Shown here: positions 1 through 64,000 of the stretch, in pieces | Layout: every line of letters starts with the position of its first letter | How positions within the stretch are numbered: position 1 is the stretch's first letter | Position numbers and translations under genes: made by a program | The notes under the pieces: generated by a model | Told to the model about the DNA's origin: nothing | The model's input: the letters and a program-made list of their open reading frames with translations, nothing else | Database searches by the model: none | IMG/VR virus record: IMGVR_UViG_2706796076_000001 | Direction: 5' to 3' (one strand) | Source of the DNA: a virus | Taxonomy: Duplodnaviria > Heunggongvirae > Uroviricota > Caudoviricetes > Herelleviridae | DNA length: 64,000 nucleotides

Positions 1-909
1 TTAGCATATAGCTTTAATTTTAAATTCCAAAGTTTTATGGCTTGTCAAAAGTTTTATGAATCCTATGCAGTGGTTCAATATGATAAAGATGATAACGTAG
101 TATTTGTAGAGGATTATGAACAGCATAATGTTAGAGTAGCATTATATTTATTCCAAGATGATTATGCTAAAGCTAGAGATATGCTTATTCAATTAATGGA
201 ACAAACATTACAACCAGCTACACCTACTTATTTACATTCAGGTAAAGGTAATAGAGGGGAATTAAGTTCTTGTTATATTTTTGTTGTAGATGATACAATA
301 GAATCTATTAACTTTGTAGCTAACTCGGTACGAAATGCAAGTAAAAATAGTGGTGGAGTATCCGTAGAAGCGTCTAGAATAAGACCTAAAGGAGCTACAG
401 TACAAGGCAACCCTAACGCTAGTCAGGGAGTTATTCCTTTTGCTAAAAATATTGAACAAGGTGTAAGCCACTTTAACCAAGCAGGTATGCGTCAAGGTTC
501 AGCTGTAGTTTATTTAAATGTATTTCATCAAGATATTGAAGACTTTTTAAGTTCTAAGAAAATTAATGCTAGTGAGAAAGTTAGGTTAGATACTTTATCT
601 TTAGGTGTTACAATTCCTAATAAGTTCATGGAATTAGTAAAAGATGATAGACCATTATACACTTTTGATACTTCTAATTTATATGAAGTAACAGGTAAAC
701 ATTTAGATGAGATTGATTTTAATGAAGAGTATGAAAATTTAATTAAAAATGATAACATTAAGAAGAAAAAATTAAATGCAAGAGATTTAATGACTGATAT
801 TGCTAAAACTCAATTAGAGAGTGGTTATCCTTACGTTTTCTATATTGATAATGCAAATGATAATCACCCACTAAAAGGTATAGGTAAAGTTAGAGCTAGT
901 AATTTGTGT
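1..909 (+). CDS. nrdE: Class Ib ribonucleotide reductase alpha subunit NrdE, exon 1 (5' partial; joins 1862..2830)
   Basis: Frame is open from nt 1. The product ends ...GKVRASNLC at the conserved active-site SNLC loop, then an in-frame stop follows at 913. The downstream continuation TEIAQL... is found after a 0.95-kb insert. Confidence 0.85.
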
Positions 910-1861
910 AAATAAATGCACCTTTAACGAGTAATCGTTATCGAAAAATCTATCTAAAACGGGAAAGCCTAAGTCTTAAGGATAAGGTAATCCGTTGCTA
1001 AATATATAAATTGTAATCACTCTAGTAATAAAAGGAGTGATACTATGGAAAATAAAAAACCTGTAGGTGCTGTGTATATCACAACATGCTTAGTAAATGG
1101 TAAAAAATATATAGGAAAATTTCTTTATTCAAGAATAAACAGTTGGGAAAAATACTTAGGTTCTGGAACATACCTTAAACAAGATATTAAGAAGTATGGT
1201 AAAGAAAACTTTAAAAAAGAGATAGTTCAAGGCTATTACACTAAAGAAGAGTTGGAAAAAGCTGAAGAAGAATTAATTCTTAAAACTAATGCTGTATATG
1301 ACGATAGTTATTATAATGTAAAACTATCATCAGTAGGTGGGGATATTTTTACTACCAATCCACGAAAAGAAGAAATTAGACAAATGAGAAGAGAACAAAT
1401 GGGTGGAAAAGGTAATCACCAATACGGTAAAAAGAAAACAGATAAAATGATAAATTCAGTTAAAAAGGCTAACTCAAGAGCAATAGAAATTGATGGTATT
1501 GAATATCCAAGTACATCTAAAGCATCTGATACTTTAGGAATAGGTAAAACTACTATTGGGTATAGGTTAGACTCAGAAAATTATCCTAACTATAAGAGAT
1601 TAACACCTAGAAAAACAAAAAAGAAATGATTACAATTTATATTAAATGCCCAACGACTATCCGTAACCTACTTACATATAGTAAGGGGAGAAGGTTAGAG
1701 CCAAGTGGTCAAGGTATTGAGTAATAATCATATAAAACCTTGTTAAATCGAAAAGGTAGACTTCCCAAGTGGAAGAATGATATAGTCTGCTCATTTATGG
1801 AAACATAAAGAAGTTCATAAGAGAACTGGTAGTGATTAACGACCACTACTGAACATATAGG
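910..1861 (+). mobile_element. Group I intron in nrdE carrying a GIY-YIG homing endonuclease gene
   Basis: It interrupts NrdE between SNLC and TEI. The 5' exon ends in T (909) and the insert ends in G (1861). GC-richer, ORF-free structured RNA lies at 1630-1860. An internal free-standing HEG ORF is present. Confidence 0.75.
1045..1629 (+). CDS. GIY-YIG homing endonuclease (intron-encoded)
   Basis: The N-terminus GAVYITTCLVNGKKYIGK is a GIY-YIG motif. An SD AAAAGGAG lies upstream. The C-terminal half is basic. Confidence 0.85.
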   Translation: MENKKPVGAVYITTCLVNGKKYIGKFLYSRINSWEKYLGSGTYLKQDIKKYGKENFKKEIVQGYYTKEELEKAEEELILKTNAVYDDSYYNVKLSSVGGDIFTTNPRKEEIRQMRREQMGGKGNHQYGKKKTDKMINSVKKANSRAIEIDGIEYPSTSKASDTLGIGKTTIGYRLDSENYPNYKRLTPRKTKKK

Positions 1862-2830
1862 ACAGAAATAGCACAATTACAAGAAGTATCAGATATACAT
1901 CCTTATATGGAATCTGATAAAGATAATATCGGTAGGGATGTTATTTGTACACTAGCATCATTAAACTTAGTAAATGTTGTAGAGAAAGGTTTACTTGAAG
2001 AGTCAGTTGATATGGGTATGCGTTCTTTGTCAAATGTTACTGATATGATGTATCTACCATTTTTACCTAGTGTAAATAAAGCTAATGATGAATTACATGC
2101 AGTAGGTTTAGGTTCACTTAATTTACATGGACTCTTAGCTAAAAATATGATTAGTTATGGTTCATTAGAAGCTTTAGACCTCATTAACAGCTTGTATAGT
2201 GCAATAAACTATAACTCTATTAAATCTAGTATGCACATTGCTAAAGAAAAAGGTAAGTCATTTAAAGGGTTTGAAAAATCCGAGTATGCTAATGGTAATT
2301 ATTTCAAACCATACATTAATAAATCTAATGAACCAACAACACAAAAAGCTAAAGAAGTTTTAGAAAAAGTGTATATCCCTAGTCAAGATGATTGGGAACA
2401 ATTAGCTAAAGATGTTAAAAGATACGGTTTATATAATGCTTACAGAAGAGCGGAAGCTCCAACACAATCTATTTCATATGTTCAAAATGCTACAGCAAGC
2501 ATTATGCCTGTACCTAGTGCGATTGAGAATAGACAGTATGGAGATATGGAAACATATTACCCTATGCCTTTCTTGAGTCCTATTACTCAATTCTTTTACG
2601 ATAATGAAACAGCATATAAATTAGATAATAAAAAAATCATAAATACAGGTGCTGTGGTTCAGAAGCATACAGACCAAGCAGTTTCTACAATTTTATATGT
2701 TGAATCAGAAATACCTACAAATAAACTAGTAAGTTTATACTACTATGCATGGTCTAAAGGATTAAAATCATTATATTATACACGTTCACGTAAGTTAGAG
2801 GTAATTGAATGTGAAACATGTTCGGTATAA
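1862..2830 (+). CDS. nrdE: NrdE exon 2 (C-terminal part)
   Basis: TEIAQLQEVSDIHPY..DNIGRDVICTLASLNL matches the region after the active-site Cys of NrdA/NrdE (E. coli LEIALP...EIALCTLSAFNL). A C-terminal CETC pair is present. Confidence 0.85.
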   Translation, partial: TEIAQLQEVSDIHPYMESDKDNIGRDVICTLASLNLVNVVEKGLLEESVDMGMRSLSNVTDMMYLPFLPSVNKANDELHAVGLGSLNLHGLLAKNMISYGSLEALDLINSLYSAINYNSIKSSMHIAKEKGKSFKGFEKSEYANGNYFKPYINKSNEPTTQKAKEVLEKVYIPSQDDWEQLAKDVKRYGLYNAYRRAEAPTQSISYVQNATASIMPVPSAIENRQYGDMETYYPMPFLSPITQFFYDNETAYKLDNKKIINTGAVVQKHTDQAVSTILYVESEIPTNKLVSLYYYAWSKGLKSLYYTRSRKLEVIECETCSV

Positions 2831-2844
2831 AGGAAGGAAAACAA

Positions 2845-3891
2845 ATGTCACTAAGAAAAGCAGTAGAATTAAATAATAAAGAAGATAAATTAGAACCAAT
2901 TAATTGGAATAAACAATCAGACGGTATGTCTGAGATTTATTGGAACCAAGGTGTTAATCAAATCTGGTTTCCTGAAGAGTTCGATATTTCCAGGGATTTA
3001 AATTCTTGGAATGAACTCTCTGACATTGAGAGAGAAACTTATAAAAAAGTTTTAGCAGGGTTAACTGGTTTAGATGCTAAACAAGGCGGAGAAGGTATGA
3101 ACCTTATTTCATATCAAGAACCTAGAAGACATTATAAAGCTGTTTTTGGATATATGGGTATGATGGAGTTTGTACATGAACGTTCATACTCTCATATATT
3201 TACAACTATTTTAAATAATAAAGAAACTAATTATTTATTAGATGAGTGGGTAAGAGAAGAAAGCCACTTAATTAAAAAAGCTCAATTTATTGGTTATTTT
3301 TACAAAAAGTTACTAAACCCAGAGCCTACTACTTTTGATAGATATATGGCAAAAGTTGCCAGTGCGTTTTTAGAGAGTGCCTTATTCTACTCAGGGTTCT
3401 ATTACCCTTTACTTTTAGCAGGTCAAGGTCGTATGACACAATCAGGAGCTGTTATATTTAAAATAACTCAAGATGAATCATATCATGGTTCAGCAGTAGG
3501 GTTGACAGCACAATATGATTATGAACAATTAACAGATACGGAAAAAGAAAAAGCTGATAAATTAATGTATAAATTACTTGACATATTATATGATAATGAA
3601 GTATCTTATACACATATGTTATATGATGACTTAGGATTAACTGAAGATGTAATTAGATATGTAGAATATAATTTTAATAGAGCCTTATCTAATTTAGGTA
3701 AAGAAGATTATTTTCATCCAGAACCTTTTAATGCTATTGTTAATAATCAAATTGATGTAGGTAGAATGAGACACGTAGATTTCTTTAGTGGGAAAGCAGA
3801 TTATGAAAAATCTACTAATATTAAAGATATTAAAGATGATGATTTTAATATCGAAGATAATGAAAGTGATTTAGTAGATAAATTTTTATGA
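2845..3891 (+). CDS. nrdF: Class Ib ribonucleotide reductase beta subunit NrdF
   Basis: EFVHERSYSHIF metal/radical site motif. SD AAAGGAAGGA before ATG 2845; the ORF track start at 2818 overlaps the nrdE stop. Confidence 0.85.
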   Translation: MSLRKAVELNNKEDKLEPINWNKQSDGMSEIYWNQGVNQIWFPEEFDISRDLNSWNELSDIERETYKKVLAGLTGLDAKQGGEGMNLISYQEPRRHYKAVFGYMGMMEFVHERSYSHIFTTILNNKETNYLLDEWVREESHLIKKAQFIGYFYKKLLNPEPTTFDRYMAKVASAFLESALFYSGFYYPLLLAGQGRMTQSGAVIFKITQDESYHGSAVGLTAQYDYEQLTDTEKEKADKLMYKLLDILYDNEVSYTHMLYDDLGLTEDVIRYVEYNFNRALSNLGKEDYFHPEPFNAIVNNQIDVGRMRHVDFFSGKADYEKSTNIKDIKDDDFNIEDNESDLVDKFL

Positions 3892-3930
3892 TAACCTTTT
3901 TATAGTATAACATAAGAAAGGAAAGTTATT

Positions 3931-4242
3931 ATGGATAGAAAAGAAGCATTAGTACTTATGAATAAAGCAGAGACTTTGTTTAAAAAGTATGATGATTTCA
4001 AATATGTAGAAGACTTATACGACCCTATTAAAATACTTAATCAGAAAGAAGATACTAGACCTGATTCAGAGTCTACTTCTTTTCAATTAGAATTTAGTTA
4101 TAAGAGTACTAATTATATTTTAGGGTATAATAACAGTGCACTCACAGTTATAGATAAGTCACAAGGATTAGAACATCCAATAGTTTATAATGTAAATAGC
4201 TTTGAAGAAGTAATTAATTTATTAGAAAAGGATGAAGAATAA
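3931..4242 (+). CDS. hypothetical protein (103 aa)
   Basis: ORF with SD GAAAGGAAAG, lying between nrdF and the thioredoxin-like gene. Confidence 0.55.
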   Translation: MDRKEALVLMNKAETLFKKYDDFKYVEDLYDPIKILNQKEDTRPDSESTSFQLEFSYKSTNYILGYNNSALTVIDKSQGLEHPIVYNVNSFEEVINLLEKDEE

Positions 4243-4244
4243 AT

Positions 4245-4568
4245 ATGGAAAAATTAGAAAGCTTAGTAGACTTAAATACAAAAATCTCATACAATGATGA
4301 CGCTATTGTATTAATTTCACAAGACGGATGTGCTAAATGTGAGATTTTAAAAAATATCTTACCTGAATTTGAAAAGACTGGAGATATTACAAAACCTATT
4401 TTCTCATTAAATTTAGATGATGAAGATGTGGATAGAGAGTTAGCTATCGAGAAATTTAATGTTATGAGTACTCCTTTGTTACTTTGTTTTAAAAACGGAG
4501 AACTTAAAGTTACTTTAGAAGGTGACGATGTAAACCCTATGAAATTTAAAGATTTAGAAAATATTTAA
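4245..4568 (+). CDS. thioredoxin/glutaredoxin-like redox protein (CxxC), likely RNR electron donor
   Basis: A CAKC motif sits in a thioredoxin-fold-sized 107-aa protein directly downstream of nrdEF. Confidence 0.6.
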   Translation: MEKLESLVDLNTKISYNDDAIVLISQDGCAKCEILKNILPEFEKTGDITKPIFSLNLDDEDVDRELAIEKFNVMSTPLLLCFKNGELKVTLEGDDVNPMKFKDLENI

Positions 4569-4633
4569 ATTTAATTTTGATAAATCTCACTTTTATGGTA
4601 TAATTAATTTATACAAAGAAGTGAGGTTTTTTT

Positions 4634-5359
4634 ATGGCAAAAAATAAAACACTAACTATATATAATAGTGATAGATATTTCAATATTCATACTAAAGATA
4701 AAAAAGAAATAAGTAAATCAATAAAAATAACACATGCAAATGAAGAGGATATAGAAAAAAATCTAGATAAGGTAGCTACTAAGTCTAGTAGATATATACT
4801 CAAAGATGATAATACTTATATGTTATTTAATGAGAAGTATAATAACGATAGGCTTATTGAGAAAGTATGTAAACATGGAGGCGGTGTTTACTATTATACA
4901 GATTCTATTATACCTTATTATGTATTTAAAGACTTATCTACAAACCAAAATTCAGCAGTTGTTTATAAAATGCGTGAGCGTTTTTCAGATAAAGAAATTG
5001 ATAATATAGCATTATCCTTTATGGGAACTAAAGTAATAATTGATATTTCAATAGTACTTCCTTATGTAAATCCTTATGAAATTATTAGAAATTTACATCC
5101 AATTAAAACTAATGTTGATGAGGTTCACTTAACATTCCCTAAGATAAGAACAATTGAAGAAAAACAAAAAAAATTTTATGATTTTGATGGTGAAGGTTAC
5201 GTACTAAAACCTGAATATAAAATTGATTTTGCTGAAAGAATTAGAGTATCTCTATCTGTATGGAAAATGTATATCTATATCCTTACTAGTGAAGAAGACC
5301 ACCAAGATGTTACAAATGAGATAACTAAATTAAAAAAACAAAAGAATGTTAAACTGTAG
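4634..5359 (+). CDS. hypothetical protein (241 aa)
   Basis: ORF with SD GAAGTGAGG. Confidence 0.55.
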   Translation: MAKNKTLTIYNSDRYFNIHTKDKKEISKSIKITHANEEDIEKNLDKVATKSSRYILKDDNTYMLFNEKYNNDRLIEKVCKHGGGVYYYTDSIIPYYVFKDLSTNQNSAVVYKMRERFSDKEIDNIALSFMGTKVIIDISIVLPYVNPYEIIRNLHPIKTNVDEVHLTFPKIRTIEEKQKKFYDFDGEGYVLKPEYKIDFAERIRVSLSVWKMYIYILTSEEDHQDVTNEITKLKKQKNVKL

Positions 5360-5367
5360 GTATAATA

Positions 5368-5667
5368 ATGACAGTAAATAGAAAAGATATAGCTAGAAGA
5401 ATATCAGAGGAAACAGGATACTACATACAGGATATAGAAGAAATATTAGAAGCAGAATCAAAAGCTATCGTTGATTTCATTGACGAAGGGCAAGAAAAAA
5501 TAAAAAATCATAAATTATATCAAATAGAAGTAATTGAAAAACCAGAAAAAAGAGCATGGAATGGATTAGATAAGAAGTATTATACTATACCTAGTAAGAA
5601 AGTACTTAAGATTAAACCTATGAAATACTTAGAAGAAGCAAATGAAAGACTTAGAGAGACAGATTAA
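5368..5667 (+). CDS. HU/IHF-like DNA-binding protein (putative)
   Basis: A 99-aa protein whose N-terminus MTVNRKDIARRISEETG...AIVDFI.. resembles HU/IHF family N-terminal helices. The basic arm is ...KRAWNGLDKKYYTIPSKKVLKIKP. Confidence 0.45.
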   Translation: MTVNRKDIARRISEETGYYIQDIEEILEAESKAIVDFIDEGQEKIKNHKLYQIEVIEKPEKRAWNGLDKKYYTIPSKKVLKIKPMKYLEEANERLRETD

Positions 5668-5687
5668 AAAATTTGTCTCTTTTTTTA
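5654..5687 (+). terminator. rho-independent terminator
   Basis: Hairpin AGAGACAGATT/AATTTGTCTCT followed by T7. Confidence 0.55.
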
Positions 5688-5716
5688 TTGACATTAAAGA
5701 TATTCTATGGTATCAT
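5688..5716 (+). promoter_or_regulatory. sigma70-like promoter of the DNA polymerase gene
   Basis: TTGACA, a 17-nt spacer, then TATCAT with an upstream TG (TGgTATCAT). Confidence 0.55.
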
Positions 5717-5747
5717 ATATTTAAACAAGTGTAAGGAGAAGATAAAT

Positions 5748-7976
5748 ATGAAAGCTTTAATTTTATACGACCACATAAGAGAAGAACATTTTAAAGTTAC
5801 AGATGATAATAAAACAAGATTAAATCTTTTTAATACTCAAAATGGTAAAACTTTAAAAATGTTATTAGAGAGATGTTCAGGTTTAGTAAGAGATAATTCT
5901 AGAAAAGATTATGATATTGATTTTGTGTATAAGGCTATACCAACACCTGTAACAAATAATTACGGTAAGATTGTTAAATACCAAGATGTAAAGCAAACAG
6001 AAGTTAAACCTTATTACTCAGAATTAACTAAACGAATTATTGATAATAATTATGATATTATTGTTCCTTTAGGTAAACTAGGTATTAAATTTTTACTAAA
6101 CGTTACAAAATTAGGTTCAGTAAGAGGTGTACCTCACAAAATAACATTAAGTACTGAAAATACAAGTAAAGGTGTTTGGGTATTACCTACTTATAGTATT
6201 GAATACACTAATGTTAATAAAAATGCTGAACGTCATGTAGTTACAGACCTTAATTTATTAGGTAAATTTGTAAAAAATGGAGAAGAAGCCTTTAAACCTA
6301 AAAAAGTGTCATATGAACTTGTAACAGATATTGAAAGAGTAAGAGAGATTTTTACTAAAGAAGTAAAAAAAGATAATAATGATGGTATAGATATAACAGC
6401 TTGGGATACAGAGACTAATTCACTAAAACCAGATAGAGCAGGAAGTAAAGTTTTAGTAGTATCTTTAAGTTGGAAAAACGGACAAGGTGTCACAATACCT
6501 ATTTATAAATCTGATTTTAATTGGAAAAACGGACAAAAAGATATTGATGAGATACTAAGTTACTTAAGAGAGTGGTTAGCTGATAAAGAGGATATAAAAG
6601 TAGGTCATAACATTAAATATGATATAAAATTCCTAATGAGTACACTAGGATTTAACACATTTGAAAATAATCAAGACACACTTGTAGGCTGGTATTTAGC
6701 TGTAACACAAGAAACCACAGATTCTAAACGCCTGTCTGACTTAGCATATGAGGTTACAGATATGGGTGGGTATGACACACCGTTAGAAGAATTTAAAAAA
6801 TGGTTTAGTAGAAAATTACTTAAATTCTTGTCAGAAAAAATGTCTACTATTATTAAAGATAACAAGAGTATTGCAAAAAAAGAACATAATATTAAAGCAA
6901 CAGAATATAAAAATTGGTTATCTGAAAACATTAGTGTGGATAAAGAAGTAGAGCTTGATAAATATGAGCAAAAAACAGAAATGAATAGTACTGATAAGCA
7001 ATATATTCAATTAGGTTTACACCCAGAACGATTAACAAAAACAATGTTAATGGGTGATTCAGAGTTTGAAGAGGTAGCTAAGCTTTCGGATGAGTATATG
7101 TCTTTAAGTGATGAAGGTAAAGAATATACACTTAAAACAGCTTTAGAATTAATTAATAGGTTTAAAAAACATACAGATGTATATAATGAAGTTGATGGTG
7201 GTAAGTTTAATTATGATTGGATTCCTTTAGAACTAATGCACCCTTATGCTAGTGGTGACGTTGATGTATGTCGTAGAATTTATTCTAATATACTAGAAAA
7301 ATTAAAAGACCAACAACGACCTAAAGCAATAAAGTTATGGCAACAAGATTATCCAAGGTTAGATAGAACCCTAGCAAGAATAGAGAGTAATGGTCTATAT
7401 GCTGATTTAGATTACATGGAAAAGAATGACAAAGCCTATGAATTAGAATTAACTAAAATTGAAAATAAAATAAGAGAACATTGGGCGGTAAAAGAATTTG
7501 AAGAAGAAAAATATAACTTATATGAACTAGGTTTAGAAGAGTTTAGTAAACCTAAAAAAGAAAGAGACCCAGAAATAGAGAAGTACAGAAATAAGTATAA
7601 AGATGATGGGTGGAAATTTAATATAGGGTCAGGAGACCATAAAAGTGAACTATTGTATAAAATATTAGGTTTTGAATTACCTTATGACCAGAACTACGTT
7701 AAAGCTACCTCTTTTGAGAAAAAGAAAGAGCAAGATATTAGTTGGGAAGACTATAAAACAGATACTAAAGCTCTAGGATATATATTATCTGATTTAGAAG
7801 TAACAGAAGATAACAAAGAACTAATAGAAGACTTATTATACTACGCCTCTATACGAACAAAACGAAACTCATTTACTCATAAGCTTCCTAGAATGGTTAA
7901 TAAAAACACACAAACACTACATGGTAGTTTCTCATCAACAACTACAAGTACAGGAAGATTAGCCAGTAGTAACCCT
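5748..7976 (+). CDS. DNA polymerase I-like (family A) with 3'-5' exonuclease, exon 1 (joins 9074..10063)
   Basis: SD GTAAGGAGAAG before ATG 5748. An exo motif ITAWDTETNSL is present. The exon ends ...TGRLASSNP immediately before the conserved NLQNIP motif, followed by an in-frame stop. Confidence 0.85.
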
Positions 7977-9073
7977 TAAATTGGGGTTGTAAAACTTTGT
8001 TAACTGCGGGGAGAAACTTGTTAGGTCTTAACTACTAACTTATAATGGAAACATATATAAGGGCAAACAGTAATGTGTTTGGTACAGTAAAAAGGTTAAG
8101 AATAAAGAGAATCCGCAACCAAGCCCCTGAAAGTGTATGGAAGTATGGGGAAGGCTCAACGACTAGGTGTTGAGGTAGCACAACCAATACACACCCACGA
8201 AAGCAAGGATATTATTTCTGTGGTAGGGAATAGTAAGGAAGAGTATATGAAAGAAGTTTGGAAAGATTATGATGATAAATATAAAGTAAGTAATACAGGT
8301 AGAGTAATAAATAAAATTACTAAGCATGAATTAAAACCATGGATTATTAATTCAGGGTACAAACAAGTTACAGTTACTGAGGGTAACATATTAGTACATA
8401 GATTAGTAGCAAAGCTTTTTATACCTAACAATAATCCTAATCTAAATGTTGTTAACCACATCGATAATAATAGATTGAATAACCACGTAAACAACCTAGA
8501 ATGGGTAGATTATAGGGGCAATACCTTACACTCTGCTAAACAAGGTAGACAAAATACGTATAGTGCTAGGGAACAACTTAAAAAGGTATCTAATAAAGCA
8601 GTATATCAAAAAGATATGGAAGGTAATATTGTTAAGGTGTGGGATTCACCCACTCAAGCACAAAGAGAAACTGGTGGGTATTTTAGCCCATCACAAATAA
8701 GTCAAGTAATTTCTGGAAGACATAAATCACATAAAGGTTATAAGTGGGAGTATGTAAATAAAGAGTCTAAAAGAAGTAAAAATATGAAAATTGATGTATT
8801 TGACTTAGACGGTAATCTATTGTATACTAAGTATAGTATGAATAAGGTGATGAAACTACTCAACATGAATAATCATAAGACATTGAGAGATAAATTAAGA
8901 AAAACAGATGACTTTGTAGAGTATAAAGGATATAAATTTAGAAACAGTAAATAAACAATAAACCTACCACAGAAATGATATATGATATAGTCTGTCCTAT
9001 ATAGAGATATATAGCTATTGTTTAAATGACAATAGATACAATATAATAAATAAATTATATTGTACACAAGTAA
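7977..9073 (+). mobile_element. Group I intron in the DNA polymerase gene carrying an HNH homing endonuclease gene (exact 3' boundary uncertain)
   Basis: The coding sequence resumes exactly at NLQNIVAHTSN...DYSALELRV (Pol A motif A) at 9074. GC-rich structured RNA lies at 7980-8130. The inferred intron ends in A rather than the canonical G. Confidence 0.65.
8247..8954 (+). CDS. HNH homing endonuclease (intron-encoded), NUMOD4-like N-terminus
   Basis: KVSNTGRVINK is a NUMOD4-like motif. VHRLVAKLFIPNNNPNLNVVNHIDNNRLNNHVNNLEW is an HNH motif. SD AAGGAAG before ATG 8247; the upstream extension to 8133 is probably untranslated intron RNA. Confidence 0.8.
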   Translation: MKEVWKDYDDKYKVSNTGRVINKITKHELKPWIINSGYKQVTVTEGNILVHRLVAKLFIPNNNPNLNVVNHIDNNRLNNHVNNLEWVDYRGNTLHSAKQGRQNTYSAREQLKKVSNKAVYQKDMEGNIVKVWDSPTQAQRETGGYFSPSQISQVISGRHKSHKGYKWEYVNKESKRSKNMKIDVFDLDGNLLYTKYSMNKVMKLLNMNNHKTLRDKLRKTDDFVEYKGYKFRNSK

Positions 9074-10063
9074 AATTTACAAAATATTGTAGCACACACA
9101 TCTAATGTCAATAAATTTGATTATCATCACCCTATTAAACGTTCTTTTGTTTCAAGATTTAACAATGGTGTAATTTTACAAGCCGATTATTCAGCTTTAG
9201 AGCTCAGAGTTACTGGTTTGATGACAAAAGATAAAGATATGACTAATATTTTCTTACACGGGGGAGACCTACACAAGAATACAGCAAGCTTAGTGTATAA
9301 TAAACCAGAGGAAGAGATAACTACTGATGAACGTACAAAAGCAAAAACAGTAAGTTTCTCATTATTGTATGGTGACGTTCCATTTTCTTTTGCTAGTAAA
9401 AATAATATGCCTGTAGAAGAGGCAGAAGAATTATTTGATAATTACTATAAAAATAAGCCAGCTGTAGGACAAGCGATTGAAGACACGCATGAGTTTGCAC
9501 AAAAACATGGTTATGTAGAAACATTACATGGGTTTAGACGATTTTTAGGTAATGCTACAAGTAATGATAAACAAAAAAGAAATCAAGCTTTAAGACAATC
9601 ATTTAATGCTAGAATACAAGGTTTAGGTTCATGGTTTACAAGTATGGCAATTACTTATATTGATGATTTTATTCAAACTAGAAATATGAAGTCTAAACTT
9701 ATTGCCACAGTACATGATAGTATTGTAGTTGATACACACCCAGATGAAGTTAAAGTTATGGCTAAAGTTGTATTACATTGTATGCAAAACTTACCTTTTG
9801 ATTTCTTATACATTGAGTATGAAGGAGAGAATATTAGGTATCCTATTGTAGCAGATATGGAAATAGGAACAAGCTATGGAGATTTAGTAGAATATGATGA
9901 AAATCATATGAATGAATTTAACTCTCCTATTGGTTATGTTAAATACATGTTAGCACTCCAAAAAATACAAGATTATTTTGAATCAGGTAAGATTACTGAA
10001 GAAGAAAAAGAAAGTAAAGAAAATTATATTAAAGGAAATAAAAAAGCATTTACTAAAATTTAA
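9074..10063 (+). CDS. DNA polymerase exon 2 (motifs A, B, C)
   Basis: NLQNI..., DYSALELRV, KTVSFSLLYG and VHDSIVVD are present. It reads in frame from 9074 directly after stop 9071-9073. Confidence 0.8.
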   Translation, partial: NLQNIVAHTSNVNKFDYHHPIKRSFVSRFNNGVILQADYSALELRVTGLMTKDKDMTNIFLHGGDLHKNTASLVYNKPEEEITTDERTKAKTVSFSLLYGDVPFSFASKNNMPVEEAEELFDNYYKNKPAVGQAIEDTHEFAQKHGYVETLHGFRRFLGNATSNDKQKRNQALRQSFNARIQGLGSWFTSMAITYIDDFIQTRNMKSKLIATVHDSIVVDTHPDEVKVMAKVVLHCMQNLPFDFLYIEYEGENIRYPIVADMEIGTSYGDLVEYDENHMNEFNSPIGYVKYMLALQKIQDYFESGKITEEEKESKENYIKGNKKAFTKI

Positions 10064-10064
10064 T

Positions 10065-10094
10065 ATTGACAAACTATATCTATTTATGATATAG
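10065..10094 (+). promoter_or_regulatory. sigma70-like promoter
   Basis: TTGACA, an 18-nt spacer, then TATAGT with upstream TG. Confidence 0.5.
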
Positions 10095-10116
10095 TTATGT
10101 CAAAGGAGGAATTGAT

Positions 10117-10599
10117 TTGGAAATTCATGTAGATAGTCTAGATTTTACAGAACTTACTATTGTTGATATGAATGGTGAAGCTAAAACATTCAATATTCAT
10201 GATGAGCTAAAACTAAGTGAATATACTATACAACAAGAGATGTATACACAGTCTAGTAAGTATGCTTTTTGGAGCTCTTTACTTGAGAGAGTTAGAGCTT
10301 ATGCAGAAGCAGAAAGTAGAAAGTTAGAGCAAATAGGAGCTTCTGTAAATAAACAAGTAAGACAAGGATATACACAGCAAAAAATTAAACCAACTAAAGA
10401 TGTTATAGAATCAGATATTTTGCTTAATGAAAGTTATCAAAAGCAACAACAAATTGTAGAACAATGGAATTACAAAGTAAAACAATTACAGTATATTGTA
10501 AAAGCTTGGGAACAACGTTCTACAATGTTAGTACAGTTATCAGCAGAACTAAGACAAACAAATAAAAATGGTGGAATGACTAATCCATTTTCACATTAG
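10117..10599 (+). CDS. hypothetical protein (160 aa, TTG start, predicted coiled coil)
   Basis: SD AAAGGAGGAA 7 nt before TTG. Confidence 0.5.
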   Translation: MEIHVDSLDFTELTIVDMNGEAKTFNIHDELKLSEYTIQQEMYTQSSKYAFWSSLLERVRAYAEAESRKLEQIGASVNKQVRQGYTQQKIKPTKDVIESDILLNESYQKQQQIVEQWNYKVKQLQYIVKAWEQRSTMLVQLSAELRQTNKNGGMTNPFSH

Positions 10600-10689
10600 A
10601 ATACAAATTCTTATAAATTTAAACTTGACAAATGGAATAAACTATGTTACAATCATAACATAATAAAAATAAAGGAGAGAAATATAATA

Positions 10690-11934
10690 ATGTCAGCATT
10701 TACAGAATTTATTAATCAACAAGCAAAAGAAACACAAAATAATAACAATAATGAGGTGGAATATTATACACCTAAAAATCCAGTTATTCGATTAGGTAAG
10801 CAAAAAGATGGTTCAACTAAAGATTCAATTTTAGTACGTATTTTACCACCTAAAAAAGAAGGTTCTTTAGAGTTTTATAAGAAATTTAGAAACACAGGTA
10901 TTAACTTCAACAATAAAAACAATGAGCAAAAATTCGTAGGATTAACACTACCAGCTACTTCAGGAGAATCAGTCATTGACCCGTTTATTGAATCTTGGAT
11001 AGCTAATAAGGTTCCTTTTAGTCGATTCCCTAATAGACCATCTAACAGATATTACATTGAAGTTATTGAGTATATTAATAATGGTGGTACTTTACAACCT
11101 GTAGTAGATAACTCAGGTAATCCTAAGATTTCACCTTTAGAAATTCCTATTACAGCATATAATGCTTTAGCTAGTCAATTAGGAGATGAAATGTTTAACC
11201 CTTCTCCTTCAGCTAAGTTTAGTTTTATTTCTGAAGATATTGCTTATCCTGTAATGTTTAAGAAAGCAAAAGAAAATGATAAAACAAATTGGTATGTTCA
11301 AGTATACTCTAATCCACAATATCAATTTGGTAATTTACCATCTAATTGGAGAGAGTTATCTTCAGATTTAGATAAATTAGCTCAACCTACAGAAGAGGTG
11401 AACCCTAATCTTGTTAACTTCTTAATTAATAAAGTAAATGGAACACCTTTAGAAACAGATAACTTTACTTTCAACAGAGATACAAATACATTAGGGGATG
11501 CACCTAGCCAACCACAACAACCTGTACAACAAACACAACAACCACAACCAACACAACAACAAGTAGAACAACAGTTACCAGGTAATTTAAGTAATCAACC
11601 ACAACAAAACACACAACAAGTACCACAGAACGATTGGAATACTATTAATACTCAATCGCAACAGACTACTCAACAACCAACTCAACAGCAACAGTTTAAT
11701 CAGGTACAACAAGCACCACAGCAACCACAACAACCACAAGGAAATAATCCTTGGGAGAATTTTGATGAGAATACTATTAATGATTCTCAAGTACCTTTCG
11801 ACACTGGAAGTCAGCAACAACCACCTCAACAACAAAACGTACAACAAAATCAACAACAATATCAAGAACCTCCTAAAATGGAACAGCCAAAAAATGTTGA
11901 TGATGTTTTAAAAGGTTTAAATCTAGACATTTAA
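10690..11934 (+). CDS. putative ssDNA-binding / replication accessory protein with Q/P-rich low-complexity linker
   Basis: It sits between the polymerase and the recombinase. The N-terminal domain has gp32-like spacing (VIRLGKQKDGS...ILVRILPP) but no Zn ligands. A ~100-aa QQPxQQ tract precedes a short C-terminal tail. Confidence 0.3.
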   Translation: MSAFTEFINQQAKETQNNNNNEVEYYTPKNPVIRLGKQKDGSTKDSILVRILPPKKEGSLEFYKKFRNTGINFNNKNNEQKFVGLTLPATSGESVIDPFIESWIANKVPFSRFPNRPSNRYYIEVIEYINNGGTLQPVVDNSGNPKISPLEIPITAYNALASQLGDEMFNPSPSAKFSFISEDIAYPVMFKKAKENDKTNWYVQVYSNPQYQFGNLPSNWRELSSDLDKLAQPTEEVNPNLVNFLINKVNGTPLETDNFTFNRDTNTLGDAPSQPQQPVQQTQQPQPTQQQVEQQLPGNLSNQPQQNTQQVPQNDWNTINTQSQQTTQQPTQQQQFNQVQQAPQQPQQPQGNNPWENFDENTINDSQVPFDTGSQQQPPQQQNVQQNQQQYQEPPKMEQPKNVDDVLKGLNLDI

Positions 11935-11938
11935 TATT

Positions 11939-11965
11939 AGAGTGCTTAAGCACTCTTTTATTTGA
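11939..11965 (+). terminator. rho-independent terminator
   Basis: Perfect palindrome AGAGTGCTTAAGCACTCT followed by a T-rich run. Confidence 0.6.
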
Positions 11966-11991
11966 TTTTTATATTGAAAGGTGATAAGATA

Positions 11992-12204
11992 ATGGCAAGA
12001 GCAAAAAAAGGTAAAGAAATAGATATGAAAGATTACAATACCATTGATTTAGGTAAAGAAATGGGTTTAACTCTATTATCAGATAGTAATAAAGCAGACA
12101 TTACAAATATAATTCCTACTATGGTTCCTCAATATGATAGAATTCTAGGGGGAGGTATTCCTTTAGGAAGACTTACAGAAGTGTATGGGCTAACGGGCAG
12201 TGGT
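11992..12204 (+). CDS. RecA/UvsX-like recombinase, exon 1 (joins 13581..14597)
   Basis: IPTMVPQYDRILGGGIPLGRLTEVYGLTGSG is the RecA N-terminus reaching into Walker A. SD AAAGGTGA is present. The frame is stopped right after GSG. Confidence 0.8.
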
Positions 12205-13580
12205 TGCCTTAAATAGCCACAGTGACTTGTAAAGAGTTATTACAAACCCATGTGAATTGCTGGGAAGCCTTAAAGACTTATTAACTACAACGTAACTGGA
12301 AACAGTAGGCGTGAATGTTTAAAAATAATAAGTATATGAGTTATATGGTATAACGAAAACTTTTTGTTATATTATATAGTGTAGGTAATCAGCATCCAAG
12401 CTTCTAAGTTGAAAAATAAGAAGAAGGTTCAACGACTATCGAAAAGATATCTAGTACCGAGAGGTATTAGAGAGTAACTGAGTAGAGTAAAAGATATTAA
12501 TCTTTGAAGTGCATGGGAATTGCCTACGAAATCTATTAGAAAAATGGAGAGTAGTATAATATGGTAAAACGAGTTTGGACTAATGAAGAGAAACAAGATA
12601 TAGTAAAATCATTTCAAGAAGGTAAAACGTTTAAAGAATTACAAGATAAGTATAATGCACATTATTTCACTATCAAGAAAATTTTAGATGAGTTTAATAT
12701 TGACACAAATAAAAAACGAAGATGGACTAATAAGCAAAAACAAGATATACTAAGAATGTATACTAAAGAGTCTATGACTATAGCAGAGATAAAAGAGGTA
12801 TATACAACACACGCAAGAGAAATAGGTAGAATACTAAAAGACTTTGGAGTAGATACTTCTTACTATCAAACTAGAAGCGTTAATAGAAATATAAATAGAA
12901 ATTTCTTTGAAGTAATTGATACTGAAGAGAAAGCTTATATACTAGGTTTATTAATGGCTGATGGGTGTGTTAGATATAGACGAGAAGGGCAATGTTACTT
13001 AACACTAGAATTGATTGATAAAGAAATAGTAAAAAGAGTTCAAAAAGAATTGAATTCAGACAGTAAAATATATGAATCACATAGAAAAAGAGATTATATA
13101 AAAAACGAAAAACAAACTTATACTTTTAGTGTTACCGATGAAAAACTATGTAATGACTTAGCTAAATATGGTATAGTACCTATGAAGTCTAAAAAAACAG
13201 AATGGTTAACACAAGATATACCTTATGATTTAAGAAAGCATTATTTAAGAGGGTTATTTGATGGTGATGGTTCAATCGGGTATTATAATAATAGATGGTT
13301 TATAACTTTAATTAATAATCATCCTGAATTTTTAAAGGATGTAGGTACTTGGATTAATGATTTATTAGGTTTAAAATGTCCTAAAGTATCTAAAACTAGT
13401 ACCTCTTATAGAATAGGTTATACAGGTAAAAAAGCTAAAGAATTAATGAAATTACTATATCAAGATAATAATATTCATATAGACCGAAAGCAAAAACTTG
13501 CAGACCAGGCAATTCAAGATATAGTCTAAGCCCACTATTAAATTAGTGTTAAAGTACTAGGAAACTAGGGGTAGTAACTG
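12205..13580 (+). mobile_element. Group I intron in the recombinase gene carrying a LAGLIDADG homing endonuclease gene
   Basis: It splits Walker A as GLTGSG|KSTFAV. The 5' exon ends in T (12204) and the insert ends in G (13580). Structured GC-richer RNA lies at 12217-12560. Confidence 0.75.
12561..13529 (+). CDS. LAGLIDADG homing endonuclease (double-motif) with N-terminal duplicated HTH-like modules
   Basis: YILGLLMADGCV and YLRGLFDGDGSI are the two LAGLIDADG motifs. Two N-terminal ~50-aa repeats read WTNEEKQDI.../WTNKQKQDI... Confidence 0.8.
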   Translation: MVKRVWTNEEKQDIVKSFQEGKTFKELQDKYNAHYFTIKKILDEFNIDTNKKRRWTNKQKQDILRMYTKESMTIAEIKEVYTTHAREIGRILKDFGVDTSYYQTRSVNRNINRNFFEVIDTEEKAYILGLLMADGCVRYRREGQCYLTLELIDKEIVKRVQKELNSDSKIYESHRKRDYIKNEKQTYTFSVTDEKLCNDLAKYGIVPMKSKKTEWLTQDIPYDLRKHYLRGLFDGDGSIGYYNNRWFITLINNHPEFLKDVGTWINDLLGLKCPKVSKTSTSYRIGYTGKKAKELMKLLYQDNNIHIDRKQKLADQAIQDIV

Positions 13581-14597
13581 AAATCCACGTTTGCAGTACA
13601 CTTATCTAGAATAACTACACAACTAGGTGTTATTACTATTTGGATTGATATTGAAGGAACAGCAGATAACCAACGAATGAAGCAACTAGGGGTAGATGTA
13701 TCTAAATTATTTACTATTCAAGCAGGAGAAGGTAGACTTAAAAATACTGTTGAATTATCAGTAGAAACTGTAGGAAAAGAATTAGAATATTGGATTGATA
13801 CTTTTAACGAAAAAGCACCTGGTGTACCTATTTTATTTATTTGGGATTCTCTAGGAGCTACAAGAACAGCTAAAGAAATTGAAGGAGGAATTGATGAAAA
13901 ACAAATGGGTTTAAAAGCCTCAGCTACACAAAAAGTAATCAATGCTATTACTCCTAAACTCAATGATACTAATACAGGGTTAGTTATCATCAACCAAGCT
14001 CGCGATGATATGAACGCAGGTATGTATGGTGACCCTATAAAATCAACAGGTGGAAGAGCTTTTGAGCATGGTGCTAGTTTACGTATTAAAGTAACCAAGG
14101 GTGCTGAATCAGGTCTTAAACAAACAGATGTAACAACAGGTAAGCCTACTTATAGAGGTCATGTAATGCGTATTGAAACTAAAAAATCTAAATTAGTTAC
14201 ACCAGGACAAAAAGCGGAAGCAGATTTATTATCAAGTTATGAAGTAGGCTCTAAAGATGATACGATGTTATTAGATGGTATTGACCCTTATCACACAGTT
14301 TATAAGGAAGCAGTAGAACGAGGTTTAATTTCTAAAGGAACATGGCGTAACTATGTAACTTTAAATGGTGAAGAAATTAAACACTATGATAAAGATTGGG
14401 TTCCTACACTTGTTAATAATCATGATTTGTATTTAGAATTATTTAGTAGAGTATACTTTGAAAACTTTCCTACTAAGTATCGACCTTTAGAAAATAAAAT
14501 AGTGGATATTACTACTATTGAAGAATATCAAGCTCTTAAAGATTTTTATGAGATTAAAAGTACTGAAATTGAAAACAAAGGTACGGATGAAGAATGA
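13581..14597 (+). CDS. RecA/UvsX-like recombinase, exon 2
   Basis: KSTFAVHL..ITIWIDIEGTADNQRMKQLGVDVSKLFTIQAGEG parallels RecA ...[39 protein letters not shown]. Confidence 0.8.
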   Translation, partial: KSTFAVHLSRITTQLGVITIWIDIEGTADNQRMKQLGVDVSKLFTIQAGEGRLKNTVELSVETVGKELEYWIDTFNEKAPGVPILFIWDSLGATRTAKEIEGGIDEKQMGLKASATQKVINAITPKLNDTNTGLVIINQARDDMNAGMYGDPIKSTGGRAFEHGASLRIKVTKGAESGLKQTDVTTGKPTYRGHVMRIETKKSKLVTPGQKAEADLLSSYEVGSKDDTMLLDGIDPYHTVYKEAVERGLISKGTWRNYVTLNGEEIKHYDKDWVPTLVNNHDLYLELFSRVYFENFPTKYRPLENKIVDITTIEEYQALKDFYEIKSTEIENKGTDEE

Positions 14598-14962
14598 CAA
14601 ATAGTTATAATTTAATAGACCAAAATATAGATAGAGTAAAACAATCTTTAAGTGAATCTAATTCAAAAGATACAACACCTAGAGAGTATATTAGTATTGC
14701 TAAAAAATTTCAAAAAGTAAAAGATAATAATGAATCAGTAATTGTGGAAGAGGGTACTTTTCCACATACTGATTCTAATGTAATGTATATTAATTATGTC
14801 TCAGATAGATGGGTAGGAGGCTATTCACTACTTAGATATGAAAATAGTACAGTTAAAGTACCTAGAACAATACATTATTCAGATATTTTTGTAAGGGATA
14901 AAAATCATAAAATAAAAATTATTTTTGAAGGAGCAAACCCTTATGAAGAAGAACAACGGTAA
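14594..14962 (+). CDS. hypothetical protein (122 aa)
   Basis: ORF overlapping the recombinase stop (ATGA). Confidence 0.5.
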   Translation: MTNSYNLIDQNIDRVKQSLSESNSKDTTPREYISIAKKFQKVKDNNESVIVEEGTFPHTDSNVMYINYVSDRWVGGYSLLRYENSTVKVPRTIHYSDIFVRDKNHKIKIIFEGANPYEEEQR

Positions 14963-15599
14963 TAGATATGTAATTGATTCTGATGGTATACCTATTGATT
15001 TTGAAAGAGATATAGATAAATTACTTAATAAATATAAAAATTTAAGATGGTCTCTATATCATAAATATGCAGGTATATTATCTAATGATGCTGAAAGGGA
15101 AGACTTACGAGAGTATATAGACGAGCAGTTTATTAAACTTGTTAAAGAATATGATATACACAGTAAAGTTGATTTTCCTGGATATATTAAAGCAAAATTA
15201 ACTCTAAGAGTACGTAATAGTTATATTAAAAAAAATAAAAAATATAAAAGTACAGAGTTGATAGGTAAAAAAGAATCTACAGTAGAATCTCTAACTGAAG
15301 CTCTAACTACAGGTATAGAAGAAAGTGAATTAATACGATATGTGTTTGATGATGTAGAATTTACAGAACTACAAAGTATTTTATTAAAAGAATTACTAAT
15401 GAATGAAGATATGGAAGATGAAAAGTATATAGTTAATAGAGTATCCGAAGACACTCAAATTAAACGTAAAGATGTAGCAAAAGAGCTGTCAGAACTAAAA
15501 GATTATGTAAAATTTAAAATTAATGCTTATCATGAGTATAATAGACACATAGATAGTAATACACATAGAGTATATACTGAAAATAATGTTTGGGAATAA
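14943..15599 (+). CDS. putative RNA polymerase sigma factor (sigma-70 region 2 / region 4-like)
   Basis: DAEREDLREYIDEQFIKLVKEYD...LRVRNSYIKK is region 2-like. A C-terminal HTH is present. SD GAAGGAG lies 9 nt before ATG 14943. Confidence 0.45.
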   Translation: MKKNNGNRYVIDSDGIPIDFERDIDKLLNKYKNLRWSLYHKYAGILSNDAEREDLREYIDEQFIKLVKEYDIHSKVDFPGYIKAKLTLRVRNSYIKKNKKYKSTELIGKKESTVESLTEALTTGIEESELIRYVFDDVEFTELQSILLKELLMNEDMEDEKYIVNRVSEDTQIKRKDVAKELSELKDYVKFKINAYHEYNRHIDSNTHRVYTENNVWE

Positions 15600-15674
15600 C
15601 AAAATATTTGCAAAAAAGCCTTACTACTGTTATATTAGGAATGAATTTAATAAAGCAGTAGTGAGGTTATTTTC

Positions 15675-16019
15675 ATGATAAATAAGTTTGACAAGGATAA
15701 ATTTAATAATGCCTTAGATAGTGTTGAGGTTATTATTCCTAATTCAAAACAAGTAAGACGTAAATTTTCTGAATTTGTACCGTTGATAGTTTCAATTATA
15801 ACTGTTATTAATTTAATATTATCAAGTATATTAGGTAAAGATTTTTTACCAATTTCAGACGACCAACTTTACTTAATTATATCTGGTATTGTTTCATTAG
15901 TAGCTATTGTATGGACTTCATGGAAAAATACAAGTTTCAGTAAAAAAGATAAACAAAGGGAAGAAATAGCAAATCAAGTTATTTCTAAACCTAGAGTTAA
16001 AGATATTATAAAAAAATAG
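15675..16019 (+). CDS. small membrane protein (2 TM)
   Basis: Hydrophobic segments. SD GTGAGG. Confidence 0.5.
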   Translation: MINKFDKDKFNNALDSVEVIIPNSKQVRRKFSEFVPLIVSIITVINLILSSILGKDFLPISDDQLYLIISGIVSLVAIVWTSWKNTSFSKKDKQREEIANQVISKPRVKDIIKK

Positions 16020-16035
16020 TTAGGAGATTTTAAAT

Positions 16036-16695
16036 ATGGCTAAAAAAAGTTTACAAGAAGTTTTAACGCAAGATACAGTAACATTGAAAGATAAATACTT
16101 ACAAGTAAGAACTGAACAAGACGGATATACACGTACACATAGAGGTATTTATTCTTACATTTGTAAAGAGCAAGATGGTGAATTATTCCTATTTCCTATT
16201 CAATTAGATGGTAGAGGTACTATTAATGTAATGAAAGATTCTCCAGTTGTATACACAGACGGAGATAATATTCATTTTGTAGTGAACACTTTATTTGACC
16301 CTTACCACCAATCATTTATCCGAACTGAAAACATTAAAGGTTTAGATAAAGGTAAACAATTGGTACAAGCGTTCTTAGCATTTATTGAAGACAGATTCCG
16401 CTTAGGAGTATATAACGTCTTTATTACTAATGAGAAAGAAGACGTACTTGAAGTTAAAGACGTAGAACAATCAGACGCTGATAAAACAGAAGATAAAAAA
16501 GGTCGTGCAAACGAAGATTTAATTTCAAGTTATCCAACAGGAAATGCTCGTGAAGACGTACGTCATAACGACCAAAGTGAAGGACAAGGAGATACTTCAG
16601 AACCTTCTGAGTCACGTTCAGATGTAGACGTAGATGTATCTGTAGACCCTAAAGATACAACAGCAGATGTTAATGCAGAAGAAAAACCTCAATAA
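16036..16695 (+). CDS. hypothetical protein with strongly acidic C-terminal tail
   Basis: SD AGGAGA. The C-terminus reads SDVDVDVSVDPKDTTADVNAEEKPQ. A strong terminator follows. Confidence 0.55.
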   Translation: MAKKSLQEVLTQDTVTLKDKYLQVRTEQDGYTRTHRGIYSYICKEQDGELFLFPIQLDGRGTINVMKDSPVVYTDGDNIHFVVNTLFDPYHQSFIRTENIKGLDKGKQLVQAFLAFIEDRFRLGVYNVFITNEKEDVLEVKDVEQSDADKTEDKKGRANEDLISSYPTGNAREDVRHNDQSEGQGDTSEPSESRSDVDVDVSVDPKDTTADVNAEEKPQ

Positions 16696-16708
16696 TATAC
16701 CGCTTTTT

Positions 16709-16740
16709 AGACTAGGATTAAATTCCTAGTCTTTTTTTTA
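16709..16740 (+). terminator. rho-independent terminator (AGACTAGGA-TTAAAT-TCCTAGTCT + T8)
   Basis: Perfect 9-bp stem followed by T8. Related copies of this hairpin occur at 53130 and 61535. Confidence 0.8.
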
Positions 16741-16769
16741 TTGACAAATATATACATATATGTTATAGT
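16741..16769 (+). promoter_or_regulatory. sigma70-like promoter
   Basis: TTGACA, a 17-nt spacer, then TATAGT (aTGtTATAGT). Confidence 0.55.
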
Positions 16770-16799
16770 ATTAATTGTAATAAATATAGAGAGGTGTAA

Positions 16800-17063
16800 A
16801 TGATGATAAAAGAAGAGAATATTATTCTACTTAGAAACCCAGACGACCATGTTAAAGTAAAAAGACTTATGGAAAATAAAGAAGAGTTTGTAGCTGTTAA
16901 GTTTGATACAGTTTCAGTAGCTACTGTTAATGTGCAAAGTCAAATGAACGCAATACAAAACTATCTAAATATTTATGGTTATAGAGTACTAGAATATGGT
17001 AAAGATAATTTAGGACTAGATAAAGAATCAAAAGGATATTTATATGCTAGAATGGAGTGGTAA
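16800..17063 (+). CDS. hypothetical protein (87 aa)
   Basis: SD GAGAGGTG. Confidence 0.5.
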   Translation: MMIKEENIILLRNPDDHVKVKRLMENKEEFVAVKFDTVSVATVNVQSQMNAIQNYLNIYGYRVLEYGKDNLGLDKESKGYLYARMEW

Positions 17064-17806
17064 GAGTGTATATTTTTATTAACCCTTTAATACTTGAGAA
17101 GAATATAGTAGATAAGTTTTTCAAAGAAAATATTCAAGGTATTAGTAAGATAAAGTATGAAACAGACATAAATCGTGTTTCTTTTGAAAGTGTAGAAGAT
17201 GAAGATGTTATTTTTGTAGGTTATATTTATAAAAATATAGATACTCAATACTTAAAAGGTAGTATCTATTATGTAAGTAACATAGGGTTATTACCTGATA
17301 ATTTTATTACTGTAACTAAAGAAGAACAGCATTTAAGCCTGTTAAAACAACTTATGATTTTATTAGATATAAAAGATGATAAGTGGTTAAGTATAGCTAG
17401 AGATTTTACTAACTATTTTAACTTTATTAACTTAGAAGAAATAAATTACACACAAGTAGAAAAAGAACTTAATATAGATGAAGTTTATATTTCAATGATG
17501 TTAGATAGGGTTGTTGATGGTGGTAATAATTTCTTTTTCTTAAACGAGAATGATGTTATCTATAAATATGTATTAGCTCATAGAATTTTAAGGAAAAGAA
17601 ATACAGGTGTGGTTGTTATAACATCTCAAACACGGTCAAATAGTGACTTAATAACATTTCATTGTAAAAATGTTGATAAAAATTACTTGACAAAAGTGTT
17701 TGATACACGTTATAATGATAAGACAAATGTGTTTAGTTTATTTATACCTAGTTCAGTCAATCGACTAGCAAAAAATACAATGAAATTTATTAAAGAAGGG
17801 AATTAA
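17057..17806 (+). CDS. hypothetical protein (249 aa; GTG start, overlaps upstream stop)
   Basis: Long ORF in the operon; start uncertain. Confidence 0.45.
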   Translation: MVRVYIFINPLILEKNIVDKFFKENIQGISKIKYETDINRVSFESVEDEDVIFVGYIYKNIDTQYLKGSIYYVSNIGLLPDNFITVTKEEQHLSLLKQLMILLDIKDDKWLSIARDFTNYFNFINLEEINYTQVEKELNIDEVYISMMLDRVVDGGNNFFFLNENDVIYKYVLAHRILRKRNTGVVVITSQTRSNSDLITFHCKNVDKNYLTKVFDTRYNDKTNVFSLFIPSSVNRLAKNTMKFIKEGN

Positions 17807-17808
17807 TT

Positions 17809-19074
17809 ATGACAGAAAGTAGATTTAATACAGTAGAAGAGTTATATGCTATTATTATCGGAGTTCTAGGAAAAGAAGAAGGTAAAATAGTTTTAACTAA
17901 ATTTAATAAAATTATTAAAGAATTAGGATTAGACAAAGTAAATTCTTCAGAATTTGTTGATATTGTAGATACAGTTAGAGAGAATGAGTATTTAAACAGT
18001 CTTAAAAATTCAGCTTTATCTGGAGAACTTGGTTTAGGTGACTTAAGAAGTGTAGATGATAGAAAAGTATTTACAGGTAATGATTACTTTAAAACTGTTT
18101 CAACATATGTTACTGAGAATGAACGCACACTATCACAACAAAGAGAATTTCGTAAGTATGCTAAACAAGGTGCACATATTAATATCTTAATGGAAGATTT
18201 AAAGAAATCTATAATTAGAGATTTACAACCTATAAATACATTATTAGAAAGTCAGTTTTATAATTATGTAAATACAGAAAAAGAAAAATCAATGGTAGTT
18301 TTACTGTCAGATTTTCATATTGGTGCTTTGACATCTGATTATACTAATGGTGGTTACGACTTTAATATACTAAAACGTAGACTTAACCAATTTTTAGAGA
18401 CAGTTATTGAAGATATTGAAAGTAAAGATATTACAGATGTTACAGTATACTTTGTAGGTGATTTAGTAGAACATATATCTATGAGAGATGTTAACCAAGC
18501 ATTTGAGACAGAATTTACTTTAGCTGAACAAATTTCTAAAGGAACTAGATTAATTATAGATATTTTAAATAATATTAGACAATATGTACCAGGTAAATTA
18601 ACATTTGGTATTATTGGTGGTAATCATGACCGTATGCAAGGTAATAAAAATCAAAAAGTTTATAATGATAATGTAGCGTTTGTAGTACTAGATATGCTAC
18701 TTATGTTAAAACAACAAGGTGTATTAAAAGATATTGAGCTTATTGATAATAGGGAAGATATTTATAATATTAGAGATACAATTTTAGGTAAAAAAATTGT
18801 AGTTAATCATGGTGATGGACTTAAAGGAAAAGGTAATCATATTCCTAAATTTATTACAGATTCACATATTGATTTGCTTATTACAGGACATGTACATCAT
18901 CATAGAATAACACAAGAAGATTATAACAGATTTCATATTGTTGCCAGCTCTCCAATGGGCTATAATAACTATGCTAAAGAATTACACTTAAGTAAGACAA
19001 AACCTTCTCAACAAATATTAGTGTTAGAAGAGGGGACTAAGAATATAGACATTAAAACAGTGTTCTTAGATTAG
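17809..19074 (+). CDS. calcineurin-like metallophosphoesterase (Mre11/SbcD-like nuclease candidate) with ~150-aa N-terminal extension
   Basis: Motifs DFHIG, VGDLVEH, GGNHDRM, VVNHGDG and ITGHVHHH are present. Confidence 0.6.
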   Translation: MTESRFNTVEELYAIIIGVLGKEEGKIVLTKFNKIIKELGLDKVNSSEFVDIVDTVRENEYLNSLKNSALSGELGLGDLRSVDDRKVFTGNDYFKTVSTYVTENERTLSQQREFRKYAKQGAHINILMEDLKKSIIRDLQPINTLLESQFYNYVNTEKEKSMVVLLSDFHIGALTSDYTNGGYDFNILKRRLNQFLETVIEDIESKDITDVTVYFVGDLVEHISMRDVNQAFETEFTLAEQISKGTRLIIDILNNIRQYVPGKLTFGIIGGNHDRMQGNKNQKVYNDNVAFVVLDMLLMLKQQGVLKDIELIDNREDIYNIRDTILGKKIVVNHGDGLKGKGNHIPKFITDSHIDLLITGHVHHHRITQEDYNRFHIVASSPMGYNNYAKELHLSKTKPSQQILVLEEGTKNIDIKTVFLD

Positions 19075-19086
19075 GAGTGATTAATT

Positions 19087-19425
19087 TTGAATTATGTTTT
19101 ATCTATACTAATATCTACTATGATATTAGTTACAATAAATACAGTCGCTACTTTATTTCAACAATGGTCGGTTGAAAAAGAAAGAGTAAAAGCTGGCTAT
19201 CCAGCTTTTAATAACTTTGATTATTACTATCCGTTACTTAATTGGTTACTTGGTTTTATGTTTTTATTAGTAATTAGCTTTTTTTCTGATAATTTTATTC
19301 AACCTACTAATATTTGGTTCTTAATACTATATTGTGTTATATTTATAGTAGGATACCTTATTGTAGGATTAATTACTACCTTGATTATGTCTTTTATTCA
19401 AGCTAAGTTAATTAAGAAAAAGTAG
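19087..19425 (+). CDS. membrane protein (TTG start, 3 TM)
   Basis: Hydrophobic segments. SD AGGAGTGA. Confidence 0.45.
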   Translation: MNYVLSILISTMILVTINTVATLFQQWSVEKERVKAGYPAFNNFDYYYPLLNWLLGFMFLLVISFFSDNFIQPTNIWFLILYCVIFIVGYLIVGLITTLIMSFIQAKLIKKK

Positions 19426-19489
19426 AGGCATATTTGCTTCTACTTTAATTATATGGTATAATAAAAAGAAAAGAAGGAACTGATGAAGA

Positions 19490-20029
19490 ATGGATTTTAA
19501 TTTTAGTGCATTTGATAGTCCATCAATAAAAATGAGGGTAAGTATAGGAGCTTATTATTTTGATGGTAAACCTGTCTATATAGTAGAACATATAGAAGAA
19601 GATTTATCAGAATATGTTATTGTATATAATGTACATGATGTTAATAATATAGATAATCCAGTTAAAAAATATAGAATTGAAGAATATAGAAAAACAATAC
19701 CTGGAGGAACAACAATTAGTAATATTATTAAAAGCAGATTACCTAAGAAAGTTACACCTAAGAAAGTAGAAGAAGAACCTATATTCATAGCTACTGTGAT
19801 TCCGTTAGGCAGAGATACAGTAACAGGTGAGACTGGAAAAGGTTTCTTTGAAAGACAACCAGATAATAAAAAAATGACACAAAAAGATGGTATAGTTGTT
19901 GAGCATGGTAAGTATACAGGTGTTTTTATTGGTTTATCTAACATTAAATGGTTTAATTCATATACACCTTTAGAAAGTGTAATAGAATATTATAAAAAAA
20001 CGAAAGAGGATAGATTAAATGTCTTCTGA
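19490..20029 (+). CDS. hypothetical protein (179 aa)
   Basis: Preceded by a TGgTATAAT extended -10 at ~19452 and a GAAGGAA SD. Confidence 0.5.
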   Translation: MDFNFSAFDSPSIKMRVSIGAYYFDGKPVYIVEHIEEDLSEYVIVYNVHDVNNIDNPVKKYRIEEYRKTIPGGTTISNIIKSRLPKKVTPKKVEEEPIFIATVIPLGRDTVTGETGKGFFERQPDNKKMTQKDGIVVEHGKYTGVFIGLSNIKWFNSYTPLESVIEYYKKTKEDRLNVF

Positions 20030-20768
20030 AGCTAGATTTTATGAAAAAGATATAAAAGACCTAATAAAAACTAAACAGCACCTTTTTTATGATGATGATA
20101 TTATAAGTGATGTTAAGGATATTGCTATATTCAATGAAAAAGTAATTTGTCAAGGTAAATGTAGAACTGATTGCCTAGTATTAGATAGAAACGGTACTGT
20201 AATGGGTATCGAGATAAAAACAGAGAGGGATTCTACACAACGACTTAATAAACAACTACACTATTATAGTCAAGTATGTAAATACGTATATGTTATGTGT
20301 CATGATAAGCATGTACTTAAAGTAGAACAAATATTAAAACGATATAAACATCACCATGTAGGTATTATAAGCTATATAAATGTTAAAGGTAAACCTATTG
20401 TAGGTAAATATAAAAAGGCAACTATATCACCTCATAGAAGTCCTTATCATACACTTAATATTCTATGGAAACATAACTTATTAATAATGTTAAAACAAAT
20501 AAGAGACCCTTTTACTTTCCGTTCAGGGTATAACTATAATAAGAATGGTAGATACACAGGAGGAGCAGGTAACTTCTCTCAAACAACACAATCTAAAAGA
20601 ATGAAAAAATTCTCAGTTATTAATCAAATAATAAAATACTTAGGAGAAGAAAATACCTATAAATTATTTACAAGGGTAGTTATTTATGGTTATAATGATA
20701 GATGGAAAGTTATTGAAGAAGACTTCTTTAATGTAGTAAAAAATGGAGTTGAATCTATACGTGAATAA
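20019..20768 (+). CDS. hypothetical protein, possible PD-(D/E)xK nuclease fold
   Basis: LVLDRNGTVMGIEIKTERD has D..E.K spacing. Confidence 0.3.
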   Translation: MSSEARFYEKDIKDLIKTKQHLFYDDDIISDVKDIAIFNEKVICQGKCRTDCLVLDRNGTVMGIEIKTERDSTQRLNKQLHYYSQVCKYVYVMCHDKHVLKVEQILKRYKHHHVGIISYINVKGKPIVGKYKKATISPHRSPYHTLNILWKHNLLIMLKQIRDPFTFRSGYNYNKNGRYTGGAGNFSQTTQSKRMKKFSVINQIIKYLGEENTYKLFTRVVIYGYNDRWKVIEEDFFNVVKNGVESIRE

Positions 20769-20787
20769 AAGAAGAAAAGCAAAACTT

Positions 20788-21174
20788 ATGCCAGTTAACT
20801 TTGCACCCACACCATCACCAGGGAATACAAAGTTTTACAATCATAGAGACCCTAACAAAGATAAATCAACAACTATGTACAAATTACTATTTACTAAACA
20901 GTTTAATAATATATCTTCAACTGATGTTAAATTACAAAAAAAATATGGTATTGATTTAATTAGTAAAGCTATTGGTGTGAATGAAAATATGTTAAGTTTA
21001 AAACAGAAATATAAAAACCAAGAAATAACACATACTGACAGGCTTTATTATGTTCATAAAGGCGGTTTACTAATAGGAAAACTAAGTATTAGAGAGCAGA
21101 GAACATTTAAAAGTACACATCTAATTTTTATATTTAAAATTAGAAAACAAACAAATAAAAGGAAGGGTTATTAA
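20788..21174 (+). CDS. hypothetical protein (start uncertain; ORF open from 20743)
   Basis: ORF in the operon. Confidence 0.4.
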   Translation: MPVNFAPTPSPGNTKFYNHRDPNKDKSTTMYKLLFTKQFNNISSTDVKLQKKYGIDLISKAIGVNENMLSLKQKYKNQEITHTDRLYYVHKGGLLIGKLSIREQRTFKSTHLIFIFKIRKQTNKRKGY

Positions 21175-22019
21175 TGTTAACAACCAACACATTTAAAAAG
21201 ATTAAACCTGAGACATTATATAATAAAATGAAAAACGGAGAAATTGAACTACTAGGTATTACTTATCATGATAAAGATTATCCTATTGGTGTTATACCTG
21301 AGCCTTACATTGAAGACGTAACATTTGAAAAAGGTAATAGATTTGAATTTATCAATAGATTAATTGTTCATGATAACGATAAACCTAATATTATTAGATA
21401 TAATAAAGCATTAGAATCTTCAGGATTAGGAAGTGTTAAAGTAGACCAAATAGACCAAGGTGTAAAAGACCCTGGACTTCTTACAGATATGATTTTAAAA
21501 GGAACTCAAGTAAGTCAAGTTAAAGCTATTGATGTGGAGAACTTATTTATTGAGCCTAAAATTTCAGAAGCTACAATTACACTTGCTAAAGATATTAAAT
21601 TAAAATTATATAAAATTGAAGAAGAAATTATAGACTTTAAACACGAGGTTTACTTGTTGACAACACCTAAAGAGTATGAAGGACAAACATTATTAGGTAT
21701 GTTATCAAAGAAAGATAAATTAACAAAAGTAGATACAGAAAAACTACTTGATTTCTTATTAGAGAGAAGAATTATCAATAAAGAAATACCTTGTGTATTC
21801 TTTGATGATGGCTCTATTACTTATAATTTATATAATACCAATGAAACAGGAATATTTATTGTATCAGATAATACTAGTAGATATTCTATAGCTTGCGGTC
21901 AATCATTTTTATCATTTAAAACCAATGATATATCTTATTCTAAAGTTATTAAAGAAGATAACAGATACACTTTTGAAATTACCTTAAAAAATAATAAAAA
22001 ATTATCAATTTTTTTCTAA
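21174..22019 (+). CDS. hypothetical protein (281 aa)
   Basis: SD AAAGGAAGGG; ATGA overlap with the upstream gene. Confidence 0.5.
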   Translation: MLTTNTFKKIKPETLYNKMKNGEIELLGITYHDKDYPIGVIPEPYIEDVTFEKGNRFEFINRLIVHDNDKPNIIRYNKALESSGLGSVKVDQIDQGVKDPGLLTDMILKGTQVSQVKAIDVENLFIEPKISEATITLAKDIKLKLYKIEEEIIDFKHEVYLLTTPKEYEGQTLLGMLSKKDKLTKVDTEKLLDFLLERRIINKEIPCVFFDDGSITYNLYNTNETGIFIVSDNTSRYSIACGQSFLSFKTNDISYSKVIKEDNRYTFEITLKNNKKLSIFF

Positions 22020-22025
22020 AAAACT

Positions 22026-22054
22026 GTTGACAATCCCCTCTCTTTGTATTATAG
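22026..22054 (+). promoter_or_regulatory. sigma70-like promoter flanked by a long-range inverted repeat
   Basis: TTGACA, a 17-nt spacer, then TATAGT. ATCCCCTCTCTTT (22032-22044) pairs with AAAGAGAAGGGAT (22081-22093), which overlaps the SD of gene 22103. Confidence 0.5.
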
Positions 22055-22102
22055 TATAACTATAGAAACAATAAATAAAAAAAGAGAAGGGATTTTGTTA
22101 TT

Positions 22103-22603
22103 ATGTTATTAGGAATTATTATTTTAGGAGTAATTTGGTTTTTAGTCATTAAAGGATTAAGAGTATTAGATTCATTAATGTTAAATGGTAAAGAAGCGTT
22201 TGAAGGAACTGAAGCATTGAGAACAGCTTCAGTAGATGCAGGAGTAAGATTTATTAACTGGTTTATGATTTCAGGAATTGTATTTAGTATTCCATTCCTT
22301 AGAGTTATTGGGTTTTTTGTATTTATTTACGCACTTTATAATTTAATTTTTGCTTTTCCTTTATTAGGGAATAGTCTTATTGTAGTTTTATTTGGTCTAT
22401 TTGGAGATAATGTTTTAGCTAACTTACCTACATTCATGATTAACTACTATCAAAAGTATTCTAAAGTAGCTATGGATGATGTTTATGAATATCAAAATGG
22501 TGTAGCTGAAGAACCAATCGTTTTCTTTACTAAAGAAGCTTATGAAGATGATTCATTTGTAGAAGAAATGAAAGAAGAAGCAGAGAGAATTTATGCAGAA
22601 TAA
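22103..22603 (+). CDS. membrane protein (4 TM) with acidic C-terminus
   Basis: Hydrophobic N-terminal 110 aa. Confidence 0.5.
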   Translation: MLLGIIILGVIWFLVIKGLRVLDSLMLNGKEAFEGTEALRTASVDAGVRFINWFMISGIVFSIPFLRVIGFFVFIYALYNLIFAFPLLGNSLIVVLFGLFGDNVLANLPTFMINYYQKYSKVAMDDVYEYQNGVAEEPIVFFTKEAYEDDSFVEEMKEEAERIYAE

Positions 22604-22940
22604 GTGTATATTTAAATAGTTTCTTTTATTAAAAAGTAAAGTAAGTAGTAGTAAAAAATACAGGTAAATAGTATTCATAAAATGAATTTTTATGAAAAAC
22701 AACTCTGTATTTCAATTAAATATAGCTAAATTAAAGTGTTTTACAAATAAAATTTACTACAAAATTGTATATATTTTTTATAAATACTTATAATGATATA
22801 AAATAATAACAGAAATTGTGATATATTATATAATGTGGACTGAAATAAGTTGATGTAAAGGGATTGTTTTATTAATTGTAACTACGTTTCATATATGTAA
22901 CTAATTACATACTTTTACATTAGAAAGGAAATATTATATT

Positions 22941-23666
22941 ATGGCTAGAAAGAAAAATTTAAAAAATAAAAAAGACACTATTAAAGTTGTTGAAAAAAAA
23001 GAGAGTATACTCTCTAAGCTATATCACAATAAATTATTAAGAACTAAAGTAGATAATGCTTTAGATGAAGATATGAGTTTCGATGATATTATAGATATAT
23101 GTAAAGAGTATGACTTAGACATATCTAAACCATCTTTATCAAGATATAAAAACAAAAGAAGAGAAGCTATTCAAAATGGTTGGGATTTAGGAGAGCTTAT
23201 AGATAAGAGAAAGAAAACCTCTGTAGATGATATATCTGATAAAGAGGTGAGTTATAAAGGTCAAGAAATTGCACCTAGTTTTGAAGAAGCTAAAAGTTAT
23301 ACTGAGAAAATATATAATGACGCTCAGATATTAGATGAAATTATCTATAAAGGTAGAGAAGGTTTAAAATGGGTAGATACATTAGACCCAGCTTTAATGA
23401 TAAGAGCAATAGAAACAAAGAATAAGATAACTAATGGGGAATTAAAAGGTTTAAGTTATATTGGGTTAAAAGAGCTTATGCTTAAACAAACAGCTAGAGA
23501 ATCAGCTATGACAGAAGTATTATTAGAATTTATTCCTGAAGAGCAACACGAACAGGTACTACAAAGATTAGAAGAAAAGGAAAAAGAATTCTATCAAAGT
23601 CTAGATTTAAATGAAGAAGACAAAAGATTTAAAGAAGCTATGGAACAAGCTGGAATATCTATTTAA
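22941..23666 (+). CDS. hypothetical protein (241 aa, basic N-terminus)
   Basis: SD GAAAGGAAA. First gene after a 340-bp AT-rich promoter region. Confidence 0.5.
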   Translation: MARKKNLKNKKDTIKVVEKKESILSKLYHNKLLRTKVDNALDEDMSFDDIIDICKEYDLDISKPSLSRYKNKRREAIQNGWDLGELIDKRKKTSVDDISDKEVSYKGQEIAPSFEEAKSYTEKIYNDAQILDEIIYKGREGLKWVDTLDPALMIRAIETKNKITNGELKGLSYIGLKELMLKQTARESAMTEVLLEFIPEEQHEQVLQRLEEKEKEFYQSLDLNEEDKRFKEAMEQAGISI

Positions 23667-23690
23667 TGTGTAAAGTGAGTGAGGTAAATT

Positions 23691-24179
23691 ATGGAAGTCA
23701 ATCCGATTAATATACAACCAGTAAAAGAAGCATTACCAATTGAAAGTTTAACAGATATTATTCATTACCTAGTAGATGGTAAAGTATTAAGACTAGAACA
23801 AGGAGACCAAGGAACAATCCTTGTAAGACTTAATCCTGGTAAACACCAGATGACAGAAATATCAAGAGATATTAGAAAAGAAACAACTTTTTATAATAGG
23901 TATTGGGTGCCTTATAATATTTCTATTAATGCTCTTATTACATTTAATGTTTACTTAGATGAAGAATTTAATGTAACAGACAATAAATTTAAAGTTAATG
24001 ACATTGTAGAGTATGAACGATTTAATCTATTAAATGAAAATTCAAGTAAAGATGTTGCTAGGATTACAGAAGTACTAACTGATAACAACAATTACTTTTA
24101 TAAGCTAACAGGTGAATACGATAAGGTATTTAAAGAAAGTGAGTTAACTTTAGTAAAAGATATTGACAAGAATGATTAA
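23691..24179 (+). CDS. hypothetical protein (162 aa)
   Basis: SD GAGTGAGG. Confidence 0.5.
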   Translation: MEVNPINIQPVKEALPIESLTDIIHYLVDGKVLRLEQGDQGTILVRLNPGKHQMTEISRDIRKETTFYNRYWVPYNISINALITFNVYLDEEFNVTDNKFKVNDIVEYERFNLLNENSSKDVARITEVLTDNNNYFYKLTGEYDKVFKESELTLVKDIDKND

Positions 24180-24221
24180 GTGTAATATGATATAAGTATC
24201 AAAACAAAAGGAGTTTTTTAT

Positions 24222-24662
24222 ATGTTTATTTCATTAAATAAAGAAGAAGAGAAGATTTTAGGTACAGAAAATAAAAAAGAATTTACACCTTTAAAGAAAG
24301 ATAAAAGATTCAACACAATTAAAGAGCAACAAATCGTTACTTTATATGAAGAAGGAGCACCGTTTAAAGAAATCTCAAAAGCAGTTAAAGTAAGTACAGG
24401 TATGATTTACTCAGTAATTAACAGTTATAAAGTAGAGAAAAGAAACAAGAAATCTAGAGTTTCTGAGAGAGTAGCTCACGTATTAAATGATGTAGAAAAG
24501 ACAAAACAACTTATCAAAGATTATCATTTTATGAATGTAGAAGATATTTATAAGAAGTATAATATTCATAAAAATGGTTTGTACTATATTTTAGACTTAT
24601 ATAATGTAGAGAGAAAAACAGGTTCTAAAGAAGAAGTACTTAATGATGAACAAGAGGAATAA
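24222..24662 (+). CDS. HTH DNA-binding protein (putative regulator)
   Basis: EGAPFKEISKAVKVSTGMIYSVINSY is a helix-turn-helix. Confidence 0.4.
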   Translation: MFISLNKEEEKILGTENKKEFTPLKKDKRFNTIKEQQIVTLYEEGAPFKEISKAVKVSTGMIYSVINSYKVEKRNKKSRVSERVAHVLNDVEKTKQLIKDYHFMNVEDIYKKYNIHKNGLYYILDLYNVERKTGSKEEVLNDEQEE

Positions 24663-24694
24663 GAAATTGTAGTAGAATTGTAGGTGTGTAACAT

Positions 24695-25396
24695 ATGAGT
24701 TTTTCAGATAAATTAAATGAGATGAGGAATAAAGAACATTATGGTTCTCCTAATAATGAAGAAAATACACAAATAAAGAATATAGAATCAGGTTATACAT
24801 TAGAAGAGCTTAAACATTCCTTATTAGATTTAGAAGGTTTAGAAAATGTAGTAAGTAATTACAAAGTAATAGGTACTGAAGTTAATTATGATACGCTTAT
24901 GATTGCTACTGTAACTCCAGATTTAGAAGAGAAATTTGGAACACCAGCAGGTCATTATATTGGGTTATCAAAAGAAAGAATAACAGAAAATGAGTACCTA
25001 TATAATAAGCATAAAAACAGTGCACCAATTAGTATTCTTGAAAGAGCTAGAGTAATAGAGCCTTTATTTAGAATTAAATCTGATGATTACAATTACGACC
25101 AGTATCAATTAGTGGAAGATATTAAAAATAATGTAAAAGTTGAAGATGTATCAGATGAGGTTATAGAGAAAGGTTATATATTAACTTCTAGTGAAGAAGT
25201 AACTCAATTAGAAATCGTAAGTAAAAAAGATATAGAACTTAAAATTGATGATTGCTTAGTTAGGTATAAAGATTTAGCTAATCCTGATAGCTATCTCAAG
25301 CATTATCTTAAATTAAAAGATATGTTAGATGATTCTGAGAGTATGGTTTATTGTCCTCTTGTAGATAAATGTGTATTTATTATGAATAGTATTTAA
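24695..25396 (+). CDS. hypothetical protein (233 aa)
   Basis: ORF with SD-like TAGGTGTG. Confidence 0.45.
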   Translation: MSFSDKLNEMRNKEHYGSPNNEENTQIKNIESGYTLEELKHSLLDLEGLENVVSNYKVIGTEVNYDTLMIATVTPDLEEKFGTPAGHYIGLSKERITENEYLYNKHKNSAPISILERARVIEPLFRIKSDDYNYDQYQLVEDIKNNVKVEDVSDEVIEKGYILTSSEEVTQLEIVSKKDIELKIDDCLVRYKDLANPDSYLKHYLKLKDMLDDSESMVYCPLVDKCVFIMNSI

Positions 25397-25460
25397 TTTT
25401 ATGCTTTCTCTTATATTACATAAGAGAAAGCTATTTTATTATAGAAGGGAATAAGTAGAA

Positions 25461-25844
25461 ATGGATAGATTAAATAAAGGTTATATTGTAGCTATTATTA
25501 TTTTAATTCTTTCTATGAGTATTTACATTACAACAGTAAATATCCAAGGAAAAGACACTGAACATTTTACAAAACAATCATCAGAAGTTAAAGGAGAGAA
25601 AGTAGAAAAAGTAGGTAATTTCACAAAAGACCATATAAGTGATAATAAAATTTATTTTACAGAAAACTTACCTACTTATATTCCTGGAAGAACAACAAAT
25701 AATAGTGTAGATACAACTGTATTTAAAACTAGTAAGTTTAAAGAGGCTAAAAAATTTACACTCATTAGAGTATACTCAAAAGATGATGATGGTAACCGAG
25801 TACACATATATAGATTTGTACCTAAAGGAGAAAAAGTAAAATAG
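25461..25844 (+). CDS. membrane-anchored/secreted protein (N-terminal TM)
   Basis: Signal-anchor IVAIIILILSMSIYITT. SD GAAGGGAA. Confidence 0.5.
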   Translation: MDRLNKGYIVAIIILILSMSIYITTVNIQGKDTEHFTKQSSEVKGEKVEKVGNFTKDHISDNKIYFTENLPTYIPGRTTNNSVDTTVFKTSKFKEAKKFTLIRVYSKDDDGNRVHIYRFVPKGEKVK

Positions 25845-25856
25845 AGGAGGGATACC

Positions 25857-25925
25857 GTGAGTTTTTTGGTAGTAGTTGTATTCATAGCTATAGGAATCAT
25901 CCTTTTTTTAAGCAGTCGATACTAA
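25857..25925 (+). CDS. 22-aa hydrophobic micropeptide (GTG start)
   Basis: A perfect SD GAGGAGG lies 5 nt before GTG. The peptide VSFLVVVVFIAIGIILFLSSRY is a single TM helix. A promoter follows. Confidence 0.35.
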   Translation: MSFLVVVVFIAIGIILFLSSRY

Positions 25926-25980
25926 AAAGTATTGACTGTTTTTTGCTTTTATGTTACTATAATAAAAGAGGAGGTTTGTT

Positions 25981-26163
25981 ATGAATTTTTTAGAAAAGAT
26001 GCAACAAGAGAGTAAAGCTACAGATACTAAAAAGAGTTTTAAAAATAAAAAAGTAGAACCTTATAGGTCTAACCTGACAAGAGAACAGAAACTACAACGA
26101 TTAAAGCATATTAGAGAAAAATCAGGGTATATTGATTTAGGTAGGAGGTACACAGATGAGTAA
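25981..26163 (+). CDS. hypothetical protein (60 aa)
   Basis: SD AAGAGGAGG. Promoter TTGACT...TACTATAAT upstream at ~25932. Confidence 0.5.
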   Translation: MNFLEKMQQESKATDTKKSFKNKKVEPYRSNLTREQKLQRLKHIREKSGYIDLGRRYTDE

Positions 26164-26437
26164 GATAGTATTTGAAGACTATTACAGAGAGTTTAGATTA
26201 AAAGTAGAAAAAGCAGGAGAGCAAATAATAGCTACAGTAGATTGTGATTTAGAATATGCTCCTGTTATTTATGATGATGGCTTAGATAAAGTAAACTTAG
26301 TAGCAGATATAAAAAGAGATACAAAAAAACCTTTATCAGAAAATGAATTATTAGAGTACGCTACAACAATAGCTAAAGCACATAGAGCCATAGAATATTT
26401 TCATAAAGTATTATATTTGAAAGGATATAGAAGATGA
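26156..26437 (+). CDS. hypothetical protein (93 aa)
   Basis: Translationally coupled (overlaps the upstream stop). Confidence 0.5.
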   Translation: MSKIVFEDYYREFRLKVEKAGEQIIATVDCDLEYAPVIYDDGLDKVNLVADIKRDTKKPLSENELLEYATTIAKAHRAIEYFHKVLYLKGYRR

Positions 26438-26787
26438 TTATAGTAGCATTTCCATATAAAAAACAAGAAGAACCGTATTTAAATGATTCCATGAAAAAAT
26501 ACTTTAAAGGTATTGACAAGAAAAATAAATTATGTTATGGTAGTATTACAAACTTCAATAAAAAACATGTTAATAAACAAAAAAATAAAGATATTGTTTT
26601 TGTTTTTGAAGCACCTATGACAACAGAAATATTTAAAAAGTTAAAGAAGTTTAATATTGAAGCAGTTATTAGGTTACAAGATGATGGTTTCTTTGATGTT
26701 ATTTTTAATAAGAAAGGTAGATATATTATTAAATCATTTAATGAACCTGATATAGATAATTTAATAAAGAAAAAGGTGGAAAAATAA
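26434..26787 (+). CDS. hypothetical protein (117 aa)
   Basis: ATGA overlap. Confidence 0.5.
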   Translation: MIIVAFPYKKQEEPYLNDSMKKYFKGIDKKNKLCYGSITNFNKKHVNKQKNKDIVFVFEAPMTTEIFKKLKKFNIEAVIRLQDDGFFDVIFNKKGRYIIKSFNEPDIDNLIKKKVEK

Positions 26788-27287
26788 TGTTATATCAAGA
26801 TTTAATTGAAGATAAGTTAAGCCAGTATGGATATAATTATGAAGTACGTAAAGGAAGTATCATTATTCATTTACAAGATGAGGACTTAATTATTAGAGAA
26901 AGTAGAAAACTAGACAATCATGTCACATTATCTAATGGTAATGACTTAAATGCTAACTTTAATAAAGAAGGTCTAAAAGGTTCTGATTTAACGTTAGTAA
27001 TTCAGTATCACGAAAAACAAAAGAGAGAACTAGAAACATATGCTGACATCATTAAAAGACCAACCGAACTCGTTATCAACTTGAAGAGTGGTAAAGTTAT
27101 TAAAGTAAATAAAAATGATGTTTATAGTTTAGAAAATGAGATTAATAAATTCAAACATGCATTTAAAAGTGATAGAAATAATACATTTTTAATCGAGTTT
27201 AAAGAACATGACTCAACTGTAGATTTAGAATTCTTATTATCTCAAGTAGAAGGCTATTCAATTCATTACAAAGAAGGAGTGAATTAA
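26787..27287 (+). CDS. hypothetical protein (166 aa)
   Basis: TAATG overlap. Confidence 0.5.
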   Translation: MLYQDLIEDKLSQYGYNYEVRKGSIIIHLQDEDLIIRESRKLDNHVTLSNGNDLNANFNKEGLKGSDLTLVIQYHEKQKRELETYADIIKRPTELVINLKSGKVIKVNKNDVYSLENEINKFKHAFKSDRNNTFLIEFKEHDSTVDLEFLLSQVEGYSIHYKEGVN

Positions 27288-27290
27288 TAT

Positions 27291-27614
27291 ATGAATAATG
27301 AAAAATTATCAGTATTAAAAGAATCAGAGTTAAGTATTTTAAATAGTATTGTTAAATTGTTAGAATCTTTTGATGTAGGTTCATTACGACTACTCAAAGA
27401 TAATAACGAATTTGTAATTAAAATTAATGGAGATACGGTATTAGAAACAGATAACGGACTAGTAAAACAACATTTTACTAAATTAAATATTAAAGTTACT
27501 GAAAGAATTGCACTATCTAGAATTAGTGACACATTGCAATTTACTTTAAGTGAGATTTATAACTTAGAAGATACAATGTTTAAAGAAGCACAAAACGTAG
27601 TGGATGAAGTGTAG
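27291..27614 (+). CDS. hypothetical protein (107 aa)
   Basis: Last gene of a coupled operon; its stop lies inside the terminator hairpin. Confidence 0.5.
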   Translation: MNNEKLSVLKESELSILNSIVKLLESFDVGSLRLLKDNNEFVIKINGDTVLETDNGLVKQHFTKLNIKVTERIALSRISDTLQFTLSEIYNLEDTMFKEAQNVVDEV

Positions 27615-27638
27615 TATAAAACTACACTTCTTTTTTTA
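27607..27638 (+). terminator. rho-independent terminator
   Basis: GAAGTGTAGT-ATAAA-ACTACACTTC followed by T7. Confidence 0.8.
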
Positions 27639-27647
27639 TAAAAAGTA

Positions 27648-27676
27648 TTGACATCTAATATAAATTATAGTATCAT
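27648..27676 (+). promoter_or_regulatory. sigma70-like promoter
   Basis: TTGACA, a 17-nt spacer, then TATCAT. Confidence 0.5.
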
Positions 27677-27706
27677 TAAGACATAACAAATAAGGAGATG
27701 TTAAAC

Positions 27707-28267
27707 ATGCTAAATATAGTAGAAAGAAAAAAACCTATTTTAAGTAAACACGTAAATATAACAAACCATGCATATGAAAGATTTTTAATGCGTGTAGAAA
27801 ACTCATCAAGAGAGAAAGCAAAAGAATGGGTAGCTCAAGCTTTAAATAAAGCTACTTATGTTACACAACAAGAAAAGGGTCGAGAAGTTTATGTATTTAA
27901 AGAGCATAAACTTGTTATTGATAAACACTTAAATATTATTACTATTATGAGTGATAATGAAGCTGATTGGGAATCTATAAAGGATACTAGAGATGATATT
28001 AGTGATTTTATTAAACGTAAGTTAAATAAAGAAGTTAGACCTTTAATCAAAAAACGTAATGATATTCAAATTAAAATTTATGAAAAAGAAATAAGTAAAA
28101 TTAAAACAAAGAACCCTAATACGAAAGATATTATACAAGAGCAAATTAATAGTTTGATTGTAGATAAAGATAACACAAATGATAAACTAATAGGCATAAC
28201 TAAAACAGCTAAAAAATACTACCTAGAACCTACCGAAGTACATAAAGATTTATCAGAATTTAAATAA
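27707..28267 (+). CDS. hypothetical protein (~187 aa)
   Basis: SD AAGGAGA 7 nt before ATG 27707. Confidence 0.5.
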   Translation: MLNIVERKKPILSKHVNITNHAYERFLMRVENSSREKAKEWVAQALNKATYVTQQEKGREVYVFKEHKLVIDKHLNIITIMSDNEADWESIKDTRDDISDFIKRKLNKEVRPLIKKRNDIQIKIYEKEISKIKTKNPNTKDIIQEQINSLIVDKDNTNDKLIGITKTAKKYYLEPTEVHKDLSEFK

Positions 28268-28320
28268 TTACTTGACAAAAAAGTTATTATAGTTTATAGT
28301 TAAGTTAAAGGAGGTATATT

Positions 28321-28668
28321 ATGATTTTTTATTTTATTATTTTAGTTCTAACAGTAGTATCATGGTACGTAGGGATAAAAAAGAGAAAAAAAAGTTTTGA
28401 ATTTTTAGGATTTATAGGTATTTTACTAATAGGAGTAACTATTATTTTACCTAAAGAAGTAGCTTTAAAAGATAAAAATGTATCAGTAATTTCAGCAGAA
28501 CAATTTAATGAAATAGCATCAGTGTCTTCTGTTGACGTAAAAGCACATGAGAGTAATAAAAGTTATATAAAGAAAACAACATATACAGTATCAAAGAAAA
28601 GTAAAATTTATTTCATAACAGGTCATAGAGAATTAGACACTAAATATGATGTATATATCAAAAAATAA
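28321..28668 (+). CDS. membrane protein (2 TM)
   Basis: SD AAAGGAGG. Confidence 0.5.
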   Translation: MIFYFIILVLTVVSWYVGIKKRKKSFEFLGFIGILLIGVTIILPKEVALKDKNVSVISAEQFNEIASVSSVDVKAHESNKSYIKKTTYTVSKKSKIYFITGHRELDTKYDVYIKK

Positions 28669-28681
28669 AGGAGATATTTCA

Positions 28682-28909
28682 ATGAATAATATGGAAAATT
28701 TTAAAGAAGAAAAACAATATAAAGTCACAGTAGCTCTAAAAAGTGGGAAATATATGGATATTAATGTTTCAATTGAAGAGAGAGATAGTCTTATTAAGTT
28801 GTTAAAAAACTGTGACGCTGATACATTTTCACTATTTTTTGCAAGTAATTCAACAGAAGACGATGTTTGGGTACCTTTAAACAGTATAGAATTTATTAGT
28901 ATTAAATAA
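28682..28909 (+). CDS. hypothetical protein (~75 aa)
   Basis: SD AAAGGAGA before ATG 28682. Confidence 0.45.
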   Translation: MNNMENFKEEKQYKVTVALKSGKYMDINVSIEERDSLIKLLKNCDADTFSLFFASNSTEDDVWVPLNSIEFISIK

Positions 28910-28926
28910 TAAAAGGAGAGGTAATT

Positions 28927-31263
28927 ATGAAACAATTATTATTAATGAGAGGTGTACCAGGTGTAGGTAAATCTACTTTTATTAAAGAGAAAGGACTAGA
29001 AAATTACACATTAAGTCCAGACACTTTAAGATTACAATTCGGTTCACCTATCTATAATGAAGAAGGTAGAATAGCGATTACTCAAGATAAAGATAATCTA
29101 GTTTGGAAAACACTATTTGAAATTTTAGAAAATCGTATGAGTAATGGTGAATTTACTGTAATTGATGCTACACACTCTACAGGTAAGTTAATTAAACGAT
29201 ATGAGAAGTTAGCTAAAGTATACGGTTATCGTGTTTATGTAGTAACCTTAGAAGAAGACTTAGATACATTAATTGAACGTAATAACCAAAGGGAAAAATT
29301 AAAACAAGTTCCTGTAGAAGTTATTGAGAATATTTATGAAAGACTACAACATGAACATATTCCTAGTGTTGCAAAAGAATTAAAACCTGAAGAAGTATTA
29401 AGTTCTCTTGAGTGGGATAAAGATTTTATGGAAGTAAGTAATTATGATAAAATTCATGTTATCGGTGATGTACATTCTTGTTTCACAGCTTTAAATGAAT
29501 TTGCTAGTTATAACTACATTGTAGACCACCCTAATGAATTATTTATTTTTGTAGGAGATTATTTTGATAGAGGCTTAGAACCTAAAGAAACTTTTGATTA
29601 TTTAGAACTTATCCATAACTTAGATAATGTAGAATTATTAGAAGGTAATCATGAAAGACATTTACGTAGGTATGCTCACTTAGATACAGATACGTATGAA
29701 GAGCTTCATAAAGTGAGTGATGACTTTAGTAAGTTATTTAAATTAGTCTTAGATGTATTTAAAGCTAGAGGTTTTGTTTACACGTTAAAATCTTTCCTTG
29801 ATAATGGTATTACACCTAAACGAGTACGTGCTATTTTAAGAAACTTACAACAAGTTCTATACTTTAATTATAGAGGACAATACTATGTTATTAATCATGG
29901 TGGTATCTTACCTAATATGTTAGATAATTTAAATAAAGTATCAACACATCAACTTATTAATGGTGTAGGTAGTTATGAATTTGATGTAGACAGTAAATGG
30001 AAAGATAGTTCAGTTATTCAGATTCACGGTCATAGAAATTTATATCGTGAACGTTTAGATTTAACAAAAAATTCTATTAATCTAGAAGGTAGAGTCGAAA
30101 AAGGTGGTTACTTAAGAGCAGTAACGATTAACAGTAATAATAGTATCGACCCTGTATTAATTAAAAATGAAAAATTTAATCATAAGTTCTTAGTTAATGA
30201 AGACTATTTAAAATCAATTGATAAAGATTTAACAGTAGATAAATATTTAAATTTAGCTAAAGAAGAGAAAAAATCTATCAAAGTCATTGAACAGTACAAT
30301 TATGTAGTATCTGTTAACTTTACTAAAAAAGCATTTGATAAAAAAAGATGGAACCAATTAACAGTAAGTGCTAGAGGATTATTTATTGATACTCTAGTAA
30401 ATAAAATTTTAGGTAGAGGTTATAATAAATTTTTCAATATTAATGAAAGACCTGAGACAAAATTAGATGCATTACCTGATATTATTAAATTTCCGTTATA
30501 TGGTTATAAAAAAGAGAATGGTTATTTAGGTTTAGTTTACTTTGATTCTAACATTGATGATTTAGTCTTTTGTAGTAAATCAAAAACACATTTAAGTAAG
30601 CATAATAATGATTATGCTCTATGGTTTAAAGATTTATTTGATAAGCAGTTTGATGATATTCAAGTAGAAACAATCGTTAAGTATCTTAAAGAACATGATA
30701 GAACTTTAGTGTTTGAAGTTATTGATATTGAAAACGACCCACATATCATTGAATATGATAAAAGTCATATCGTTTTATTAGATATTATTCATAATACTTT
30801 AGAATTCAAAAAAGAAAGTTATTCCAATACTTATACATTTGCTTTATCTATTGGAGTACCTTTTAAATCATGGTCTCTTATGTTCGATACTTGGGTAGAG
30901 TTTTATGATTGGTATAAGAATAATCATAACTCTTTAGATATTAAACATGAAGGATATGTATTTGAAGATTCAAATGGTTTTATGTTTAAGTATAAATCTA
31001 AGTACTATAATGACTGGAAATACATGAGAGGTATCGTAGAAAGCTTAGCTAAAGGTAATGATAGACGACCTATTCAAAGAATTTTACAAGAAAACGAAAG
31101 TTTAAGAGCTTTTTATTACTGGGTTCGTGATTATTCTAATTTAACTAGAAAAGAACTTAAGAATACAGATATTATCACTTTAAGAAAAATGCAAGAAGAA
31201 TTTGCAAAAAATGAAACAGGAAGAACTCATAATGAAATAAATCAAGTTTGGAGAGATAGTTAA
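28927..31263 (+). CDS. Pnkp-like trifunctional RNA repair enzyme: P-loop polynucleotide 5'-kinase + calcineurin-like phosphoesterase + ligase-like nucleotidyltransferase
   Basis: The N-terminus MRGVPGVGKST (Walker A) resembles T4 Pnk GCPGSGKST. The middle domain has GDVHSCF, FVGDYFDRG and EGNHERH (PPP-family motifs). The C-terminal domain has YGYKKENGY (motif I, KxNG), HEGYVFEDSNGF (motif IV) and MFKYKSKYY (motif V, KxK) in ligase order and spacing. Confidence 0.65.
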   Translation: MKQLLLMRGVPGVGKSTFIKEKGLENYTLSPDTLRLQFGSPIYNEEGRIAITQDKDNLVWKTLFEILENRMSNGEFTVIDATHSTGKLIKRYEKLAKVYGYRVYVVTLEEDLDTLIERNNQREKLKQVPVEVIENIYERLQHEHIPSVAKELKPEEVLSSLEWDKDFMEVSNYDKIHVIGDVHSCFTALNEFASYNYIVDHPNELFIFVGDYFDRGLEPKETFDYLELIHNLDNVELLEGNHERHLRRYAHLDTDTYEELHKVSDDFSKLFKLVLDVFKARGFVYTLKSFLDNGITPKRVRAILRNLQQVLYFNYRGQYYVINHGGILPNMLDNLNKVSTHQLINGVGSYEFDVDSKWKDSSVIQIHGHRNLYRERLDLTKNSINLEGRVEKGGYLRAVTINSNNSIDPVLIKNEKFNHKFLVNEDYLKSIDKDLTVDKYLNLAKEEKKSIKVIEQYNYVVSVNFTKKAFDKKRWNQLTVSARGLFIDTLVNKILGRGYNKFFNINERPETKLDALPDIIKFPLYGYKKENGYLGLVYFDSNIDDLVFCSKSKTHLSKHNNDYALWFKDLFDKQFDDIQVETIVKYLKEHDRTLVFEVIDIENDPHIIEYDKSHIVLLDIIHNTLEFKKESYSNTYTFALSIGVPFKSWSLMFDTWVEFYDWYKNNHNSLDIKHEGYVFEDSNGFMFKYKSKYYNDWKYMRGIVESLAKGNDRRPIQRILQENESLRAFYYWVRDYSNLTRKELKNTDIITLRKMQEEFAKNETGRTHNEINQVWRDS

Positions 31264-31331
31264 TGTTAACACCTGAACAAAAAGATAAACTTAAACAAGA
31301 ATAGTTAAAGAGAAGAAAGTAGGTTAGGTAT

Positions 31332-31604
31332 ATGGCTTGGTTACTATTAGTTGCTTTAATTTTTGTAGTAATCATACTAGGTATAATTATTGGAGCAACT
31401 AAGCTATTTGAGTATGTAAGGAAAGAAATAGAGAAAAGAGAAATTAATAAGAGATTAAAAATGGTTGACTATGAGATTGAATTAAAAAACCATGAAAAAG
31501 AAGCATTAGAATCATCAACATTGAGTGTATCTCAAATTAAAGAACTTGAAGAAGAAATATCAGAGTTAAAAAAACTTCATAAAGATATTAAAAAAGGAGA
31601 ATGA
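31332..31604 (+). CDS. small membrane protein with coiled-coil tail (possible partner of the SPFH protein)
   Basis: N-terminal TM LLLVALIFVVIILGIIIG, then a charged helix. Its stop overlaps the SPFH gene SD. Confidence 0.45.
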   Translation: MAWLLLVALIFVVIILGIIIGATKLFEYVRKEIEKREINKRLKMVDYEIELKNHEKEALESSTLSVSQIKELEEEISELKKLHKDIKKGE

Positions 31605-31606
31605 TT

Positions 31607-32413
31607 ATGGAAAGTAAAGTAAAAGCAGGTTTAGGATTAACTATAGGCGGTATTATTATTGTTGTAGCAATTATAATTGCGTTTCTAAGTATTGAAAGAG
31701 TACCGCAAGGAACAGTAGGTGTTGTATACTCACCTAAAGGTGTTAAGGATAATACTCTAAGTCCTGGCTGGCACTTAGTAGCACCTATGAACAGAGTAAA
31801 TGAATATCCTACAAGAACACAAACTATCAGCTACAAAGATATGAATGTATCAACGTCAGATGGTAAAAACCTTAATTTAGATATTGATGTAAACTATAAA
31901 GTTGATAGCTCAAAAGCAGTTGAATTATTTAATCGTTTTGGTAGTGCAGATATTGAACAGCTAGAAAAAGGTTATTTACGTTCAAGAGTACAAGATAACG
32001 TACGTCAATCTGTTTCTAAATACTCAGTAATTGATGCTTTCGGTGTTAAAACAAGTGAAATTAAAAAATCTACTTTAGATAAACTTGAAGAAAATCTTAA
32101 AGGTCAAGGTTTTATTGTTGAAGATATTGCTTTAAGTTCTCCAAAAGCAGATAAAAATACTCAAAAAGCAATTGACAGTCGTGTTAAAGCAAATCAAGAA
32201 TTAGAGAGAAAGAAAGTTGACAAACAAATTGCTAAAGAAGAAGCTGAACGTAAAGAAATTGAAGCAAAAGGTACTAAGAAAGCAAATGAAATTGTAGAAG
32301 AATCATTAACAGATGAGTTACTACAAAAACAACTTATTGAAAAATGGAAAGGTGATACACCTATCACATTACCAGATTCAGGAAATGCTATATTAGATAT
32401 GAGACATAAATAA
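31607..32413 (+). CDS. SPFH/band-7 (prohibitin/stomatin-like) membrane protein
   Basis: N-terminal TM, then a typical SPFH core (GTVGVVYSPKG...LSPGWHLVAPMNRVNEYPTRTQT...) and a C-terminal coiled coil rich in E/K/A. GGAGA sits 6 nt before ATG 31607. Confidence 0.65.
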   Translation: MESKVKAGLGLTIGGIIIVVAIIIAFLSIERVPQGTVGVVYSPKGVKDNTLSPGWHLVAPMNRVNEYPTRTQTISYKDMNVSTSDGKNLNLDIDVNYKVDSSKAVELFNRFGSADIEQLEKGYLRSRVQDNVRQSVSKYSVIDAFGVKTSEIKKSTLDKLEENLKGQGFIVEDIALSSPKADKNTQKAIDSRVKANQELERKKVDKQIAKEEAERKEIEAKGTKKANEIVEESLTDELLQKQLIEKWKGDTPITLPDSGNAILDMRHK

Positions 32414-32464
32414 TATAGATAAAGAACCGATTGTTAATCTAAAATAGTATTAAAATTTTTTACT

Positions 32465-32493
32465 GACCCCTATTGACAGGGGTCTTTTTTTTA
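32465..32493 (+). terminator. rho-independent terminator with -35 box embedded in loop
   Basis: GACCCCT-ATTGAC-AGGGGTC followed by T8. The loop TTGACA, an 18-nt spacer and TATAGT form a promoter for gene 32532. Confidence 0.75.
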
Positions 32494-32531
32494 TGTTATA
32501 GTTTATATATAATAAATAAGGAGGAGTAAAA

Positions 32532-32720
32532 GTGATAGGTTTTATTATTTTAGCAAGTGTATTAGCTTTATTTTACTTAGCTATTTGTTTTAGTGTTTTA
32601 GTAGAAGTAATTAAACTATTTAAAGATGGAAATAAAGAAGAAGCCATACCTCTATTAATAATGTTAATTATGGTAGTGCTTATCTTAGTAAGCCTTATCT
32701 TAATAGCATTAGGTATATAG
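32532..32720 (+). CDS. 62-aa double-TM membrane peptide (GTG start)
   Basis: SD AAGGAGGAG. Very hydrophobic. Confidence 0.45.
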   Translation: MIGFIILASVLALFYLAICFSVLVEVIKLFKDGNKEEAIPLLIMLIMVVLILVSLILIALGI

Positions 32721-32734
32721 AAAGGAGTTATATA

Positions 32735-32911
32735 ATGGAAAGTGAAGAGCAATTAAAGGAGTATGTGAATTCTTTAGAAAGAATTATTACTGATGTAGAG
32801 TACTTAAAATTAGACACTAATGGTCTTATCAATACTGTATGTTTAAATAAAGCATTAGAAGAGCTAAACAAAGTAAAACGTTCTTACAAATACCATTTAG
32901 AAAATTTATAA
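32735..32911 (+). CDS. hypothetical 58-aa protein (below ORF-track cutoff)
   Basis: SD GAAAGGAG 8 nt before ATG. Reads MESEEQLKEYVNSLERI... Confidence 0.4.
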   Translation: MESEEQLKEYVNSLERIITDVEYLKLDTNGLINTVCLNKALEELNKVKRSYKYHLENL

Positions 32912-32926
32912 AGGAGAAAATAAAAC

Positions 32927-33436
32927 ATGTATTTAAATGATTACGTAGGAAAATTTATAAAAAGTAACAATATTAATGGGTACCAATCCACAAATCTAGT
33001 ATCTAATTATGTAAAACGATTAACTTTAAATAAATATACAACTAAGTTAAATGCTAGTAGAATGAAATACGAGAAATTACCTAATTCTTGGAAAATCATT
33101 AAGTCCAAAGAATTATTAAAAACTGACGATTATAGAGAAGGGGATATATTTGTATCAGAAAAAATATCTATATTTGGATTCAATGGTATCATTGTTTACA
33201 ACCATAATTTTGATAACGTAGCTGTTATTACTCAAAATAGAGATGGTAAAGGAAATAAACCCGTAGAAAAACACCTCTTTCCAAAGAAACAAATTGATTA
33301 TATTGTTAGACCTTGTAAACGAGATTATGAAGAACATTTTAAAAAATCAAGTATACAAGAAAAAGTAACTATTTCTAAACAAGAATATAATAAACTATTA
33401 GATGCTTATAACAAAATGAAAGATGTATTTTCATAA
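32927..33436 (+). CDS. hypothetical protein (169 aa)
   Basis: SD AAAGGAGAAAA. Confidence 0.5.
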   Translation: MYLNDYVGKFIKSNNINGYQSTNLVSNYVKRLTLNKYTTKLNASRMKYEKLPNSWKIIKSKELLKTDDYREGDIFVSEKISIFGFNGIIVYNHNFDNVAVITQNRDGKGNKPVEKHLFPKKQIDYIVRPCKRDYEEHFKKSSIQEKVTISKQEYNKLLDAYNKMKDVFS

Positions 33437-33489
33437 AAAATAAAAGGAGAAGATACTAATGAAAATAATTACAAAGGAGTGTATAAATA

Positions 33490-34599
33490 ATGAAAATTGT
33501 ATTAGGTATGATGATAGTTTTCGTAGTTTTTTTAGTTATTTTTAGTGTAATTTTTGCATTTCTCGAGTCTAAACCAGAACCAACAATAAAGAAAAAAGAT
33601 GATATGTTCCTATTTTCCAAGTATGATATTGCTAAAAGTTTAGTAAATAAAATCAAAGAAGATTTGGACTTTGATTTAGTAGAAGTTAGTGACTACTCTA
33701 AGTATAGTCTTGAACGTACACGTAAATACGGACATGAAAATTTTAAATTTTTACTAAAACTAGATTGTTCGTATAAAAATCCTAGTTTAAATCTAGAAAT
33801 TTATAATAGCTTAAACAAAAAAGTTTTATCTTATTTTTTAATGAGTATTTATGATTTGGATTATACTTTAGATGGTTATAAAGCACATAAAGCATTAAGT
33901 TCTATTTTTAAAGAAATAAACTATAATATAACTTCTGTAGAGAATAAAATCAAAAGTTTTCAAAAAATTAAAGAAATAGTTAAACCATATATTATAGAAA
34001 GTCAGAGTATTAATGTAGAATTGAAATATAATAATATACCTTTAATTATAGGATTAGTTCCTGATAGAGAACAAAAAATAAATGAAATAATATTATCTTC
34101 TAAAGGGAATTTTAGAGATGTTAAAGAAGCTATATGTATTCCTAGTTTTACTACTCGTGATTTAAAATATGTATTTGTTACTGAAAATAATGTATTAGAA
34201 ACTATTAAATCTTATACAAATGACTTATTATATGATTTATCTGATTTCCAAGATGCTTTTGATAGTATTACAAAAATACCTATTAATGGTTATATCTTAC
34301 AAGAAACAAGTATTAGATATTATGAAAGTCACGCAATATCATTTAACTATGTTAAAGGCAGAAATACTTATAGATTCTTTGTTAAACCTTTTGATAGAAC
34401 ATACACGTATCAAAAGAATAATCTAGATGAAAGAAAAGGTTATTTTGTAGGTTTTAAAGACTTAATGAGTAAAATAAAGTTTGAACTTGATAAAAGTAAA
34501 AACATTGTTCCATTTGATGTCGAAGATAAACCTGAGTTAGTATATAATACAGCAAAAGGTATATTAGAAACTAAAGATAATATTGAATATATTGAATAA
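33490..34599 (+). CDS. hypothetical membrane-anchored protein (369 aa)
   Basis: N-terminal TM. SD AAGGAGTG. Confidence 0.5.
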   Translation: MKIVLGMMIVFVVFLVIFSVIFAFLESKPEPTIKKKDDMFLFSKYDIAKSLVNKIKEDLDFDLVEVSDYSKYSLERTRKYGHENFKFLLKLDCSYKNPSLNLEIYNSLNKKVLSYFLMSIYDLDYTLDGYKAHKALSSIFKEINYNITSVENKIKSFQKIKEIVKPYIIESQSINVELKYNNIPLIIGLVPDREQKINEIILSSKGNFRDVKEAICIPSFTTRDLKYVFVTENNVLETIKSYTNDLLYDLSDFQDAFDSITKIPINGYILQETSIRYYESHAISFNYVKGRNTYRFFVKPFDRTYTYQKNNLDERKGYFVGFKDLMSKIKFELDKSKNIVPFDVEDKPELVYNTAKGILETKDNIEYIE

Positions 34600-34607
34600 A
34601 TTATAAA

Positions 34608-34635
34608 AACACCCTTGACACTGGGTGTTTTTTGT
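34608..34635 (+). terminator. rho-independent terminator with embedded -35 (ACACCC-TTGACA-CTGGGTGT + T6)
   Basis: The loop TTGACA (34615-34620), a 17-nt spacer and TATACT at 34638 form an overlapping promoter for the next operon. Confidence 0.7.
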
Positions 34636-34674
34636 TATATACTTAGACTACAATAAAGTAAAGGAGTTTTAAAT

Positions 34675-34869
34675 ATGGAAAAAGGTAAGAAAAAAGAAAA
34701 TTTAAAAGATAAAAGCCATTTAGAATTTAATAGTAGTAAAGATTATAGCAAATACATTATAAAGAATGATAAATTATTAAAAACATATATGCATGAAGAT
34801 GTAAAGCAATATGACATTGATAAGCTACCAAAACCAAGTACAGTAAATAGGAATAAATATATGAGGTAA
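34675..34869 (+). CDS. hypothetical protein (64 aa)
   Basis: SD AAAGGAG. Confidence 0.45.
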   Translation: MEKGKKKENLKDKSHLEFNSSKDYSKYIIKNDKLLKTYMHEDVKQYDIDKLPKPSTVNRNKYMR

Positions 34870-34901
34870 TAAAAGAATCATTTTATAAGGAGCGATACTA
34901 T

Positions 34902-35411
34902 ATGAGTAATATAGATGACAAATTTGATAAAATATTGAAAAATATATCAAATATGACTGATGAACAAATAGAAAGCATTAATAATGGATTAAAAGAAAAA
35001 GAAAATAGAAGAAATTTAATTTTAAAGAAAGCCAAAAACAAAGATTTTGATTTAAATAAAATGTTTACTGAGACAATTGAGATACTCGGAAGTATCTCAA
35101 CAGAAGATATTCTGTATCTCTATAAAGATAAGTATAAACATCTATATTCAAGTGAAGAGTTTATGCATCAAGAGTTAGAATCTATTTGTAAGTATATCAA
35201 TAACTTTTACAATGATAATGTGATGGAATATCCTCCATTTTATATTGAAACATATTTCGGTATGGTTATATACTTACGATACAATAATGAACTGTTTAAG
35301 TATTTTTATATGCAAGGGCAAGGAACATCCGAGGGTTTCACTAAAGGAGGACTAGATAAAAAGGTAAAATATTGTTTGAATTTAAACACTGATACAATTG
35401 AAAGAATTTAA
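34902..35411 (+). CDS. hypothetical protein (169 aa)
   Basis: Preceded by the conserved motif CATTTTATAAGGAG. Confidence 0.5.
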   Translation: MSNIDDKFDKILKNISNMTDEQIESINNGLKEKENRRNLILKKAKNKDFDLNKMFTETIEILGSISTEDILYLYKDKYKHLYSSEEFMHQELESICKYINNFYNDNVMEYPPFYIETYFGMVIYLRYNNELFKYFYMQGQGTSEGFTKGGLDKKVKYCLNLNTDTIERI

Positions 35412-35440
35412 AACATACATTTTATAAGGATGAAAATGTT

Positions 35441-35608
35441 ATGAATGAGAAAATTAAAGATATTAATAATTTAGAAATAGGAGATTTTGTATCAGTATTT
35501 TTTAAAGGTAATGAAATCGGTGGAGAATTACCTTTGTTAATCATTGAGAAATTTGAAGATAAGGTAATAGGTTTAAATCATTCAGGTAGCACATATGTGA
35601 TAACGTAA
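35441..35608 (+). CDS. hypothetical 55-aa protein (below cutoff)
   Basis: Preceded by ACATTTTATAAGGA. Reads MNEKIKDINNLEIGDFVSVFFKGNEIGG... Confidence 0.4.
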   Translation: MNEKIKDINNLEIGDFVSVFFKGNEIGGELPLLIIEKFEDKVIGLNHSGSTYVIT

Positions 35609-35742
35609 TGAAGTAAAGTAACTTTGACACTTCCTGCACATTATGTAGAAGATATTTATTTTAATAGATTAAAACAGTATTTAGATACACTAATAAAATT
35701 AAAAAATTAATTAAAAGAATTATTTTATAGGAGGAGCTAGTT

Positions 35743-36051
35743 ATGATAGTTAAAAATGTAGATTCTATTGTGCTAGAAAGTATGTATAGTTGGTTATTAG
35801 ATAACAAAATAGAAGAATATAAAGTAGTTAAAGAAGATATATACTCTAATCATGGTTGTCATATCCTACTAAAAAAAGGAACAATACTACTTGAAACTAA
35901 AGGTAGTTATGAAGATTCTTTAGGTACTAGATATGTTCTAAGCCCTAAGACAGTAGAAGTTAAGTTAGAGGGATTTTACGAGAATGGTGTAGGTTTTAAA
36001 TTTGAAGAACATAAAATTAATAAGGAATTATATAAAATTGATTTAACTTAA
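35743..36051 (+). CDS. hypothetical protein (102 aa)
   Basis: SD ATAGGAGGAG. Confidence 0.5.
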   Translation: MIVKNVDSIVLESMYSWLLDNKIEEYKVVKEDIYSNHGCHILLKKGTILLETKGSYEDSLGTRYVLSPKTVEVKLEGFYENGVGFKFEEHKINKELYKIDLT

Positions 36052-36077
36052 CTAGAAAACTTTTAGGAGGAGTAATT

Positions 36078-36239
36078 ATGGATTATGAAAAAATATTTAA
36101 AGAACTGATGAGAGATGTTGAAAATATGTCAACAGATGAAAAGAAACATTTTAGAAATTTAATGTTTAGTGCGATAGGAGACTTAGATATATTGATACTT
36201 TTTGAAGAAAAGAGTGGCGTTAAAACACACATTTTATAA
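36078..36239 (+). CDS. hypothetical 53-aa protein (below cutoff)
   Basis: SD TAGGAGGAG. Reads MDYEKIFKELMRDVENMSTDEKKHFRNL... Confidence 0.4.
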   Translation: MDYEKIFKELMRDVENMSTDEKKHFRNLMFSAIGDLDILILFEEKSGVKTHIL

Positions 36240-36254
36240 GGAGTAGAATAAAAT

Positions 36255-36761
36255 ATGACAAAAGTAAAAGAAATAGTATTAGTTTTAGAAAATTGTGAGT
36301 ACATCAAGATTCCAACCAAGCATTTAGCAAATATAATTATTGCGGATATAGATATAAGTGTAAGACGAAATGCAATCAATAGCATTGCTAAGCTCCAAAC
36401 TGCTAATAGTATCTATTTTGATATTATTAATCCAGAAACGATTAAAACTTTAGGTCTATTTGATGAAGAAGATGAAGAAAGCCTTAGTTGTTCTAAAAGA
36501 CTAATTCAACATGCAGATATAGCAAGTGTAGAAGTTGCATATGATGATAATTCAAAAGAGGAGTATTTTGTAGATTGGAATTGGGATAACGAGTATTTAA
36601 ATAGTTATCAAGACACGCAAATTGCTAAGAATGGAAATCTACATGTTTTAATAAATCGGAAGAAAAGGCTAAAAGAATTTCTTGATAGTGAGAATTTTGA
36701 GGTTAGTTATGACTATACCATAAAAGAAAAAGAAAGTAATGAGTGGGGTTTCTGGGAATAA
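36255..36761 (+). CDS. hypothetical protein (168 aa)
   Basis: Preceded by ACACATTTTATAAGGAG. Confidence 0.5.
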   Translation: MTKVKEIVLVLENCEYIKIPTKHLANIIIADIDISVRRNAINSIAKLQTANSIYFDIINPETIKTLGLFDEEDEESLSCSKRLIQHADIASVEVAYDDNSKEEYFVDWNWDNEYLNSYQDTQIAKNGNLHVLINRKKRLKEFLDSENFEVSYDYTIKEKESNEWGFWE

Positions 36762-36787
36762 CATACATTTTATAGGAGGAAATAATT

Positions 36788-37024
36788 ATGAAAAAGAAAT
36801 TTACAATTGAAGTTGAAATGGAAGAAAGATGGGTTAATGAATTTATGTCAATGCTAGATAAGATGGAGTATTTAGGTGACTTAGGCGCATCAAGAACAGT
36901 TTCTATATATGCTGATGGGAATGGGGATTTTCGACCTAAGTTTAAAGCAAGTGTAAATTGGGATAGGGTTAGACCTAAAGATGCCGATTATGATTTAAAT
37001 GATAATCATTATGATGCAGGGTAA
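36788..37024 (+). CDS. hypothetical protein (78 aa)
   Basis: Preceded by ACATTTTATAGGAGG. Confidence 0.5.
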   Translation: MKKKFTIEVEMEERWVNEFMSMLDKMEYLGDLGASRTVSIYADGNGDFRPKFKASVNWDRVRPKDADYDLNDNHYDAG

Positions 37025-37047
37025 GATACACATTATAGGAGGAAAAT

Positions 37048-37458
37048 ATGAATTTTATTAAAAGATTATTTAAAAATTTGTGGGAATACTTACTATTACC
37101 TTTAATATTAGTATTATTAGTTTTGATTATACTTGCCATTACAATTGGTGTAATATCCTTTATTGCAATACTCCCTAGTTTACTATTAAATCATTTCAAT
37201 ATTCAATCATATTTTTTAACCATACCAGCTATGGTTTGGTTTTTTTCTGTCTTTGGTATACCTATTGTTTTTCTTGGTTATTTTAATGAGGAAGAAAAAG
37301 TTAAATGGTATAAATTATTGTTGTATGATGTATTATGTGGTTGTGCATTTTCAATATTATCTTTATGTATTATTCATCCAATATTATTTCTATACATTAT
37401 CTTGACAATTATTGTAATAGCTGTTATAGTAATAATAATTAAAACAATAAAGGAATGA
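37048..37458 (+). CDS. polytopic membrane protein (4 TM)
   Basis: Preceded by ACACATTATAGGAGG. Hydrophobic throughout. Confidence 0.5.
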   Translation: MNFIKRLFKNLWEYLLLPLILVLLVLIILAITIGVISFIAILPSLLLNHFNIQSYFLTIPAMVWFFSVFGIPIVFLGYFNEEEKVKWYKLLLYDVLCGCAFSILSLCIIHPILFLYIILTIIVIAVIVIIIKTIKE

Positions 37459-38000
37459 TGAAAATGGTAAGATATTATAATTACTGTCCTAATTGCGGGC
37501 GTAATAAAGTAGAAAGTGTAACAACAAGTGTAACGTATTTGGTATGTATGAATAAAGATTGTCGATTTGCTCATATTGTAGAACCACCTAATTCTATGGG
37601 AGATAAAAGCAGAGAATATACAACAACATTGAGTAAGGAAGATTGGTCAAAAATAACAAAAAACATAGATGTTGATGAAATTAACAATGATTCTTTAACT
37701 AGTTTTTCAAGTGATGATTCAGTTTTAGATTATACACAAATCATTAAAGAACTAGTATATAAAAAGGATATCGATAAGGAAGAAAATAATAGGTATAAAG
37801 ATATATGGTTTAAATACAAAGAAGAAAAAATAAGTGCTTATAAATATGGTTATGAGAAGTTAAAAGAAGTTGAAGATTTTAGTTATGTAGCTCAACCAAT
37901 AGAACGAACATTAAGTATTTTAAAACAAGATATTAAGAATATGGATGAATTAGATGGTTTAAATGATTTTGAAAAACTTATGAAAAAATTAAATTTGTAA
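37455..38000 (+). CDS. zinc-ribbon protein (CPNC...C..C)
   Basis: YCPNCGRNKVESV...CMNKDCRF. ATGA overlap with the upstream gene. Confidence 0.45.
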   Translation: MMKMVRYYNYCPNCGRNKVESVTTSVTYLVCMNKDCRFAHIVEPPNSMGDKSREYTTTLSKEDWSKITKNIDVDEINNDSLTSFSSDDSVLDYTQIIKELVYKKDIDKEENNRYKDIWFKYKEEKISAYKYGYEKLKEVEDFSYVAQPIERTLSILKQDIKNMDELDGLNDFEKLMKKLNL

Positions 38001-38015
38001 AGGAGTTAGTTTATA

Positions 38016-38216
38016 ATGGCTACAAAGAAACAAATTAAGTATGTACAAGGATTACAAAAAGAATATGGTTTAAGAAATGAGGAAATATATAAAGCGAGTG
38101 AAATTAATAGAATGACACATCTTGAAATAGGACAAATTATTGATTATTATAGAACAGAAATTGATAACGAAAGAGCATACAATGAATGTCTAGAAGCTGG
38201 TTTACCTAATCAGTAG
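38016..38216 (+). CDS. hypothetical protein (66 aa)
   Basis: SD AAAGGAG. Confidence 0.45.
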   Translation: MATKKQIKYVQGLQKEYGLRNEEIYKASEINRMTHLEIGQIIDYYRTEIDNERAYNECLEAGLPNQ

Positions 38217-38241
38217 TAATTAAAAAAGGAGTTAAATATAA

Positions 38242-38499
38242 ATGACTTTTAAATATATAGTTTGGAATACAATAAACAAAGAATTCATTGATTATTGTGC
38301 TGTAGTTAATGTTGATTTAGTAGGTGGAAAAGAGCGTATCTACTTATCTGATTTTAGAATTAAGCATACAGATGTTTCAACAGAAGACTTTGAAAGTGAG
38401 TCTAGTTCAAATTCTATTGTATCATTATTAGAACATTCAAAAGTTAAAGGGAATGCTTATGAGTATAATGAGTTACTAAAAAGTATAAGGAGGATTTAA
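38242..38499 (+). CDS. hypothetical protein (85 aa)
   Basis: SD AAAGGAG. Confidence 0.45.
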   Translation: MTFKYIVWNTINKEFIDYCAVVNVDLVGGKERIYLSDFRIKHTDVSTEDFESESSSNSIVSLLEHSKVKGNAYEYNELLKSIRRI

Positions 38500-38500
38500 T

Positions 38501-39001
38501 ATGGATATAAATAAAGTAGATATAGGTTATTTTGAGTTTTTAAAAGAAAACTTTAATACTGACCTTATTGTAGAAGGTATTACTATATCTATATTTGCTA
38601 TTATTGTTTTTTCAATATTCTTTTTAAGTGTAGAAAAAATAAAATTATCTTCATCTTTTATACTTCATTCTATAGTTGTACCTCCATTAGTATTTGGTGT
38701 TACTATCTTTGGTTTAACAATGAATTATTTACTTGTCAAAGATAAAATTTATGAAACAAAAGGCTATACTAAAGTAACAGAAGTAGAAAACTTTAAACCA
38801 AAAGTAGATGATAGAGATGCAATAGAGCAAAAAATATACTTTAAAGATACTAAAAATGAATTGTATGTTATTAATTCTAGACATAGTAAAAACATAGAAT
38901 CAGGAGATAAAATTAATCTTGAAAATAATAAAAATATTAATATTGAGAACCATAAAATAAGAGATAATGATTTTTTAGATATTAGCATAATAAAAAAGTG
39001 A
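38501..39001 (+). CDS. membrane protein (2 TM)
   Basis: SD AAGGAGGA. TM helices in the N-terminal half. Confidence 0.45.
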   Translation: MDINKVDIGYFEFLKENFNTDLIVEGITISIFAIIVFSIFFLSVEKIKLSSSFILHSIVVPPLVFGVTIFGLTMNYLLVKDKIYETKGYTKVTEVENFKPKVDDRDAIEQKIYFKDTKNELYVINSRHSKNIESGDKINLENNKNINIENHKIRDNDFLDISIIKK

Positions 39002-39011
39002 GGTAATTATT

Positions 39012-39401
39012 TTGAATAAGGAAACATTAGAAAGTTTTAATCAATTAGGGGAAAAGTTAGAAAAAGTTGGTTCACATGGATATGAAAGTTTAATTAAGTA
39101 TACAGTTATGCAAGGGGTTATTGATTTAATCTCTATTATAACAATTTTAATTGTTACAATTATATCTTGGATTATTTTATATAAATCCTATAAAAAATGT
39201 GCTAAAAACCACGATACGATATTGTTCGAGGATTTATATGGTGTAAGTCCTACTGTATTAGGTTACGTAGTTATTGTTATTAGTGGTTCTTTTACTCTTA
39301 TTTTACTACTTGCTTTGATTGTTGGGCTTCCTATAAGTATTCAAGAAATAACAAACCCAGAAGGATACTTGATTAAAGACACAATAAATAACATAAAGTA
39401 A
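39012..39401 (+). CDS. membrane protein (TTG start, 2 TM)
   Basis: SD GTGAGG. Confidence 0.4.
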   Translation: MNKETLESFNQLGEKLEKVGSHGYESLIKYTVMQGVIDLISIITILIVTIISWIILYKSYKKCAKNHDTILFEDLYGVSPTVLGYVVIVISGSFTLILLLALIVGLPISIQEITNPEGYLIKDTINNIK

Positions 39402-39490
39402 AACAATGATATGAAAATATTTGACAAAAAAAGAAATTAAAGAATTAACATTTTTATCTAATAAATAATTTAAATAAAGGAGAATATTAA

Positions 39491-39886
39491 ATGAACATTA
39501 AACTTAGAGCGTGGGATAAAACAGAAAATAAAATGTGGAATGTAGAAACAATTTATATAGAAGATGAATGGGTTAAAGTTAATGACGGTTCGATATACGG
39601 AATTACAAAGGATTTAGTTAGAGATTATGTCTTAATGCAATCAACAGGCTTGAAAGACAAAAATGATACCGAAATTTATGAAGGGGATATTGTCGAATTT
39701 AAATACCCGTATGATAAGCGTATAAAGACGAAAGGCATTATTGTTTGGAACGATAATATAGCGTGTTTCGGAATAAGTATGAAAGAAACAACTGAACAAT
39801 ATGAATTATATAGAATAACAGCAGAAAATTATTTAACAGTGATTAGTAATAAATTTCAAAATCCAGAATTATTGGAGGATAATTAA
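39491..39886 (+). CDS. hypothetical protein (131 aa)
   Basis: SD AAAGGAGA. Confidence 0.5.
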   Translation: MNIKLRAWDKTENKMWNVETIYIEDEWVKVNDGSIYGITKDLVRDYVLMQSTGLKDKNDTEIYEGDIVEFKYPYDKRIKTKGIIVWNDNIACFGISMKETTEQYELYRITAENYLTVISNKFQNPELLEDN

Positions 39887-40204
39887 ATGGCAGAACCGAC
39901 ATTAGATGAATTAGTTGCATTTATGAAAAAGCATGGAGCAGAAAAAGTAGACAGTATCACTGATGAAAAGAGTGCAATTAAGCATTTTAGAGCAACTAGT
40001 AGAGTATATAAACAAGAACGTGACAGTTTACTTAAGCAACGTGATGAACTAATCAATGATATGGTAGAAATTAAAAAGAAGGCAGAGGCATACGACAAGA
40101 TAAAAGAGGCTGTTGACAATCAAAGGTTAAACGACTGTTCATTATATGATAACGATAGTTTTATAGATAGATTGCACCATGTGTTCGATGAAATGGGGGA
40201 GTAG
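39887..40204 (+). CDS. hypothetical protein (105 aa)
   Basis: Start ATG immediately after the upstream stop (TAAATG). SD TTGGAGGA. Confidence 0.5.
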   Translation: MAEPTLDELVAFMKKHGAEKVDSITDEKSAIKHFRATSRVYKQERDSLLKQRDELINDMVEIKKKAEAYDKIKEAVDNQRLNDCSLYDNDSFIDRLHHVFDEMGE

Positions 40205-40225
40205 GGAAACTTACTCCTTTTTTTA
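40198..40225 (+). terminator. rho-independent terminator
   Basis: GGAGTA-gggaaact-TACTCC followed by T7. Followed by TTGACA at 40234. Confidence 0.6.
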
Positions 40226-40293
40226 TTTAGCTGTTGACATTATAATTTTTATATGTTAAGATTGATTTAACAAGTAAAAAGGAGATTGATATT

Positions 40294-40587
40294 ATGGAAA
40301 AACAATTTGAAACGGAATTTGGTAACTATAAATTAACAGTATTAGGGAGTGAGTATATTAGAATCCTTAAAGTAACACCTATTGATAGAACAAAACCTCA
40401 TACAGATATTCACGGTTATGGTAAAAAAGATATGGATGTAGAAACGTATTTCAAAATTGGAACAAGTAGTCCTTGTGTTCTTGCATTAGAAGAAATGGAA
40501 GAACATATAAATACTTATAATGAAGCAGTAGAAGCAGTTAAGTATTTCAGAAAAGAACTAGTTAAAAATGGATTTGAAGTTGAATAA
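40294..40587 (+). CDS. hypothetical protein (97 aa)
   Basis: SD AAAAGGAGA. Confidence 0.5.
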   Translation: MEKQFETEFGNYKLTVLGSEYIRILKVTPIDRTKPHTDIHGYGKKDMDVETYFKIGTSSPCVLALEEMEEHINTYNEAVEAVKYFRKELVKNGFEVE

Positions 40588-40607
40588 GGAGTGTTAGTAA
40601 CACAATT

Positions 40608-40826
40608 ATGGTAGAAAGTAAATTAATGTATTTAAGAGAACCGATAGAAGTATTACTTAAGGAACTTTCCAATATTGTTAATTATAAAGAAGATTTTATA
40701 GCTCAATGTTGTAGTATAGATTCAACTATAGATACAGATTTGTACCAAAAACAATTAAAATTAATGGATAAATATATTAATATGTACTTAGATATAATTA
40801 ATATTATAAAAAACATGGAGGAATAA
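40608..40826 (+). CDS. hypothetical protein (72 aa)
   Basis: ORF in a tight array. Confidence 0.4.
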   Translation: MVESKLMYLREPIEVLLKELSNIVNYKEDFIAQCCSIDSTIDTDLYQKQLKLMDKYINMYLDIINIIKNMEE

Positions 40827-40829
40827 TAA

Positions 40830-41045
40830 ATGACTAATCAATTAACAGTAAATAAACTAGAAGGAATTATCAGACAACATTTACTTACAGCTTACCATCA
40901 ATATGGTTTTAACAGATATTTAGGTTGGGACATGGAAGATATTCTTATCGAAATTGATACATTAGAAAAATTAGTAAATGAAATTTGTGAAGTTAAAGGT
41001 GTAACAAAAGAACAATTTATATTAGGGAGAGATGATATTGACTAG
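40830..41045 (+). CDS. hypothetical protein (71 aa)
   Basis: SD ATGGAGGAA. Confidence 0.45.
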   Translation: MTNQLTVNKLEGIIRQHLLTAYHQYGFNRYLGWDMEDILIEIDTLEKLVNEICEVKGVTKEQFILGRDDID

Positions 41046-41088
41046 AGAACTAGAAATTAAATTACTTAACAAACAGGAGGAACAATAA

Positions 41089-41442
41089 ATGATTGAAAAC
41101 GCTAAAGGAATTACTACAAAAGAAATTAAAAAGCACATAGATACTAATAATCATTATTATTATGAAGATTTACATCAATTAGCAGGAGAACTGGTTTTAA
41201 AAGATACACATAATACTACACCTATTGTTAGATATTTAGGAGATTATCAAGGACAAATATTTTGTACTTTCAAATCTAAAGTAGATGGTGTTCCGGATAT
41301 AACGACATCGGATTTTTATGGTACATGTCCGCTTTGCGACACACTAGCTAATGTTTATACTGGTGATGATGTAAAAAACGATTTAGCAACTATGGTATTA
41401 CACATTATTCAATCAATGAGTGAAAAAATAGAAGAACACTAA
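41089..41442 (+). CDS. hypothetical protein (117 aa)
   Basis: SD ACAGGAGGAA. Confidence 0.5.
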   Translation: MIENAKGITTKEIKKHIDTNNHYYYEDLHQLAGELVLKDTHNTTPIVRYLGDYQGQIFCTFKSKVDGVPDITTSDFYGTCPLCDTLANVYTGDDVKNDLATMVLHIIQSMSEKIEEH

Positions 41443-41470
41443 ATAAATACTAAGTATGGAGTGAATATAG

Positions 41471-41869
41471 ATGTATAAAATTAATTATAAAGAATTTAAG
41501 GAAATAAAAAAACAATTGTTATATAAAAAAGTCAAGGAATGGACTGATAAAACATTAACTTTAGATGATGGTACTCTTGTAGAAATAGTAGAAAGTGAAC
41601 AAGATTGTTGTGCAAGTGCTGGTGGAGAATGGACTAATGTAAAACTAGATGCAGTTATTACAAATGTGAAAATAGAGAATGAGAGAGAACAACAAAAGTT
41701 TGATACATGGAGTGCTGAATCAGAAAGTTTGGCTACTGTTGTTTTATATCATAACCAAAACCCTATAGCACAAGGTGAATGTTATGCAGATGCAGGTAAT
41801 GGTGATTTTTATTACAGTATATGCTCGTTAAAAATAAAAGATATTCATTATCCAGTGGTGAAACATTAA
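41471..41869 (+). CDS. hypothetical protein (132 aa)
   Basis: SD ATGGAGTGA. Confidence 0.5.
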   Translation: MYKINYKEFKEIKKQLLYKKVKEWTDKTLTLDDGTLVEIVESEQDCCASAGGEWTNVKLDAVITNVKIENEREQQKFDTWSAESESLATVVLYHNQNPIAQGECYADAGNGDFYYSICSLKIKDIHYPVVKH

Positions 41870-41922
41870 TAAACTATAAATAGAATTTTAAATCAATTAT
41901 CAAAAGAAAGAGGTTTTAAAAG

Positions 41923-42126
41923 GTGAAAAACTTTGAGCAACCAACAATAAAAATATTAAAAAGATTATTTGACGGAAAAGATGAAACTAATATTCATATA
42001 TCTCGTCTGAACCTAGTAGATTATGAAGTTATTGAAATGATAACTAATTATAAACTTTCAGAAACTCATACAAGAAATCAACATTTTAGAGATGTAGTGA
42101 CTTTGAAATTTAAAAAGAAAGAGTAA
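41923..42126 (+). CDS. hypothetical protein (67 aa)
   Basis: SD AAGAGG. Confidence 0.45.
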   Translation: MKNFEQPTIKILKRLFDGKDETNIHISRLNLVDYEVIEMITNYKLSETHTRNQHFRDVVTLKFKKKE

Positions 42127-42137
42127 GGAGGTAAATT

Positions 42138-42407
42138 ATGATTAAAAGAGCAAAAAAGAAACCAGTAGAAATTGAATACATTCAGTATAAAGGAACTAAG
42201 GAAAGTAAACAAGAGATTTTTTATTGGACTAAAGGTAAAGCTCATGAATTCTATGATTTAACTACCTTTGATATTCGTTATGGTATTGATACACTAGAAG
42301 GTACTTTAGTAGTATTTGAAGACGATTATGTTGTAAAAGGTGTACAAGGTGAGTTTTATGCAGTCAAGCCTGATATTTTTAAACAAACGTATGATTTTAT
42401 AAATTAA
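42138..42407 (+). CDS. hypothetical protein (89 aa)
   Basis: SD TAAGGAGG. Confidence 0.5.
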   Translation: MIKRAKKKPVEIEYIQYKGTKESKQEIFYWTKGKAHEFYDLTTFDIRYGIDTLEGTLVVFEDDYVVKGVQGEFYAVKPDIFKQTYDFIN

Positions 42408-42418
42408 GGAGATATATT

Positions 42419-42832
42419 ATGGTAAAAATTAAAAGAGAAGTAGAAATGACATTTCCAGAGTTGATTGAATATGGATTAGAAAATGGAATAAAGAATAGAA
42501 GATTTACAAGCAATCGTTTGAACTCTAAATATGTAAGTTTCGATGCACTTGGAGGGGTGTATTTTAATAATCTCTATTCTTATCTACTAGAAGATACTTT
42601 CACAGTAGAAGTTGAAGAAGAAATTACAAAAGATACAAAGCTAGATTCTGTCTTAGAAATATATACAAATTTAGATTACACAAAATCAAAATTTCCGGAT
42701 ATTCATAAATCTGTAAGTATTAATGATATTCTAGGGTACACTTCTAACCGTATTGTTACTAAATGTATATATTTAGTTAATGAAGATGATACAATGACAC
42801 TCATTTGGAAAGATGGAGAATTGGTAAAATAA
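42419..42832 (+). CDS. hypothetical protein (137 aa)
   Basis: SD TTAAGGAGA. Confidence 0.5.
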   Translation: MVKIKREVEMTFPELIEYGLENGIKNRRFTSNRLNSKYVSFDALGGVYFNNLYSYLLEDTFTVEVEEEITKDTKLDSVLEIYTNLDYTKSKFPDIHKSVSINDILGYTSNRIVTKCIYLVNEDDTMTLIWKDGELVK

Positions 42833-42850
42833 ATAATGTTTAAATAACAA

Positions 42851-42884
42851 ATAACCTTTACTAATATGTAAAGGTTATTTTTAT
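42851..42884 (+). terminator. rho-independent terminator
   Basis: ATAACCTTTAC-taatat-GTAAAGGTTAT followed by TTTTTAT. Confidence 0.75.
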
Positions 42885-42998
42885 ACCTACACAAAGCTTA
42901 TGTAAGAAGCATACAGAATATCTAATAAATTTTAGGTATAAATGTACCTAAATAATAAAACAACGCTATAAAGCTCTAAAAACACTTAAAAATAACTA

Positions 42999-43027
42999 TT
43001 GACAACTGTATAAATATAGTGTATATT
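42999..43027 (+). promoter_or_regulatory. sigma70-like promoter
   Basis: TTGACA, a 17-nt spacer, then TATATT with upstream TG. Confidence 0.5.
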
Positions 43028-43063
43028 ATAAATATACTTAATATAAAGGAAAAGGTGATTAGA

Positions 43064-43465
43064 ATGGCTAGTTTAGATTATGGTGTTCTTGTTATTAAAA
43101 AAGAGAATAATGATAAGTGTGCTTGGTTTTCTCAAAACCCTATTCCAATAGAAATTGAGAATAGGAAAGCATATTTATATAAAAACACTTTAAGTTTTGA
43201 TAATAAAAACCATTATCCTATCTTAGAATACATGTTTGAAGAAACTCCTAAACGTTGGCAAGACACGACTAGAATATTTAGTATTAAAAATGGTTATGCA
43301 AAGTCAAGGTTTAAAGACCAGGCTATTGAAACAGAAATACATTTAGGAAATGGTATTAAGTACTTTATACTTCAAGGTTATGACATTCATTTAAAGAAAT
43401 GGTATAAACATTCTACAAAAGTAAATATTAAGAAATTCGTTCGTAGATATGTTAATATAAATTAA
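43064..43465 (+). CDS. hypothetical protein (~133 aa; ORF open from 43019)
   Basis: SD AAAAGGTGA before ATG 43064. Confidence 0.45.
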   Translation: MASLDYGVLVIKKENNDKCAWFSQNPIPIEIENRKAYLYKNTLSFDNKNHYPILEYMFEETPKRWQDTTRIFSIKNGYAKSRFKDQAIETEIHLGNGIKYFILQGYDIHLKKWYKHSTKVNIKKFVRRYVNIN

Positions 43466-43477
43466 GGAGAGGTAATT

Positions 43478-43678
43478 ATGAATAATAAACAAATTAAAAA
43501 TTTACATGATAAAGCAAATAAAGTAGTAAGTAAATCAGAAAATATTGATGACTTAAGTTATGTTCAGGCACATAAAATTATTAAAGAGTATCTTGATTTA
43601 CCAGTTTCTAATTCTGAAAAAAGAGATGTAATGACTGAACTATTTCTAGCATTAGAGAAAGCTAATAAAATAATTTAG
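43478..43678 (+). CDS. hypothetical protein (66 aa)
   Basis: SD AAGGAGAGG. Confidence 0.45.
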   Translation: MNNKQIKNLHDKANKVVSKSENIDDLSYVQAHKIIKEYLDLPVSNSEKRDVMTELFLALEKANKII

Positions 43679-43709
43679 TTGATATTTAAAAAATTAAGGA
43701 GAATATAGT

Positions 43710-44126
43710 ATGAGTAAATTAAAAAGTATTATTTTAACATTTGAAAATTGCGATAGTATGGAAATACAATCAAAATATATTAGAGGTCTTCATATTAAAG
43801 GTATTTCTGATAGTATTGAGCATTTAAATTATGAAGACGAGGAAGTAGAAACGTATAAAAGTGCACAAGATATTTACTTTATTGTAAAAAAATCGACAAA
43901 ATTACGATATAACCCTTTTAATTTTGAAAATGAGGAAGTAATATTCAATAGACTTACTGAATTTGATGATATTACTCATGTTACATTAGTATATTCTGAC
44001 GAATCAAGACAAACAATAGCTGTTCCTTATGAAGAGAGGTACGGTGGTGATAATAACTATCAATCATATACCTATATACATGGTTTTGACGAATTAATCA
44101 TTAATATAAAAGAGGAGGAGAAGTAG
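43710..44126 (+). CDS. hypothetical protein (138 aa)
   Basis: SD TAAGGAGAA. Confidence 0.5.
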   Translation: MSKLKSIILTFENCDSMEIQSKYIRGLHIKGISDSIEHLNYEDEEVETYKSAQDIYFIVKKSTKLRYNPFNFENEEVIFNRLTEFDDITHVTLVYSDESRQTIAVPYEERYGGDNNYQSYTYIHGFDELIINIKEEEK

Positions 44127-44128
44127 TT

Positions 44129-44365
44129 ATGAGTAATAAAATTGATTATGATAAAGTTATGCAAGTATTAAAAAATAGTAAGTATGATATAAATATTTGG
44201 GATATTATGACTGAGTTTGATAGTAAAGAAGATGAAGAAGTTTTAGATGTAATAGAAGAATATAGAGATGAATTTGACAAATTTCTAGATAAATCGTTAT
44301 CACATATTATGGAAAGATTAGCTTTAAGAATTGCGTTTGCTACTGTTGGAGATGATAAAAACTAA
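44129..44365 (+). CDS. hypothetical acidic protein (78 aa)
   Basis: SD AGAGGAGGAG. Confidence 0.5.
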   Translation: MSNKIDYDKVMQVLKNSKYDINIWDIMTEFDSKEDEEVLDVIEEYRDEFDKFLDKSLSHIMERLALRIAFATVGDDKN

Positions 44366-44380
44366 GGAGTGAATAGTATT

Positions 44381-44824
44381 ATGGTAAAAAGAATTAAAAA
44401 TGAAGTTTATAGTGCTTTTGGAGAGTATATCGTTAATGATAATTCTGATTTCTTAAACGAAGAACAATTAGAAATTGCTAAAGAACATAGACCTTATTTA
44501 AAAAAGCTAATTAAAAAATGGAAGAGAGAAAGATGTATTCATAGTATTAAAGCTTTCTTTTTAAAAATTCCTGAGTATATATTAGAAGGCATTTATACTA
44601 TTTTCAACATTATAGCTCTACCATTCGTTTTTCTAGCTGATAAGTGCGATGATTTAAGAGTAAAATATGGTAATAGTGTAGGCAATAGAATTAAATTATC
44701 TAAAAATAGAAGAAAAATAAATGATTATGCTTATAATACTGTATTACCTTTATTAATGGAAAAAGAAAAAGACGATGGGTTATACCAAAAACAAATGGAT
44801 TATGTAAAAAATAAAAGGAAGTAA
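44381..44824 (+). CDS. hypothetical protein with internal TM (start uncertain; ORF open from 44369)
   Basis: SD TAAGGAGTGA. Confidence 0.4.
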   Translation: MVKRIKNEVYSAFGEYIVNDNSDFLNEEQLEIAKEHRPYLKKLIKKWKRERCIHSIKAFFLKIPEYILEGIYTIFNIIALPFVFLADKCDDLRVKYGNSVGNRIKLSKNRRKINDYAYNTVLPLLMEKEKDDGLYQKQMDYVKNKRK

Positions 44825-44842
44825 CATAAAGGAGAATGAATA

Positions 44843-45181
44843 ATGACTAATGTTTGGAAAGAAGTTATTTACGATACTTTAACTGAAGATGAAGCAAAGG
44901 AAGATAATAAAAAAATAATTAAATATGATGATGTAATGACTTCTTCTATCATCATAGAAAAAAATAAGAATATACTTAAAACAGCAAAAACTGAAGATGG
45001 TTATTTAGCACTTATCATTGAAAATGGATATGAGAATAGTAGAGATGTGGTTTATAATAATGCAGAACCTATCGTAAACCATAGAGAATTTGAAAGAATT
45101 TGTCTTGAATTTTCTGGTTTAGAAGAAATTAAAAAAGTAAGCAATTTAATAGATGAACTGATTAAAGTGGCAAATAGATAA
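44843..45181 (+). CDS. hypothetical protein (112 aa)
   Basis: SD AAAGGAGAA. Confidence 0.5.
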   Translation: MTNVWKEVIYDTLTEDEAKEDNKKIIKYDDVMTSSIIIEKNKNILKTAKTEDGYLALIIENGYENSRDVVYNNAEPIVNHREFERICLEFSGLEEIKKVSNLIDELIKVANR

Positions 45182-45201
45182 AAAGTAAAGGAGAATGGAT
45201 A

Positions 45202-45645
45202 ATGACTATTGATATTAAAGAATTAATAAATAAAAACAAAAAGGAAGAATTAGAACATACAAAAGAACTATTATCTCTATTTGTGTCAGATTTAGATTTT
45301 AGTATACGTGAAACGTTGAAAAATAATGATTACAGCTATAGTTTTACTAATATACTTCGTGCAACTATTAATGATAAGCATTTAATTCAGAAGTATAAAG
45401 CATTAGTAGAGAGATTACATTTGTTTAACAAGTCTGATATAAGTACTATTATGTCTATAAACATAGATGGTGCAACTTTTGAAATTGAAGATTTCTTTTC
45501 AAATTACGATAACGATATTGCAGATGCCTTTTACCTTTTCTTTAAAGTAAAACATCATGAATATAATATAGAACATATAAGTATTAGTTTCCTAGAATAT
45601 AGAAATAAACTATCAGAACCTAAGATTGGTATGTATTTAAGCTAA
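45202..45645 (+). CDS. hypothetical protein (147 aa)
   Basis: SD AAAGGAGAA. Confidence 0.5.
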   Translation: MTIDIKELINKNKKEELEHTKELLSLFVSDLDFSIRETLKNNDYSYSFTNILRATINDKHLIQKYKALVERLHLFNKSDISTIMSINIDGATFEIEDFFSNYDNDIADAFYLFFKVKHHEYNIEHISISFLEYRNKLSEPKIGMYLS

Positions 45646-45658
45646 AGGAGAGGTGGTA

Positions 45659-46051
45659 ATGGAATTTAAAGTGTTTGACGCTTTAGTAGATAAGGTTAAA
45701 GAGTTAGGTAATATACAAACTGAAACAATGCGTGAACAAGGATTTAAAATTAAATATCGAGATTGCCAGCTAGGTGACATAATCCCCTCTGGGATTAATG
45801 TCCTCTATAAAGGTGAGGTTATTGCATTTATCACACATGGTCATTATGCAGGTGTTCTTAGTCATAAAATGAATACTGATTATGAAAAATATAAACATTG
45901 TGAAACGTTAATGGATTTTTTACATTATTGCCTAAAAGAACATTTAGATACTCAAAAAAGAATTGAAAAACGTGAGAAAGAAAGAGATAGAAAAGAAAGA
46001 ATAGAAGCTAGAGATAGAGAAATAAAATTGAATAACTTTATAGATAGTTAA
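45659..46051 (+). CDS. hypothetical protein (~130 aa) with basic coiled-coil C-terminus
   Basis: SD AAAGGAGAGGTGG before ATG 45659. Last plus-strand gene before the strand switch. Confidence 0.5.
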   Translation: MEFKVFDALVDKVKELGNIQTETMREQGFKIKYRDCQLGDIIPSGINVLYKGEVIAFITHGHYAGVLSHKMNTDYEKYKHCETLMDFLHYCLKEHLDTQKRIEKREKERDRKERIEARDREIKLNNFIDS

Positions 46052-46387
46052 AAAAGGAGCTGTTAAGATAACGCCAAGAATATTCCCTAACTAGTATTGG
46101 GTTAATATATAATACAGGAGAAGAAAAATGGTTTGATACTGCAAATGAAGGTGTAGAAGATAATAGTTATCAGAGAGTTAACTATAACGAAGAATATAAT
46201 ATATTAGAAGTCATTGTACGTAAATCAAATAATAAATAAAATTAATAATAACAATAAAAAATAACATAAGTAAAGCCCTTTATATATGAGTATAAACAAT
46301 ATAGAGGATTTATTAATAAGTAATATAATAATAAAGAAATAATAGGTAGTAAGTAATAGAGGTAGTAATAAAGTAATATGTAAGAGT

Positions 46388-46996
46388 AAGAATAAAAGGA
46401 AATAAGAAAAGAAAAGAGAAACTAATTACTTATTAATATATAAATAAAACTCCTATTCTTTGTATTATTACTCTTTGATTATTAAAAAGGAGGGATAAAG
46501 TATACAGATATATATATATATATATAGATAAAAAAATAGAAGAAATCTATATAGTATAAATAAGGAAAAATTAGTAAAAGTATAGAGAAAAAAGAAAAAA
46601 GAAAAAAGATAAACCAATTACCCTAGGACTTTTTTGTCTGTCCTATTCGTTGTCTTGACCTGTTTTGACGTTACCTGTTTAAGAATAAAAGGAAATAAGA
46701 AAAGAAAAGAGAAACTTAATTAACTTATTAATATATAAATAAAACTCCTATTCTTTGTATTATTACTCTTTGATTATTAAAAAGGAGGGATAAAGTATAC
46801 AGATATATATATATATATATAGATAAAAAAATAGAAGAAATCTATATAGTATAAATAAGGAAAAATTAGTAAAAGTATAGAAGAAAAAAGAAAAAAGAAA
46901 AAAGAAAAAAGAAAAAAGAAAAAAGTAAACCAATTACCCTAGGACTTTTTTGTCTGTCCTATTCGTTGTCTTGACCTGTTTTGACGTTACCTGTTT
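46388..46996. repeat. Perfectly abutting tandem duplication of a ~300-bp unit (copy 1 46388-46680, copy 2 46681-46996) with variable internal (TA)n and (GAAAAAA)n microsatellites
   Basis: The copies are nearly identical apart from (TA) 9 vs 10, GAAAAAA x3 vs x6 and small indels. Each unit carries TTAAAAAGGAGGGATAAAG and ends TTGTCTTGACCTGTTTTGACGTTACCTGTTT. It sits in a 1.1-kb ORF-free region. Confidence 0.9.
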
Positions 46997-47071
46997 ACTA
47001 TAATTTATTTATATTACTACTACAATATACTTAAACATTACATTACTATTGTATACAACTTAATAATAAAC

Positions 47072-47108
47072 AAAAAAAAATACCGCTTCTATATTACTGA
47101 AGCGGTAC
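47072..47108 (-). terminator. rho-independent terminator for the minus-strand gene block (TACCGCTTC-loop-GAAGCGGTA)
   Basis: On the plus strand A9 precedes the hairpin, which reads as hairpin + U-run on the minus strand. It lies downstream of gene 47182..47448(-). Confidence 0.65.
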
Positions 47109-47181
47109 TCAACTATTCTGATATACTATTCAATTGTTCTAATATATAGTTAAACTATGCTAATGTATAGTCCATGTAGTA

Positions 47182-47448
47182 CTAACTGTATTCTATCTTA
47201 ATATTATAGTTACCTTTTTTACTTACTAGATTAAATCCAAACTCTTCTATTTCTTCTAGTGTTATAGGCTCAGAGAAATATAATTCAGGCTTTTTTGAGT
47301 TAGTATCAAGTAACATGACATTATATATGCTTTCATAATTACTGGTATCTTCTTTAATTATAAAGCCATACATATCTAAATCACTATCATATAATAAATC
47401 TCCATCTTGTAATGGTATAGTACTTTTCTTTTTTACTACTTCAATCAT
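47182..47448 (-). CDS. hypothetical protein (88 aa), paralog of 47467..47727
   Basis: Shared motifs MIE...GDL..D......G..IK.D.......IYNV.LLDT with the adjacent gene. Confidence 0.55.
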   Translation of the reverse strand: MIEVVKKKSTIPLQDGDLLYDSDLDMYGFIIKEDTSNYESIYNVMLLDTNSKKPELYFSEPITLEEIEEFGFNLVSKKGNYNIKIEYS

Positions 47449-47466
47449 TATTTATACCTCCTTATA

Positions 47467-47727
47467 CTAATACTCTATATTAAGTTTATAGTTATTTTTC
47501 TTTTGTATTACAGTAAAGTCTTTTGATATATCATATAATGTTTTAGGTTCTAGGTATAGTAAACTGTGTTCTTCATTTATTGTATCTAGTATTAGTACAT
47601 TATAAATACTTGAAGTACTATTAAAGTCTTGTTTAATTACAATACCTATATCACCTGTATAATCGTCTTGCACTAAATCCCCTACATTAACACTTTCTTC
47701 TCCTGTAACTTTATTAAGTTCAATCAT
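47467..47727 (-). CDS. hypothetical protein (86 aa), tandem paralog
   Basis: Paralog of the previous gene. Confidence 0.55.
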   Translation of the reverse strand: MIELNKVTGEESVNVGDLVQDDYTGDIGIVIKQDFNSTSSIYNVLILDTINEEHSLLYLEPKTLYDISKDFTVIQKKNNYKLNIEY

Positions 47728-47802
47728 TATGTAACTCCTCCTTATTTATTATACTATAAGTATATCATAGAAAAGACCTCCTGTCAAGAGGTCTAGTAAT
47801 TA

Positions 47803-48141
47803 TTATTCAAAATATTTATTTATTTTTTCAAGTGTGTTTTCTCTTTCTTCTTCCGCTTCAATGTACTTAAAATAGTATACATCAATTAAATCATAGATAT
47901 TATCTTGAGAGAATAAAACTTTTTCAAATTCATTTCTTTCTTCCTCTTTACTTAAATCTACTACTTCTACTTGAATATTATCTCTGTATAATAGCAATAT
48001 ACCTTTATTAAAACTATTATAAGTTACACTATAGTGTTCACTTACTAGGTATGTTATTGACGTAACTCTATTTGCTTCTTTAGTTCCTTCATTTCCTTTA
48101 AGTTGAATGTATTGTACAAAATCATCTAATGTAAATTCCAT
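47803..48141 (-). CDS. hypothetical protein (112 aa), member of a small paralog family with 49044 and 49503
   Basis: MEF..DDF..YI.. N-terminus and ...IYDLIDVYY motif, shared with the (+) genes 49044 and 49503. Confidence 0.5.
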   Translation of the reverse strand: MEFTLDDFVQYIQLKGNEGTKEANRVTSITYLVSEHYSVTYNSFNKGILLLYRDNIQVEVVDLSKEEERNEFEKVLFSQDNIYDLIDVYYFKYIEAEEERENTLEKINKYFE

Positions 48142-48282
48142 ATTATTCCTCCTTATTGATTATACTACTATTATAGCATAAGTAATATTAGTTGTCAAGT
48201 AAATTATTTTATTAAAAGGTATTGACACTTGATAAATAATAGTGTAGTATATAGATATACTTAATAAAAGGAGAAGATATTA

Positions 48283-48957
48283 ATGAAAAAAATTACACAA
48301 GAAGAATTAAACAATAAAATTGAATTGCATAAAGAATGGTTAGAAGATGATAACAAAGGGGAAAAGTTAGAATTAAATGGTTATAACTTAAGAAATTTAG
48401 ATTTAAGTAATTCTGATTTAAGGTACTCTAGTTTAAGTTGTTCTATTTTAAGTAATGTAGATTTAAGTTACTCTGATTTAAGTTTTTCTACTTTAAAAGA
48501 TGCTGATTTAGTAAAGATGGATTTAACAAAGGCTATTATAAGTTTTTCTAATTTAGAAAATATTGACTTAAATAGTGTTAATTTGAAAAATGCTAACTTA
48601 TATGGTGCTAATTTAGATAGTTCTTATTTAAGATGTGTTGATTTTAAAAATGCTAGTTTAAAGAATGCTAATTTAGATAATGCTCATTTAGAAAATTGTA
48701 ATCTAGAAGATGTTAATTTATCTCAAGCTAATACCCGATGTATTGAAGGACTAGAAGTATATTCAATTGACAATATAGGTACATTTGCAGGTAAAGTAAC
48801 GTATTTACCAGAGCAAGATAAAGTATTTGCTGGTTGCTGGAAAGGTAATTTAGAAAAGTTTTTAGAAAAAGGATTAGAAATGAATAAAGATAATGAGAAA
48901 GAAAAAAGGAATATTTTTAATGCTTATCAATTCTTTTTAGGTACTACAATTGATTAA
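48283..48957 (+). CDS. pentapeptide-repeat protein (Qnr/MfpA-like right-handed quadrilateral beta-helix) with C-terminal extra domain
   Basis: About 25 consecutive A(D/N)LxX pentapeptides: NLRNL DLSNS DLRYS SLSCS ILSNV DLSYS DLSFS TLKDA DLVKM DLTKA ... NLKNA NLYGA NLDSS ... The SD is AAAAGGAGAAG. Confidence 0.8.
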   Translation: MKKITQEELNNKIELHKEWLEDDNKGEKLELNGYNLRNLDLSNSDLRYSSLSCSILSNVDLSYSDLSFSTLKDADLVKMDLTKAIISFSNLENIDLNSVNLKNANLYGANLDSSYLRCVDFKNASLKNANLDNAHLENCNLEDVNLSQANTRCIEGLEVYSIDNIGTFAGKVTYLPEQDKVFAGCWKGNLEKFLEKGLEMNKDNEKEKRNIFNAYQFFLGTTID

Positions 48958-49043
48958 GTAGTAAAGCCTTTAAATAAAAGTGTTGACAAAATATAAGTAT
49001 CATGGTATCATTTATATATAAAGTTTAAAGGAGAGATTAAATT

Positions 49044-49388
49044 ATGGAATTTGATAGTATAGACTTAAAAAATTATATTGATAAGTATGGTAGAGTAGAT
49101 GATAAAAAATTATCAAAAACTATTGACTTAGGTAAAGGTTATGAGATACAGTATAAAGAACTAAATATTTTTTCTGGTTATTTACTATTTTGTAAAAATG
49201 GAAAAACTATATTAAAGGTAGACCTTAGTGCTTTAGATAAATTAGAACAACTTAACAAAGATATTGAATTACATTCTAACGTATTTGATTTAATTGATGA
49301 TTTATATGAAGACCTTACTAGAAAAGAAAATGAAGAAAAGAGAAGACAAAGAAGAATTGAATCAAGTGTTAAAGAATTTTTAAGCTAG
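49044..49388 (+). CDS. hypothetical protein (114 aa), paralog family member
   Basis: MEFDSIDLKNYI...VFDLIDDLYE. SD AAAGGAGAGA. Confidence 0.5.
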   Translation: MEFDSIDLKNYIDKYGRVDDKKLSKTIDLGKGYEIQYKELNIFSGYLLFCKNGKTILKVDLSALDKLEQLNKDIELHSNVFDLIDDLYEDLTRKENEEKRRQRRIESSVKEFLS

Positions 49389-49420
49389 ATTAATTCTAAA
49401 GGTGTTTATAGCCTTATATA

Positions 49421-49472
49421 GAAGCGGTATTGTTTCTAGGATTAAATAGTACTAGAAAAGTATTACCGCTTC
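49421..49472 (+). terminator. nested hairpin (GAAGCGGTA...TACCGCTTC with inner TTCTAG..CTAGAA stem); probable terminator/RNA processing structure
   Basis: 9-bp outer stem with a 30-nt loop that itself forms a hairpin. A weak T-tract follows. Confidence 0.4.
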
Positions 49473-49502
49473 ATACAGGCTTTTAAAAACATTAATATAA
49501 GG

Positions 49503-49865
49503 GTGTTAAATAAAAAGGAGATTATACAAATGGATATTGATATTATTGGATTTAAAAATTATATTAAAGAACATGGAAGAAAAAGTTATGTAGGGTATAA
49601 TACTTATTATACTATAACTAATGATGAGTATGGTGTAGAGTGTGTTTTTGATAAAGAAGGAGGTATTGTTACTATATCAAAGGGTAACTATGTTGAAATG
49701 TTTGAATTAAACACACTTAAAGGTAGAAATTTTAAAAAGAAATTAACTAAGTTTGATACTATTTACGAATTAATTGATTTCTATGATGAAAAAAATAAAG
49801 AAAGACTTGAAAAAGAAGAAAAAGAAAAGATTAAATTAAATAAATTTTTTAAAGGTATGAAGTAA
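49503..49865 (+). CDS. hypothetical protein (120 aa), paralog family member
   Basis: ...IYELIDFYDE motif. SD AAAAGGAGA. Confidence 0.5.
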   Translation: MLNKKEIIQMDIDIIGFKNYIKEHGRKSYVGYNTYYTITNDEYGVECVFDKEGGIVTISKGNYVEMFELNTLKGRNFKKKLTKFDTIYELIDFYDEKNKERLEKEEKEKIKLNKFFKGMK

Positions 49866-49889
49866 TGTTTATAATTAAGGAGTGTTTAT

Positions 49890-50090
49890 ATGAGAGAATC
49901 ACTAAAAGAATTAGAAACAGTAGAGTATGTAGTAAAACGTTATTTAGAAGAATTAGGTAAAGGAACATCTTATTCTGATGAAGAATTACCTAACTTCTTA
50001 GATAAAACTTTAAAAGAAAATAGTAGATTGACAGATGAAAAATATGATGAATTATTAAAATTACTTAAAGAAGTTAACAATACTTTATAA
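49890..50090 (+). CDS. hypothetical protein (66 aa)
   Basis: SD TAAGGAGTG. Confidence 0.45.
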   Translation: MRESLKELETVEYVVKRYLEELGKGTSYSDEELPNFLDKTLKENSRLTDEKYDELLKLLKEVNNTL

Positions 50091-50096
50091 TAACAA

Positions 50097-50137
50097 ACCG
50101 CTTCAGATTAAATTCTCGAAGCGGTCTTATTTTTTTA
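50097..50137 (+). terminator. rho-independent terminator (ACCGCTTC-loop-GAAGCGGT + T9)
   Basis: 8-bp stem followed by a T-run. Confidence 0.8.
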
Positions 50138-50208
50138 GGATGAAGACCTTAAAAAATTTAGGATGATACCCCCTTAAAAATTTTTACGATAGGTTGCTTA
50201 AAAATTTC
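50137..50208. repeat. three imperfect ~23-bp direct repeats (AGGATGAnnCC..CTTAAAAATTT)
   Basis: Seen directly. They lie upstream of the promoter at 50275. Confidence 0.5.
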
Positions 50209-50274
50209 AAAAAAGTTTTATTTATAATAAGATAAACTTATATCAAGTAATAAGTAAAAGTTATCATTTTTTAC

Positions 50275-50303
50275 TTGACCTGATATTAAAAGTATGGTAT
50301 AGT
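50275..50303 (+). promoter_or_regulatory. sigma70-like promoter driving an ORF-free structured region
   Basis: TTGACC, a 17-nt spacer, then TGgTATAGT. Confidence 0.5.
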
Positions 50304-50309
50304 ATAAGT

Positions 50310-50670
50310 ACAATAAGATAAAGAGCTGATGAGTATAGGTCATGCATAGGAACCTATAGGAATAGCGACAACGATGTGGTGGTAGTGAGCCACGAGCACC
50401 TGCATAAAACTCACAGGGCGGGTATAAGATATGCAATGCTTATACTTTGTAGGTATAGATACACTATACCTTCTACCATAGTTGGTGATGTCTACCAAGC
50501 AATAAAGGACAGGGAGGACTCTTAGGTTCAATATGAACGGGGTAGTATTAACCTATTAATTTAGGTTGCGTGGATAAGAGTGCGTGTAAAAATATTAACA
50601 AAAATGAAACTAGACCTAGCCTAAACTGAAATATGATTTAGCTCTAGTATTAATATCTTTTTTAATACTA
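50310..50670 (+). ncRNA. candidate structured non-coding RNA (unknown class)
   Basis: About 360 nt with locally elevated GC and many short perfect inverted repeats (GTATAAG/CTTATAC, GGTATAG/CTATACC, GTGAG/CTCAC, GTTCA/TGAAC). There is no plausible ORF; the two minus-strand ORFs on the track here lack SDs. A promoter lies upstream and a T-run at ~50657. Confidence 0.3.
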
Positions 50671-50714
50671 GGGGGTTAATCTACCCACTACCTTCCTGAA
50701 TACTATTATATATT

Positions 50715-50901
50715 CAAGTAGTATTGTCTATATTTTACCTATATAATGTAAGTAGTATTGTATGAATTTTATTCAAATATTCTTATAAATATACATAATT
50801 AGTAAGTAGTATTGTATGAAAAAGGCTAGTTGTTTCAAGTAGTCTGGTGTCTATTTTCCCCTAAAAATAGCAAGTAGTATCGTACGGATTTCCCCTAAAA
50901 A
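50715..50901. repeat. iteron-like array: 5 direct copies of AAGTAGTATTGT(ATGAA) plus 2 copies of TTTCCCCTAAAAA
   Basis: Copies begin at 50716, 50750, 50804, 50837 and 50872. Copies 2 and 3 are identical over 19 bp (GTAAGTAGTATTGTATGAA); copies 4 and 5 are degenerate. TTTCCCCTAAAAA sits at 50855 and 50888. Confidence 0.8.
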
Positions 50902-50940
50902 AGATATAAGATATAGAACATAAAAAGACTAGGGAAAACC

Positions 50941-51141
50941 CTAGTCTAATTGATTATATAATTTTTTTAATTCATTTTCTAGTTTATTAATTTTTTCTAT
51001 ATCATTATTTCTTTTTGCTTTTCTTAATAAACTTTCTTTTATTTTTATTTTTCCACTATTTTTATTTAATTCTTTTTTTAATCCATTTTCTTTTATATTT
51101 TTATTTAATGATTTTCTTTTATCTACTTTAATATGTGTCAT
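50941..51141 (-). CDS. small basic coiled-coil protein (66 aa)
   Basis: K/N/E-rich protein on the minus strand. Confidence 0.4.
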   Translation of the reverse strand: MTHIKVDKRKSLNKNIKENGLKKELNKNSGKIKIKESLLRKAKRNNDIEKINKLENELKKLYNQLD

Positions 51142-51173
51142 TATAATTCATTCCTTTTTAATTAATTTTTTTA

Positions 51174-51395
51174 TTAAATGTTTTTTCTTATAAAGTTATA
51201 AGCTTGTCTGTTTGTCATGTGTTCATAATCACCATCAGGGAATAGAGCAACTAGTTCATCATTCTCAGTAGCAAATTCAATGTTATGAATGATAATCCCT
51301 TTCAATGTGCTCCCACAACCGTCTGGCGTGTTGTATTCTTCAAAATCATAATCATTTCTTTTTAACCAATTTTTTAAATTTTTAACGTTTTTCAT
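51174..51395 (-). CDS. hypothetical protein (73 aa)
   Basis: Minus-strand ORF with a candidate promoter at 51462-51492(-). Confidence 0.45.
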   Translation of the reverse strand: MKNVKNLKNWLKRNDYDFEEYNTPDGCGSTLKGIIIHNIEFATENDELVALFPDGDYEHMTNRQAYNFIRKNI

Positions 51396-51915
51396 TTTTA
51401 ATCAATTCCTTTTTTATATAATATTTGTAGTGGGAATTTGTTTCCCTTGCTTACTACACTTAATATATTACAGCATATTACCGTATTTGTAAATAGAATT
51501 TTAAAAGTTTTAGGGCAATTTTACACTATTTACAAAAGAAAAAAGTGTAAAATTTACCCCTTGACAAATTGGCAAAAATGCCTTAACATAATAATTGGAG
51601 TGGTGGGTGGGTTATAAAAAAAGGGTATTATATAATTTTTTTTATATAATATATTTATTAACTTAAAGATAGTCATCACTTCTATTATATATTAATCTGC
51701 ATTAAAAAGCAATAGTCAATTTTACACCTTATTTCTGTTTATAAATGGATCATGACAGGTACATTATATTTCTATAATTTTTTTATAGAATAATTTTTTT
51801 ATGGTGAGATCTTGTTGTACACAATCTAATTTTATTTTAACCTATTTTCCAGTTTCTTCATATAATAGTAGAAAACAGACCAATAAAAAAATTTAAATAA
51901 ATTCATGTAAATCTA

Positions 51916-51944
51916 TTGATTAATCATAAGATAAATGATAATAT
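51916..51944 (+). promoter_or_regulatory. sigma70-like promoter (TTGATT-17-TAATAT, aTGaTAATAT extended -10)
   Basis: Matches the -10 family consensus of the 52-57 kb cassettes. Confidence 0.45.
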
Positions 51945-51980
51945 ATAATTACAGTAATTCACAGAAAGGAATTGTTAAAA

Positions 51981-52289
51981 ATGTATAAAAATAATATAGA
52001 ATTAATTGCAAATAATATAATGGAAACATTTGGTTATGATGGTTATAAGTCCAAAAACTTATACCGAAACGATTTAGGGGGTACAGGTTGGCATCCAGAA
52101 TTGACTGTACATGTACCTAGTGGCTTATATAGTGAAGATATTACTTTTTATAAAAGAAATAAGCTATTTGGTAAAACGCCTTATGATTACGGAATAGCAC
52201 GGGAATATAAAGGGTTAACTTTCTTTATTGTACAAGGTGGCGTTATCGTTATTGATAACGGGGAAATTGTTTTTGATGAAATAATTTAA
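51981..52289 (+). CDS. hypothetical protein (~103 aa)
   Basis: RBS AAAGGAATTGTTAAAAATG (cassette-type RBS). Confidence 0.5.
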   Translation: MYKNNIELIANNIMETFGYDGYKSKNLYRNDLGGTGWHPELTVHVPSGLYSEDITFYKRNKLFGKTPYDYGIAREYKGLTFFIVQGGVIVIDNGEIVFDEII

Positions 52290-52391
52290 AATTAGGGGTT
52301 GCAATCAAAACCCCTATTTGCTATAATAATACTTGTAAGGGAAAAGGAAACAACAACAAGAAAAAAAAATAAAAAAATTAAAAAAAAGGGG

Positions 52392-52420
52392 TTGACACCT
52401 TATAAGAAACATGTTAATAT
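52392..52420 (+). promoter_or_regulatory. cassette promoter (GGGGTTGACA ... cATGtTAATAT)
   Basis: TTGACA, a 17-nt spacer, then TAATAT. Preceded by the hairpin GGGGTTGCAATCAAAACCCC at 52297 and an A-rich tract. Confidence 0.55.
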
Positions 52421-52491
52421 AAAGATGTAAGGTAATCAAGCACACGGAATAGAAATTTAATAAAAAATATATAGAAAAGGATTTGATTTAA

Positions 52492-52773
52492 ATGAAAAAG
52501 AATTTTAAATATGAAGAAACAGTGACAGTAAATGGAAACGAGATTACAGTGTTCAGAATTGAAAATGATAATAACGGAAACCCTAGATATGTAGTACACT
52601 TTAGCGACCTGGGTATTAGCCTTTGGGATTATGACGATATTAACAAGCTATACGGTTTTAAAAAGTACACTGCTAAATGGTTTGGTGGTGGTGTAGTATT
52701 CCAAAGCTACAACATTGAAGAAACTATCAAATGGGCACTAGAAACAGTTAAAGAAAAAGAAGCGGTTAAATAA
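52492..52773 (+). CDS. hypothetical protein (93 aa)
   Basis: RBS AAAGGATTTGATTTAAATG. Its stop lies in the GAAGCGGT/ACCGCTTC hairpin at 52762-52786. Confidence 0.5.
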   Translation: MKKNFKYEETVTVNGNEITVFRIENDNNGNPRYVVHFSDLGISLWDYDDINKLYGFKKYTAKWFGGGVVFQSYNIEETIKWALETVKEKEAVK

Positions 52774-52822
52774 TACCGCTTCTGAATTAAATAAAAAAAT
52801 TATATAAAAAGGAATTGATATT

Positions 52823-53095
52823 ATGAATAACAAATTAAATGAAATTATTAAAACTGTATTATTTGGAAACAATGAAGAAATAAATAGAATTGCATTAGAT
52901 TATACTGTAACTTTAGATGAATTAAAAAAATTAAATGATTATTTTCAAATTCAAGATAGTGTAGCATTAAATAACGCTATTATGTTAGATACGGAAAAAT
53001 TATATAAAAATTCTGATGTATCTACTATTTTATTCCATAATTATATTATTGAAGTTTTAGAAGATATAAATAATGTTTTAAAAGATGTAAAATAA
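52823..53095 (+). CDS. hypothetical protein (90 aa)
   Basis: RBS AAAGGAATTGATATTATG. Confidence 0.5.
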   Translation: MNNKLNEIIKTVLFGNNEEINRIALDYTVTLDELKKLNDYFQIQDSVALNNAIMLDTEKLYKNSDVSTILFHNYIIEVLEDINNVLKDVK

Positions 53096-53129
53096 ATTAA
53101 ATAAAAAAATTATATTAAATAATATTAAG

Positions 53130-53159
53130 CCTAGGATTAAATTCCTAGGTTTTTTTTTA
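53130..53159 (+). terminator. rho-independent terminator (CCTAGGATTAAATTCCTAGG + T9)
   Basis: Same loop family as 16709 and 61535. Confidence 0.8.
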
Positions 53160-53216
53160 TTTTTTAAATTTATATAAAAAAATTATATAATAAAAATAAG
53201 GGTGTAAAATTGGTAC

Positions 53217-53246
53217 TTGACAATATTATATTAAAAATGCTATAAT
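53217..53246 (+). promoter_or_regulatory. strong sigma70-like promoter (TTGACA-18-TATAAT) driving an ORF-free transcript
   Basis: Consensus -35 and -10 hexamers. Confidence 0.6.
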
Positions 53247-53251
53247 AGAGT

Positions 53252-53445
53252 GGGAAGCTTTTTTTAATATAAAAATAAAATTAAATAACTTTTTTATATA
53301 AAAAGGTTTAGGGCTGGTCTTTTCCCCAACCTATCCGAGGTTTATAGAGGTTATCAGGCTGGGCTCCTCTTTCTTTCTATATATAGAATAACAAATTCTA
53401 CGGTATTTGTAAAGGGGTTTTACAAATTTTTTTTATTTTTTTTCT
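53252..53445 (+). ncRNA. candidate small non-coding RNA
   Basis: No ATG-initiated ORF was found. The GC-richer core is GGGCTGGTCTTTTCCCCAACCTATCCGAGG...CAGGCTGGGCTCCTC. It ends at AAAGGGGTTTTACAAATTTTTTTTATTTTTTTT. Confidence 0.3.
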
Positions 53446-53467
53446 TAAAAAAATTTGCATTTAGGGG

Positions 53468-53497
53468 TTGCAATTGTTTTTAATGTGTAGTAATATA
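53468..53497 (+). promoter_or_regulatory. cassette promoter (GGGGTTGCAA-17-TAATAT) followed by 5' hairpin TTGTAAGGG..CCTTACAA (53502-53535)
   Basis: Seen directly. Confidence 0.45.
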
Positions 53498-53652
53498 ATA
53501 GTTGTAAGGGAAAGCAATAACAAACCTTACAAGAATTATATAAAAAAATTATTAATTAGGGGTTGTTACAAATGATAACACTTTGGTTATGTTGTGAAAT
53601 AAAAATGTATATGGATAGTAAAAAAGAAAAAGAATTAATTTTTTAAAAAGTG

Positions 53653-53686
53653 TTGACAGTTACTTGAAACTATGATATTATATAAT
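53653..53686 (+). promoter_or_regulatory. cassette promoter (TTGACA-17-TATTATATAAT) followed by 5' hairpin (53686-53725)
   Basis: Seen directly. Confidence 0.5.
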
Positions 53687-53770
53687 TGTAAGGTTAAGGA
53701 AGCGGTCAACTGCTTCTAACCTAAAGAAATTAAATAAAAAAATTATAGAATTTGAAGGGAATTGATTTAA

Positions 53771-53902
53771 ATGAAAAAAATTACAACAACTTTAAAATTA
53801 ATCGGTATGAAAAATAATGAAAATTTTGCAGAAGAATTAAAAAACTACCGTCAAGATGTTACATTTTTGAAAGCAAATAAAATTGTAAAATATTCAAAAT
53901 AA
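53771..53902 (+). CDS. hypothetical 43-aa protein (below cutoff)
   Basis: RBS GAAGGGAATTGATTTAAATG. Reads MKKITTTLKLIGMKNNENFAEEL... Confidence 0.45.
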   Translation: MKKITTTLKLIGMKNNENFAEELKNYRQDVTFLKANKIVKYSK

Positions 53903-53905
53903 CTA

Positions 53906-53935
53906 TTGACAACTTAAACACAACATGTTATTATA
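53906..53935 (+). promoter_or_regulatory. cassette promoter (TTGACA-17-TATTAT)
   Basis: The -10 region reads ACATGTTATTAT. Confidence 0.5.
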
Positions 53936-53967
53936 GAGTTAACAAATAAGGAAAGGAATTGTTACAA

Positions 53968-54108
53968 ATGAGAGAATTAGAACTAGAAAGCATTATCGAG
54001 AACTTAGAAATGGAATTGGAATTCCAAGACCTTACTAAGAAAGAAGAAGCGGAAGCAAGAAGAGAGATTAAGAAAGCTAAAAAAGAACTAGAAGAGTTAC
54101 AAAAATAA
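53968..54108 (+). CDS. hypothetical 46-aa coiled-coil protein (below cutoff)
   Basis: RBS GAAAGGAATTGTTACAAATG. The antisense ORF 53931..54131(-) on the track is rejected. Confidence 0.45.
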   Translation: MRELELESIIENLEMELEFQDLTKKEEAEARREIKKAKKELEELQK

Positions 54109-54124
54109 AAATTAAATAAAGGGG

Positions 54125-54155
54125 TTGACAATCAACCCCTACACATGTTATTATT
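54125..54155 (+). promoter_or_regulatory. cassette promoter with -35 embedded in hairpin GGGGTTGACAATCAACCCC
   Basis: Perfect 7-bp stem enclosing TTGACA. TATTAT follows after an 18-nt spacer. Confidence 0.5.
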
Positions 54156-54187
54156 AACTTAACAAATAAAGAAAGGAATTGTTACAA

Positions 54188-54427
54188 ATGAAAGAATATA
54201 AAAACTATATAGCCGACACATACGAAAGAATTAAAGAGCAGGGAACTATAACACCTGATGTTTCTCAATGGTCTAACATTGAAGAATGTGATGACTTGTT
54301 CTATAAAATAAATTTATCATGTTTAAATATTTATGGCACAGGAACAAAAGAAATATCTACTACTCCTAAATGTGTTAAACTTATTCTTAATGATAATAAA
54401 ACAAAATATATAAAAAAAGGAGCTTAA
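54188..54427 (+). CDS. hypothetical protein (~79 aa)
   Basis: RBS GAAAGGAATTGTTACAAATG. Confidence 0.5.
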   Translation: MKEYKNYIADTYERIKEQGTITPDVSQWSNIEECDDLFYKINLSCLNIYGTGTKEISTTPKCVKLILNDNKTKYIKKGA

Positions 54428-54430
54428 AAA

Positions 54431-54577
54431 ATGATTAAATTTAAATATAAAAACAAATCATATAAAAGCACAGAATTAACTGACGCTTTGGTTACCTTAG
54501 TAGGTGGTACAACAGTTATTACTGTTCTTGATTACTTGATTAGTATTCAAGATAGTATAAATATTTTTATCAAATAG
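54431..54577 (+). CDS. hypothetical 48-aa protein (below cutoff)
   Basis: SD AAAAAGGAGC. Hydrophobic middle. Confidence 0.35.
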   Translation: MIKFKYKNKSYKSTELTDALVTLVGGTTVITVLDYLISIQDSINIFIK

Positions 54578-54579
54578 TG

Positions 54580-54609
54580 TTGACAATCTCTTCACTATTT
54601 GATATTATA
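54580..54609 (+). promoter_or_regulatory. cassette promoter followed by 5' hairpin TGTAAGGT-taaggaaaca-ACCTTACA (54612-54637)
   Basis: TTGACA, a 17-nt spacer, then TATTAT. The hairpin is followed by an A-run, not a T-run. Confidence 0.5.
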
Positions 54610-54670
54610 TAGTTGTAAGGTTAAGGAAACACCTTACAGAAAAAAAATAAAAAAAACTTTAAAAAAAGTA

Positions 54671-54700
54671 TTGACAGAAACTAAAGCACATGGTATTATA
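54671..54700 (+). promoter_or_regulatory. cassette promoter (tandem to 54580)
   Basis: TTGACA, a 17-nt spacer, then TATTAT (CATGGTATTAT). Confidence 0.5.
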
Positions 54701-54744
54701 ATTATAGAAAGAAAAACAAAAACAAAGAAAAGGAATTGATTAAA

Positions 54745-55074
54745 ATGAAAAAATACACAGTAGAACAATTAAAAGAAATCGTAAGAGAGGTTAACGCATG
54801 GGATGACAGTTTAGAAGAATTTTACTATAATCCAATGGATGAACTAGACGAGATTTTAGTAGGCATATCAGTTACTGAAATCTTAAGAATGGCACACTTT
54901 GGAGAGTTTGATTGGAATGATGATTATTTCACGATTAACGTTTACGGTAACTTAGACAGCTTAGACAACCTAGACTATAAAGAACTATTAAAAGACAATT
55001 ACAATGAAATTGTAGAACGCTACAACGAACTACTAGAAGACGGGGAAATTGAGCCTATAGAATTTGTAGAATAA
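54745..55074 (+). CDS. hypothetical acidic protein (~109 aa)
   Basis: RBS AAAAGGAATTGATTAAAATG. Confidence 0.5.
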   Translation: MKKYTVEQLKEIVREVNAWDDSLEEFYYNPMDELDEILVGISVTEILRMAHFGEFDWNDDYFTINVYGNLDSLDNLDYKELLKDNYNEIVERYNELLEDGEIEPIEFVE

Positions 55075-55089
55075 ATTTTAAAAAAACTA

Positions 55090-55119
55090 TTGACAGTAAT
55101 TTGAAACTATGATAATATA
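55090..55119 (+). promoter_or_regulatory. cassette promoter followed by 5' hairpin TGTAAGG..CCTTACA (55123-55160)
   Basis: TTGACA, a 17-nt spacer, then TAATAT. Confidence 0.5.
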
Positions 55120-55182
55120 AAGATGTAAGGTTAAGGGAGCGGAAAAATCCCACACCTTACAGAAAAAAATAAAAAAAGGTAT

Positions 55183-55212
55183 TGACACCTTACATAATAC
55201 ATGTTAATATAA
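55183..55212 (+). promoter_or_regulatory. cassette promoter (tandem to 55090)
   Basis: TTGACA, a 17-nt spacer, then TAATAT (ACATGTTAATAT). Confidence 0.5.
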
Positions 55213-55247
55213 ATATAGAAATTAAAACAAGAGAGGAATTGATTACT

Positions 55248-55511
55248 ATGACAAATTTCAAAAATGAATTTTTATCAAACTATAACTTTATGGATATTGA
55301 AAACTTTAACGATGGTAAGGATTTATATGAAGATAAGCCAAACACTGAAAAAGAAGATAAACTAATGGATGAAATTTTTGATTATGTAATTAACAACAAA
55401 TTAATGAATTTAGATAATGAAACAATTTGCTCAGTATTTAATAATGATACAACTTTAAAAATTGAAATTCACAACCCAGATACAGACAAAAAAAGATATT
55501 TAGAAATTTAA
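55248..55511 (+). CDS. hypothetical protein (~87 aa; track ORF from 55182 starts inside the promoter)
   Basis: RBS GAGAGGAATTGATTACTATG. Confidence 0.5.
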   Translation: MTNFKNEFLSNYNFMDIENFNDGKDLYEDKPNTEKEDKLMDEIFDYVINNKLMNLDNETICSVFNNDTTLKIEIHNPDTDKKRYLEI

Positions 55512-55522
55512 AAAAAAACTAT

Positions 55523-55552
55523 TGACAACGTAACTAGAACATGATATTATTA
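55523..55552 (+). promoter_or_regulatory. cassette promoter
   Basis: TTGACA, a 17-nt spacer, then TATTAT (ACATGATATTAT). Confidence 0.5.
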
Positions 55553-55582
55553 AATTAACAAATAAGAAGGGAATTGATTTAA

Positions 55583-56056
55583 ATGACAATAAAAGAATTT
55601 TTACAAAGACAAGAAGAAAGCACAGTAAAAGACGTAGCAAATTACGGAGTACAGTCAGGAGCAATAGGAGAACTTATTTACACAAAAGATGTAGTTAAAT
55701 TTTTTGATAACTACAGACAAGATATTGAAACTGTAGTTATAGATTACTTAGAAAGCGTAACAGGTGTTAAATATTTTAACTTACTAAATTACGAACTAAT
55801 GAACGACTTAGAAAATTATGTAAATGTTGAGTTTCAACATGAAGACACTTACATTGAAATGGAGTACCAAAAAGCTGAAGAAATTGCAAGAAGAGACATT
55901 GAAAATTTTGAAGATATGACAGAAGATGAACAAGACGAAGCTATTACTGAATGTTTAGACCTTGTAGAATTAGACTTACAAGACACAGACAAAGTGCAGT
56001 TTGTTAACTTAGCTGTTGAGATTGTAGCACAAGATATGACAGAAGAAATATATTAG
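55583..56056 (+). CDS. strongly acidic protein (157 aa)
   Basis: RBS GAAGGGAATTGATTTAAATG. Rich in D/E throughout. Confidence 0.5.
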   Translation: MTIKEFLQRQEESTVKDVANYGVQSGAIGELIYTKDVVKFFDNYRQDIETVVIDYLESVTGVKYFNLLNYELMNDLENYVNVEFQHEDTYIEMEYQKAEEIARRDIENFEDMTEDEQDEAITECLDLVELDLQDTDKVQFVNLAVEIVAQDMTEEIY

Positions 56057-56078
56057 AAGCGGTTTAAACCGCTTCTAA
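56056..56078 (+). terminator. palindromic hairpin AGAAGCGGTTTAAACCGCTTCT (terminator/processing site; no strong T-run)
   Basis: Perfect 9-bp palindrome overlapping the stop codon. Confidence 0.4.
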
Positions 56079-56167
56079 TATCTAAATAAAAAAGTTACTT
56101 AAAAAAGGAGATAATAAAAAGGGAAAAAACAATTGATAAAATAAAAGAGAGCATTAAAAAGAACGGG

Positions 56168-56437
56168 TTGGATTTTATTAAAATATCTAAAGATTTAAAT
56201 ATGAATATAAATAACGTTAAGCGTATCTATAATGAAGAACTTAAGGAATTAAAAACGGTTGTATATGTACTACATAACGATGTTGAAATCTTAACCGTTA
56301 CTAATGATATTCTAGAACTTATTAATAAAATGAATAGCCACGGTTTCAATATTAGTAGATTTGCAAACTCACAAGAAGTTAGAGAAGAAGCAGAAAACAA
56401 TGGTCTAACATTAGAGTTTAAACGATTAGAGCTATAA
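56168..56437 (+). CDS. hypothetical protein (89 aa; start uncertain)
   Basis: The ORF is listed from TTG 56168 with a weak SD. Confidence 0.35.
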   Translation: MDFIKISKDLNMNINNVKRIYNEELKELKTVVYVLHNDVEILTVTNDILELINKMNSHGFNISRFANSQEVREEAENNGLTLEFKRLEL

Positions 56438-56495
56438 GGTACTACAATGTACTTTATAGCTTCATATTAAAGAAAGAAGGAAGGAAAACATATAA

Positions 56496-56633
56496 ATGAA
56501 TGAGGAATTAAAAAAGTCTCTTGACGAGGCTGTGAGCGTCACACGTGAAGAGGTAACTCCTAACTGTTCAATGGTAGATATTGAGAACAAACTCGATGAT
56601 AACATTGTTAAATATGTTATCAAAAAAGATTAA
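56496..56633 (+). CDS. hypothetical 45-aa protein (below cutoff)
   Basis: SD GAAGGAAGGAAAA before ATG. Confidence 0.4.
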   Translation: MNEELKKSLDEAVSVTREEVTPNCSMVDIENKLDDNIVKYVIKKD

Positions 56634-56641
56634 AAAACCTG

Positions 56642-56672
56642 TTGACAGTTTCTATGTTATAATGTTATAATA
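56642..56672 (+). promoter_or_regulatory. sigma70-like promoter
   Basis: TTGACA, a 17-nt spacer, then TTATAAT with TG motifs. Confidence 0.5.
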
Positions 56673-56702
56673 TAATTAACAAATCAAAGGAGTTGCTTAA
56701 TT

Positions 56703-56981
56703 ATGAAAACATTAAACCAATACGAAATCGAATATTTACAATCTGAGAGAGAACAAGAGCAACAAGAAAGAGAAGAAGAAAGAAGACAAACAGAACTATT
56801 AGAAGAACTGAAAGAATTGTCTAGAGAACGATTAGAAGCTATCAATGAGAGCTTAACATATGAAGAGCTAACAGAAGCGTTAAGCATTGAAAATGCTTCA
56901 ATAGATGAACAACTAGAAGACTTAGAAACAATAGAAGATGAAGAACTAGAGATATTAGTAAGAGAGTACAAAGGGGAATAA
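56703..56981 (+). CDS. extremely acidic Glu-rich protein (92 aa)
   Basis: SD CAAAGGAG. Sequence EREQEQQEREEERRQTELLEELKEL...IEDEELEILV. The antisense Ser-rich ORF on the track is rejected. Confidence 0.5.
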   Translation: MKTLNQYEIEYLQSEREQEQQEREEERRQTELLEELKELSRERLEAINESLTYEELTEALSIENASIDEQLEDLETIEDEELEILVREYKGE

Positions 56982-57318
56982 TTCCCTTTGTATTTTTTTG
57001 TTTTTAAAAATATAAAATAAAAAAATTTTTATAAATAAATATAAAAAGGAATAGTTAAAGAGTGAATTAATATATCTATGATATTGTATAATTTTTTTAT
57101 ATATACGCCCCGTTATAAATTGCCATAAACAAGGGGTGTAATAATACCCTAGTATACCTACCTCAGGTTCCCTATAAACCACCTTAAAAATAAACTATAA
57201 TCTACAAAAGTCAACAAATAAATAATAAATTTTTATACGTATACAATACACCCTTCCCCGTTAATTTTTGTTATATTATACTATACCTAGGATAAAAAAT
57301 AATAAGGAGAAATATTAA

Positions 57319-58746
57319 ATGGATAAAATAATTAAAGTATATAAAAATAATAAACCTTGTTACATAGACTTAAATAATGTACCTACTAAAATACAACCAT
57401 CTGGAAAAGAAGTATATGATTTTAAAAAATGTAATAATACAGAAGTTCCTTTTGAGTATATAGGTGTTAAAGGTTATATAGTAATAGAAGAATATTTACC
57501 TAGTACTAAAGATAATAAAAAAGCTCGTTTAAAATTAAAGTATGATAATAACTATTATGTTATAAATAAAGAAAGTTTTTTAAATGTATCACTTAAAAGT
57601 ATAGTAGGTGATAAATTAGAACACAGTAAAGAATCAGCTAAAAGAAAGATGTATTATGAAAGCTTACCTCTAAAAAATAATGGTAAAGTAGATTTAAAAA
57701 ATAGTATTGGTTGTGATGTTTACTTTGAATTTAATAACTATAAGGGTTACGTCACTATCTTAGACTATTTTACTAAATATAATAATAAGGGTAAAGAAAT
57801 TGGTTATATAAGATTAGAACATGATAATAAAAATAGGTTATATAATGAGTATAATTTCTTTACTTGTAATATATCTTATTTAGCTAATAAGAACTCTGAT
57901 GCTAATAAAAATTTAATAGGTGAAGTAAATAATAACTATGAGATAGTTGATTATTTTAATGAAGAGTTTATAAATAAAGATGGTACTATAAATACAAGAA
58001 ATATGTTTAAAGTTAAGTGTTTAACTTGCGGTACAGTTAAGAAGGTTAGAGTAGACCATTTTTTAAATGGAGTACAAAAAAATTGTGGTTATTGTGCGGA
58101 ATTAAAAAGTAAAAACAAAGAAAATAAAAATAAATTTAATATAAAAAGAAGTTATCCAGAGAAAGTTGTTAAAGCTTACTTAGATGAGTTAGATATTTCT
58201 TATATACAAGAAAAAACTTTTGATTTCTTAAAAAGAAGAAGGTATGATTTCTATTTACCAAATTTAAATTGTGTTATAGAGGTTCACGGTGCTCAACATT
58301 ATAAAGAGTTAAGAGAAGGTGCTAGATTTAAACTAACTTTAGAGGAACAACAAAGAGTAGATAAAGAGAAAAAAGACGCGGTTCTTAATAATGGTATTAA
58401 ATATGTAGAGATAAATGCTGAGCTTTCTGACTTTGAATACATTAAAAATAGTATTAAAAACTCTTCTTTATATAATACTGATGTTAATTGGTTTAATGTT
58501 TTCAAAAACTCTTTCTATGATACAGATAATATTTTATTAGTTAAAAAATTATATGAAAAAAATTTAACTTTAAAAGAAATATCTATAGAATCTAAATTAA
58601 ATAAAAAAGTTGTAAGAGAGTATATAAATAAATTAAAAAAATTAAATCAGATAGAATATGAAGCTTATGAATTTGAAATAAGAGACTACCAAAAAGAAAT
58701 AGATATATTGCAAAGTAAAATAGATAATTTAAAAAGCAAGAGATAA
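57319..58746 (+). CDS. putative endonuclease: Zn-ribbon + DUF559/Vsr-like PD-(D/E)xK domain + C-terminal HTH
   Basis: CLTCGT...CGYCA forms a Cys4 ribbon. RRYDFYLPNLNCVIEVHGAQHY resembles the DUF559/Vsr-like endonuclease core. The C-terminal LTLKEISIESKLNKKVVREYINKL is an HTH. SD AATAAGGAGAAA. Confidence 0.45.
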   Translation: MDKIIKVYKNNKPCYIDLNNVPTKIQPSGKEVYDFKKCNNTEVPFEYIGVKGYIVIEEYLPSTKDNKKARLKLKYDNNYYVINKESFLNVSLKSIVGDKLEHSKESAKRKMYYESLPLKNNGKVDLKNSIGCDVYFEFNNYKGYVTILDYFTKYNNKGKEIGYIRLEHDNKNRLYNEYNFFTCNISYLANKNSDANKNLIGEVNNNYEIVDYFNEEFINKDGTINTRNMFKVKCLTCGTVKKVRVDHFLNGVQKNCGYCAELKSKNKENKNKFNIKRSYPEKVVKAYLDELDISYIQEKTFDFLKRRRYDFYLPNLNCVIEVHGAQHYKELREGARFKLTLEEQQRVDKEKKDAVLNNGIKYVEINAELSDFEYIKNSIKNSSLYNTDVNWFNVFKNSFYDTDNILLVKKLYEKNLTLKEISIESKLNKKVVREYINKLKKLNQIEYEAYEFEIRDYQKEIDILQSKIDNLKSKR

Positions 58747-58804
58747 AAACTCTTGCTTTTATTTATATAGATTACTTAAATAATAAGCAACCTTTTATAT
58801 AATA

Positions 58805-59233
58805 CTATTCTACTAAATCATAATCCTTATCTACAGTAATACTTAATACATCTAAGTGTGCATCATAATTAGTGTGTTGATATTCATTATAAGAATCACC
58901 TGAGAAGTATACTCTGTAATCTTCCGCTGAACCATCTTCATAGCCGAGTGTAATGACTGTGATGTCTGGATAATCCATTAATAAATGGTATGCTGTTAAT
59001 TTCTCATCTACACCAATACCGGCTTTAATTTCTTTAGGGTTATTTATTTCTATATTAAAGTGACTACAATACTCTCCCTCTAATACAATATTTGAAAAAT
59101 AATGTTTTGTTAATTTTCTTGTAATACCGTCTAATTCCATATAATCAATTTTATCAGAAGGAATCTTTACAAAATCACAATTTTCTAATATTAATTCTAC
59201 ATAACTTAATTCTTTATTATTAAGGTCTTTCAT
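58805..59233 (-). CDS. hypothetical protein (142 aa)
   Basis: Minus-strand ORF with SD (plus-strand CTCTCCTT at 59236). Confidence 0.5.
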   Translation of the reverse strand: MKDLNNKELSYVELILENCDFVKIPSDKIDYMELDGITRKLTKHYFSNIVLEGEYCSHFNIEINNPKEIKAGIGVDEKLTAYHLLMDYPDITVITLGYEDGSAEDYRVYFSGDSYNEYQHTNYDAHLDVLSITVDKDYDLVE

Positions 59234-59307
59234 TTATTATATCTCTCCTTATAAATAATTTAATTTTAGATACCTTACCTTGTTTATAGCAAGGTAAGGT
59301 ATAAGTA

Positions 59308-59814
<507 letters not shown>

Positions 59815-59872
59815 TATAATTCTCTCCTTCTAGTATCTTTTCCTTTATTATACTATAAAAAATATCTTTATG

Positions 59873-60127
59873 TTAAGTATTTTCTTTAACAATTTCTAAT
59901 TCATGGATTATAATCATATCTTCCTTAAAAAGAGGTACATCTTCTATATTATCTTTATGGTAATAAATGTACCCATCTTGAAGGTAACCGCTTCTTTTTT
60001 CTTCGTACCCTTCTTCTTTAATACGTTTAATTAAGTTATCCTTATTTGTATAAGCTTTATTTTCTCTATAAGAATAATTGTCTTCATATTGCTCACAATT
60101 ATCGTGTTCTGCTTGATATAAACGCAT
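59873..60127 (-). CDS. hypothetical protein (84 aa)
   Basis: Minus-strand ORF. Confidence 0.45.
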   Translation of the reverse strand: MRLYQAEHDNCEQYEDNYSYRENKAYTNKDNLIKRIKEEGYEEKRSGYLQDGYIYYHKDNIEDVPLFKEDMIIIHELEIVKENT

Positions 60128-60129
60128 AA

Positions 60130-60714
60130 TTATAATTCTCCCTTACTTAAATTTTCAATCTCTTGTTTATATTTGTTTGATGAACGTATATCTTCTTTAG
60201 CTATATTATCTACAATTGATTTTATTTTATTTTCTAGTAATTTAAATTGTTTATTTGTTTCTTCTTTATCTCGAGATAAAGGTAGTTCAATATTAACATC
60301 AATTTTATTTTTATTTACACTGTAACAATGTATTTTATATGGTACCCTATCATCACCAGACTCATACATATAGTATTCATTATTTTCTAGAATTTCATCT
60401 TCACTTAAATATTCTAAGAAAGGGTAATAATCTAAATTATTAATTGAACTATCTTTAACTTTAAATACATGGTTTTGACGTTCTAAAGTAACATAACCAT
60501 AAACATGATAATATCTATGTTTATTTTTTAATTCTTCTAAAGAATAGCTAGATATTTTAATATACTTAAATAAACCTTCTTCATAATTATTTTTATTTAA
60601 ATAATCTACAATTTTTTTTGCTTCATTTTCTGTGTTTGCTAAACATACATTATAATCAGTATAAACTTCTTGGTAATCAATTACATCAAATTCTTGTCCT
60701 ACAATAATATACAT
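60130..60714 (-). CDS. hypothetical protein (194 aa)
   Basis: Minus-strand ORF tightly linked to the neighbouring gene. Confidence 0.5.
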   Translation of the reverse strand: MYIIVGQEFDVIDYQEVYTDYNVCLANTENEAKKIVDYLNKNNYEEGLFKYIKISSYSLEELKNKHRYYHVYGYVTLERQNHVFKVKDSSINNLDYYPFLEYLSEDEILENNEYYMYESGDDRVPYKIHCYSVNKNKIDVNIELPLSRDKEETNKQFKLLENKIKSIVDNIAKEDIRSSNKYKQEIENLSKGEL

Positions 60715-60753
60715 TACTATACCTACTTTCTATTATTTTTTACTAATTTAAAG

Positions 60754-61122
60754 TTACTTTTCCCAACTAAATTCATAATATATAGGGTAAGGGTATTCAG
60801 AATCTGTACACTTCATAATAACATTAACACCATTACGTCTAAAATGACTTAAAATATTAGATGTAAATTGATTAGTGGGATAAATATCAAAATGTAAATA
60901 AATATGATATAAGCTTATAGTTGTACTATACTTTCCTTTATTTGCTTCTTCATATAATTTTTTAGTTATAAATTTTAAAATTTTATCTTTGTATTCTGAT
61001 AAACATTGATTACTTATATTTTCTTTTGTTACTTGGTTAAGTTTATCACCTAAATTACTCATTACTCCACCTCTCTTATTAGTTACTAAATAGAGTATAC
61101 CATAGATAACTTTATCTGTCAA
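60754..61122 (-). CDS. hypothetical protein (122 aa)
   Basis: Minus-strand ORF. Confidence 0.45.
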   Translation of the reverse strand: MTDKVIYGILYLVTNKRGGVMSNLGDKLNQVTKENISNQCLSEYKDKILKFITKKLYEEANKGKYSTTISLYHIYLHFDIYPTNQFTSNILSHFRRNGVNVIMKCTDSEYPYPIYYEFSWEK

Positions 61123-61150
61123 CTATAAATAAAAAAAGACTAGTTTGTAA

Positions 61151-61513
61151 CTAGTCTTTTAAATCTTTATTCCATTTACTATCTTGTTTGATTAAACCTT
61201 TACTTATAAGTTCCACGGATATATTTTTATACGTATTATCTTCTTGGAAGTAAACATTAGCTAAATATCTACCGAACGCATCATCTTTATAAGTTTGTAT
61301 AATAACTTCTTTATTTTCTAATTTATTTCTTGTAAATTCAGAAGCTTCTTTAAAGTTTTCCTGTCCTCTCTCAGGTGTATCTACACCTAGTATTCTTACA
61401 CGTTGCTCTGAGTATACTCTCATACCATGGTCTATGGTAACATCAATCGTATCACCGTCTACAACACGGTTTACACGAGCTTTATACATATATAAAAAAT
61501 TTTCTAATTCCAT
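61151..61513 (-). CDS. staphylococcal-nuclease-like thermonuclease (SNase fold)
   Basis: RVVDGDTIDVT...QRVRILGVDTPE is the SNase Ca-binding/catalytic motif. Confidence 0.7.
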   Translation of the reverse strand: MELENFLYMYKARVNRVVDGDTIDVTIDHGMRVYSEQRVRILGVDTPERGQENFKEASEFTRNKLENKEVIIQTYKDDAFGRYLANVYFQEDNTYKNISVELISKGLIKQDSKWNKDLKD

Positions 61514-61524
61514 GATTGTCCTCC

Positions 61525-61559
61525 TAAAAAAATAAGGACTAGGAATAAATCCTAGTCCT
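61525..61559 (-). terminator. rho-independent terminator on minus strand (AGGACTAGGA-ataaa-TCCTAGTCCT)
   Basis: A plus-strand A-run precedes the hairpin. It lies downstream of 61594..61884(-). Confidence 0.65.
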
Positions 61560-61593
61560 AGTAATTATTTGTCATTAAACGACCTTTTCTAAA

Positions 61594-61884
61594 TTATACA
61601 TCTGCTGAAATGTCAGCTGTAGTATCTGTTGTTTCTCCAGCTTCTACATTTTCAGGCTCCGCTACTGGTGTAGCTTGAGTTGTAAACTCAGGTACATCTA
61701 CTTTGTTACCTTCACGACCATCTACATCAATTGCTACTTGGTAATCACCTTTAGCATAAGTAGTTTCTGGTGTTAATCCTGTTAATTGTACTGTTGCTTT
61801 ACCTGATTCTACTGGTTCTCCTGTTGCTAATTTCTCACCTTGTTTGTTGTAAGCTACTAGTTTTTTTGCCATGTTGTTAATCAT
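61594..61884 (-). CDS. Ig-like/FN3-like small protein (96 aa), paralog of 62938..63285
   Basis: MAKKLVAYNKQGEKLATGE...TGLTPETTY..GDY...VDVPEFTT is shared with the paralog MAKVLRLYDSTDKLLATSE...LKPNTSY..GSF...IDVPEFKT. Confidence 0.5.
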   Translation of the reverse strand: MINNMAKKLVAYNKQGEKLATGEPVESGKATVQLTGLTPETTYAKGDYQVAIDVDGREGNKVDVPEFTTQATPVAEPENVEAGETTDTTADISADV

Positions 61885-62339
61885 CCCTTATCTTATATTT
61901 ATCTTACACTAGATAATATAACATTAATTACATAGAAAAAACCTGCAATATATACTATATAATAGTATACTCAATCTTATGTTCCTAGGTTACATTGATT
62001 AAAGTATACCTATATAGCAGGGACTTATCATAGTTTCCCTATGATAAGTAATTGCAGGTTTAAGGTCAATTCTATTAACGTTAATGTAGTCCTTTTCTAC
62101 AACATGGTAGATAGGTCAATAGAGTACGGACAATGAAGAAGTTACATGTCAGAACCAACACATATTTACAAAGCCAATATGCAAGCAACTTACTGTACTC
62201 TCTAGTAAGTCAAACCTTTTAAGGTTTTAGGTAAAAACTGCACCCTGTGGTTCACATTATTAAGAGGTGTTAGGATACTGATAATTTAATTATAACATAT
62301 ATTTGTTATTTTTGCAAGTTTATTTTAAAAATAATTATA

Positions 62340-62918
62340 TTATTCTACTTCACTAGGGTATCTATCTCTATTTTCTTCTGTTACTTTCTTATCTAACATG
62401 AAATCATCTATAGGATTACCATTATAGAAATATTTAACTTTAATTTCATTTCCTGCTTCTAATAGAGCATTTGTAATTTCAAAGTTATTTGTTAATGATT
62501 TTGTTGAAGGTATAACATGTTTTTGTCCTTCTGTATCTATAACTTCTACATAAAATTCAGAATCAATATCAACTAAATGTAAATCTTCAATTCTTTGTCT
62601 AAATTCTGATATACGGAATTGTTTAGCATTATTGTTTTTAGTTAATAAATACTGGTCTAAATTAAATTTAATATTTTCTTTAACACGTTCAGTGTTATCT
62701 ACTATTTCAGTTCCTGTTTTAGAAGTATCATAGAATAATACTAGGTTTACAGGCATATCTCCCTCATCATGTGAAACAAAAATATATCCAATTTCACCTT
62801 TACTTCTTAAATAATCTTCTTTCATAATTTTAAATACTTCTTGTGCTACAGGTCGAGCAATGATTGTTTCCCATTTACCTGTTTCTTTATTAAACACACT
62901 TGGTAATAAATTTGCCAT
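62340..62918 (-). CDS. hypothetical protein (192 aa)
   Basis: Minus-strand ORF. Confidence 0.5.
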   Translation of the reverse strand: MANLLPSVFNKETGKWETIIARPVAQEVFKIMKEDYLRSKGEIGYIFVSHDEGDMPVNLVLFYDTSKTGTEIVDNTERVKENIKFNLDQYLLTKNNNAKQFRISEFRQRIEDLHLVDIDSEFYVEVIDTEGQKHVIPSTKSLTNNFEITNALLEAGNEIKVKYFYNGNPIDDFMLDKKVTEENRDRYPSEVE

Positions 62919-62937
62919 TAAATTATATCCCCTTTAC

Positions 62938-63285
62938 TTATTGTTCTACTGGTTTAAACCAAATTTTAGATTTATCTTCTGGTTCTTCTTCACTAATAGT
63001 TATGTTATTATCATCAAAATTTAACATGTTGAATGTTAAAGTATGACTTACTGAATCATCTGAATTATCATTTGTAGTAGGTAATGTTTTGAATTCTGGA
63101 ACATCTATTTTACTTGATTCTGAACCATTAATAACCCAAGAAATTTTAAAACTTCCTTCTTCATAAGATGTATTAGGTTTAAGGTCATCAATACGAACAG
63201 ATGCTGAATTAGAAGTGACTTCTTCAGACGTTGCAAGTAGTTTATCTGTACTATCATACAATCGTAAAACTTTTGCCATTATCAT
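62938..63285 (-). CDS. Ig-like/FN3-like protein (115 aa), paralog
   Basis: See 61594..61884. Confidence 0.5.
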   Translation of the reverse strand: MIMAKVLRLYDSTDKLLATSEEVTSNSASVRIDDLKPNTSYEEGSFKISWVINGSESSKIDVPEFKTLPTTNDNSDDSVSHTLTFNMLNFDDNNITISEEEPEDKSKIWFKPVEQ

Positions 63286-63294
63286 GTCTCCAAT

Positions 63295-63981
63295 CTATTG
63301 TTTATCTAAGGTTAATATAACAAAAAAAAGACCTATTTTAAGTAGCATATATTTTTCTTTTTTGAAGCTAGAATCATGCTTACCTCTTATATGTTGTGTT
63401 AGGTTTCCTTTACTTTTTATTTCTTTATTACAATAAGGACAATAATAAATTTCTGAATTTTTCTTAGATATACGTTTACTTGCTTCTTTTCTGGTATCGT
63501 GACTATCTCTAATATGTCTTTTTAGTGAAATTCCACTTTTAATTTTCTTACCGCAATAATGACATATTCTTTGCTTACTTAATGTATTTGATATTTTTTC
63601 TTTTGTTTCTTTAGATAGTTTTGAACCTGTTCTTCTGGTTTTTATTAGATGTTCTGTTGTCATTTTTTTCCCATAAAAAGGATTATTTTTCCCAAATAAT
63701 CCTCTTACACCTAATCCTCCGTTTGCAATATTATATTCTGCTTTATTTTGTGCTCTATAAAAAGAAATATAATAAATTTCTCTATTATTTAACTCATCGA
63801 ATGTTTCACACCATTCAAGTAAAATTGTTTTAAAGTTATCTTTACCATATTTTTTAATAGCTCGTTTTATTAATTTTCCACTACCTTTATATCCTATATC
63901 AAAGTAACCAGATTTATGTTGTCCTATATATGTTTTGCCATTGATTAAATTTGTAGTTTTATAAACATAACCATACATCAT
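63295..63981 (-). CDS. free-standing GIY-YIG homing endonuclease with NUMOD3-like linker and two C2H2-type zinc fingers
   Basis: YGYVYKTTNLINGKTYIGQ is the GIY-YIG motif. NPFYGKKMTTEH is NUMOD3-like. CHYCGKKIKSGISLKRHIRDSH and CPYCNKEIKSKGNLTQHIRGKH are C2H2 fingers. Confidence 0.75.
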   Translation of the reverse strand: MMYGYVYKTTNLINGKTYIGQHKSGYFDIGYKGSGKLIKRAIKKYGKDNFKTILLEWCETFDELNNREIYYISFYRAQNKAEYNIANGGLGVRGLFGKNNPFYGKKMTTEHLIKTRRTGSKLSKETKEKISNTLSKQRICHYCGKKIKSGISLKRHIRDSHDTRKEASKRISKKNSEIYYCPYCNKEIKSKGNLTQHIRGKHDSSFKKEKYMLLKIGLFFVILTLDKQ

Positions 63982-64000
63982 TTATCACCTTTTAAATACT

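Follow-up and report, generated by a model that had tools for sequence, protein, structure and literature searches.

Three predicted group I introns, each with a homing endonuclease gene of a different family, in nrdE, DNA polymerase and recombinase of Staphylococcus phage phiIPLA-C1C

Three interrupted genes and their inserts

The DNA analysed here, a window of 64,000 nucleotides, is by its sequence part of the published Staphylococcus epidermidis myophage phiIPLA-C1C (Sepunavirus, Twortvirinae; C1C below), its positions 1-15000 being 100% identical to KP027447. Genes for NrdE, a Pol A-family DNA polymerase and a RecA/UvsX-like recombinase are each interrupted by an insert that holds an endonuclease gene, all on the + strand. 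Exon 1 of nrdE (1..909) is truncated by the window start, the gene beginning 240 nt further upstream in KP027447, and ends AAT TTG TGT (N L C), with the last residue corresponding to C382 of B. subtilis NrdE (6CGL) and assigned from that alignment as the catalytic thiyl-radical cysteine. Exon 2 (1862..2830) starts ACA GAA ATA (T E I), where E is assigned as the catalytic glutamate. Between them lie 952 nt (910..1861), bounded by comparison with the intron-less SEP1 and 80A alleles, the former of which reads uninterrupted through the NLC-TEI junction (...RASNLCTEIAQ...). In this insert we located P1 (906-909/918-921) with a U909.G918 pair, an in-frame TAA (913-915), P2 (926-939), P3 (949-955/1754-1760), P4 (958-963/992-996), P6a (1004-1016/1630-1642), the two P7 strands within CAACGACUA (1651-1659) and GAUAUAGUCU (1779-1788), P8 (1761-1775), P9 to P9.2 (1794-1850) and a terminal G (1861). 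The P6a loop holds a gene for a 194-aa I-TevI-like GIY-YIG homing endonuclease (1045..1629), immediately preceded by the Shine-Dalgarno sequence AAAGGAG, whose product matches Pfam SegE_GIY-YIG (43.2 bits), GIY-YIG (25.9) and I-TevI_DNA-bd (30.8), all above cut-offs, as well as PHROG 314 homing endonuclease (E 4e-34).

The polymerase is divided between exon 1 (5748..7976), ending GGA AGA TTA GCC AGT AGT AAC CCT (GRLASSNP; R668...P674 in a Klenow alignment), and exon 2 (9074..10063), starting AAT TTA CAA AAT ATT (N L Q N I) and containing motif A (DYSALELR), motif B (RTKAKTVSFSLLYG) and motif C. The insertion thus falls at the Klenow P674-N675 boundary, within the motif TGR...PNLQNIP, some 30 and some 80 residues upstream of motif A and the O-helix, respectively, so that the site is better described as a conserved motif of the active-site cleft than, as a preliminary description of this DNA had it, O-helix-proximal. 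The 1097-nt insert at the SSNP-NLQNI junction (7977..9073) was delimited using the intron-less Terranova polymerase, whose SSSNPNMQNLP has spacing identical to that of the joined exons, and a brute-force splice scan. It comprises P1 (7971-7976/7983-7988) with a U7976.G7983 pair, an immediate stop TAA (7977-7979), a perfect 6-bp P10 (7977-7982/9074-9079), P3 (7995-8001/8201-8208), P4 (8005-8010/8113-8117), P6a (8123-8127/8147-8151), CAACGACUA (8157-8165), P7.1/7.2 (about 8166-8195), P8 (8209-8227/8963-8981), GAUAUAGUCU (8984-8993), P9 (8997-9014), P9.1 (9015-9035), P9.2 (9036-9064) and a 3' tail, CACAAGUAA (9065-9073), which has its last G at 9070 and ends in A. An I-HmuI/I-KsaIII-like HNH homing endonuclease gene (8247..8954, 235 aa) sits in the P8 loop; its Shine-Dalgarno sequence and ATG lie at 8235-8249 and its start agrees with that of I-KsaIII in Kayvirus, while the starts at 8145 (GenBank) and 8133 (longest ORF), which reach back into the ribozyme core, are probably over-extended. 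This predicted nuclease resembles the I-HmuI family: the longest ORF (8133-8954) matches NUMOD4 at 31.2 bits (cut-off 23.4) and HNH_3 at 22.5, slightly below the cut-off of 24.8, and there are weak I-HmuI NUMOD-like matches in Pfam and a match to PHROG 59 HNH endonuclease (E 1e-41).

Exon 1 of the recombinase (11992..12204) ends with the first half of Walker A, GGG CTA ACG GGC AGT GGT (GLTGSG), and exon 2 (13581..14597) starts with the second, AAA TCC ACG TTT GCA GTA (KSTFAV). The intron-less SEP1 allele, which reads GLTGSGKSTFAV, sets the bounds of a 1376-nt insert at the GSG-KST junction (12205..13580). Here we found P1 (12200-12204/12216-12220) with a U12204.G12216 pair, a stop TAG (12214-12216), P3 (12247-12254/12509-12517), P4 (12258-12264/12389-12394), CAACGACUA (12430-12438), P8 (12518-12524/13508-13514), GAUAUAGUCU (13518-13527), P9 hairpins (13533-13568) and a terminal G (13580). 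The P8 loop carries the gene for a 322-aa LAGLIDADG homing endonuclease homologous to I-MsaII (12561..13529), whose last codons (CAA GAT ATA GTC TAA) double as the 3' strands of P8 and P7. In its product two three-helix HTH modules, spanning roughly residues 8-44 and 57-94, precede a monomeric double-LAGLIDADG core with invariant D134/G135 and D234/G235/D236/G237; the protein matches Pfam LAGLIDADG_3 in two stretches (57 bits) and PHROG 4645 (E 2e-139), and its AlphaFold model (pLDDT 89.4) retrieves I-Tsp061I, the bI3 maturase, I-AniI and I-SceI with Foldseek (E 3e-9 to 1e-6). The HTH duplication pointed out in the preliminary description is real (N-terminal repeat 40% identical over 48 residues, E 1e-12), but these modules are conserved across the protein family and do not have the rarity ascribed to them there.

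Taken together, the junction residues and the endonuclease families lie exactly where that description had placed them, correct to the base. Comparison with intron-less alleles, those of SEP1 and 80A for nrdE and the recombinase and that of Terranova for the polymerase, fixed the boundaries of all three inserts and restored the reading frames, and the positions inside conserved functional motifs of essential replication genes were borne out for nrdE, polymerase and recombinase alike.

Ribozyme cores and the case for splicing

A complete group I core (P1, P3-P9 and CAACGACUA/GAUAUAGUCU) is present in each insert, P1, P3, P4, P6a, P7, P8 and P9 having been located by hand from the sequence in all three. 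An intron-family scan with Rfam RF00028 gave partial matches in 3/3 inserts, at 958-1038 (31.4 bits, E 5.9e-6) and 1664-1810 (25.9 bits) in nrdE, 7995-8208 (17.8 bits) and 8904-9014 (19.8 bits) in the polymerase, and 12258-12438 (20.8 bits, E 0.0036) in the recombinase. No match reached the gathering score of 50 bits, whether from the window or from an ORF-less polymerase-intron homologue (L016, 11925-12227), although the latter aligned end to end with model positions 1-253 (42.5 bits, E 1.2e-9). We attribute the partial, sub-threshold matches of the inserts to the endonuclease genes occupying their P6a or P8 loops. Moreover, within the 64-kb window the R and S elements are restricted to the inserts. 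The core elements CAACGACTA and GATATAGTCT are each found at exactly three places in it, always inside the inserts and in the right order; 0.14 and 0.25 occurrences are expected and three were reached in 0/100 shuffles, so the cores are not a chance occurrence. Additional support comes through RNAalifold of six polymerase-intron lineages, which recovers P1, P3, P4, P5, P6a, P7.1/7.2, P8, P9 and P9.1 with 14 compensatory pairs. The preliminary reading of three group I introns with endonucleases of three different families is supported by these traced cores, and its rule that the 5' exon ends in U and the intron in G holds in nrdE (U909, G1861) and in the recombinase (U12204, G13580).

On these observations, nrdE, polymerase and recombinase very probably carry one mobile group I intron apiece, of the phage IA type and predicted to splice. 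Following the established group I mechanism, each intron would be transcribed in the pre-mRNA and fold into its P3-P9 ribozyme core, with the last 4-6 exon bases paired to the internal guide sequence and a U.G wobble at the splice site; exogenous guanosine would cut the 5' splice site and the freed exon would attack the 3' splice site to restore NLC-TEI, SNP-NLQ and GSG-KST. The exon-frame stop found 0-3 codons past each 5' splice site may keep ribosomes off the folding ribozyme, and the endonucleases would be made from free-standing genes in peripheral loops (GIY-YIG in P6a, HNH and LAGLIDADG in P8), each with its own Shine-Dalgarno sequence. In a mixed infection such an enzyme would cut or nick the conserved motif of an intron-less allele, into which repair would copy the intron. 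A search of the available literature returned no report of splicing for the three C1C introns, and a spliced cDNA-like contig was sought and none found.

Genes in pieces are known, the nrdA gene of Aeromonas phage Aeh1 with mobE being an example, and the endonuclease genes might likewise be free-standing insertions that lack a functional intron, with the enzymes assembled from two polypeptides. GenBank gives each half its own CDS, and downstream ORFs have ATG or TTG starts at 1907, 9218 and 13677; however, proteins begun there would lose TEIAQLQEVSDIHPY, catalytic Glu included, from NrdE, everything from NLQNI... through motif A from the polymerase, and the Walker A KST plus 30 more residues from the recombinase. 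With no Shine-Dalgarno-led start on the exon halves at the junctions, and with every endonuclease gene flanked by a complete ribozyme core, we consider such two-part enzymes very improbable. Even less credence is due to the recombinase insert being an intein with a DOD (LAGLIDADG) endonuclease domain, removed by protein splicing, as implied by the KP027447 label 'intein DOD homing endonuclease'. A weak Pfam Hom_end match in the LAGLIDADG protein, a Cys as first codon past GSG and a reading frame shared between the endonuclease ORF and exon 2 would fit an intein, but the sequence already refutes it: the exon frame meets the TAG three codons past the junction, the endonuclease ORF begins 356 nt into the insert behind its own Shine-Dalgarno sequence and stops with TAA 51 nt short of exon 2, exon 2 begins with Lys instead of Cys, Ser or Thr, a C-terminal His-Asn is missing, and the insert has a full group I core, complete with terminal G and P1 U.G pair. 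On these features the 'intein DOD' label is wrong.

The unusual 3' end of the polymerase intron

The polymerase intron ends in CACAAG-UAA, its last G (9070) being followed by an in-frame UAA, and an open reading frame through PNLQNI is kept only by the joins U7976-A9074 or C7975-A9073; the one splice that retains this motif would therefore leave an intron ending in A and not G. In the splice scan, every candidate intron with a terminal G up to position 9073 left the frame closed, and the preliminary description was right to leave the polymerase out of its U...G rule, since a G-ended intron cannot give full-length polymerase. All C1C-clade copies (7 phage records, 3 IMG/VR contigs and 10 further contigs) end CACAAG-UAA before AAUUUA, whereas the homologous introns of the K-like phages 515A1, 184DA, EW7, L016 and L017 have a terminal G directly before it. 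It is possible, though less likely than not, that the SEP1/C1C-clade intron is decaying or non-canonically spliced: splicing after G9070 would bring in the in-frame UAA and truncate the polymerase, and the full-length enzyme would need a minor or unusual site after A9073. The ends of the K-like homologues and the result of the scan favour this, and the perfect P10 points to 9074. Against it, the remainder of the core is intact, with the G-binding pair of P7 unchanged, and the allele has become fixed in viable lytic phages from many independent isolations, which must therefore make a functional polymerase.

Mobility and the closest known systems

The three introns are real, but apart from the odd end of the polymerase intron they have been annotated before and are usual for this group of phages. 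In KP027447 the GIY-YIG and HNH genes are already labelled as homing endonucleases of group I introns, and the same host genes in the sister Sepunaviruses SEP1, Twillingate, Quidividi, BE25, 80A and Terranova are annotated as 'interrupted by intron', with introns, where present, 95-99.9% identical and a different subset in each phage; introns in their RNR and polymerase genes have been described (PMC6597688). Across eight relatives the three introns are patchy, the presence or absence of each varying independently, and none of these holds all three, unlike C1C. Kayvirus has polymerase and recombinase introns (phage K pol intron 2 with the HNH enzyme I-KsaIII; the rec intron with I-MsaII in MSA6, Team1, fRuSau02 and 812) in the same host genes, at the same insertion codons and with endonuclease genes of the same size (708 nt for HNH, 969 nt for LAGLIDADG). 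The polymerase cores share P1 and P10 and about 76-90% identity, but the Kayvirus intron has the canonical terminal G where the C1C-clade copy has GUAA; moreover, Kayvirus has a second polymerase intron (I-KsaII) absent from C1C, and no nrdE intron.

For the recombinase intron the C1C and Kayvirus copies agree at 99.4-100% identity, against only 73-86% for the exons, and common sequence at its borders extends for just 9 nt upstream and 5 nt downstream, which indicates, from sequence comparison, recent homing between genera. The exon 1 codons beside it show synonymous differences to those of the empty allele (ACG GGC AGT vs ACA GGT TCA), and these changes create the GUGGU strand of P1. An insertion of this kind within the P-loop had been thought less commonly described, yet the Kayvirus counterpart, at 99.6% identity, was already named I-MsaII in work on K-like phages that covers the same introns (I-KsaII/III, I-MsaII) and found peptides from both Rec halves (PMC5618024), and the recA intron of phage 812 has also been listed (PMC2504315). 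The pattern was, as had been claimed, familiar from related phages: Twortvirinae introns are called 'well documented', with RF00028 giving split partial matches around endonuclease loops (PMC11878797), and like C1C the Bacillus phages SPO1, SP82 and Bastille have IA-type introns in the Herelleviridae Pol A gene, encoding HNH nicking endonucleases of the I-HmuI family (I-HmuI, I-HmuII, I-BasI) and inserted close to the PNLQN motif, within the finger/palm region (PMC3428280).

Group I introns beside catalytic residues are shared by C1C nrdE with the ribonucleotide reductase genes of Twort (nrdE), the B. cereus group (nrdE) and T4 (nrdB). The Twort nrdE introns were reportedly described by Landthaler et al. 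in 2002. In B. cereus nrdE four different intron sites have been recorded (PMC2504315). The T4 td intron has its I-TevI-like GIY-YIG endonuclease in the P6 loop, as does the C1C nrdE intron. Towards its 3' end the latter shows 76% similarity to the T4 nrdB intron across about 80 nt (P7'-P9) and 80-86% to introns of Silviavirus, a genus in which phage Stau2 carries an intron at the nrdE Cys codon used in C1C, but with the endonuclease gene after P9.

Intron boundaries and insertion sites

The first 15,000 nt of the window are 100% identical to Staphylococcus phage vB_SepM_phiIPLA-C1C (hereafter C1C; KP027447 / NC_028962, positions 61209-76208; Herelleviridae, Twortvirinae, Sepunavirus), and comparison with the continuous genes of relatives, a check that the preliminary description had proposed, fixes the boundaries of all three of its intervening sequences. 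Continuous genes for the ribonucleotide reductase large subunit (nrdE) and the RecA/UvsX-like recombinase are present in the sister Sepunaviruses SEP1 and 80A, while the Pol A-type DNA polymerase gene (pol) is uninterrupted in Terranova and likewise lacks the intron in Quidividi. In each comparison (nrdE and recombinase with SEP1 and 80A, pol with Terranova and Quidividi) the insert is precisely missing from the intron-less allele, and its removal restores the conserved open reading frame. The introns so aligned span 910-1861 in nrdE (952 nt), 7977-9073 in pol (1097 nt) and 12205-13580 in the recombinase gene (1376 nt). Both the ORF list and direct reading reproduce exactly the junctions first proposed (SNLC/TEI, SSNP/NLQNI and GLTGSG/KSTFAV), and the nrdE and recombinase introns are, as had also been said, preceded by U and closed by a terminal G (G1861 and G13580). 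Moreover, in 3/3 introns the 5' exon closes with a U that wobble-pairs with a G of the internal guide sequence to complete P1, at U909.G918 in nrdE (GUGU/GCAC), U7976.G7983 in pol (AACCCU/GGGGUU) and U12204.G12216 in the recombinase gene (GUGGU/GCCAC).

The nrdE intron sits directly after a Cys, the counterpart of C382 in B. subtilis NrdE, and two codons before the catalytic Glu, both residues having catalytic roles in class I ribonucleotide reductases, and the recombinase intron divides the Walker A motif as GxxxxG/K[ST]. In pol the insertion falls at Klenow P674/N675 within TGRLSSxxPNLQNIP. This is a conserved motif of the active-site cleft, but its description as proximal to the O-helix was wrong: in the alignment, motif A (D705) lies ~30 residues further on and the O-helix ~80. 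The PNLQN site is a known intron hot spot (PMC3428280). Two metagenome contigs (L021 and L022) carry unrelated intron-less polA genes with an exact 23-nt match, AGTAG(C/T)AACCCTAATTTACAAAA, across the homing site, which indicates that the homing-target DNA is highly conserved.

Twort-like phages are textbook examples of viruses whose replication genes are rich in introns. The phage itself is published and its split genes are annotated: GenBank places a 'group I intron GIY-YIG homing endonuclease' between two 'ribonucleotide reductase large subunit' CDSs, a 'group I intron HNH homing endonuclease' between two 'DNA polymerase' CDSs, and an 'intein DOD homing endonuclease' between CDSs named 'recombination protein' and 'DNA repair protein'. 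The three-intron finding is thus already known and adds little as it stands. The pol introns of K-like phages (with endonucleases I-KsaII and I-KsaIII) and their recombinase intron (with I-MsaII) have been described, and peptides from both Rec halves were found (PMC5618024); a recA intron is listed for phage 812 (PMC2504315), introns with precise boundaries are reported from sister Sepunaviruses, in RNR and pol (PMC6597688), and intron distribution across the Twortvirinae is well documented (PMC11878797). An intron within the recombinase P-loop, which had been thought less commonly described, is accordingly no rarity in the literature. Taken together, the original observation is confirmed and its interpretation supported, with two corrections and one caveat.

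Ribozyme cores and their endonuclease genes

Assignment of the inserts to the group I class is borne out by a conserved core that could be traced in all three, through partial covariance-model alignments and located helices. We sought the core of Rfam family RF00028 (phage IA type), comprising the P4-P6 and P3-P7-P8-P9 domains, in which P7 is built from the R (..CAACGACUA) and S (GAUAUAGUC) elements. An intron-family scan, also suggested at the outset, gave a divided answer. At the gathering threshold, which for RF00028 is 50 bits and is a curated detection cut-off and not a biological property, Rfam returned 0 matches in the whole 64-kb window and in L016, an IMG/VR contig bearing the same pol intron without an endonuclease gene; a 15-kb E-value scan returned noise only. 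Narrow E-value scans of each insert alone were needed to reveal the cores, as partial matches at 958-1038 (31.4 bits, E 5.9e-6) and 1664-1810 (25.9 bits) in nrdE, 7995-8208 (17.8 bits) and 8904-9014 (19.8 bits) in pol, and 12258-12438 (20.8 bits, E 0.0036) in the recombinase gene. These matches straddle the endonuclease gene, with P3/P4-P6-P7 on one side and P7'-P9 on the other, and the same split RF00028 pattern is given by phage introns with endonuclease loops (PMC11878797). The L016 intron aligns to model positions 1-253 (42.5 bits, E 1.2e-9), a score that also falls short of 50 bits. Automated scans are affected, as the gathering threshold misses all three introns.

P1 (with its U.G pair), the complementary strands of P3, P4, P6a, P7 and P8, and the P9 hairpins were placed by hand in all three introns. 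For pol, RNAalifold on six intron lineages independently predicts P1, P3, P4, P5, P6a, P7.1/7.2, P8, P9 and P9.1, with compensatory double changes in 14 pairs. The P7 strings CAACGACTA and GATATAGTCT each occur exactly 3 times in the 64-kb window, every insert holding one copy of each in the correct order (0.14 and 0.25 occurrences expected; 0/100 shuffles reach three). In its 3' part the nrdE intron is similar, too, to the T4 nrdB intron and to tail-gene introns of a Silviavirus annotated 'intron_gpI'. No spliced, cDNA-like contigs of the introns were found in public collections.

Pfam and PHROG matches agree with the initial assignment of a different homing endonuclease family to each intron, namely GIY-YIG, HNH and LAGLIDADG. 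The I-TevI-type GIY-YIG gene (1045-1629) lies in the P6a loop (P6a 1004-1016 / 1630-1642) of the nrdE intron, and Pfam finds in its product an N-terminal GIY-YIG catalytic domain and a C-terminal I-TevI-type DNA-binding domain (PF01541 25.9, cut-off 22.6; PF19835 43.2, cut-off 25; PF20987 30.8, cut-off 27). Another GIY-YIG homing endonuclease gene, apparently free-standing, has been annotated at 63295-63978 (-), between the tail protein and resolvase genes. The I-HmuI-type HNH gene of the pol intron occupies the P8 loop (P8 8209-8227 / 8963-8981) and encodes an N-terminal NUMOD4 module (31.2, cut-off 23.4) followed by an HNH motif (HNH_3 22.5, slightly under the cut-off of 24.8; PHROG 59 'HNH endonuclease', E 1e-41, residues 1-217). 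Its GenBank start (8145) and longest-ORF start (8133) fall within the ribozyme core (P6a, P7, P3'), and translation is likelier to begin at the Shine-Dalgarno-led ATG at 8247, which matches the start of Kayvirus I-KsaIII.

The LAGLIDADG gene (12561-13529; GenBank AJA42249) is in the P8 loop of the recombinase intron, and its last four codons and stop (CAA GAT ATA GTC TAA) serve at the same time as the 3' side of both P8 and P7. It encodes a protein of the monomeric, double-motif type, which is defined by two alpha-beta-beta-alpha-beta-beta-alpha domains bearing one conserved acidic residue each; Pfam finds two LAGLIDADG_3 stretches in it, and D134/G135 and D234/G235/D236/G237 are invariant among 34 homologues. 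A PDB sequence search with this protein gave nothing useful, but the fold search succeeded: in the structural model (pLDDT 89.4) a double LAGLIDADG core is accompanied by two modules of three helices each, and its Foldseek matches include I-Tsp061I, bI3 maturase, I-AniI and I-SceI. The duplication noted at its N-terminus is real, the two modules being 40% identical. Full-length homologues with as little as 45% identity keep the modules, and relatives further removed have Pfam-called HTH domains at the same place.

Two other readings of the split genes fail on the sequence itself. The GenBank label on AJA42249 would make the recombinase insert an intein; an intein requires one ORF continuous with the host protein, an N-terminal Cys or Ser, and a C-terminal His-Asn followed by Cys, Ser or Thr. 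Here stops fall at 12214-12216 and 13527-13529, the ORF is flanked by non-coding ribozyme (356 nt before it and 51 nt after), and the first residue of exon 2 is Lys. The label 'intein DOD homing endonuclease' is a mislabel, and the gene is that of an intron-encoded LAGLIDADG endonuclease. Genes in pieces, of the Aeh1 nrdA/mobE type, would instead have each half translated separately, the two together keeping every catalytic residue; the start codons of the second halves, however, all lie past key residues, leaving the NrdE catalytic Glu, Pol motif A and the Walker A Lys-Ser/Thr upstream of any of them.

The 3' end of the polymerase intron

The terminal guanosine of group I introns is near-universal, but in pol the base directly before exon 2 is A9073, the last G being at 9070. 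All C1C/SEP1-clade pol introns share the end ...CACAAG-UAA/AAUUUA (7 phage records, 3 IMG/VR contigs and 10 further contigs), which lies at 9065-9079 in the window and likewise in L003-L006, L010, L014, L015, L019 and L025-L034. Unlike this clade, the homologous pol introns of K-like 515A1, 184DA, EW7, L016 and L017 end ...G/AAUUUA, and a terminal G is present in four lineages outside it. The homologous intron of Golestan101-M (LC557520, L012 about 1600-1620) ends ...UAG-AAA/AAUUUA, so that PNLQN there has gained a Lys codon or else this is another intron with a non-G end.

Splicing after G9070 would place a UAA in frame, the junction reading ...AACCCU/UAAAAUUUA. When all splice-site pairs near the junction were scanned, PNLQNI was open only with U7976/A9074 or C7975/A9073, and no G-ending intron yielded a full-length open frame. 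P1 (AACCCU/GGGGUU) combined with a perfect 6-bp P10 (UAAAUU/AAUUUA) indicates 7976/9074, and the G-binding pair in P7 is unaltered. A suppressor tRNA for the in-frame UAA was sought, and the window holds no tRNA genes. Searches for a joined product were negative: a 220-aa peptide spanning the junction matched no continuous protein like that of C1C, exon1+exon2 patterns allowing 0-3 extra bases found nothing in IMG/VR and, in metagenomes, only unrelated intron-less polA sharing the conserved target sequence, and every contig obtained with the exon 1 protein was genomic and still held the intron, none being cDNA-like. The viability of the C1C/SEP1-clade phages leads us to infer exon joining after A9073. 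It is possible, though somewhat less than probable, that this is a natural group I intron ligating its exons after an adenosine (A9073), with the strong 6-bp P10 guiding the 3' splice site, or that output is split between a UAA-terminated, exonuclease-only product, spliced at G9070, and full-length polymerase. If true, both possibilities imply that an essential phage gene uses an unusual mechanism at its 3' splice site. The non-G end would be of interest to ribozyme specialists should cDNA confirm it. This unexplained detail is the sole point that merits follow-up.

Distribution and mobility among relatives

Each of the three introns comes and goes independently of the others among eight relatives, the nrdE intron being carried by BE25 and Twillingate only, the pol intron by all but Quidividi and Terranova, and the recombinase intron by Quidividi, PG-2021_1 and Kayvirus. 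The recombinase intron of Kayvirus 515A1 is 99.4-100% identical to that of C1C whereas the exons are 73-86% identical, with identity falling off 9 nt upstream and 5 nt downstream. The codons adjoining the intron (ACG GGC AGT, against ACA GGT TCA in SEP1) differ synonymously, and these differences create the exon strand of P1. The near-identical intron, the diverged exons and the P1-creating synonymous changes together fit recent homing between genera, of which this would be a clean case.

The nrdE intron of Twillingate occupies the same site and is 82.6% identical to the C1C copy, against about 96-99% for the flanking exons, which suggests independent acquisition or replacement. In the Silviavirus Stau2 (L023 1380-2240) an intron at the same nrdE Cys codon has a core 86% similar to that of C1C; its endonuclease gene follows P9, whereas that of C1C is in P6a, and the pair illustrates how endonuclease genes are shuffled from loop to loop.

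Positions 4215-4236 are the empty site of a ~1.4 kb IS605-family OrfB/TnpB 'transposase' insertion, which occupies the same intergenic spot in SEP1, Twillingate and BE25. A glutamine-rich ORF at 10690-11934, possibly an SSB-like protein, varies in length among relatives, and BE25 lacks 11608-11721 within it.

Follow-up and report, generated by a model that had tools for sequence, protein, structure and literature searches.

Two adjacent genes on the forward strand of a staphylococcal phage genome encode a prohibitin-family SPFH protein and, directly 5' of it, a small all-helical membrane protein that accompanies SPFH genes of this family in about 30 of 31 surveyed loci. The pair is proposed to be a two-gene membrane-scaffold cassette, in which the SPFH protein and a dedicated single-pass helical partner would be produced from a common mRNA. 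The genes were analysed within a stretch of 64,000 nucleotides, referred to here as the window (IMG/VR record IMGVR_UViG_2706796076_000001).

Host phage, gene starts, and gene junction

Positions 28900-34600 of the window match Staphylococcus phage vB_SepM_phiIPLA-C1C (Herelleviridae, Twortvirinae, Sepunavirus) at 100% identity; over the same interval, identity to SEP1, Twillingate, Quidividi, and further Sepunavirus genomes was 98-99%. Members of Sepunavirus are strictly virulent myoviruses, in agreement with the first-pass annotation, which had placed the genes in a virulent phage. The features of the pair are as follows.

31332-31604, forward strand: partner gene, 90 aa; gp103 of phiIPLA-C1C and SEP1; orthologue of Kayvirus mbpV
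31607-32413, forward strand: SPFH/prohibitin-family gene, 268 aa; gp104; orthologue of Kayvirus mbpS and phage K ORF28
31593-31609, forward strand: gene junction, with an AAAGGAG ribosome-binding site within the 3' end of the partner gene; partner stop codon TGA at 31602-31604

The longest SPFH reading frame spans 31601-32413 (270 aa) and contains two candidate starts, ATG 31601 and ATG 31607. The junction reads AAAGGAG-A-ATG-A-TT-ATG, with the partner TGA overlapping the first ATG. The second ATG appears the more likely start, a correction of 6 nt, because the GGAG at 31596-31599 lies 7 nt 5' of it and because it agrees with the deposited records and with the equivalent first residue of the Sextaecvirus orthologue. 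The genes are then 2 nt apart, or overlap by 4 nt if ATG 31601 is used. This tight spacing, together with the location of the SPFH ribosome-binding site inside the last codons of the partner gene, fits translational coupling, so that the linkage previously suggested between a 90-aa ORF and the SPFH ORF, both of which are present, is consistent with the arrangement found. The 47-aa partner start used in RefSeq (M44) leaves out the conserved transmembrane (TM) segment and is probably wrong.

Domain, fold, and family of the SPFH protein

An SPFH domain, an N-terminal TM segment, and a coiled coil had been proposed for the larger protein, and all three were recovered when a profile search and structure prediction were run. 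The Pfam Band_7 family (PF01145) matched residues 33-215 over profile positions 2-174 of 176 with 116.1 bits (cutoff 23.6; E=2.4e-33), and the PHROG match was phrog_200 (E=1.4e-84). In the AlphaFold2 model, which was based on 35 homologues and had a pLDDT of 82.6, a TM helix (residues 2-28) is followed by an alpha/beta SPFH body (29-181), a long helix (183-233; 51 residues, of which E, K, and A make up 53%), a short helix (236-245), and a flexible tail; the C-terminal tail carries the motif EKWxGxxP.

By both sequence and structure, the protein is closest to the prohibitins and not to stomatin, flotillin, or HflK/C. A PDB profile search with the SPFH family placed prohibitin-1 (9.4e-24) and prohibitin-2 (3e-21) on top, with the erlins (~1e-13), HflC (3e-11), and HflK and stomatin (~1e-7) at lower ranks. 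The Foldseek search with the model gave human prohibitin 8rrh_A as the best match (E=1e-16), and ranks 1-4 were all PHB1/2; 63 PDB matches were obtained at E<=1e-3, and those listed were all SPFH or major-vault-protein structures. The name "prohibitin family protein" is already used by RefSeq for the SEP1 gene and the bacterial orthologues.

Other existing labels were found to fit less well. The label "HflC membrane protease regulator", present in three GenBank records, is over-specific because the NCBIfam HflC equivalog model (TIGR01932) scored 27.9 bits against a cutoff of 134.4. An hflK/hflC paralogue pair was likewise rejected, as each phage record has a single SPFH match and the neighbouring gene encodes a 90-aa helix and not a second SPFH protein. 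The label "lipoprotein" (RefSeq, PHROG) cannot apply, since the protein contains zero cysteines. That label does fit some members of phrog_200, such as those of Erwinia phage Rouille (LTAC) and crAss phage cr85 (VTSC), and in the homologues of Erwinia, crAss-like, and Burkholderia phages a signal peptide, closed by a lipobox Cys, immediately precedes the conserved K-V-x-x-G-x-V-G-V with which the domain starts.

The partner protein

A strongly hydrophobic stretch starts at residue 4 of the partner (Kyte-Doolittle 3.38) and gives a TM segment at about residues 3-24, after which a highly charged helix of about 65 residues follows; 48% of the tail is charged, and it ends in the conserved motif E-L-x-x-L...I..GE. 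AlphaFold2 predicted a single unbroken helix from residue 2 to residue 87 (pLDDT 83) with zero strands. A full-length match was obtained to phrog_22697 (E=3e-41), while comparison with PADLOC returned only a 17-bit match, which was treated as chance, and no holin family of Pfam or PHROGs was matched.

The partner had been described as occupying the position of the NfeD proteins in bacterial SPFH operons. The positional part of this description stands, as the gene is conserved, tightly coupled to the SPFH gene, and located where NfeD genes are found, but homology to NfeD does not: there was no Pfam match to NfeD (PF01957) at E<=0.01, and the all-helical model contains no predicted beta-barrel. 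Because both the NfeD signature and beta structure are absent, the partner is regarded as a positional analogue of NfeD and not a homologue.

The 90-aa protein found only 20 Sepunavirus records by tblastn, and a single-sequence search of a large database returned nothing but close-to-identical proteins from the same genus. Profiles were needed to bring out the homology to MbpV and to proteins of Macrococcus. With a profile built from the chromosomal Macrococcus/Phocicoccus partners, every phage partner scored above all 1,862 decoy ORFs (prophage-type partners at 1e-22, MbpV at 1e-7, the window ORF at 2.4e-4, and the first decoy at 0.21), and the chromosomal partners were matched at 1e-13 to 1e-19 by the reciprocal profile of phage partners. 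Among 5.8 billion proteins the family amounts to 27 clusters, and when 1.84 billion were scanned exhaustively with HMMER, 23 representatives of 70-123 aa were found, all unnamed and matched over their full length, with no other architecture among them. Judged by these profile comparisons, the partner represents a genuine but tiny orphan family.

Conservation and distribution of the pair

Loci were retrieved with a narrow SPFH alignment, a first, divergent alignment having proved too variable. In a scripted survey of 31 loci, ORFs ending within -50 to +16 nt of the SPFH start were recorded. An ORF of 90-110 aa encoding a TM segment and a helix abuts the SPFH start in 29 loci, a count that includes Bacillus phage B4, where only a 44-aa TM version is present. 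A 30th locus, that of M. bovicus, was recovered by profile search, raising the proportion to about 30 of 31. The Enterococcus phage in the survey has no such partner ORF, and the SPFH homologues of Enterococcus and Listeria phages occur without the partner. Paired loci span Sepunavirus, Kayvirus, Sextaecvirus, jumbo phage SA1, prophage-like elements of about 120 kb, Macrococcus, and Phocicoccus. The overlap between mbpV and mbpS in Kayvirus is 1 nt, and the equivalents of the partner are 91 aa in Sextaecvirus, an unrelated 88-kb siphovirus, and 89 aa in SA1. Further afield, distant Firmicute-phage contigs have proteins of 44-95 aa with an N-terminal TM segment at the partner position, and at two of the three Gram-negative phage loci this position is taken by small membrane ORFs that are unrelated. 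No third conserved gene was found: Kayvirus ORF27, the PQ-loop protein of the prophages, and the 169-aa ORF of the window share no similarity with one another or with Tgl. The mobile unit is thus the two-gene cassette, given that each lineage has its own flanks and shares no third gene with the others.

In Macrococcus/Macrococcoides the pair occupies a single site, greA-pnp-yqeG-[partner-SPFH]-yqeH, in 12 of 13 species representatives, where it is a vertically inherited chromosomal core operon. No match to the family patterns was found in the species-representative genomes of Staphylococcus. The only non-phage Staphylococcus copies found were carried by large elements resembling prophages, in S. 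pseudintermedius and S. gallinarum, together with genes for DNA polymerase III alpha, ligase, RNR, and Sipho_Gp157.

Phage-encoded SPFH proteins had been thought rare, a view that the survey of phage genomes contradicts. The subfamily was detected by tblastn in 547 of 50,697 phage records from at least 10 host genera, it constitutes PHROG family 200, and SPFH ORFs have been reported since 2006, when they were listed for T4-like phages; others have been published for a Pseudomonas satellite prophage and a Pasteurella prophage. Every Twort-like phage of staphylococci is among them. By host, the records comprise Staphylococcus (275), Bacillus (54), Enterococcus (53), Erwinia (29), and Burkholderia (29), with further hosts among Streptococcus, Prevotella (Lak megaphages), Pseudomonas, Fusobacterium, and others. 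The SPFH gene is therefore neither rare nor new, but ordinary and already annotated.

Sequence divergence and membrane topology

The phiIPLA-C1C (myovirus) and Sextaecvirus (siphovirus) proteins were compared by codon. Within SPFH residues 29-230 there were 41 synonymous and 2 amino-acid-changing codon differences, a pattern indicating very strong purifying selection on the extramembrane core. Amino-acid changes between the same two phages affected 17 of 28 residues in the TM segment, 11 of 34 in the C-terminal tail, and 57 of 90 in the partner. Since these three regions diverge together, they are candidates for an interaction surface, although recombination breakpoints could give an equal pattern.

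The orientation of the SPFH protein was assessed by the positive-inside rule, and the N-terminal flank was more positive than the flank following the TM segment in 112 of 128 family members; the Macrococcus orthologues have 5-8 K/R in the N-terminal flank. The lipobox Cys located just before the SPFH domain in members from Gram-negative phages indicates that these are exported lipoproteins. Taken together, the flank charges and the lipobox-bearing relatives place the SPFH domain, by prediction, outside the cytoplasmic membrane, with the N-terminus inside, as in HflK/C, prohibitin, and erlin. Prohibitins have their bulk on the non-cytoplasmic side, and flotillins and stomatin/QmcA face the cytoplasm. 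The flanking charges of the partner are inconsistent between lineages, and the SPFH domain and the long helix of the partner may be on different sides of the membrane.

Transcription of the pair

Promoters and terminators around the unit were located by scan and are listed below.

27606-27630, forward strand: terminator preceding the promoters at 27648 and 28272
27648-27676, forward strand: consensus sigma-70-type promoter, TTGACA-17-TATCAT
28272-28300, forward strand: consensus sigma-70-type promoter, TTGACA-17-TATAGT
32465-32492, forward strand: strong intrinsic terminator (32465-32484 plus T-run) ending the unit after the SPFH gene; also annotated in Twillingate and SEP1
32473-32502, forward strand: sigma-70-type promoter of the next unit (TTGACA at 32473, TATAGT ending at 32502), overlapping the terminator; also annotated in Twillingate and SEP1

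The promoters at 27648 and 28272 are the nearest recognisable ones upstream of the unit that holds the RNA-repair gene and the pair. The scan found no sigma-70 consensus promoter in the 68-nt spacer (31264-31331) before the partner gene. The Kayvirus late motif TGTTATATTA is absent near the pair, and its matches across the window are at chance level.

Expression in SEP1 was taken from published RNA-seq of exponential cells (mean RPKM at 5, 15, and 30 min).

RNA ligase: 7,804, 11,546, and 681
Partner: 1,120, 14,708, and 877
SPFH: 693, 24,899, and 1,473
Next gene downstream of the pair: 5,505, 2,108, and 142
Holin: 823, 2,021, and 6,231

The SEP1 pair is a sharply induced middle-class unit whose transcripts rank with the most abundant ones at 15 min; the data imply a separate middle-phase induction of the pair. 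In Kayvirus 515A1, mbpV-mbpS form TU15, a unit driven from an early sigma-70 promoter of its own and placed among the top five in transcript abundance. Normalised reads there from 5 to 30 min were about 17,000-21,000 for mbpS, while those for holA rose from about 50 to about 5,000. In neither SEP1 nor Kayvirus does the pair resemble late lysis genes in expression, which speaks against a role specific to lysis.

Proposed function and alternative explanations

In the model proposed here, one N-terminal TM helix would anchor the SPFH protein and its SPFH domain and coiled coil would lie on the outer face of the cytoplasmic membrane. The protein would assemble into a ring or dome-shaped homo-oligomer enclosing a patch of host membrane, and the partner would join this assembly through its TM segment and membrane-proximal region. 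The cassette would have its home on Macrococcus chromosomes, and staphylococcal phages, whose hosts do not possess it, would have acquired it. Made in bulk during early or middle infection, the pair would enclose or regulate a client in the host membrane, for which FtsH is the leading candidate. To our knowledge, every solved SPFH assembly is a ring or cage oligomer around a membrane patch, and a homo-oligomer is to be expected because each phage genome has one SPFH gene. Prohibitin and HflK/C enclose FtsH-type AAA proteases and share the predicted topology, which makes FtsH the best candidate for a client. Counting against this, the erlins, the second-closest family, do not regulate FtsH as far as we know. 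The supply of a missing HflK/C cannot be a general explanation, since phages with this SPFH family also infect Gram-negative hosts that possess HflK/C. As a whole, the combination of cage and client is offered as a tentative reading that falls a little short of being probable; FtsH may plausibly be the client, with clearly lower confidence than is given to the model as a whole. We infer the oligomeric cage, the physical contact between partner and SPFH protein, and the identity of the client only by analogy with these systems. No functional study of any phage SPFH protein was found in the literature, and the transcriptome paper on jumbo phage SA1 leaves its SPFH copy unmentioned.

Control of FtsH, lysis timing, and superinfection exclusion had all been put forward in the first-pass annotation, and of these the corralling of FtsH is, by analogy, still the most plausible. 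Several other explanations were weighed. The upstream ORF might be an unrelated phage membrane micro-protein located 5' of the SPFH gene by chance, as the narrow reach of the tblastn and single-sequence searches and the unpartnered SPFH genes of Enterococcus and Listeria phages might suggest. This is highly improbable, and the 31-locus survey and the profile searches largely refute it: about 30 of 31 loci keep the adjacency or overlap, in genomic settings that are unrelated to one another, the homology of phage and Macrococcus partners stands well apart from the decoy ORFs, the full-length family members show no other architecture, and the SEP1 expression profiles of the two genes match. An auxiliary role in lysis timing or secretion, with a holin- or antiholin-like partner and an SPFH scaffold that organises lysis or Sec-dependent export, has its origin in Kayvirus, where the gene order is holA-lysK-mbpV-mbpS-orf-tgl. 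There, Glowacka-Rutkowska et al. (2020) described MbpS as having an SPFH domain and MbpV as a "TM plus charged tail" protein, and speculated that MbpS aids the Sec export of Tgl and that MbpV, which resembles small holins in this architecture, is holin-like (PMC7150955). Several small membrane proteins are also encoded beside the pair in Sepunavirus. The linkage to lysis genes, however, is confined to Kayvirus, with other flanks in Sepunavirus, Sextaecvirus, the prophage-like elements, and Macrococcus, and the pair is expressed early (Kayvirus) or in the middle phase (SEP1), whereas holin and endolysin are late. With chromosomal orthologues located between yqeG and yqeH, a non-phage setting, and no holin family matching the partner, such a role is quite improbable. 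On the same grounds of family, expression, and housekeeping-locus orthologues, the partner was rejected as a holin.

Protection of the envelope is a further alternative, in which an outward-facing assembly of SPFH protein and partner would shield or stiffen the membrane of the infected cell from early or middle infection onwards, so that DNA entry by a secondary phage or lysis from without would be blocked, or premature membrane damage buffered, with no regulation of a protease. In its predicted extracytoplasmic position, and in having lipoprotein forms among Gram-negative phages, the SPFH protein recalls exported or lipoprotein exclusion proteins, of which T5 Llp and Streptococcus Ltp are examples, and the very high early or middle expression would suit a stoichiometric structural role. 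Temperate phages and prophage-like elements (phiE125, Javan, S. pseudintermedius, S. gallinarum) carry members of the SPFH family as well, and PHROGs assigns the partner to the class "moron, auxiliary metabolic gene and host takeover". Against these points, an exclusion phenotype is not among the published reports, the SPFH protein has no match among the PADLOC defence models, and the orthologous pair in Macrococcus is a core operon at a housekeeping locus, which argues for a cell-autonomous membrane function older than any phage-specific role. Envelope protection is considered unlikely, yet it is a serious competitor of the cage-and-client model, which is retained as the working interpretation.

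Significance

The SPFH proteins form one of the larger protein families of phages, and the one studied here is very highly expressed and under strong purifying selection. SEP1 and K-like phages are candidates for phage therapy, and an abundant, putative membrane-remodelling module in them is worth understanding. For annotation, the SPFH protein should be called neither "lipoprotein" nor "HflC", and the start of the partner is corrected. The present work adds a defined partner family shared with Macrococcus chromosomes, a predicted outward topology, a link to expression, and a defined two-gene unit. These additions are modest; they overturn nothing and will not surprise a specialist.

A bolder interpretation takes the pair for a two-component SPFH class of its own, as yet without a name, in which a prohibitin-like scaffold faces outward and is joined by a partner that consists of one helix and is not an NfeD protein. 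Its home would be Macrococcus, from which phages of staphylococci would have acquired it more than once because Staphylococcus lacks it, and in infection it would carry out a specific, selectable task, such as the caging of host FtsH or the blocking of secondary infection at the outer face of the membrane. This interpretation as a whole is rather doubtful. If true, it would make the pair the first functionally defined phage SPFH system and provide a handle on phrog_200 in hundreds of phages.

Comparison with known systems

The closest known counterpart is the Kayvirus pair. MbpS is an orthologue with 72-74% identity to the SPFH protein of the window, and MbpV belongs to the same partner family but is 102 aa long, compared with 90 aa, and only about 26% identical. 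The Kayvirus genes are surrounded by holA, lysK, and tgl, whereas the Sepunavirus pair follows an RNA-repair gene, and the constant high expression from an early sigma-70 promoter in Kayvirus differs from the sharp mid-infection peak in Sepunavirus.

With PHB1/PHB2 (PDB 8rrh, 9o9z) the SPFH protein shares the N-terminal TM anchor, the SPFH domain, the coiled coil, the C-terminal tail, and, by prediction, the orientation. Identity to these proteins is about 20%, and prohibitins form heterodimers, whereas the phage has a single SPFH gene and a dedicated small helical partner. The HflK/HflC-FtsH system is similar in its SPFH fold, N-terminal TM segment, membership of a cage-forming family, and periplasmic-type topology, the last being predicted for the phage protein; the phage has no HflK paralogue, however, and its coiled coil is much shorter.

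SPFH-NfeD operons, of which QmcA-YbbJ of E. coli (PDB 8z5g) and FloT-YuaF of B. subtilis are examples, also have a gene for a small membrane protein directly 5' of the SPFH gene and co-transcribed with it, and the two proteins are expected to relate to each other as partner and scaffold. NfeD proteins consist of TM segments and a C-terminal beta-barrel, whereas the phage partner is predicted to be a single long helix. The SPFH proteins QmcA and FloT face the cytoplasm, in contrast to the outward orientation predicted for the phage protein, and QmcA ranked only 29th in the fold search.

Relatedness to Sextaecvirus and status of database contigs

The SPFH core of the window (31672-32331) was compared with that of Sextaecvirus S-CoN_Ph16 (locus L004), that is, a 140-kb myovirus with an 88-kb siphovirus. 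The core was approximately 92% identical in DNA and 99% identical in protein, whereas the flanking transmembrane segment, tail, and partner were only 50-60% identical; because of this disparity, the sequences point to either a recent exchange of the core or extreme constraint upon it. The terminator/promoter block at 32452-32511 was 88% identical between the two genomes.

Contig CAAFUL010000045.1 (L013; 89,664 bp), from a metagenome-assembled genome labeled ‘uncultured Johnsonella sp.’, carries a Sextaecvirus-type pair at 88% identity, and its size corresponds to a complete Sextaecvirus genome. The most likely explanation is that a contig from a staphylococcal phage was mis-binned with the Johnsonella assembly. 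The record IMGVR_UViG_3300006456_000001 (226,865 bp) appears to be a chimera of two phage genomes: one copy in it is of the Sepunavirus type (100% identity) and another of the Sextaecvirus type (88% identity), at loci L030 and L033, and its length is close to the sum of 140 kb and 88 kb.

Prophage-like and chromosomal loci

In large prophage-like elements of S. pseudintermedius and S. gallinarum (L008 and L044), the pair is directly followed by one additional gene, which adjoins it with an overlap or a 2-nt gap:

L008 8783-9388; L044 6801-7406: 201-aa PQ-loop membrane protein

This protein is a possible lineage-specific third component of the pair, present in these elements whereas Sepunavirus and Kayvirus lack it.

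In one strain of Macrococcus equipercicus (CP073809, L012, region 1-6011), a phage- or satellite-like element containing HTH_36, DnaB-like, and Encapsidation_CP3 domains lies directly upstream of the partner-SPFH operon in place of the yqeG gene, by comparison with locus L011. Since yqeG has apparently been replaced by such an element in M. bovicus (L024) as well, the partner-SPFH locus in Macrococcus may be an integration hotspot.

Transcription of the pair and the upstream spacer

The features upstream of the pair are as follows:

28927-31263, +, RNA-repair gene with a 778-aa product carrying Pfam domains
31264-31305, +, tiny ORF encoding MLTPEQKDKLKQE and a stop, its ATG overlapping the RNA-ligase stop (TAATG)

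According to the SEP1 RNA-seq data, the partner and SPFH genes were 7- to 11-fold below the adjoining upstream RNA ligase gene at 5 min, and their transcripts increased 13- to 36-fold between 5 and 15 min. Sequence scans of the spacer (31264-31331) detected no sigma-70 promoter, Kayvirus-type late promoter, or terminator. Because induction at 15 min in SEP1 occurs without a detectable signal in the spacer, an unrecognised middle promoter or antitermination site is implied. In SEP1 and Twillingate a TAG-to-CAG difference lengthens the tiny ORF to 19 aa. This ORF is unlikely to be a gene, but its position coincides exactly with the site of this unexplained regulation.

Annotation of neighboring genes

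One downstream gene is labeled ‘endolysin’ in RefSeq and phrog_4855:

32927-33436, +, 169-aa protein

This label looks unsupported, since a Pfam search found no domain in the protein and comparison with Kayvirus Tgl and ORF27 found no similarity. The SEP1 equivalent is an early gene (9,886, 4,673, and 277 RPKM at 5, 15, and 30 min), a timing that differs from that of lysis genes.

The 778-aa protein, annotated as ‘RNA ligase’ or ‘polynucleotide kinase’, has three Pfam domains in a single chain: residues 4-138 match an AAA_33 kinase, residues 175-377 a calcineurin-like metallophosphatase, and residues 482-693 a T4 Rnl1-type RNA ligase. It is thus a complete Pnkp-like RNA-repair enzyme, whereas in T4 Pnk and Rnl1 are separate proteins.

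Follow-up and report, generated by a model that had tools for sequence, protein, structure and literature searches.

A duplicated gap between convergent genes of Staphylococcus epidermidis phage phiIPLA-C1C as the probable left boundary of a long terminal repeat

What purpose, if any, is served by a 1.1-kb gap in a phage genome (46052-47181) at which two sets of genes converge and a unit of about 300 nt is repeated head to tail? The gap lies in a window of 64,000 nt that matches Staphylococcus epidermidis phage phiIPLA-C1C (hereafter C1C; KP027447, RefSeq entry NC_028962; Sepunavirus, Herelleviridae) at 100% identity. A first-pass annotation of the same DNA had proposed a physical genome end, terminal-repeat boundary or terminase site, a replication origin, or a transcriptional insulator. 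Here, these proposals are weighed against related genomes, and the origin of the repeat is treated as a separate question.

The + strand gene array stops at 46051, as first annotated, with a gene (45653-46051, +; present in the ORF list and in GenBank as AJA42314.1) whose product had no Pfam or PHROG match. From the other side, three - strand genes (47182-48141) end toward the gap, making the arrangement convergent; the first of them (47182-47448, -) belongs to phrog_9237, a family of unknown function, and is adjoined by its paralogue at 47467-47727. The description of the gap as ORF-free holds for real genes, but misses an in-frame, 5'-truncated gene remnant at 46093-46240 (+), comprising the final 48 codons and stop (translation SIGLIYNTGEEKWFDTANEGVEDNSYQRVNYNEEYNILEVIVRKSNNK, then stop) and identical to the C-terminus of Quidividi_206. 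The parent gene (137 aa) is intact in Quidividi (gp206) and BE25 (0225), and the remnant is the sole part of the region to match more distant Twortvirinae. Two - strand ORFs with TTG starts (49 and 56 aa) were considered as hidden genes and rejected as spurious, being poly-Phe/Leu translations of microsatellites. Both flanks had also been described as extremely A-rich, which is true of the left (A = 0.49-0.52) but not of the right, where A (0.40) is nearly matched by T (0.37).

Transcription probably ends on both sides of the gap. A hairpin followed by a U-rich tail at 46269-46314 (+; fold -10.6 kcal/mol, z = -2.9) is the likely terminator of the + strand array. Its stem, imperfect in C1C, pairs perfectly in relatives, which have CCTCTATAT...ATATAGAGG there. 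The - strand genes run into a rho-independent terminator at 47078-47110 (-), with a 12-bp stem followed by U9 (-16.4 kcal/mol, z = -4.7; equal stability in 0 of 200 shuffles), and a corresponding terminator is annotated in the SEP1 record. The proposed role as a transcriptional insulator finds nothing further to stand on, as the region merely sits between two convergent terminators. Strong sigma-70-like promoters were absent from the repeat, with a total site count equal to shuffle expectation, and strong sites were found outside the unit on the - strand, at 47759-47787 and 48170-48198. An E-value scan of 45500-47700 against Rfam returned only a chance match to Plasmodium RNase P (28.6 bits vs a gathering score of 100 bits), and no ncRNA or tRNA matches were returned by a whole-window Rfam scan at gathering scores or by ARAGORN.

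Within this gap, related genomes single out one position. The records of phages Terranova, Quidividi and Twillingate all start with TAGGA(C/T)TTTTTTGTCTG and end with ...ACC(C/T), despite differing upstream sequences. Their announcement is silent on how the record start was chosen and contains no terminus analysis (PMC6597688), and we found no report of Sepunavirus termini there or in other papers on the genus. In C1C, the corresponding motif is an exact 23-mer, CCAATTACCC|TAGGACTTTTTTG, found at two places in the window against a chance expectation of 0: an upstream copy at 46614-46636 (+), with a candidate cut at 46623|46624, and a downstream copy at 46930-46952 (+), with a candidate cut at 46939|46940 as the putative start of a long terminal repeat (LTR). 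Across 15 aligned genomes, mean pairwise identity steps up at ACCC|TAGGA, from about 0.2-0.76 upstream to 0.97-1.00 directly after the cut and 0.89-1.00 over the first 240 nt downstream; the downstream block is common to all 15, and little is kept upstream besides ACC(C/T) at the cut itself. Base composition steps at the boundary too, with the purine fraction dropping from 0.80-0.88 to 0.30, and the two convergent terminators lie on either side of it. Predicted secondary structure at the cut site was no better than that of shuffled sequences on either strand (z about 0).

If this is the left boundary of an LTR, a right boundary should lie at a sensible distance, and a candidate is provided by homology to phage K. 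The putative right boundary, TACCCTAGTATACCTACC|TCAGGTTCCCTAT (57145-57175, +; cut near 57162|57163), has its counterpart in phage K at ...GGTCTACC|CAGGTACTTA. In a multiple alignment, the region aligns to the annotated end of the phage K LTR at the same offset, and the local alignment score of 44 (shuffles 23.7 +/- 2.9) was reached by 0 of 500 shuffled sequences. Of 18 distinct relatives, 7 cease to be similar at 57175. The spacing from left to right boundary is 10,223 nt, the left cut being placed to within about +/-3 nt and the right cut to within about +/-2 nt. Separately, a copy of the left boundary motif was sought as a mark of the right end and discarded, TTACCCTAGG occurring at chance frequency with up to 2 mismatches; TACCCTAG is slightly enriched (5 occurrences vs 1.2 expected), two of the five being owed to the duplication.

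The genes enclosed by the two boundaries are of the kind carried by LTRs. TreK, a terminal-repeat-encoded protein K homologue, is encoded at 52492-52773 (+; GenBank annotation AJA42325.1). In phage SEP1, gp142-154, which include TreK, TreO and TreN-like proteins, are very early genes expressed at 5 min (PMC11265418), and SEP1_131 to SEP1_155, a span that takes in gp142-154, map between the two boundaries. Very early Tre and host-takeover genes thus lie where an LTR would be expected to hold them. Sepunavirus large terminases, moreover, group with those of direct-terminal-repeat packagers of the A511 type (PMC10244729).

Taken together, the record starts of relatives, the coincident steps in conservation and composition, the K-homologous right boundary and the Tre and early genes in between support the first-pass proposal of a physical end at a terminal-repeat boundary. 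We consider it probable, on these sequence comparisons, that the locus is the junction between the unique genome and an LTR of about 10.2 kb, and as such the place at which terminase cuts and packaged DNA has its left end. A plainer reading is that the gap is a spacer without function that separates convergent transcription units and owes its form to gene deletion and slippage, with relatives opened there by convention and the true ends elsewhere. The gene remnant is indeed a deletion scar in part of the gap, terminators flank it on both sides, the announcement offers no terminus analysis in support of its record starts, and the left end bears no significant likeness to the left LTR end of phage K. 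Such a spacer would, however, leave to chance the opening of three divergent genomes at an identical nucleotide that falls on the region's sharpest step in conservation and composition, as well as the K-homologous right boundary at a sensible LTR distance and the Tre genes between the two sites, and we regard it as unlikely.

On the preferred reading of an LTR boundary, the region would be organised from left to right as the last + strand gene, the remnant of another gene left by deletion, a terminator, a spacer, the boundary ACCC|TAGGAC, an invariant block and the LTR genes. The spacer upstream of the boundary would be weakly constrained, purine-rich DNA with slippage-prone microsatellites. 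Terminase would cut replicated concatemers at the junction to generate the left end of non-permuted packaged DNA, with ACCC|TAGGAC, we infer, as the physical end, and the LTR would extend to about 57162, carrying the Tre and host-takeover early genes. Immediately inside the boundary, 46940-47181 (+) forms a near-invariant, non-coding start to the LTR (identity 0.89-1.00 in 15 genomes). Its first 57 nt are pyrimidine-rich, contain TTGTCT and TTGAC twice each and are also present in the first copy of the tandem repeat. The block also contains the - strand terminator and, at 47109-47171, three 21-bp periodic repeats, TCAAYTRTTCTRATATAYWRT (TRF period 21, 3.0 copies); these repeats are conserved in relatives and may represent a series of protein-binding sites some 170-230 nt into the LTR. 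These about 240 nt of invariant, pyrimidine-rich, non-coding DNA (+1 to +240) are, by their conservation and position, the best candidate for a packaging or end-recognition signal read by the terminase. Strong conservation downstream of the boundary could also reflect slow evolution of the LTR, for which no packaging signal is needed.

The same features invite comparison with a replication origin, in which the (TA)n tract would serve as an unwinding element and the repeats as initiator-binding sites. The region is non-coding and AT-rich, it contains (TA)9, and the 21-bp periodicity at 47109-47171 could be taken for a series of binding sites. Against this, cumulative GC skew is flat here, with no inflection, and tracks gene orientation, its sole reversal lying near 58-60 kb where gene direction changes; the (TA)n tract varies from 4 to 12 repeats and is replaced altogether in other lineages; the tandem unit is free of iterons; and the locus has no initiator gene beside it, its neighbours encoding proteins with no Pfam match. 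An origin at this locus, as the first-pass annotation had suggested, is therefore very improbable.

The tandem duplication was correctly described as two copies that abut with no spacer: copy 1 at 46388-46680 (293 nt, +) and copy 2 at 46681-46996 (316 nt, +). Aligned with each other, the copies show 0 substitutions over 293 positions, an identity far above chance, and both contain AAAAAGGAGGGATAAAG and end in ...TTGTCTTGACCTGTTTTGACGTTACC(TGTTT). As noted at first pass, their Shine-Dalgarno-like AAAAAGGAGGG has no start codon downstream. Each unit closes at its 3' end with a T-rich stretch of 57 nt (T 0.51, A 0.11). The two units meet at GACGTTACCTGTTT|AAGAATAAAAGG, and microhomology at the duplication is limited to T|A. 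Copy 2 differs from copy 1 by two insertions of 1 nt each, private to it and situated in non-repetitive sequence 36 and 42 nt into the copy (CTAATTAC to CTTAATTAAC), by three additional GAAAAAA units, and by minor changes at the edges of that tract. Copy 1 agrees with the single copy of relatives at both 1-nt indel sites. The differences lie 36-42 nt into copy 2 and 72-95 nt before copy 1 ends.

Repeat numbers for GAAAAAA had been read correctly, as three in copy 1 (46587-46607, +) and six in copy 2 (46883-46924, +). The reported difference in (TA) number, nine against ten, was an error: both copies carry (TA)9 (46508-46525 in copy 1, 46803-46820 in copy 2), the TRF arrays being identical at 23 nt and the register constant at 295 nt. 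The prediction of microsatellite heterogeneity was borne out among isolates, (TA)n ranging from 4 to 12 and (GAAAAAA)n from 1 to 6 in genomes with the C1C-type unit; relatives of C1C have 1-3 GAAAAAA units, and in other lineages the (TA)n tract is wholly replaced. Relative to the boundary, the duplication spans -236/-259 to +57, and the candidate cut site is consequently duplicated as well.

How the duplication arose bears on the reliability of the C1C record. The unit is present in one copy in 17 of 17 other Sepunavirus sequences (12 from GenBank, 3 from IMG/VR and 2 from metagenomes) and in two copies only in C1C, part of the pattern that the first-pass annotation had named as pointing to a simple assembly duplication, and the 26-mer across the junction was not found in IMG/VR or in the metagenome collection. 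Single copies in relatives imply that the duplication may owe its existence to a faulty join, or to a very recent event confined to C1C, and not to any functional design, which leaves two possibilities, each an inference from the records themselves: (i) contig ends overlapping by about 300 nt across the LTR coverage step were joined untrimmed, and the join was hidden when the record was circularised and re-opened near the terminase gene, to which we give nearly an even chance; (ii) a genuine tandem duplication occurred recently near the LTR boundary, by illegitimate recombination or replication slippage, leaving two cut sites 316 bp apart, for which the chance is appreciable, if below even. 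We judge the two about equally likely, because the 17 single-copy relatives, the indel-only differences and the re-opened record weigh on the side of a join.

An untrimmed join would account for a duplication unique to the C1C record, and for differences that consist of indels only and lie close to both hypothetical contig ends. KP027447 starts at base 1 of a CDS upstream of TerL, from which it follows that the genome was cut and re-opened by its authors, as an internal artefact of this kind requires. There is also a parallel: phage BE04 (MT596501) retains an exact, untrimmed 127-bp overlap at its record ends, no more than about 220 nt from this boundary. The remaining C1C sequence is free of indel noise (a 7.4-kb comparison with a close relative yields 45 substitutions and no indels), and against that background the mutation spectrum of the copies, with two private 1-nt insertions yet no substitutions and an unchanged (TA)9 in a tract that is otherwise hypervariable, looks unnatural for a true duplication. 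The duplication is missing, moreover, from phage 110 and BE05, which are 94-95% identical to C1C across the region, as it is from the other relatives and the two large contig collections.

Other observations favour a duplication in the phage itself. Overlaps left by simple de Bruijn assembly are exact, the 127-mer of BE04 being an example, whereas the C1C copies are non-identical; for an overlap of 293-316 nt to arise, the ends would have to be joined by hand or by an overlap-type assembler; sequencing errors are generally smaller than the three 7-nt units (21 nt) by which the copies differ; and no comparable or matching duplication was seen at the right LTR boundary. Reads must, on this account, have contained the novel junction. 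The locus is a microsatellite hotspot in every lineage, and Kayvirus 812/K provides a precedent in a tandem repeat of variable copy number at the same genomic position (PMC6445280). Were the duplication real and both copies of ACCC|TAGGAC used, virions would be expected to carry two classes of end, with LTRs of 10,223 and 10,539 bp, and junction repeats (35 bp in Kayvirus, 300 bp here) might be a by-product of LTR regeneration during packaging in Herelleviridae. We hold this to be a long shot, albeit one that would make the junction an obvious starting point from which to map the signal for terminase.

These results leave the current understanding of how such phages work unchanged, and their value is of a practical kind. 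Deposited Sepunavirus genomes have been opened at arbitrary points, in a genus whose members are candidates for therapy against Staphylococcus epidermidis. Boundaries at ACCC|TAGGA on the left and near CCTACC|TCAGG on the right would provide a testable map of a repeat of about 10 kb, delimit the module of very early genes and put the packaged genome of C1C at about 151 kb, and the nearly invariant 240 nt inside the left boundary would give the group a specific candidate packaging signal. The C1C reference record itself should be flagged as containing a probable error or a private variant.

Phages T7 (short repeats) and T5, SPO1 and Listeria phage A511 (long repeats) generate direct terminal repeats by site-specific terminase cutting, giving fixed, non-permuted ends of the kind that would be produced at this junction. 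As would be expected of a recognition signal, a conserved non-coding block adjoins the candidate cut in C1C; the roles suggested for the +1 to +240 block and the 21-bp repeats are putative, read from conservation and position. The closest likeness to the duplication among assemblies is the BE04 overlap, similarly a head-to-tail repeat where a circular-looking assembly was closed beside the same LTR boundary, although that overlap is exact and at the record ends, whereas the C1C repeat is internal and its copies differ by indels.

The most informative comparison is with phages K and 812 of the genus Kayvirus, which belong with C1C to the subfamily Twortvirinae. K-like LTRs are bounded by 12-bp inverted repeats, TAAGTACCTGGG and CCCAGGTACTTA (PMC6022877), and in phage 812 the right LTR is immediately preceded, at the end of the unit genome, by a tandem array in which a 35-bp unit occurs 2 to more than 20 times (PMC6445280). 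The exact 12-bp motifs are absent from the C1C boundaries, and in place of the K inverted repeat, Sepunavirus has TTACCC|TAGGAC on the left and a related CCTACC|TCAGGT(T/A)CC on the right, the left motif TACCCTAGG and the reverse complement of the right, AACCTGAGG, matching at 6 of 9 positions. Homology of the left LTR end to that of K was tried and rejected (z = 0.8 in global alignment; 19 of 500 shuffled sequences attained the local score). The strings TACAATA(T)ACTTAAAC and CTGAAGCGGT are common to the left ends of K and C1C, an anecdotal resemblance. The 35-bp K unit, TATTAYTACTACTAAGTACCTTTGTTATGTACTAC, is not visible in either C1C copy, and alignments to the K junction and LTR start were at chance level. 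The C1C unit is about 300 nt and present twice, against 35 nt and 2 to more than 20 copies in 812; its last 57 nt lie inside the LTR, so that the cut site is repeated as well, unlike the K array, which lies upstream of the LTR; and it is known from one record, where the 812 array is variable in copy number. The putative LTR, at about 10.2 kb, also exceeds the 7.7-8.5 kb of K-like phages. Set against these differences, the two systems would share a non-permuted genome and an LTR of several kb in which Tre and host-takeover early genes are housed; their right-boundary regions are recognisably homologous; a pyrimidine-rich non-coding stretch opens the LTR in both; and in both a head-to-tail tandem repeat is found where the unit genome meets the LTR. 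With the K motifs absent and the left ends dissimilar, the C1C locus is best regarded as the counterpart of the Kayvirus junction in a sister genus, rather than as a member of the K-type motif class.

The segment 46000–47250 was 100% identical to vB_SepM_phiIPLA-C1C (C1C; KP027447/NC_028962; Herelleviridae, Twortvirinae, Sepunavirus), whose record coordinates convert to window coordinates by subtracting 61,208, and all 25 matching records were staphylococcal Twort-like myophages. The abutting ~300-bp tandem duplication described in the first-pass annotation was recovered by direct reading, repeat finder and BLAST alike, as two head-to-tail units at 46388–46680 (293 nt) and 46681–46996 (316 nt), with no spacer and with microhomology at the junction limited to T|A. 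Gapped alignment gave no substitutions across 293 aligned positions; copy 2 carried two 1-nt insertions, at 36 and 42 nt into the unit (CTAATTAC to CTTAATTAAC), and its A-rich tract had a net gain of 21 nt, plus small edge differences. The difference between (GAAAAAA)3 in copy 1 (46587–46607) and (GAAAAAA)6 in copy 2 (46883–46924) was confirmed; the (TA) microsatellite, reported as nine and ten repeats, is (TA)9 in both. Extreme A-richness, ascribed to both flanks, describes the left (A about 0.5) and not the right (A 0.40, T 0.37). Overall, the initial description was largely right, with two factual slips.

The + strand gene array is followed by a hairpin (46269–46314, + strand; −10.6 kcal/mol, z = −2.9) with a U-rich tail, and a strong − strand terminator at 47078–47110 (−16.4 kcal/mol, z = −4.7), also annotated as a terminator in the SEP1 record, ends three − strand genes (47182–48141). 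Transcription units thus converge on the duplication from both sides, and it lies in the gap between them. In Twillingate (~139–165, corresponding to 47083–47107), the terminator loop is inverted on an unchanged stem, a hairpin-loop flip giving ACCGCTTC-AGTAATATA-GAAGCGGT where C1C and others have ACCGCTTC-TATATTACT-GAAGCGGT. The 1.1-kb gap had been called ORF-free. Two − strand ORFs within the units translate as poly-Phe/Leu low-complexity strings and are spurious. The gap is not uniform, however: part of it is the scar of a deletion, since 46093–46240 preserves the in-frame C-terminal 48 codons, with the stop, of a gene (137 aa) that Quidividi (gp206) and BE25 (0225) carry whole. The 5′ part of this gene and the gene preceding it are lost from C1C, phage 110 and BE05, and within the region only the remnant resembles sequences of more distant Twortvirinae (Alsa phages, PG-2021_27). 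We found no convincing promoter within the duplication, no Rfam family or tRNA at the locus, and no Pfam domain in the flanking proteins, which matched only PHROGs of unknown function. Elsewhere in the window, LTR (long terminal repeat) genes 1 and 2 (47182–47448 and 47467–47727) are adjacent small paralogues, both phrog_9237 and similar also at the DNA level (repeat finder, family D4), and the tandem 15/30/45-bp periodicity at 48388–48496 lies inside a pentapeptide-repeat protein gene (48283–48957) and reflects the repeats expected of that coding sequence rather than a non-coding array. Two non-coding stretches, 53300–53480 and 61940–62300, are visibly G+C-richer and self-complementary (e.g. 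ggtttagggctggtcttttccccaacctatccgagg..., gcagggacttatcatagtttccctatgataagtaattgcagg...); neither matched an Rfam family or tRNA, and the two may encode phage RNAs that are as yet uncharacterised.

The records of Terranova, Quidividi and Twillingate start with TAGGA(C/T)TTTTTTGTCTG and end in ...ACC(C/T), and so are opened inside the unit at the ACCC|TAGGAC of C1C (46623|46624 in copy 1, 46939|46940 in copy 2), with sequences upstream of the opening differing among the three. When 15 genomes were lined up at this motif, mean pairwise identity rose from 0.21–0.76 in the upstream 240 nt to 0.89–1.00 in the downstream 240 nt (0.97–1.00 over the first 80 nt), and at the same nucleotide the purine fraction fell from 0.80–0.88 to 0.30. 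These record openings, together with the step in conservation and composition, favour the terminal-repeat boundary that the first-pass annotation had put foremost, and we consider it likely that the region is the junction of the unit genome's right end with the LTR, and therefore the left packaging cut site. The duplication extends from −236/−259 to +57 relative to this boundary. Among genomes with the C1C-type unit, isolates vary in (TA)n from 4 to 12 and in (GAAAAAA)n from 1 to 6, and in other lineages the segment is swapped for different (AAT)n, (TA)n and A-run tracts; the purine-rich, microsatellite-laden DNA upstream of the boundary behaves as weakly constrained spacer. The IMG/VR contig IMGVR_UViG_3300006456_000001, 99.4% identical to C1C over 7.4 kb in the part read, is 226,865 bp long (~1.6× the Sepunavirus unit genome), probably because the assembly is concatenated or chimeric.

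The left boundary rests on these openings and steps and not on homology, because the left repeat ends of K and C1C share no significant similarity and the exact K motifs are absent from C1C. K-like LTRs are bounded by TAAGTACCTGGG and CCCAGGTACTTA (PMC6022877); the K record, with its LTR annotated at 1–8486, reads ...TAAGTACCTG|GGAATTC... and ...GGTCTACC|CAGGTACTTA... at the boundaries. At the right end, C1C 57100–57200 aligns with the K boundary (common blocks TATTGTATAATTTTTTTATATATACG, ATACCC-TA, CTACC-(T)CAGGT and AAAAGTCAACA) with a best local score of 44 against 23.7 ± 2.9 for shuffles (0/500 reaching 44), at an equal offset from the boundary in both phages, which places the C1C right boundary at ~57162|57163. 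Similarity is lost at 57175 in 7 of 18 distinct relatives; from there the relatives carry either of two unrelated sequences, one class having a + strand gene of 475 aa and the other a − strand gene. Within 57100–57260, the boundary is followed by AAAAGTCAACA motifs, of which K, Terranova and Quidividi have several. The left-to-right span is 10,223 nt from 46940 (10,539 nt from the upstream copy) and roughly 11.0–11.4 kb, between equivalent positions, in the three relatives whose records start at the left boundary. TreK is annotated within it, the corresponding SEP1 module (gp142–154) is transcribed within 5 min (PMC11265418), and Sepunavirus large terminases cluster with those of A511 and other phages that package with direct terminal repeats (PMC10244729).

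The best candidate cis-acting signal, for packaging or for the genome end, is the almost invariant 240-nt non-coding block that lies immediately within the repeat. It comprises a pyrimidine-rich first 57 nt (TTGTCT ×2, TTGAC ×2), the terminator and, between it and the first LTR gene, three 21-bp-period repeats (two helical turns; TCAAYTRTTCTRATATAYWRT; 47109–47171). These repeats are conserved across Sepunaviruses and may be a protein-binding array, with the terminase small subunit or a regulator as the binding partner; in K, TTAATCTA motifs recur at a similar location. Folding indicated no special structure at the cut site. A replication origin, also suggested initially, found no support: GC skew is flat here and tracks gene orientation, relatives vary in (TA)n or have another tract in its place, and no initiator gene lies nearby.

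Whether the duplication itself exists in the phage is a separate matter. All other Sepunavirus sequences obtained (12 distinct GenBank genomes, 3 IMG/VR contigs and 2 metagenome contigs) have the unit, or the sequence that replaces it in their lineage, only once, an outcome the first-pass annotation had counted against a genuine duplication, and the junction 26-mer GACGTTACCTGTTT|AAGAATAAAAGG did not occur in IMG/VR or the metagenome collection. We put the chance of an assembly artefact at close to even. Base 1 of the C1C record is also base 1 of a CDS adjoining the gene for the large terminase, which shows that the assembly had been circularised and then opened anew. In BE04 (MT596501), whose base 1 lies 95 nt inside the inferred LTR, the first and last 127 nt are identical, a k-mer overlap left untrimmed in an assembly that looked circular and lying within ~220 nt of the same boundary. 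The C1C copies differ by indels only, whereas elsewhere the 7.4 kb compared between C1C and a close metagenomic relative hold 45 substitutions and not one indel; the private 1-nt insertions (36–42 nt into copy 2) and the remaining differences (72–95 nt from the end of copy 1) fall where contig-end errors would. Moreover, (TA)n is the most variable tract among relatives, yet (TA)9 is unchanged between the copies, which therefore have essentially no independent history.

A real and recent duplication is rated only slightly lower, and Kayvirus 812 offers a precedent for it at exactly the same position: a 35-bp tandem repeat at the unit genome's right end, just before the right LTR, present in 2 to >20 copies within and between stocks and absent from mutant 812h1 (PMC6445280). 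Phage K carries ~2.5 copies, ending in the boundary motif. If real, the C1C duplication would be a larger-unit analogue of the 812 repeat and would create two candidate cut sites. In practice, the locus can help somewhat in correcting and orienting the genome records of Sepunaviruses, and there is a modest chance that it will provide a useful handle on the packaging signal. As a feature it is ordinary and of a known kind: an LTR boundary of the Twort-like phage type, with an unstable, repeat-prone junction.
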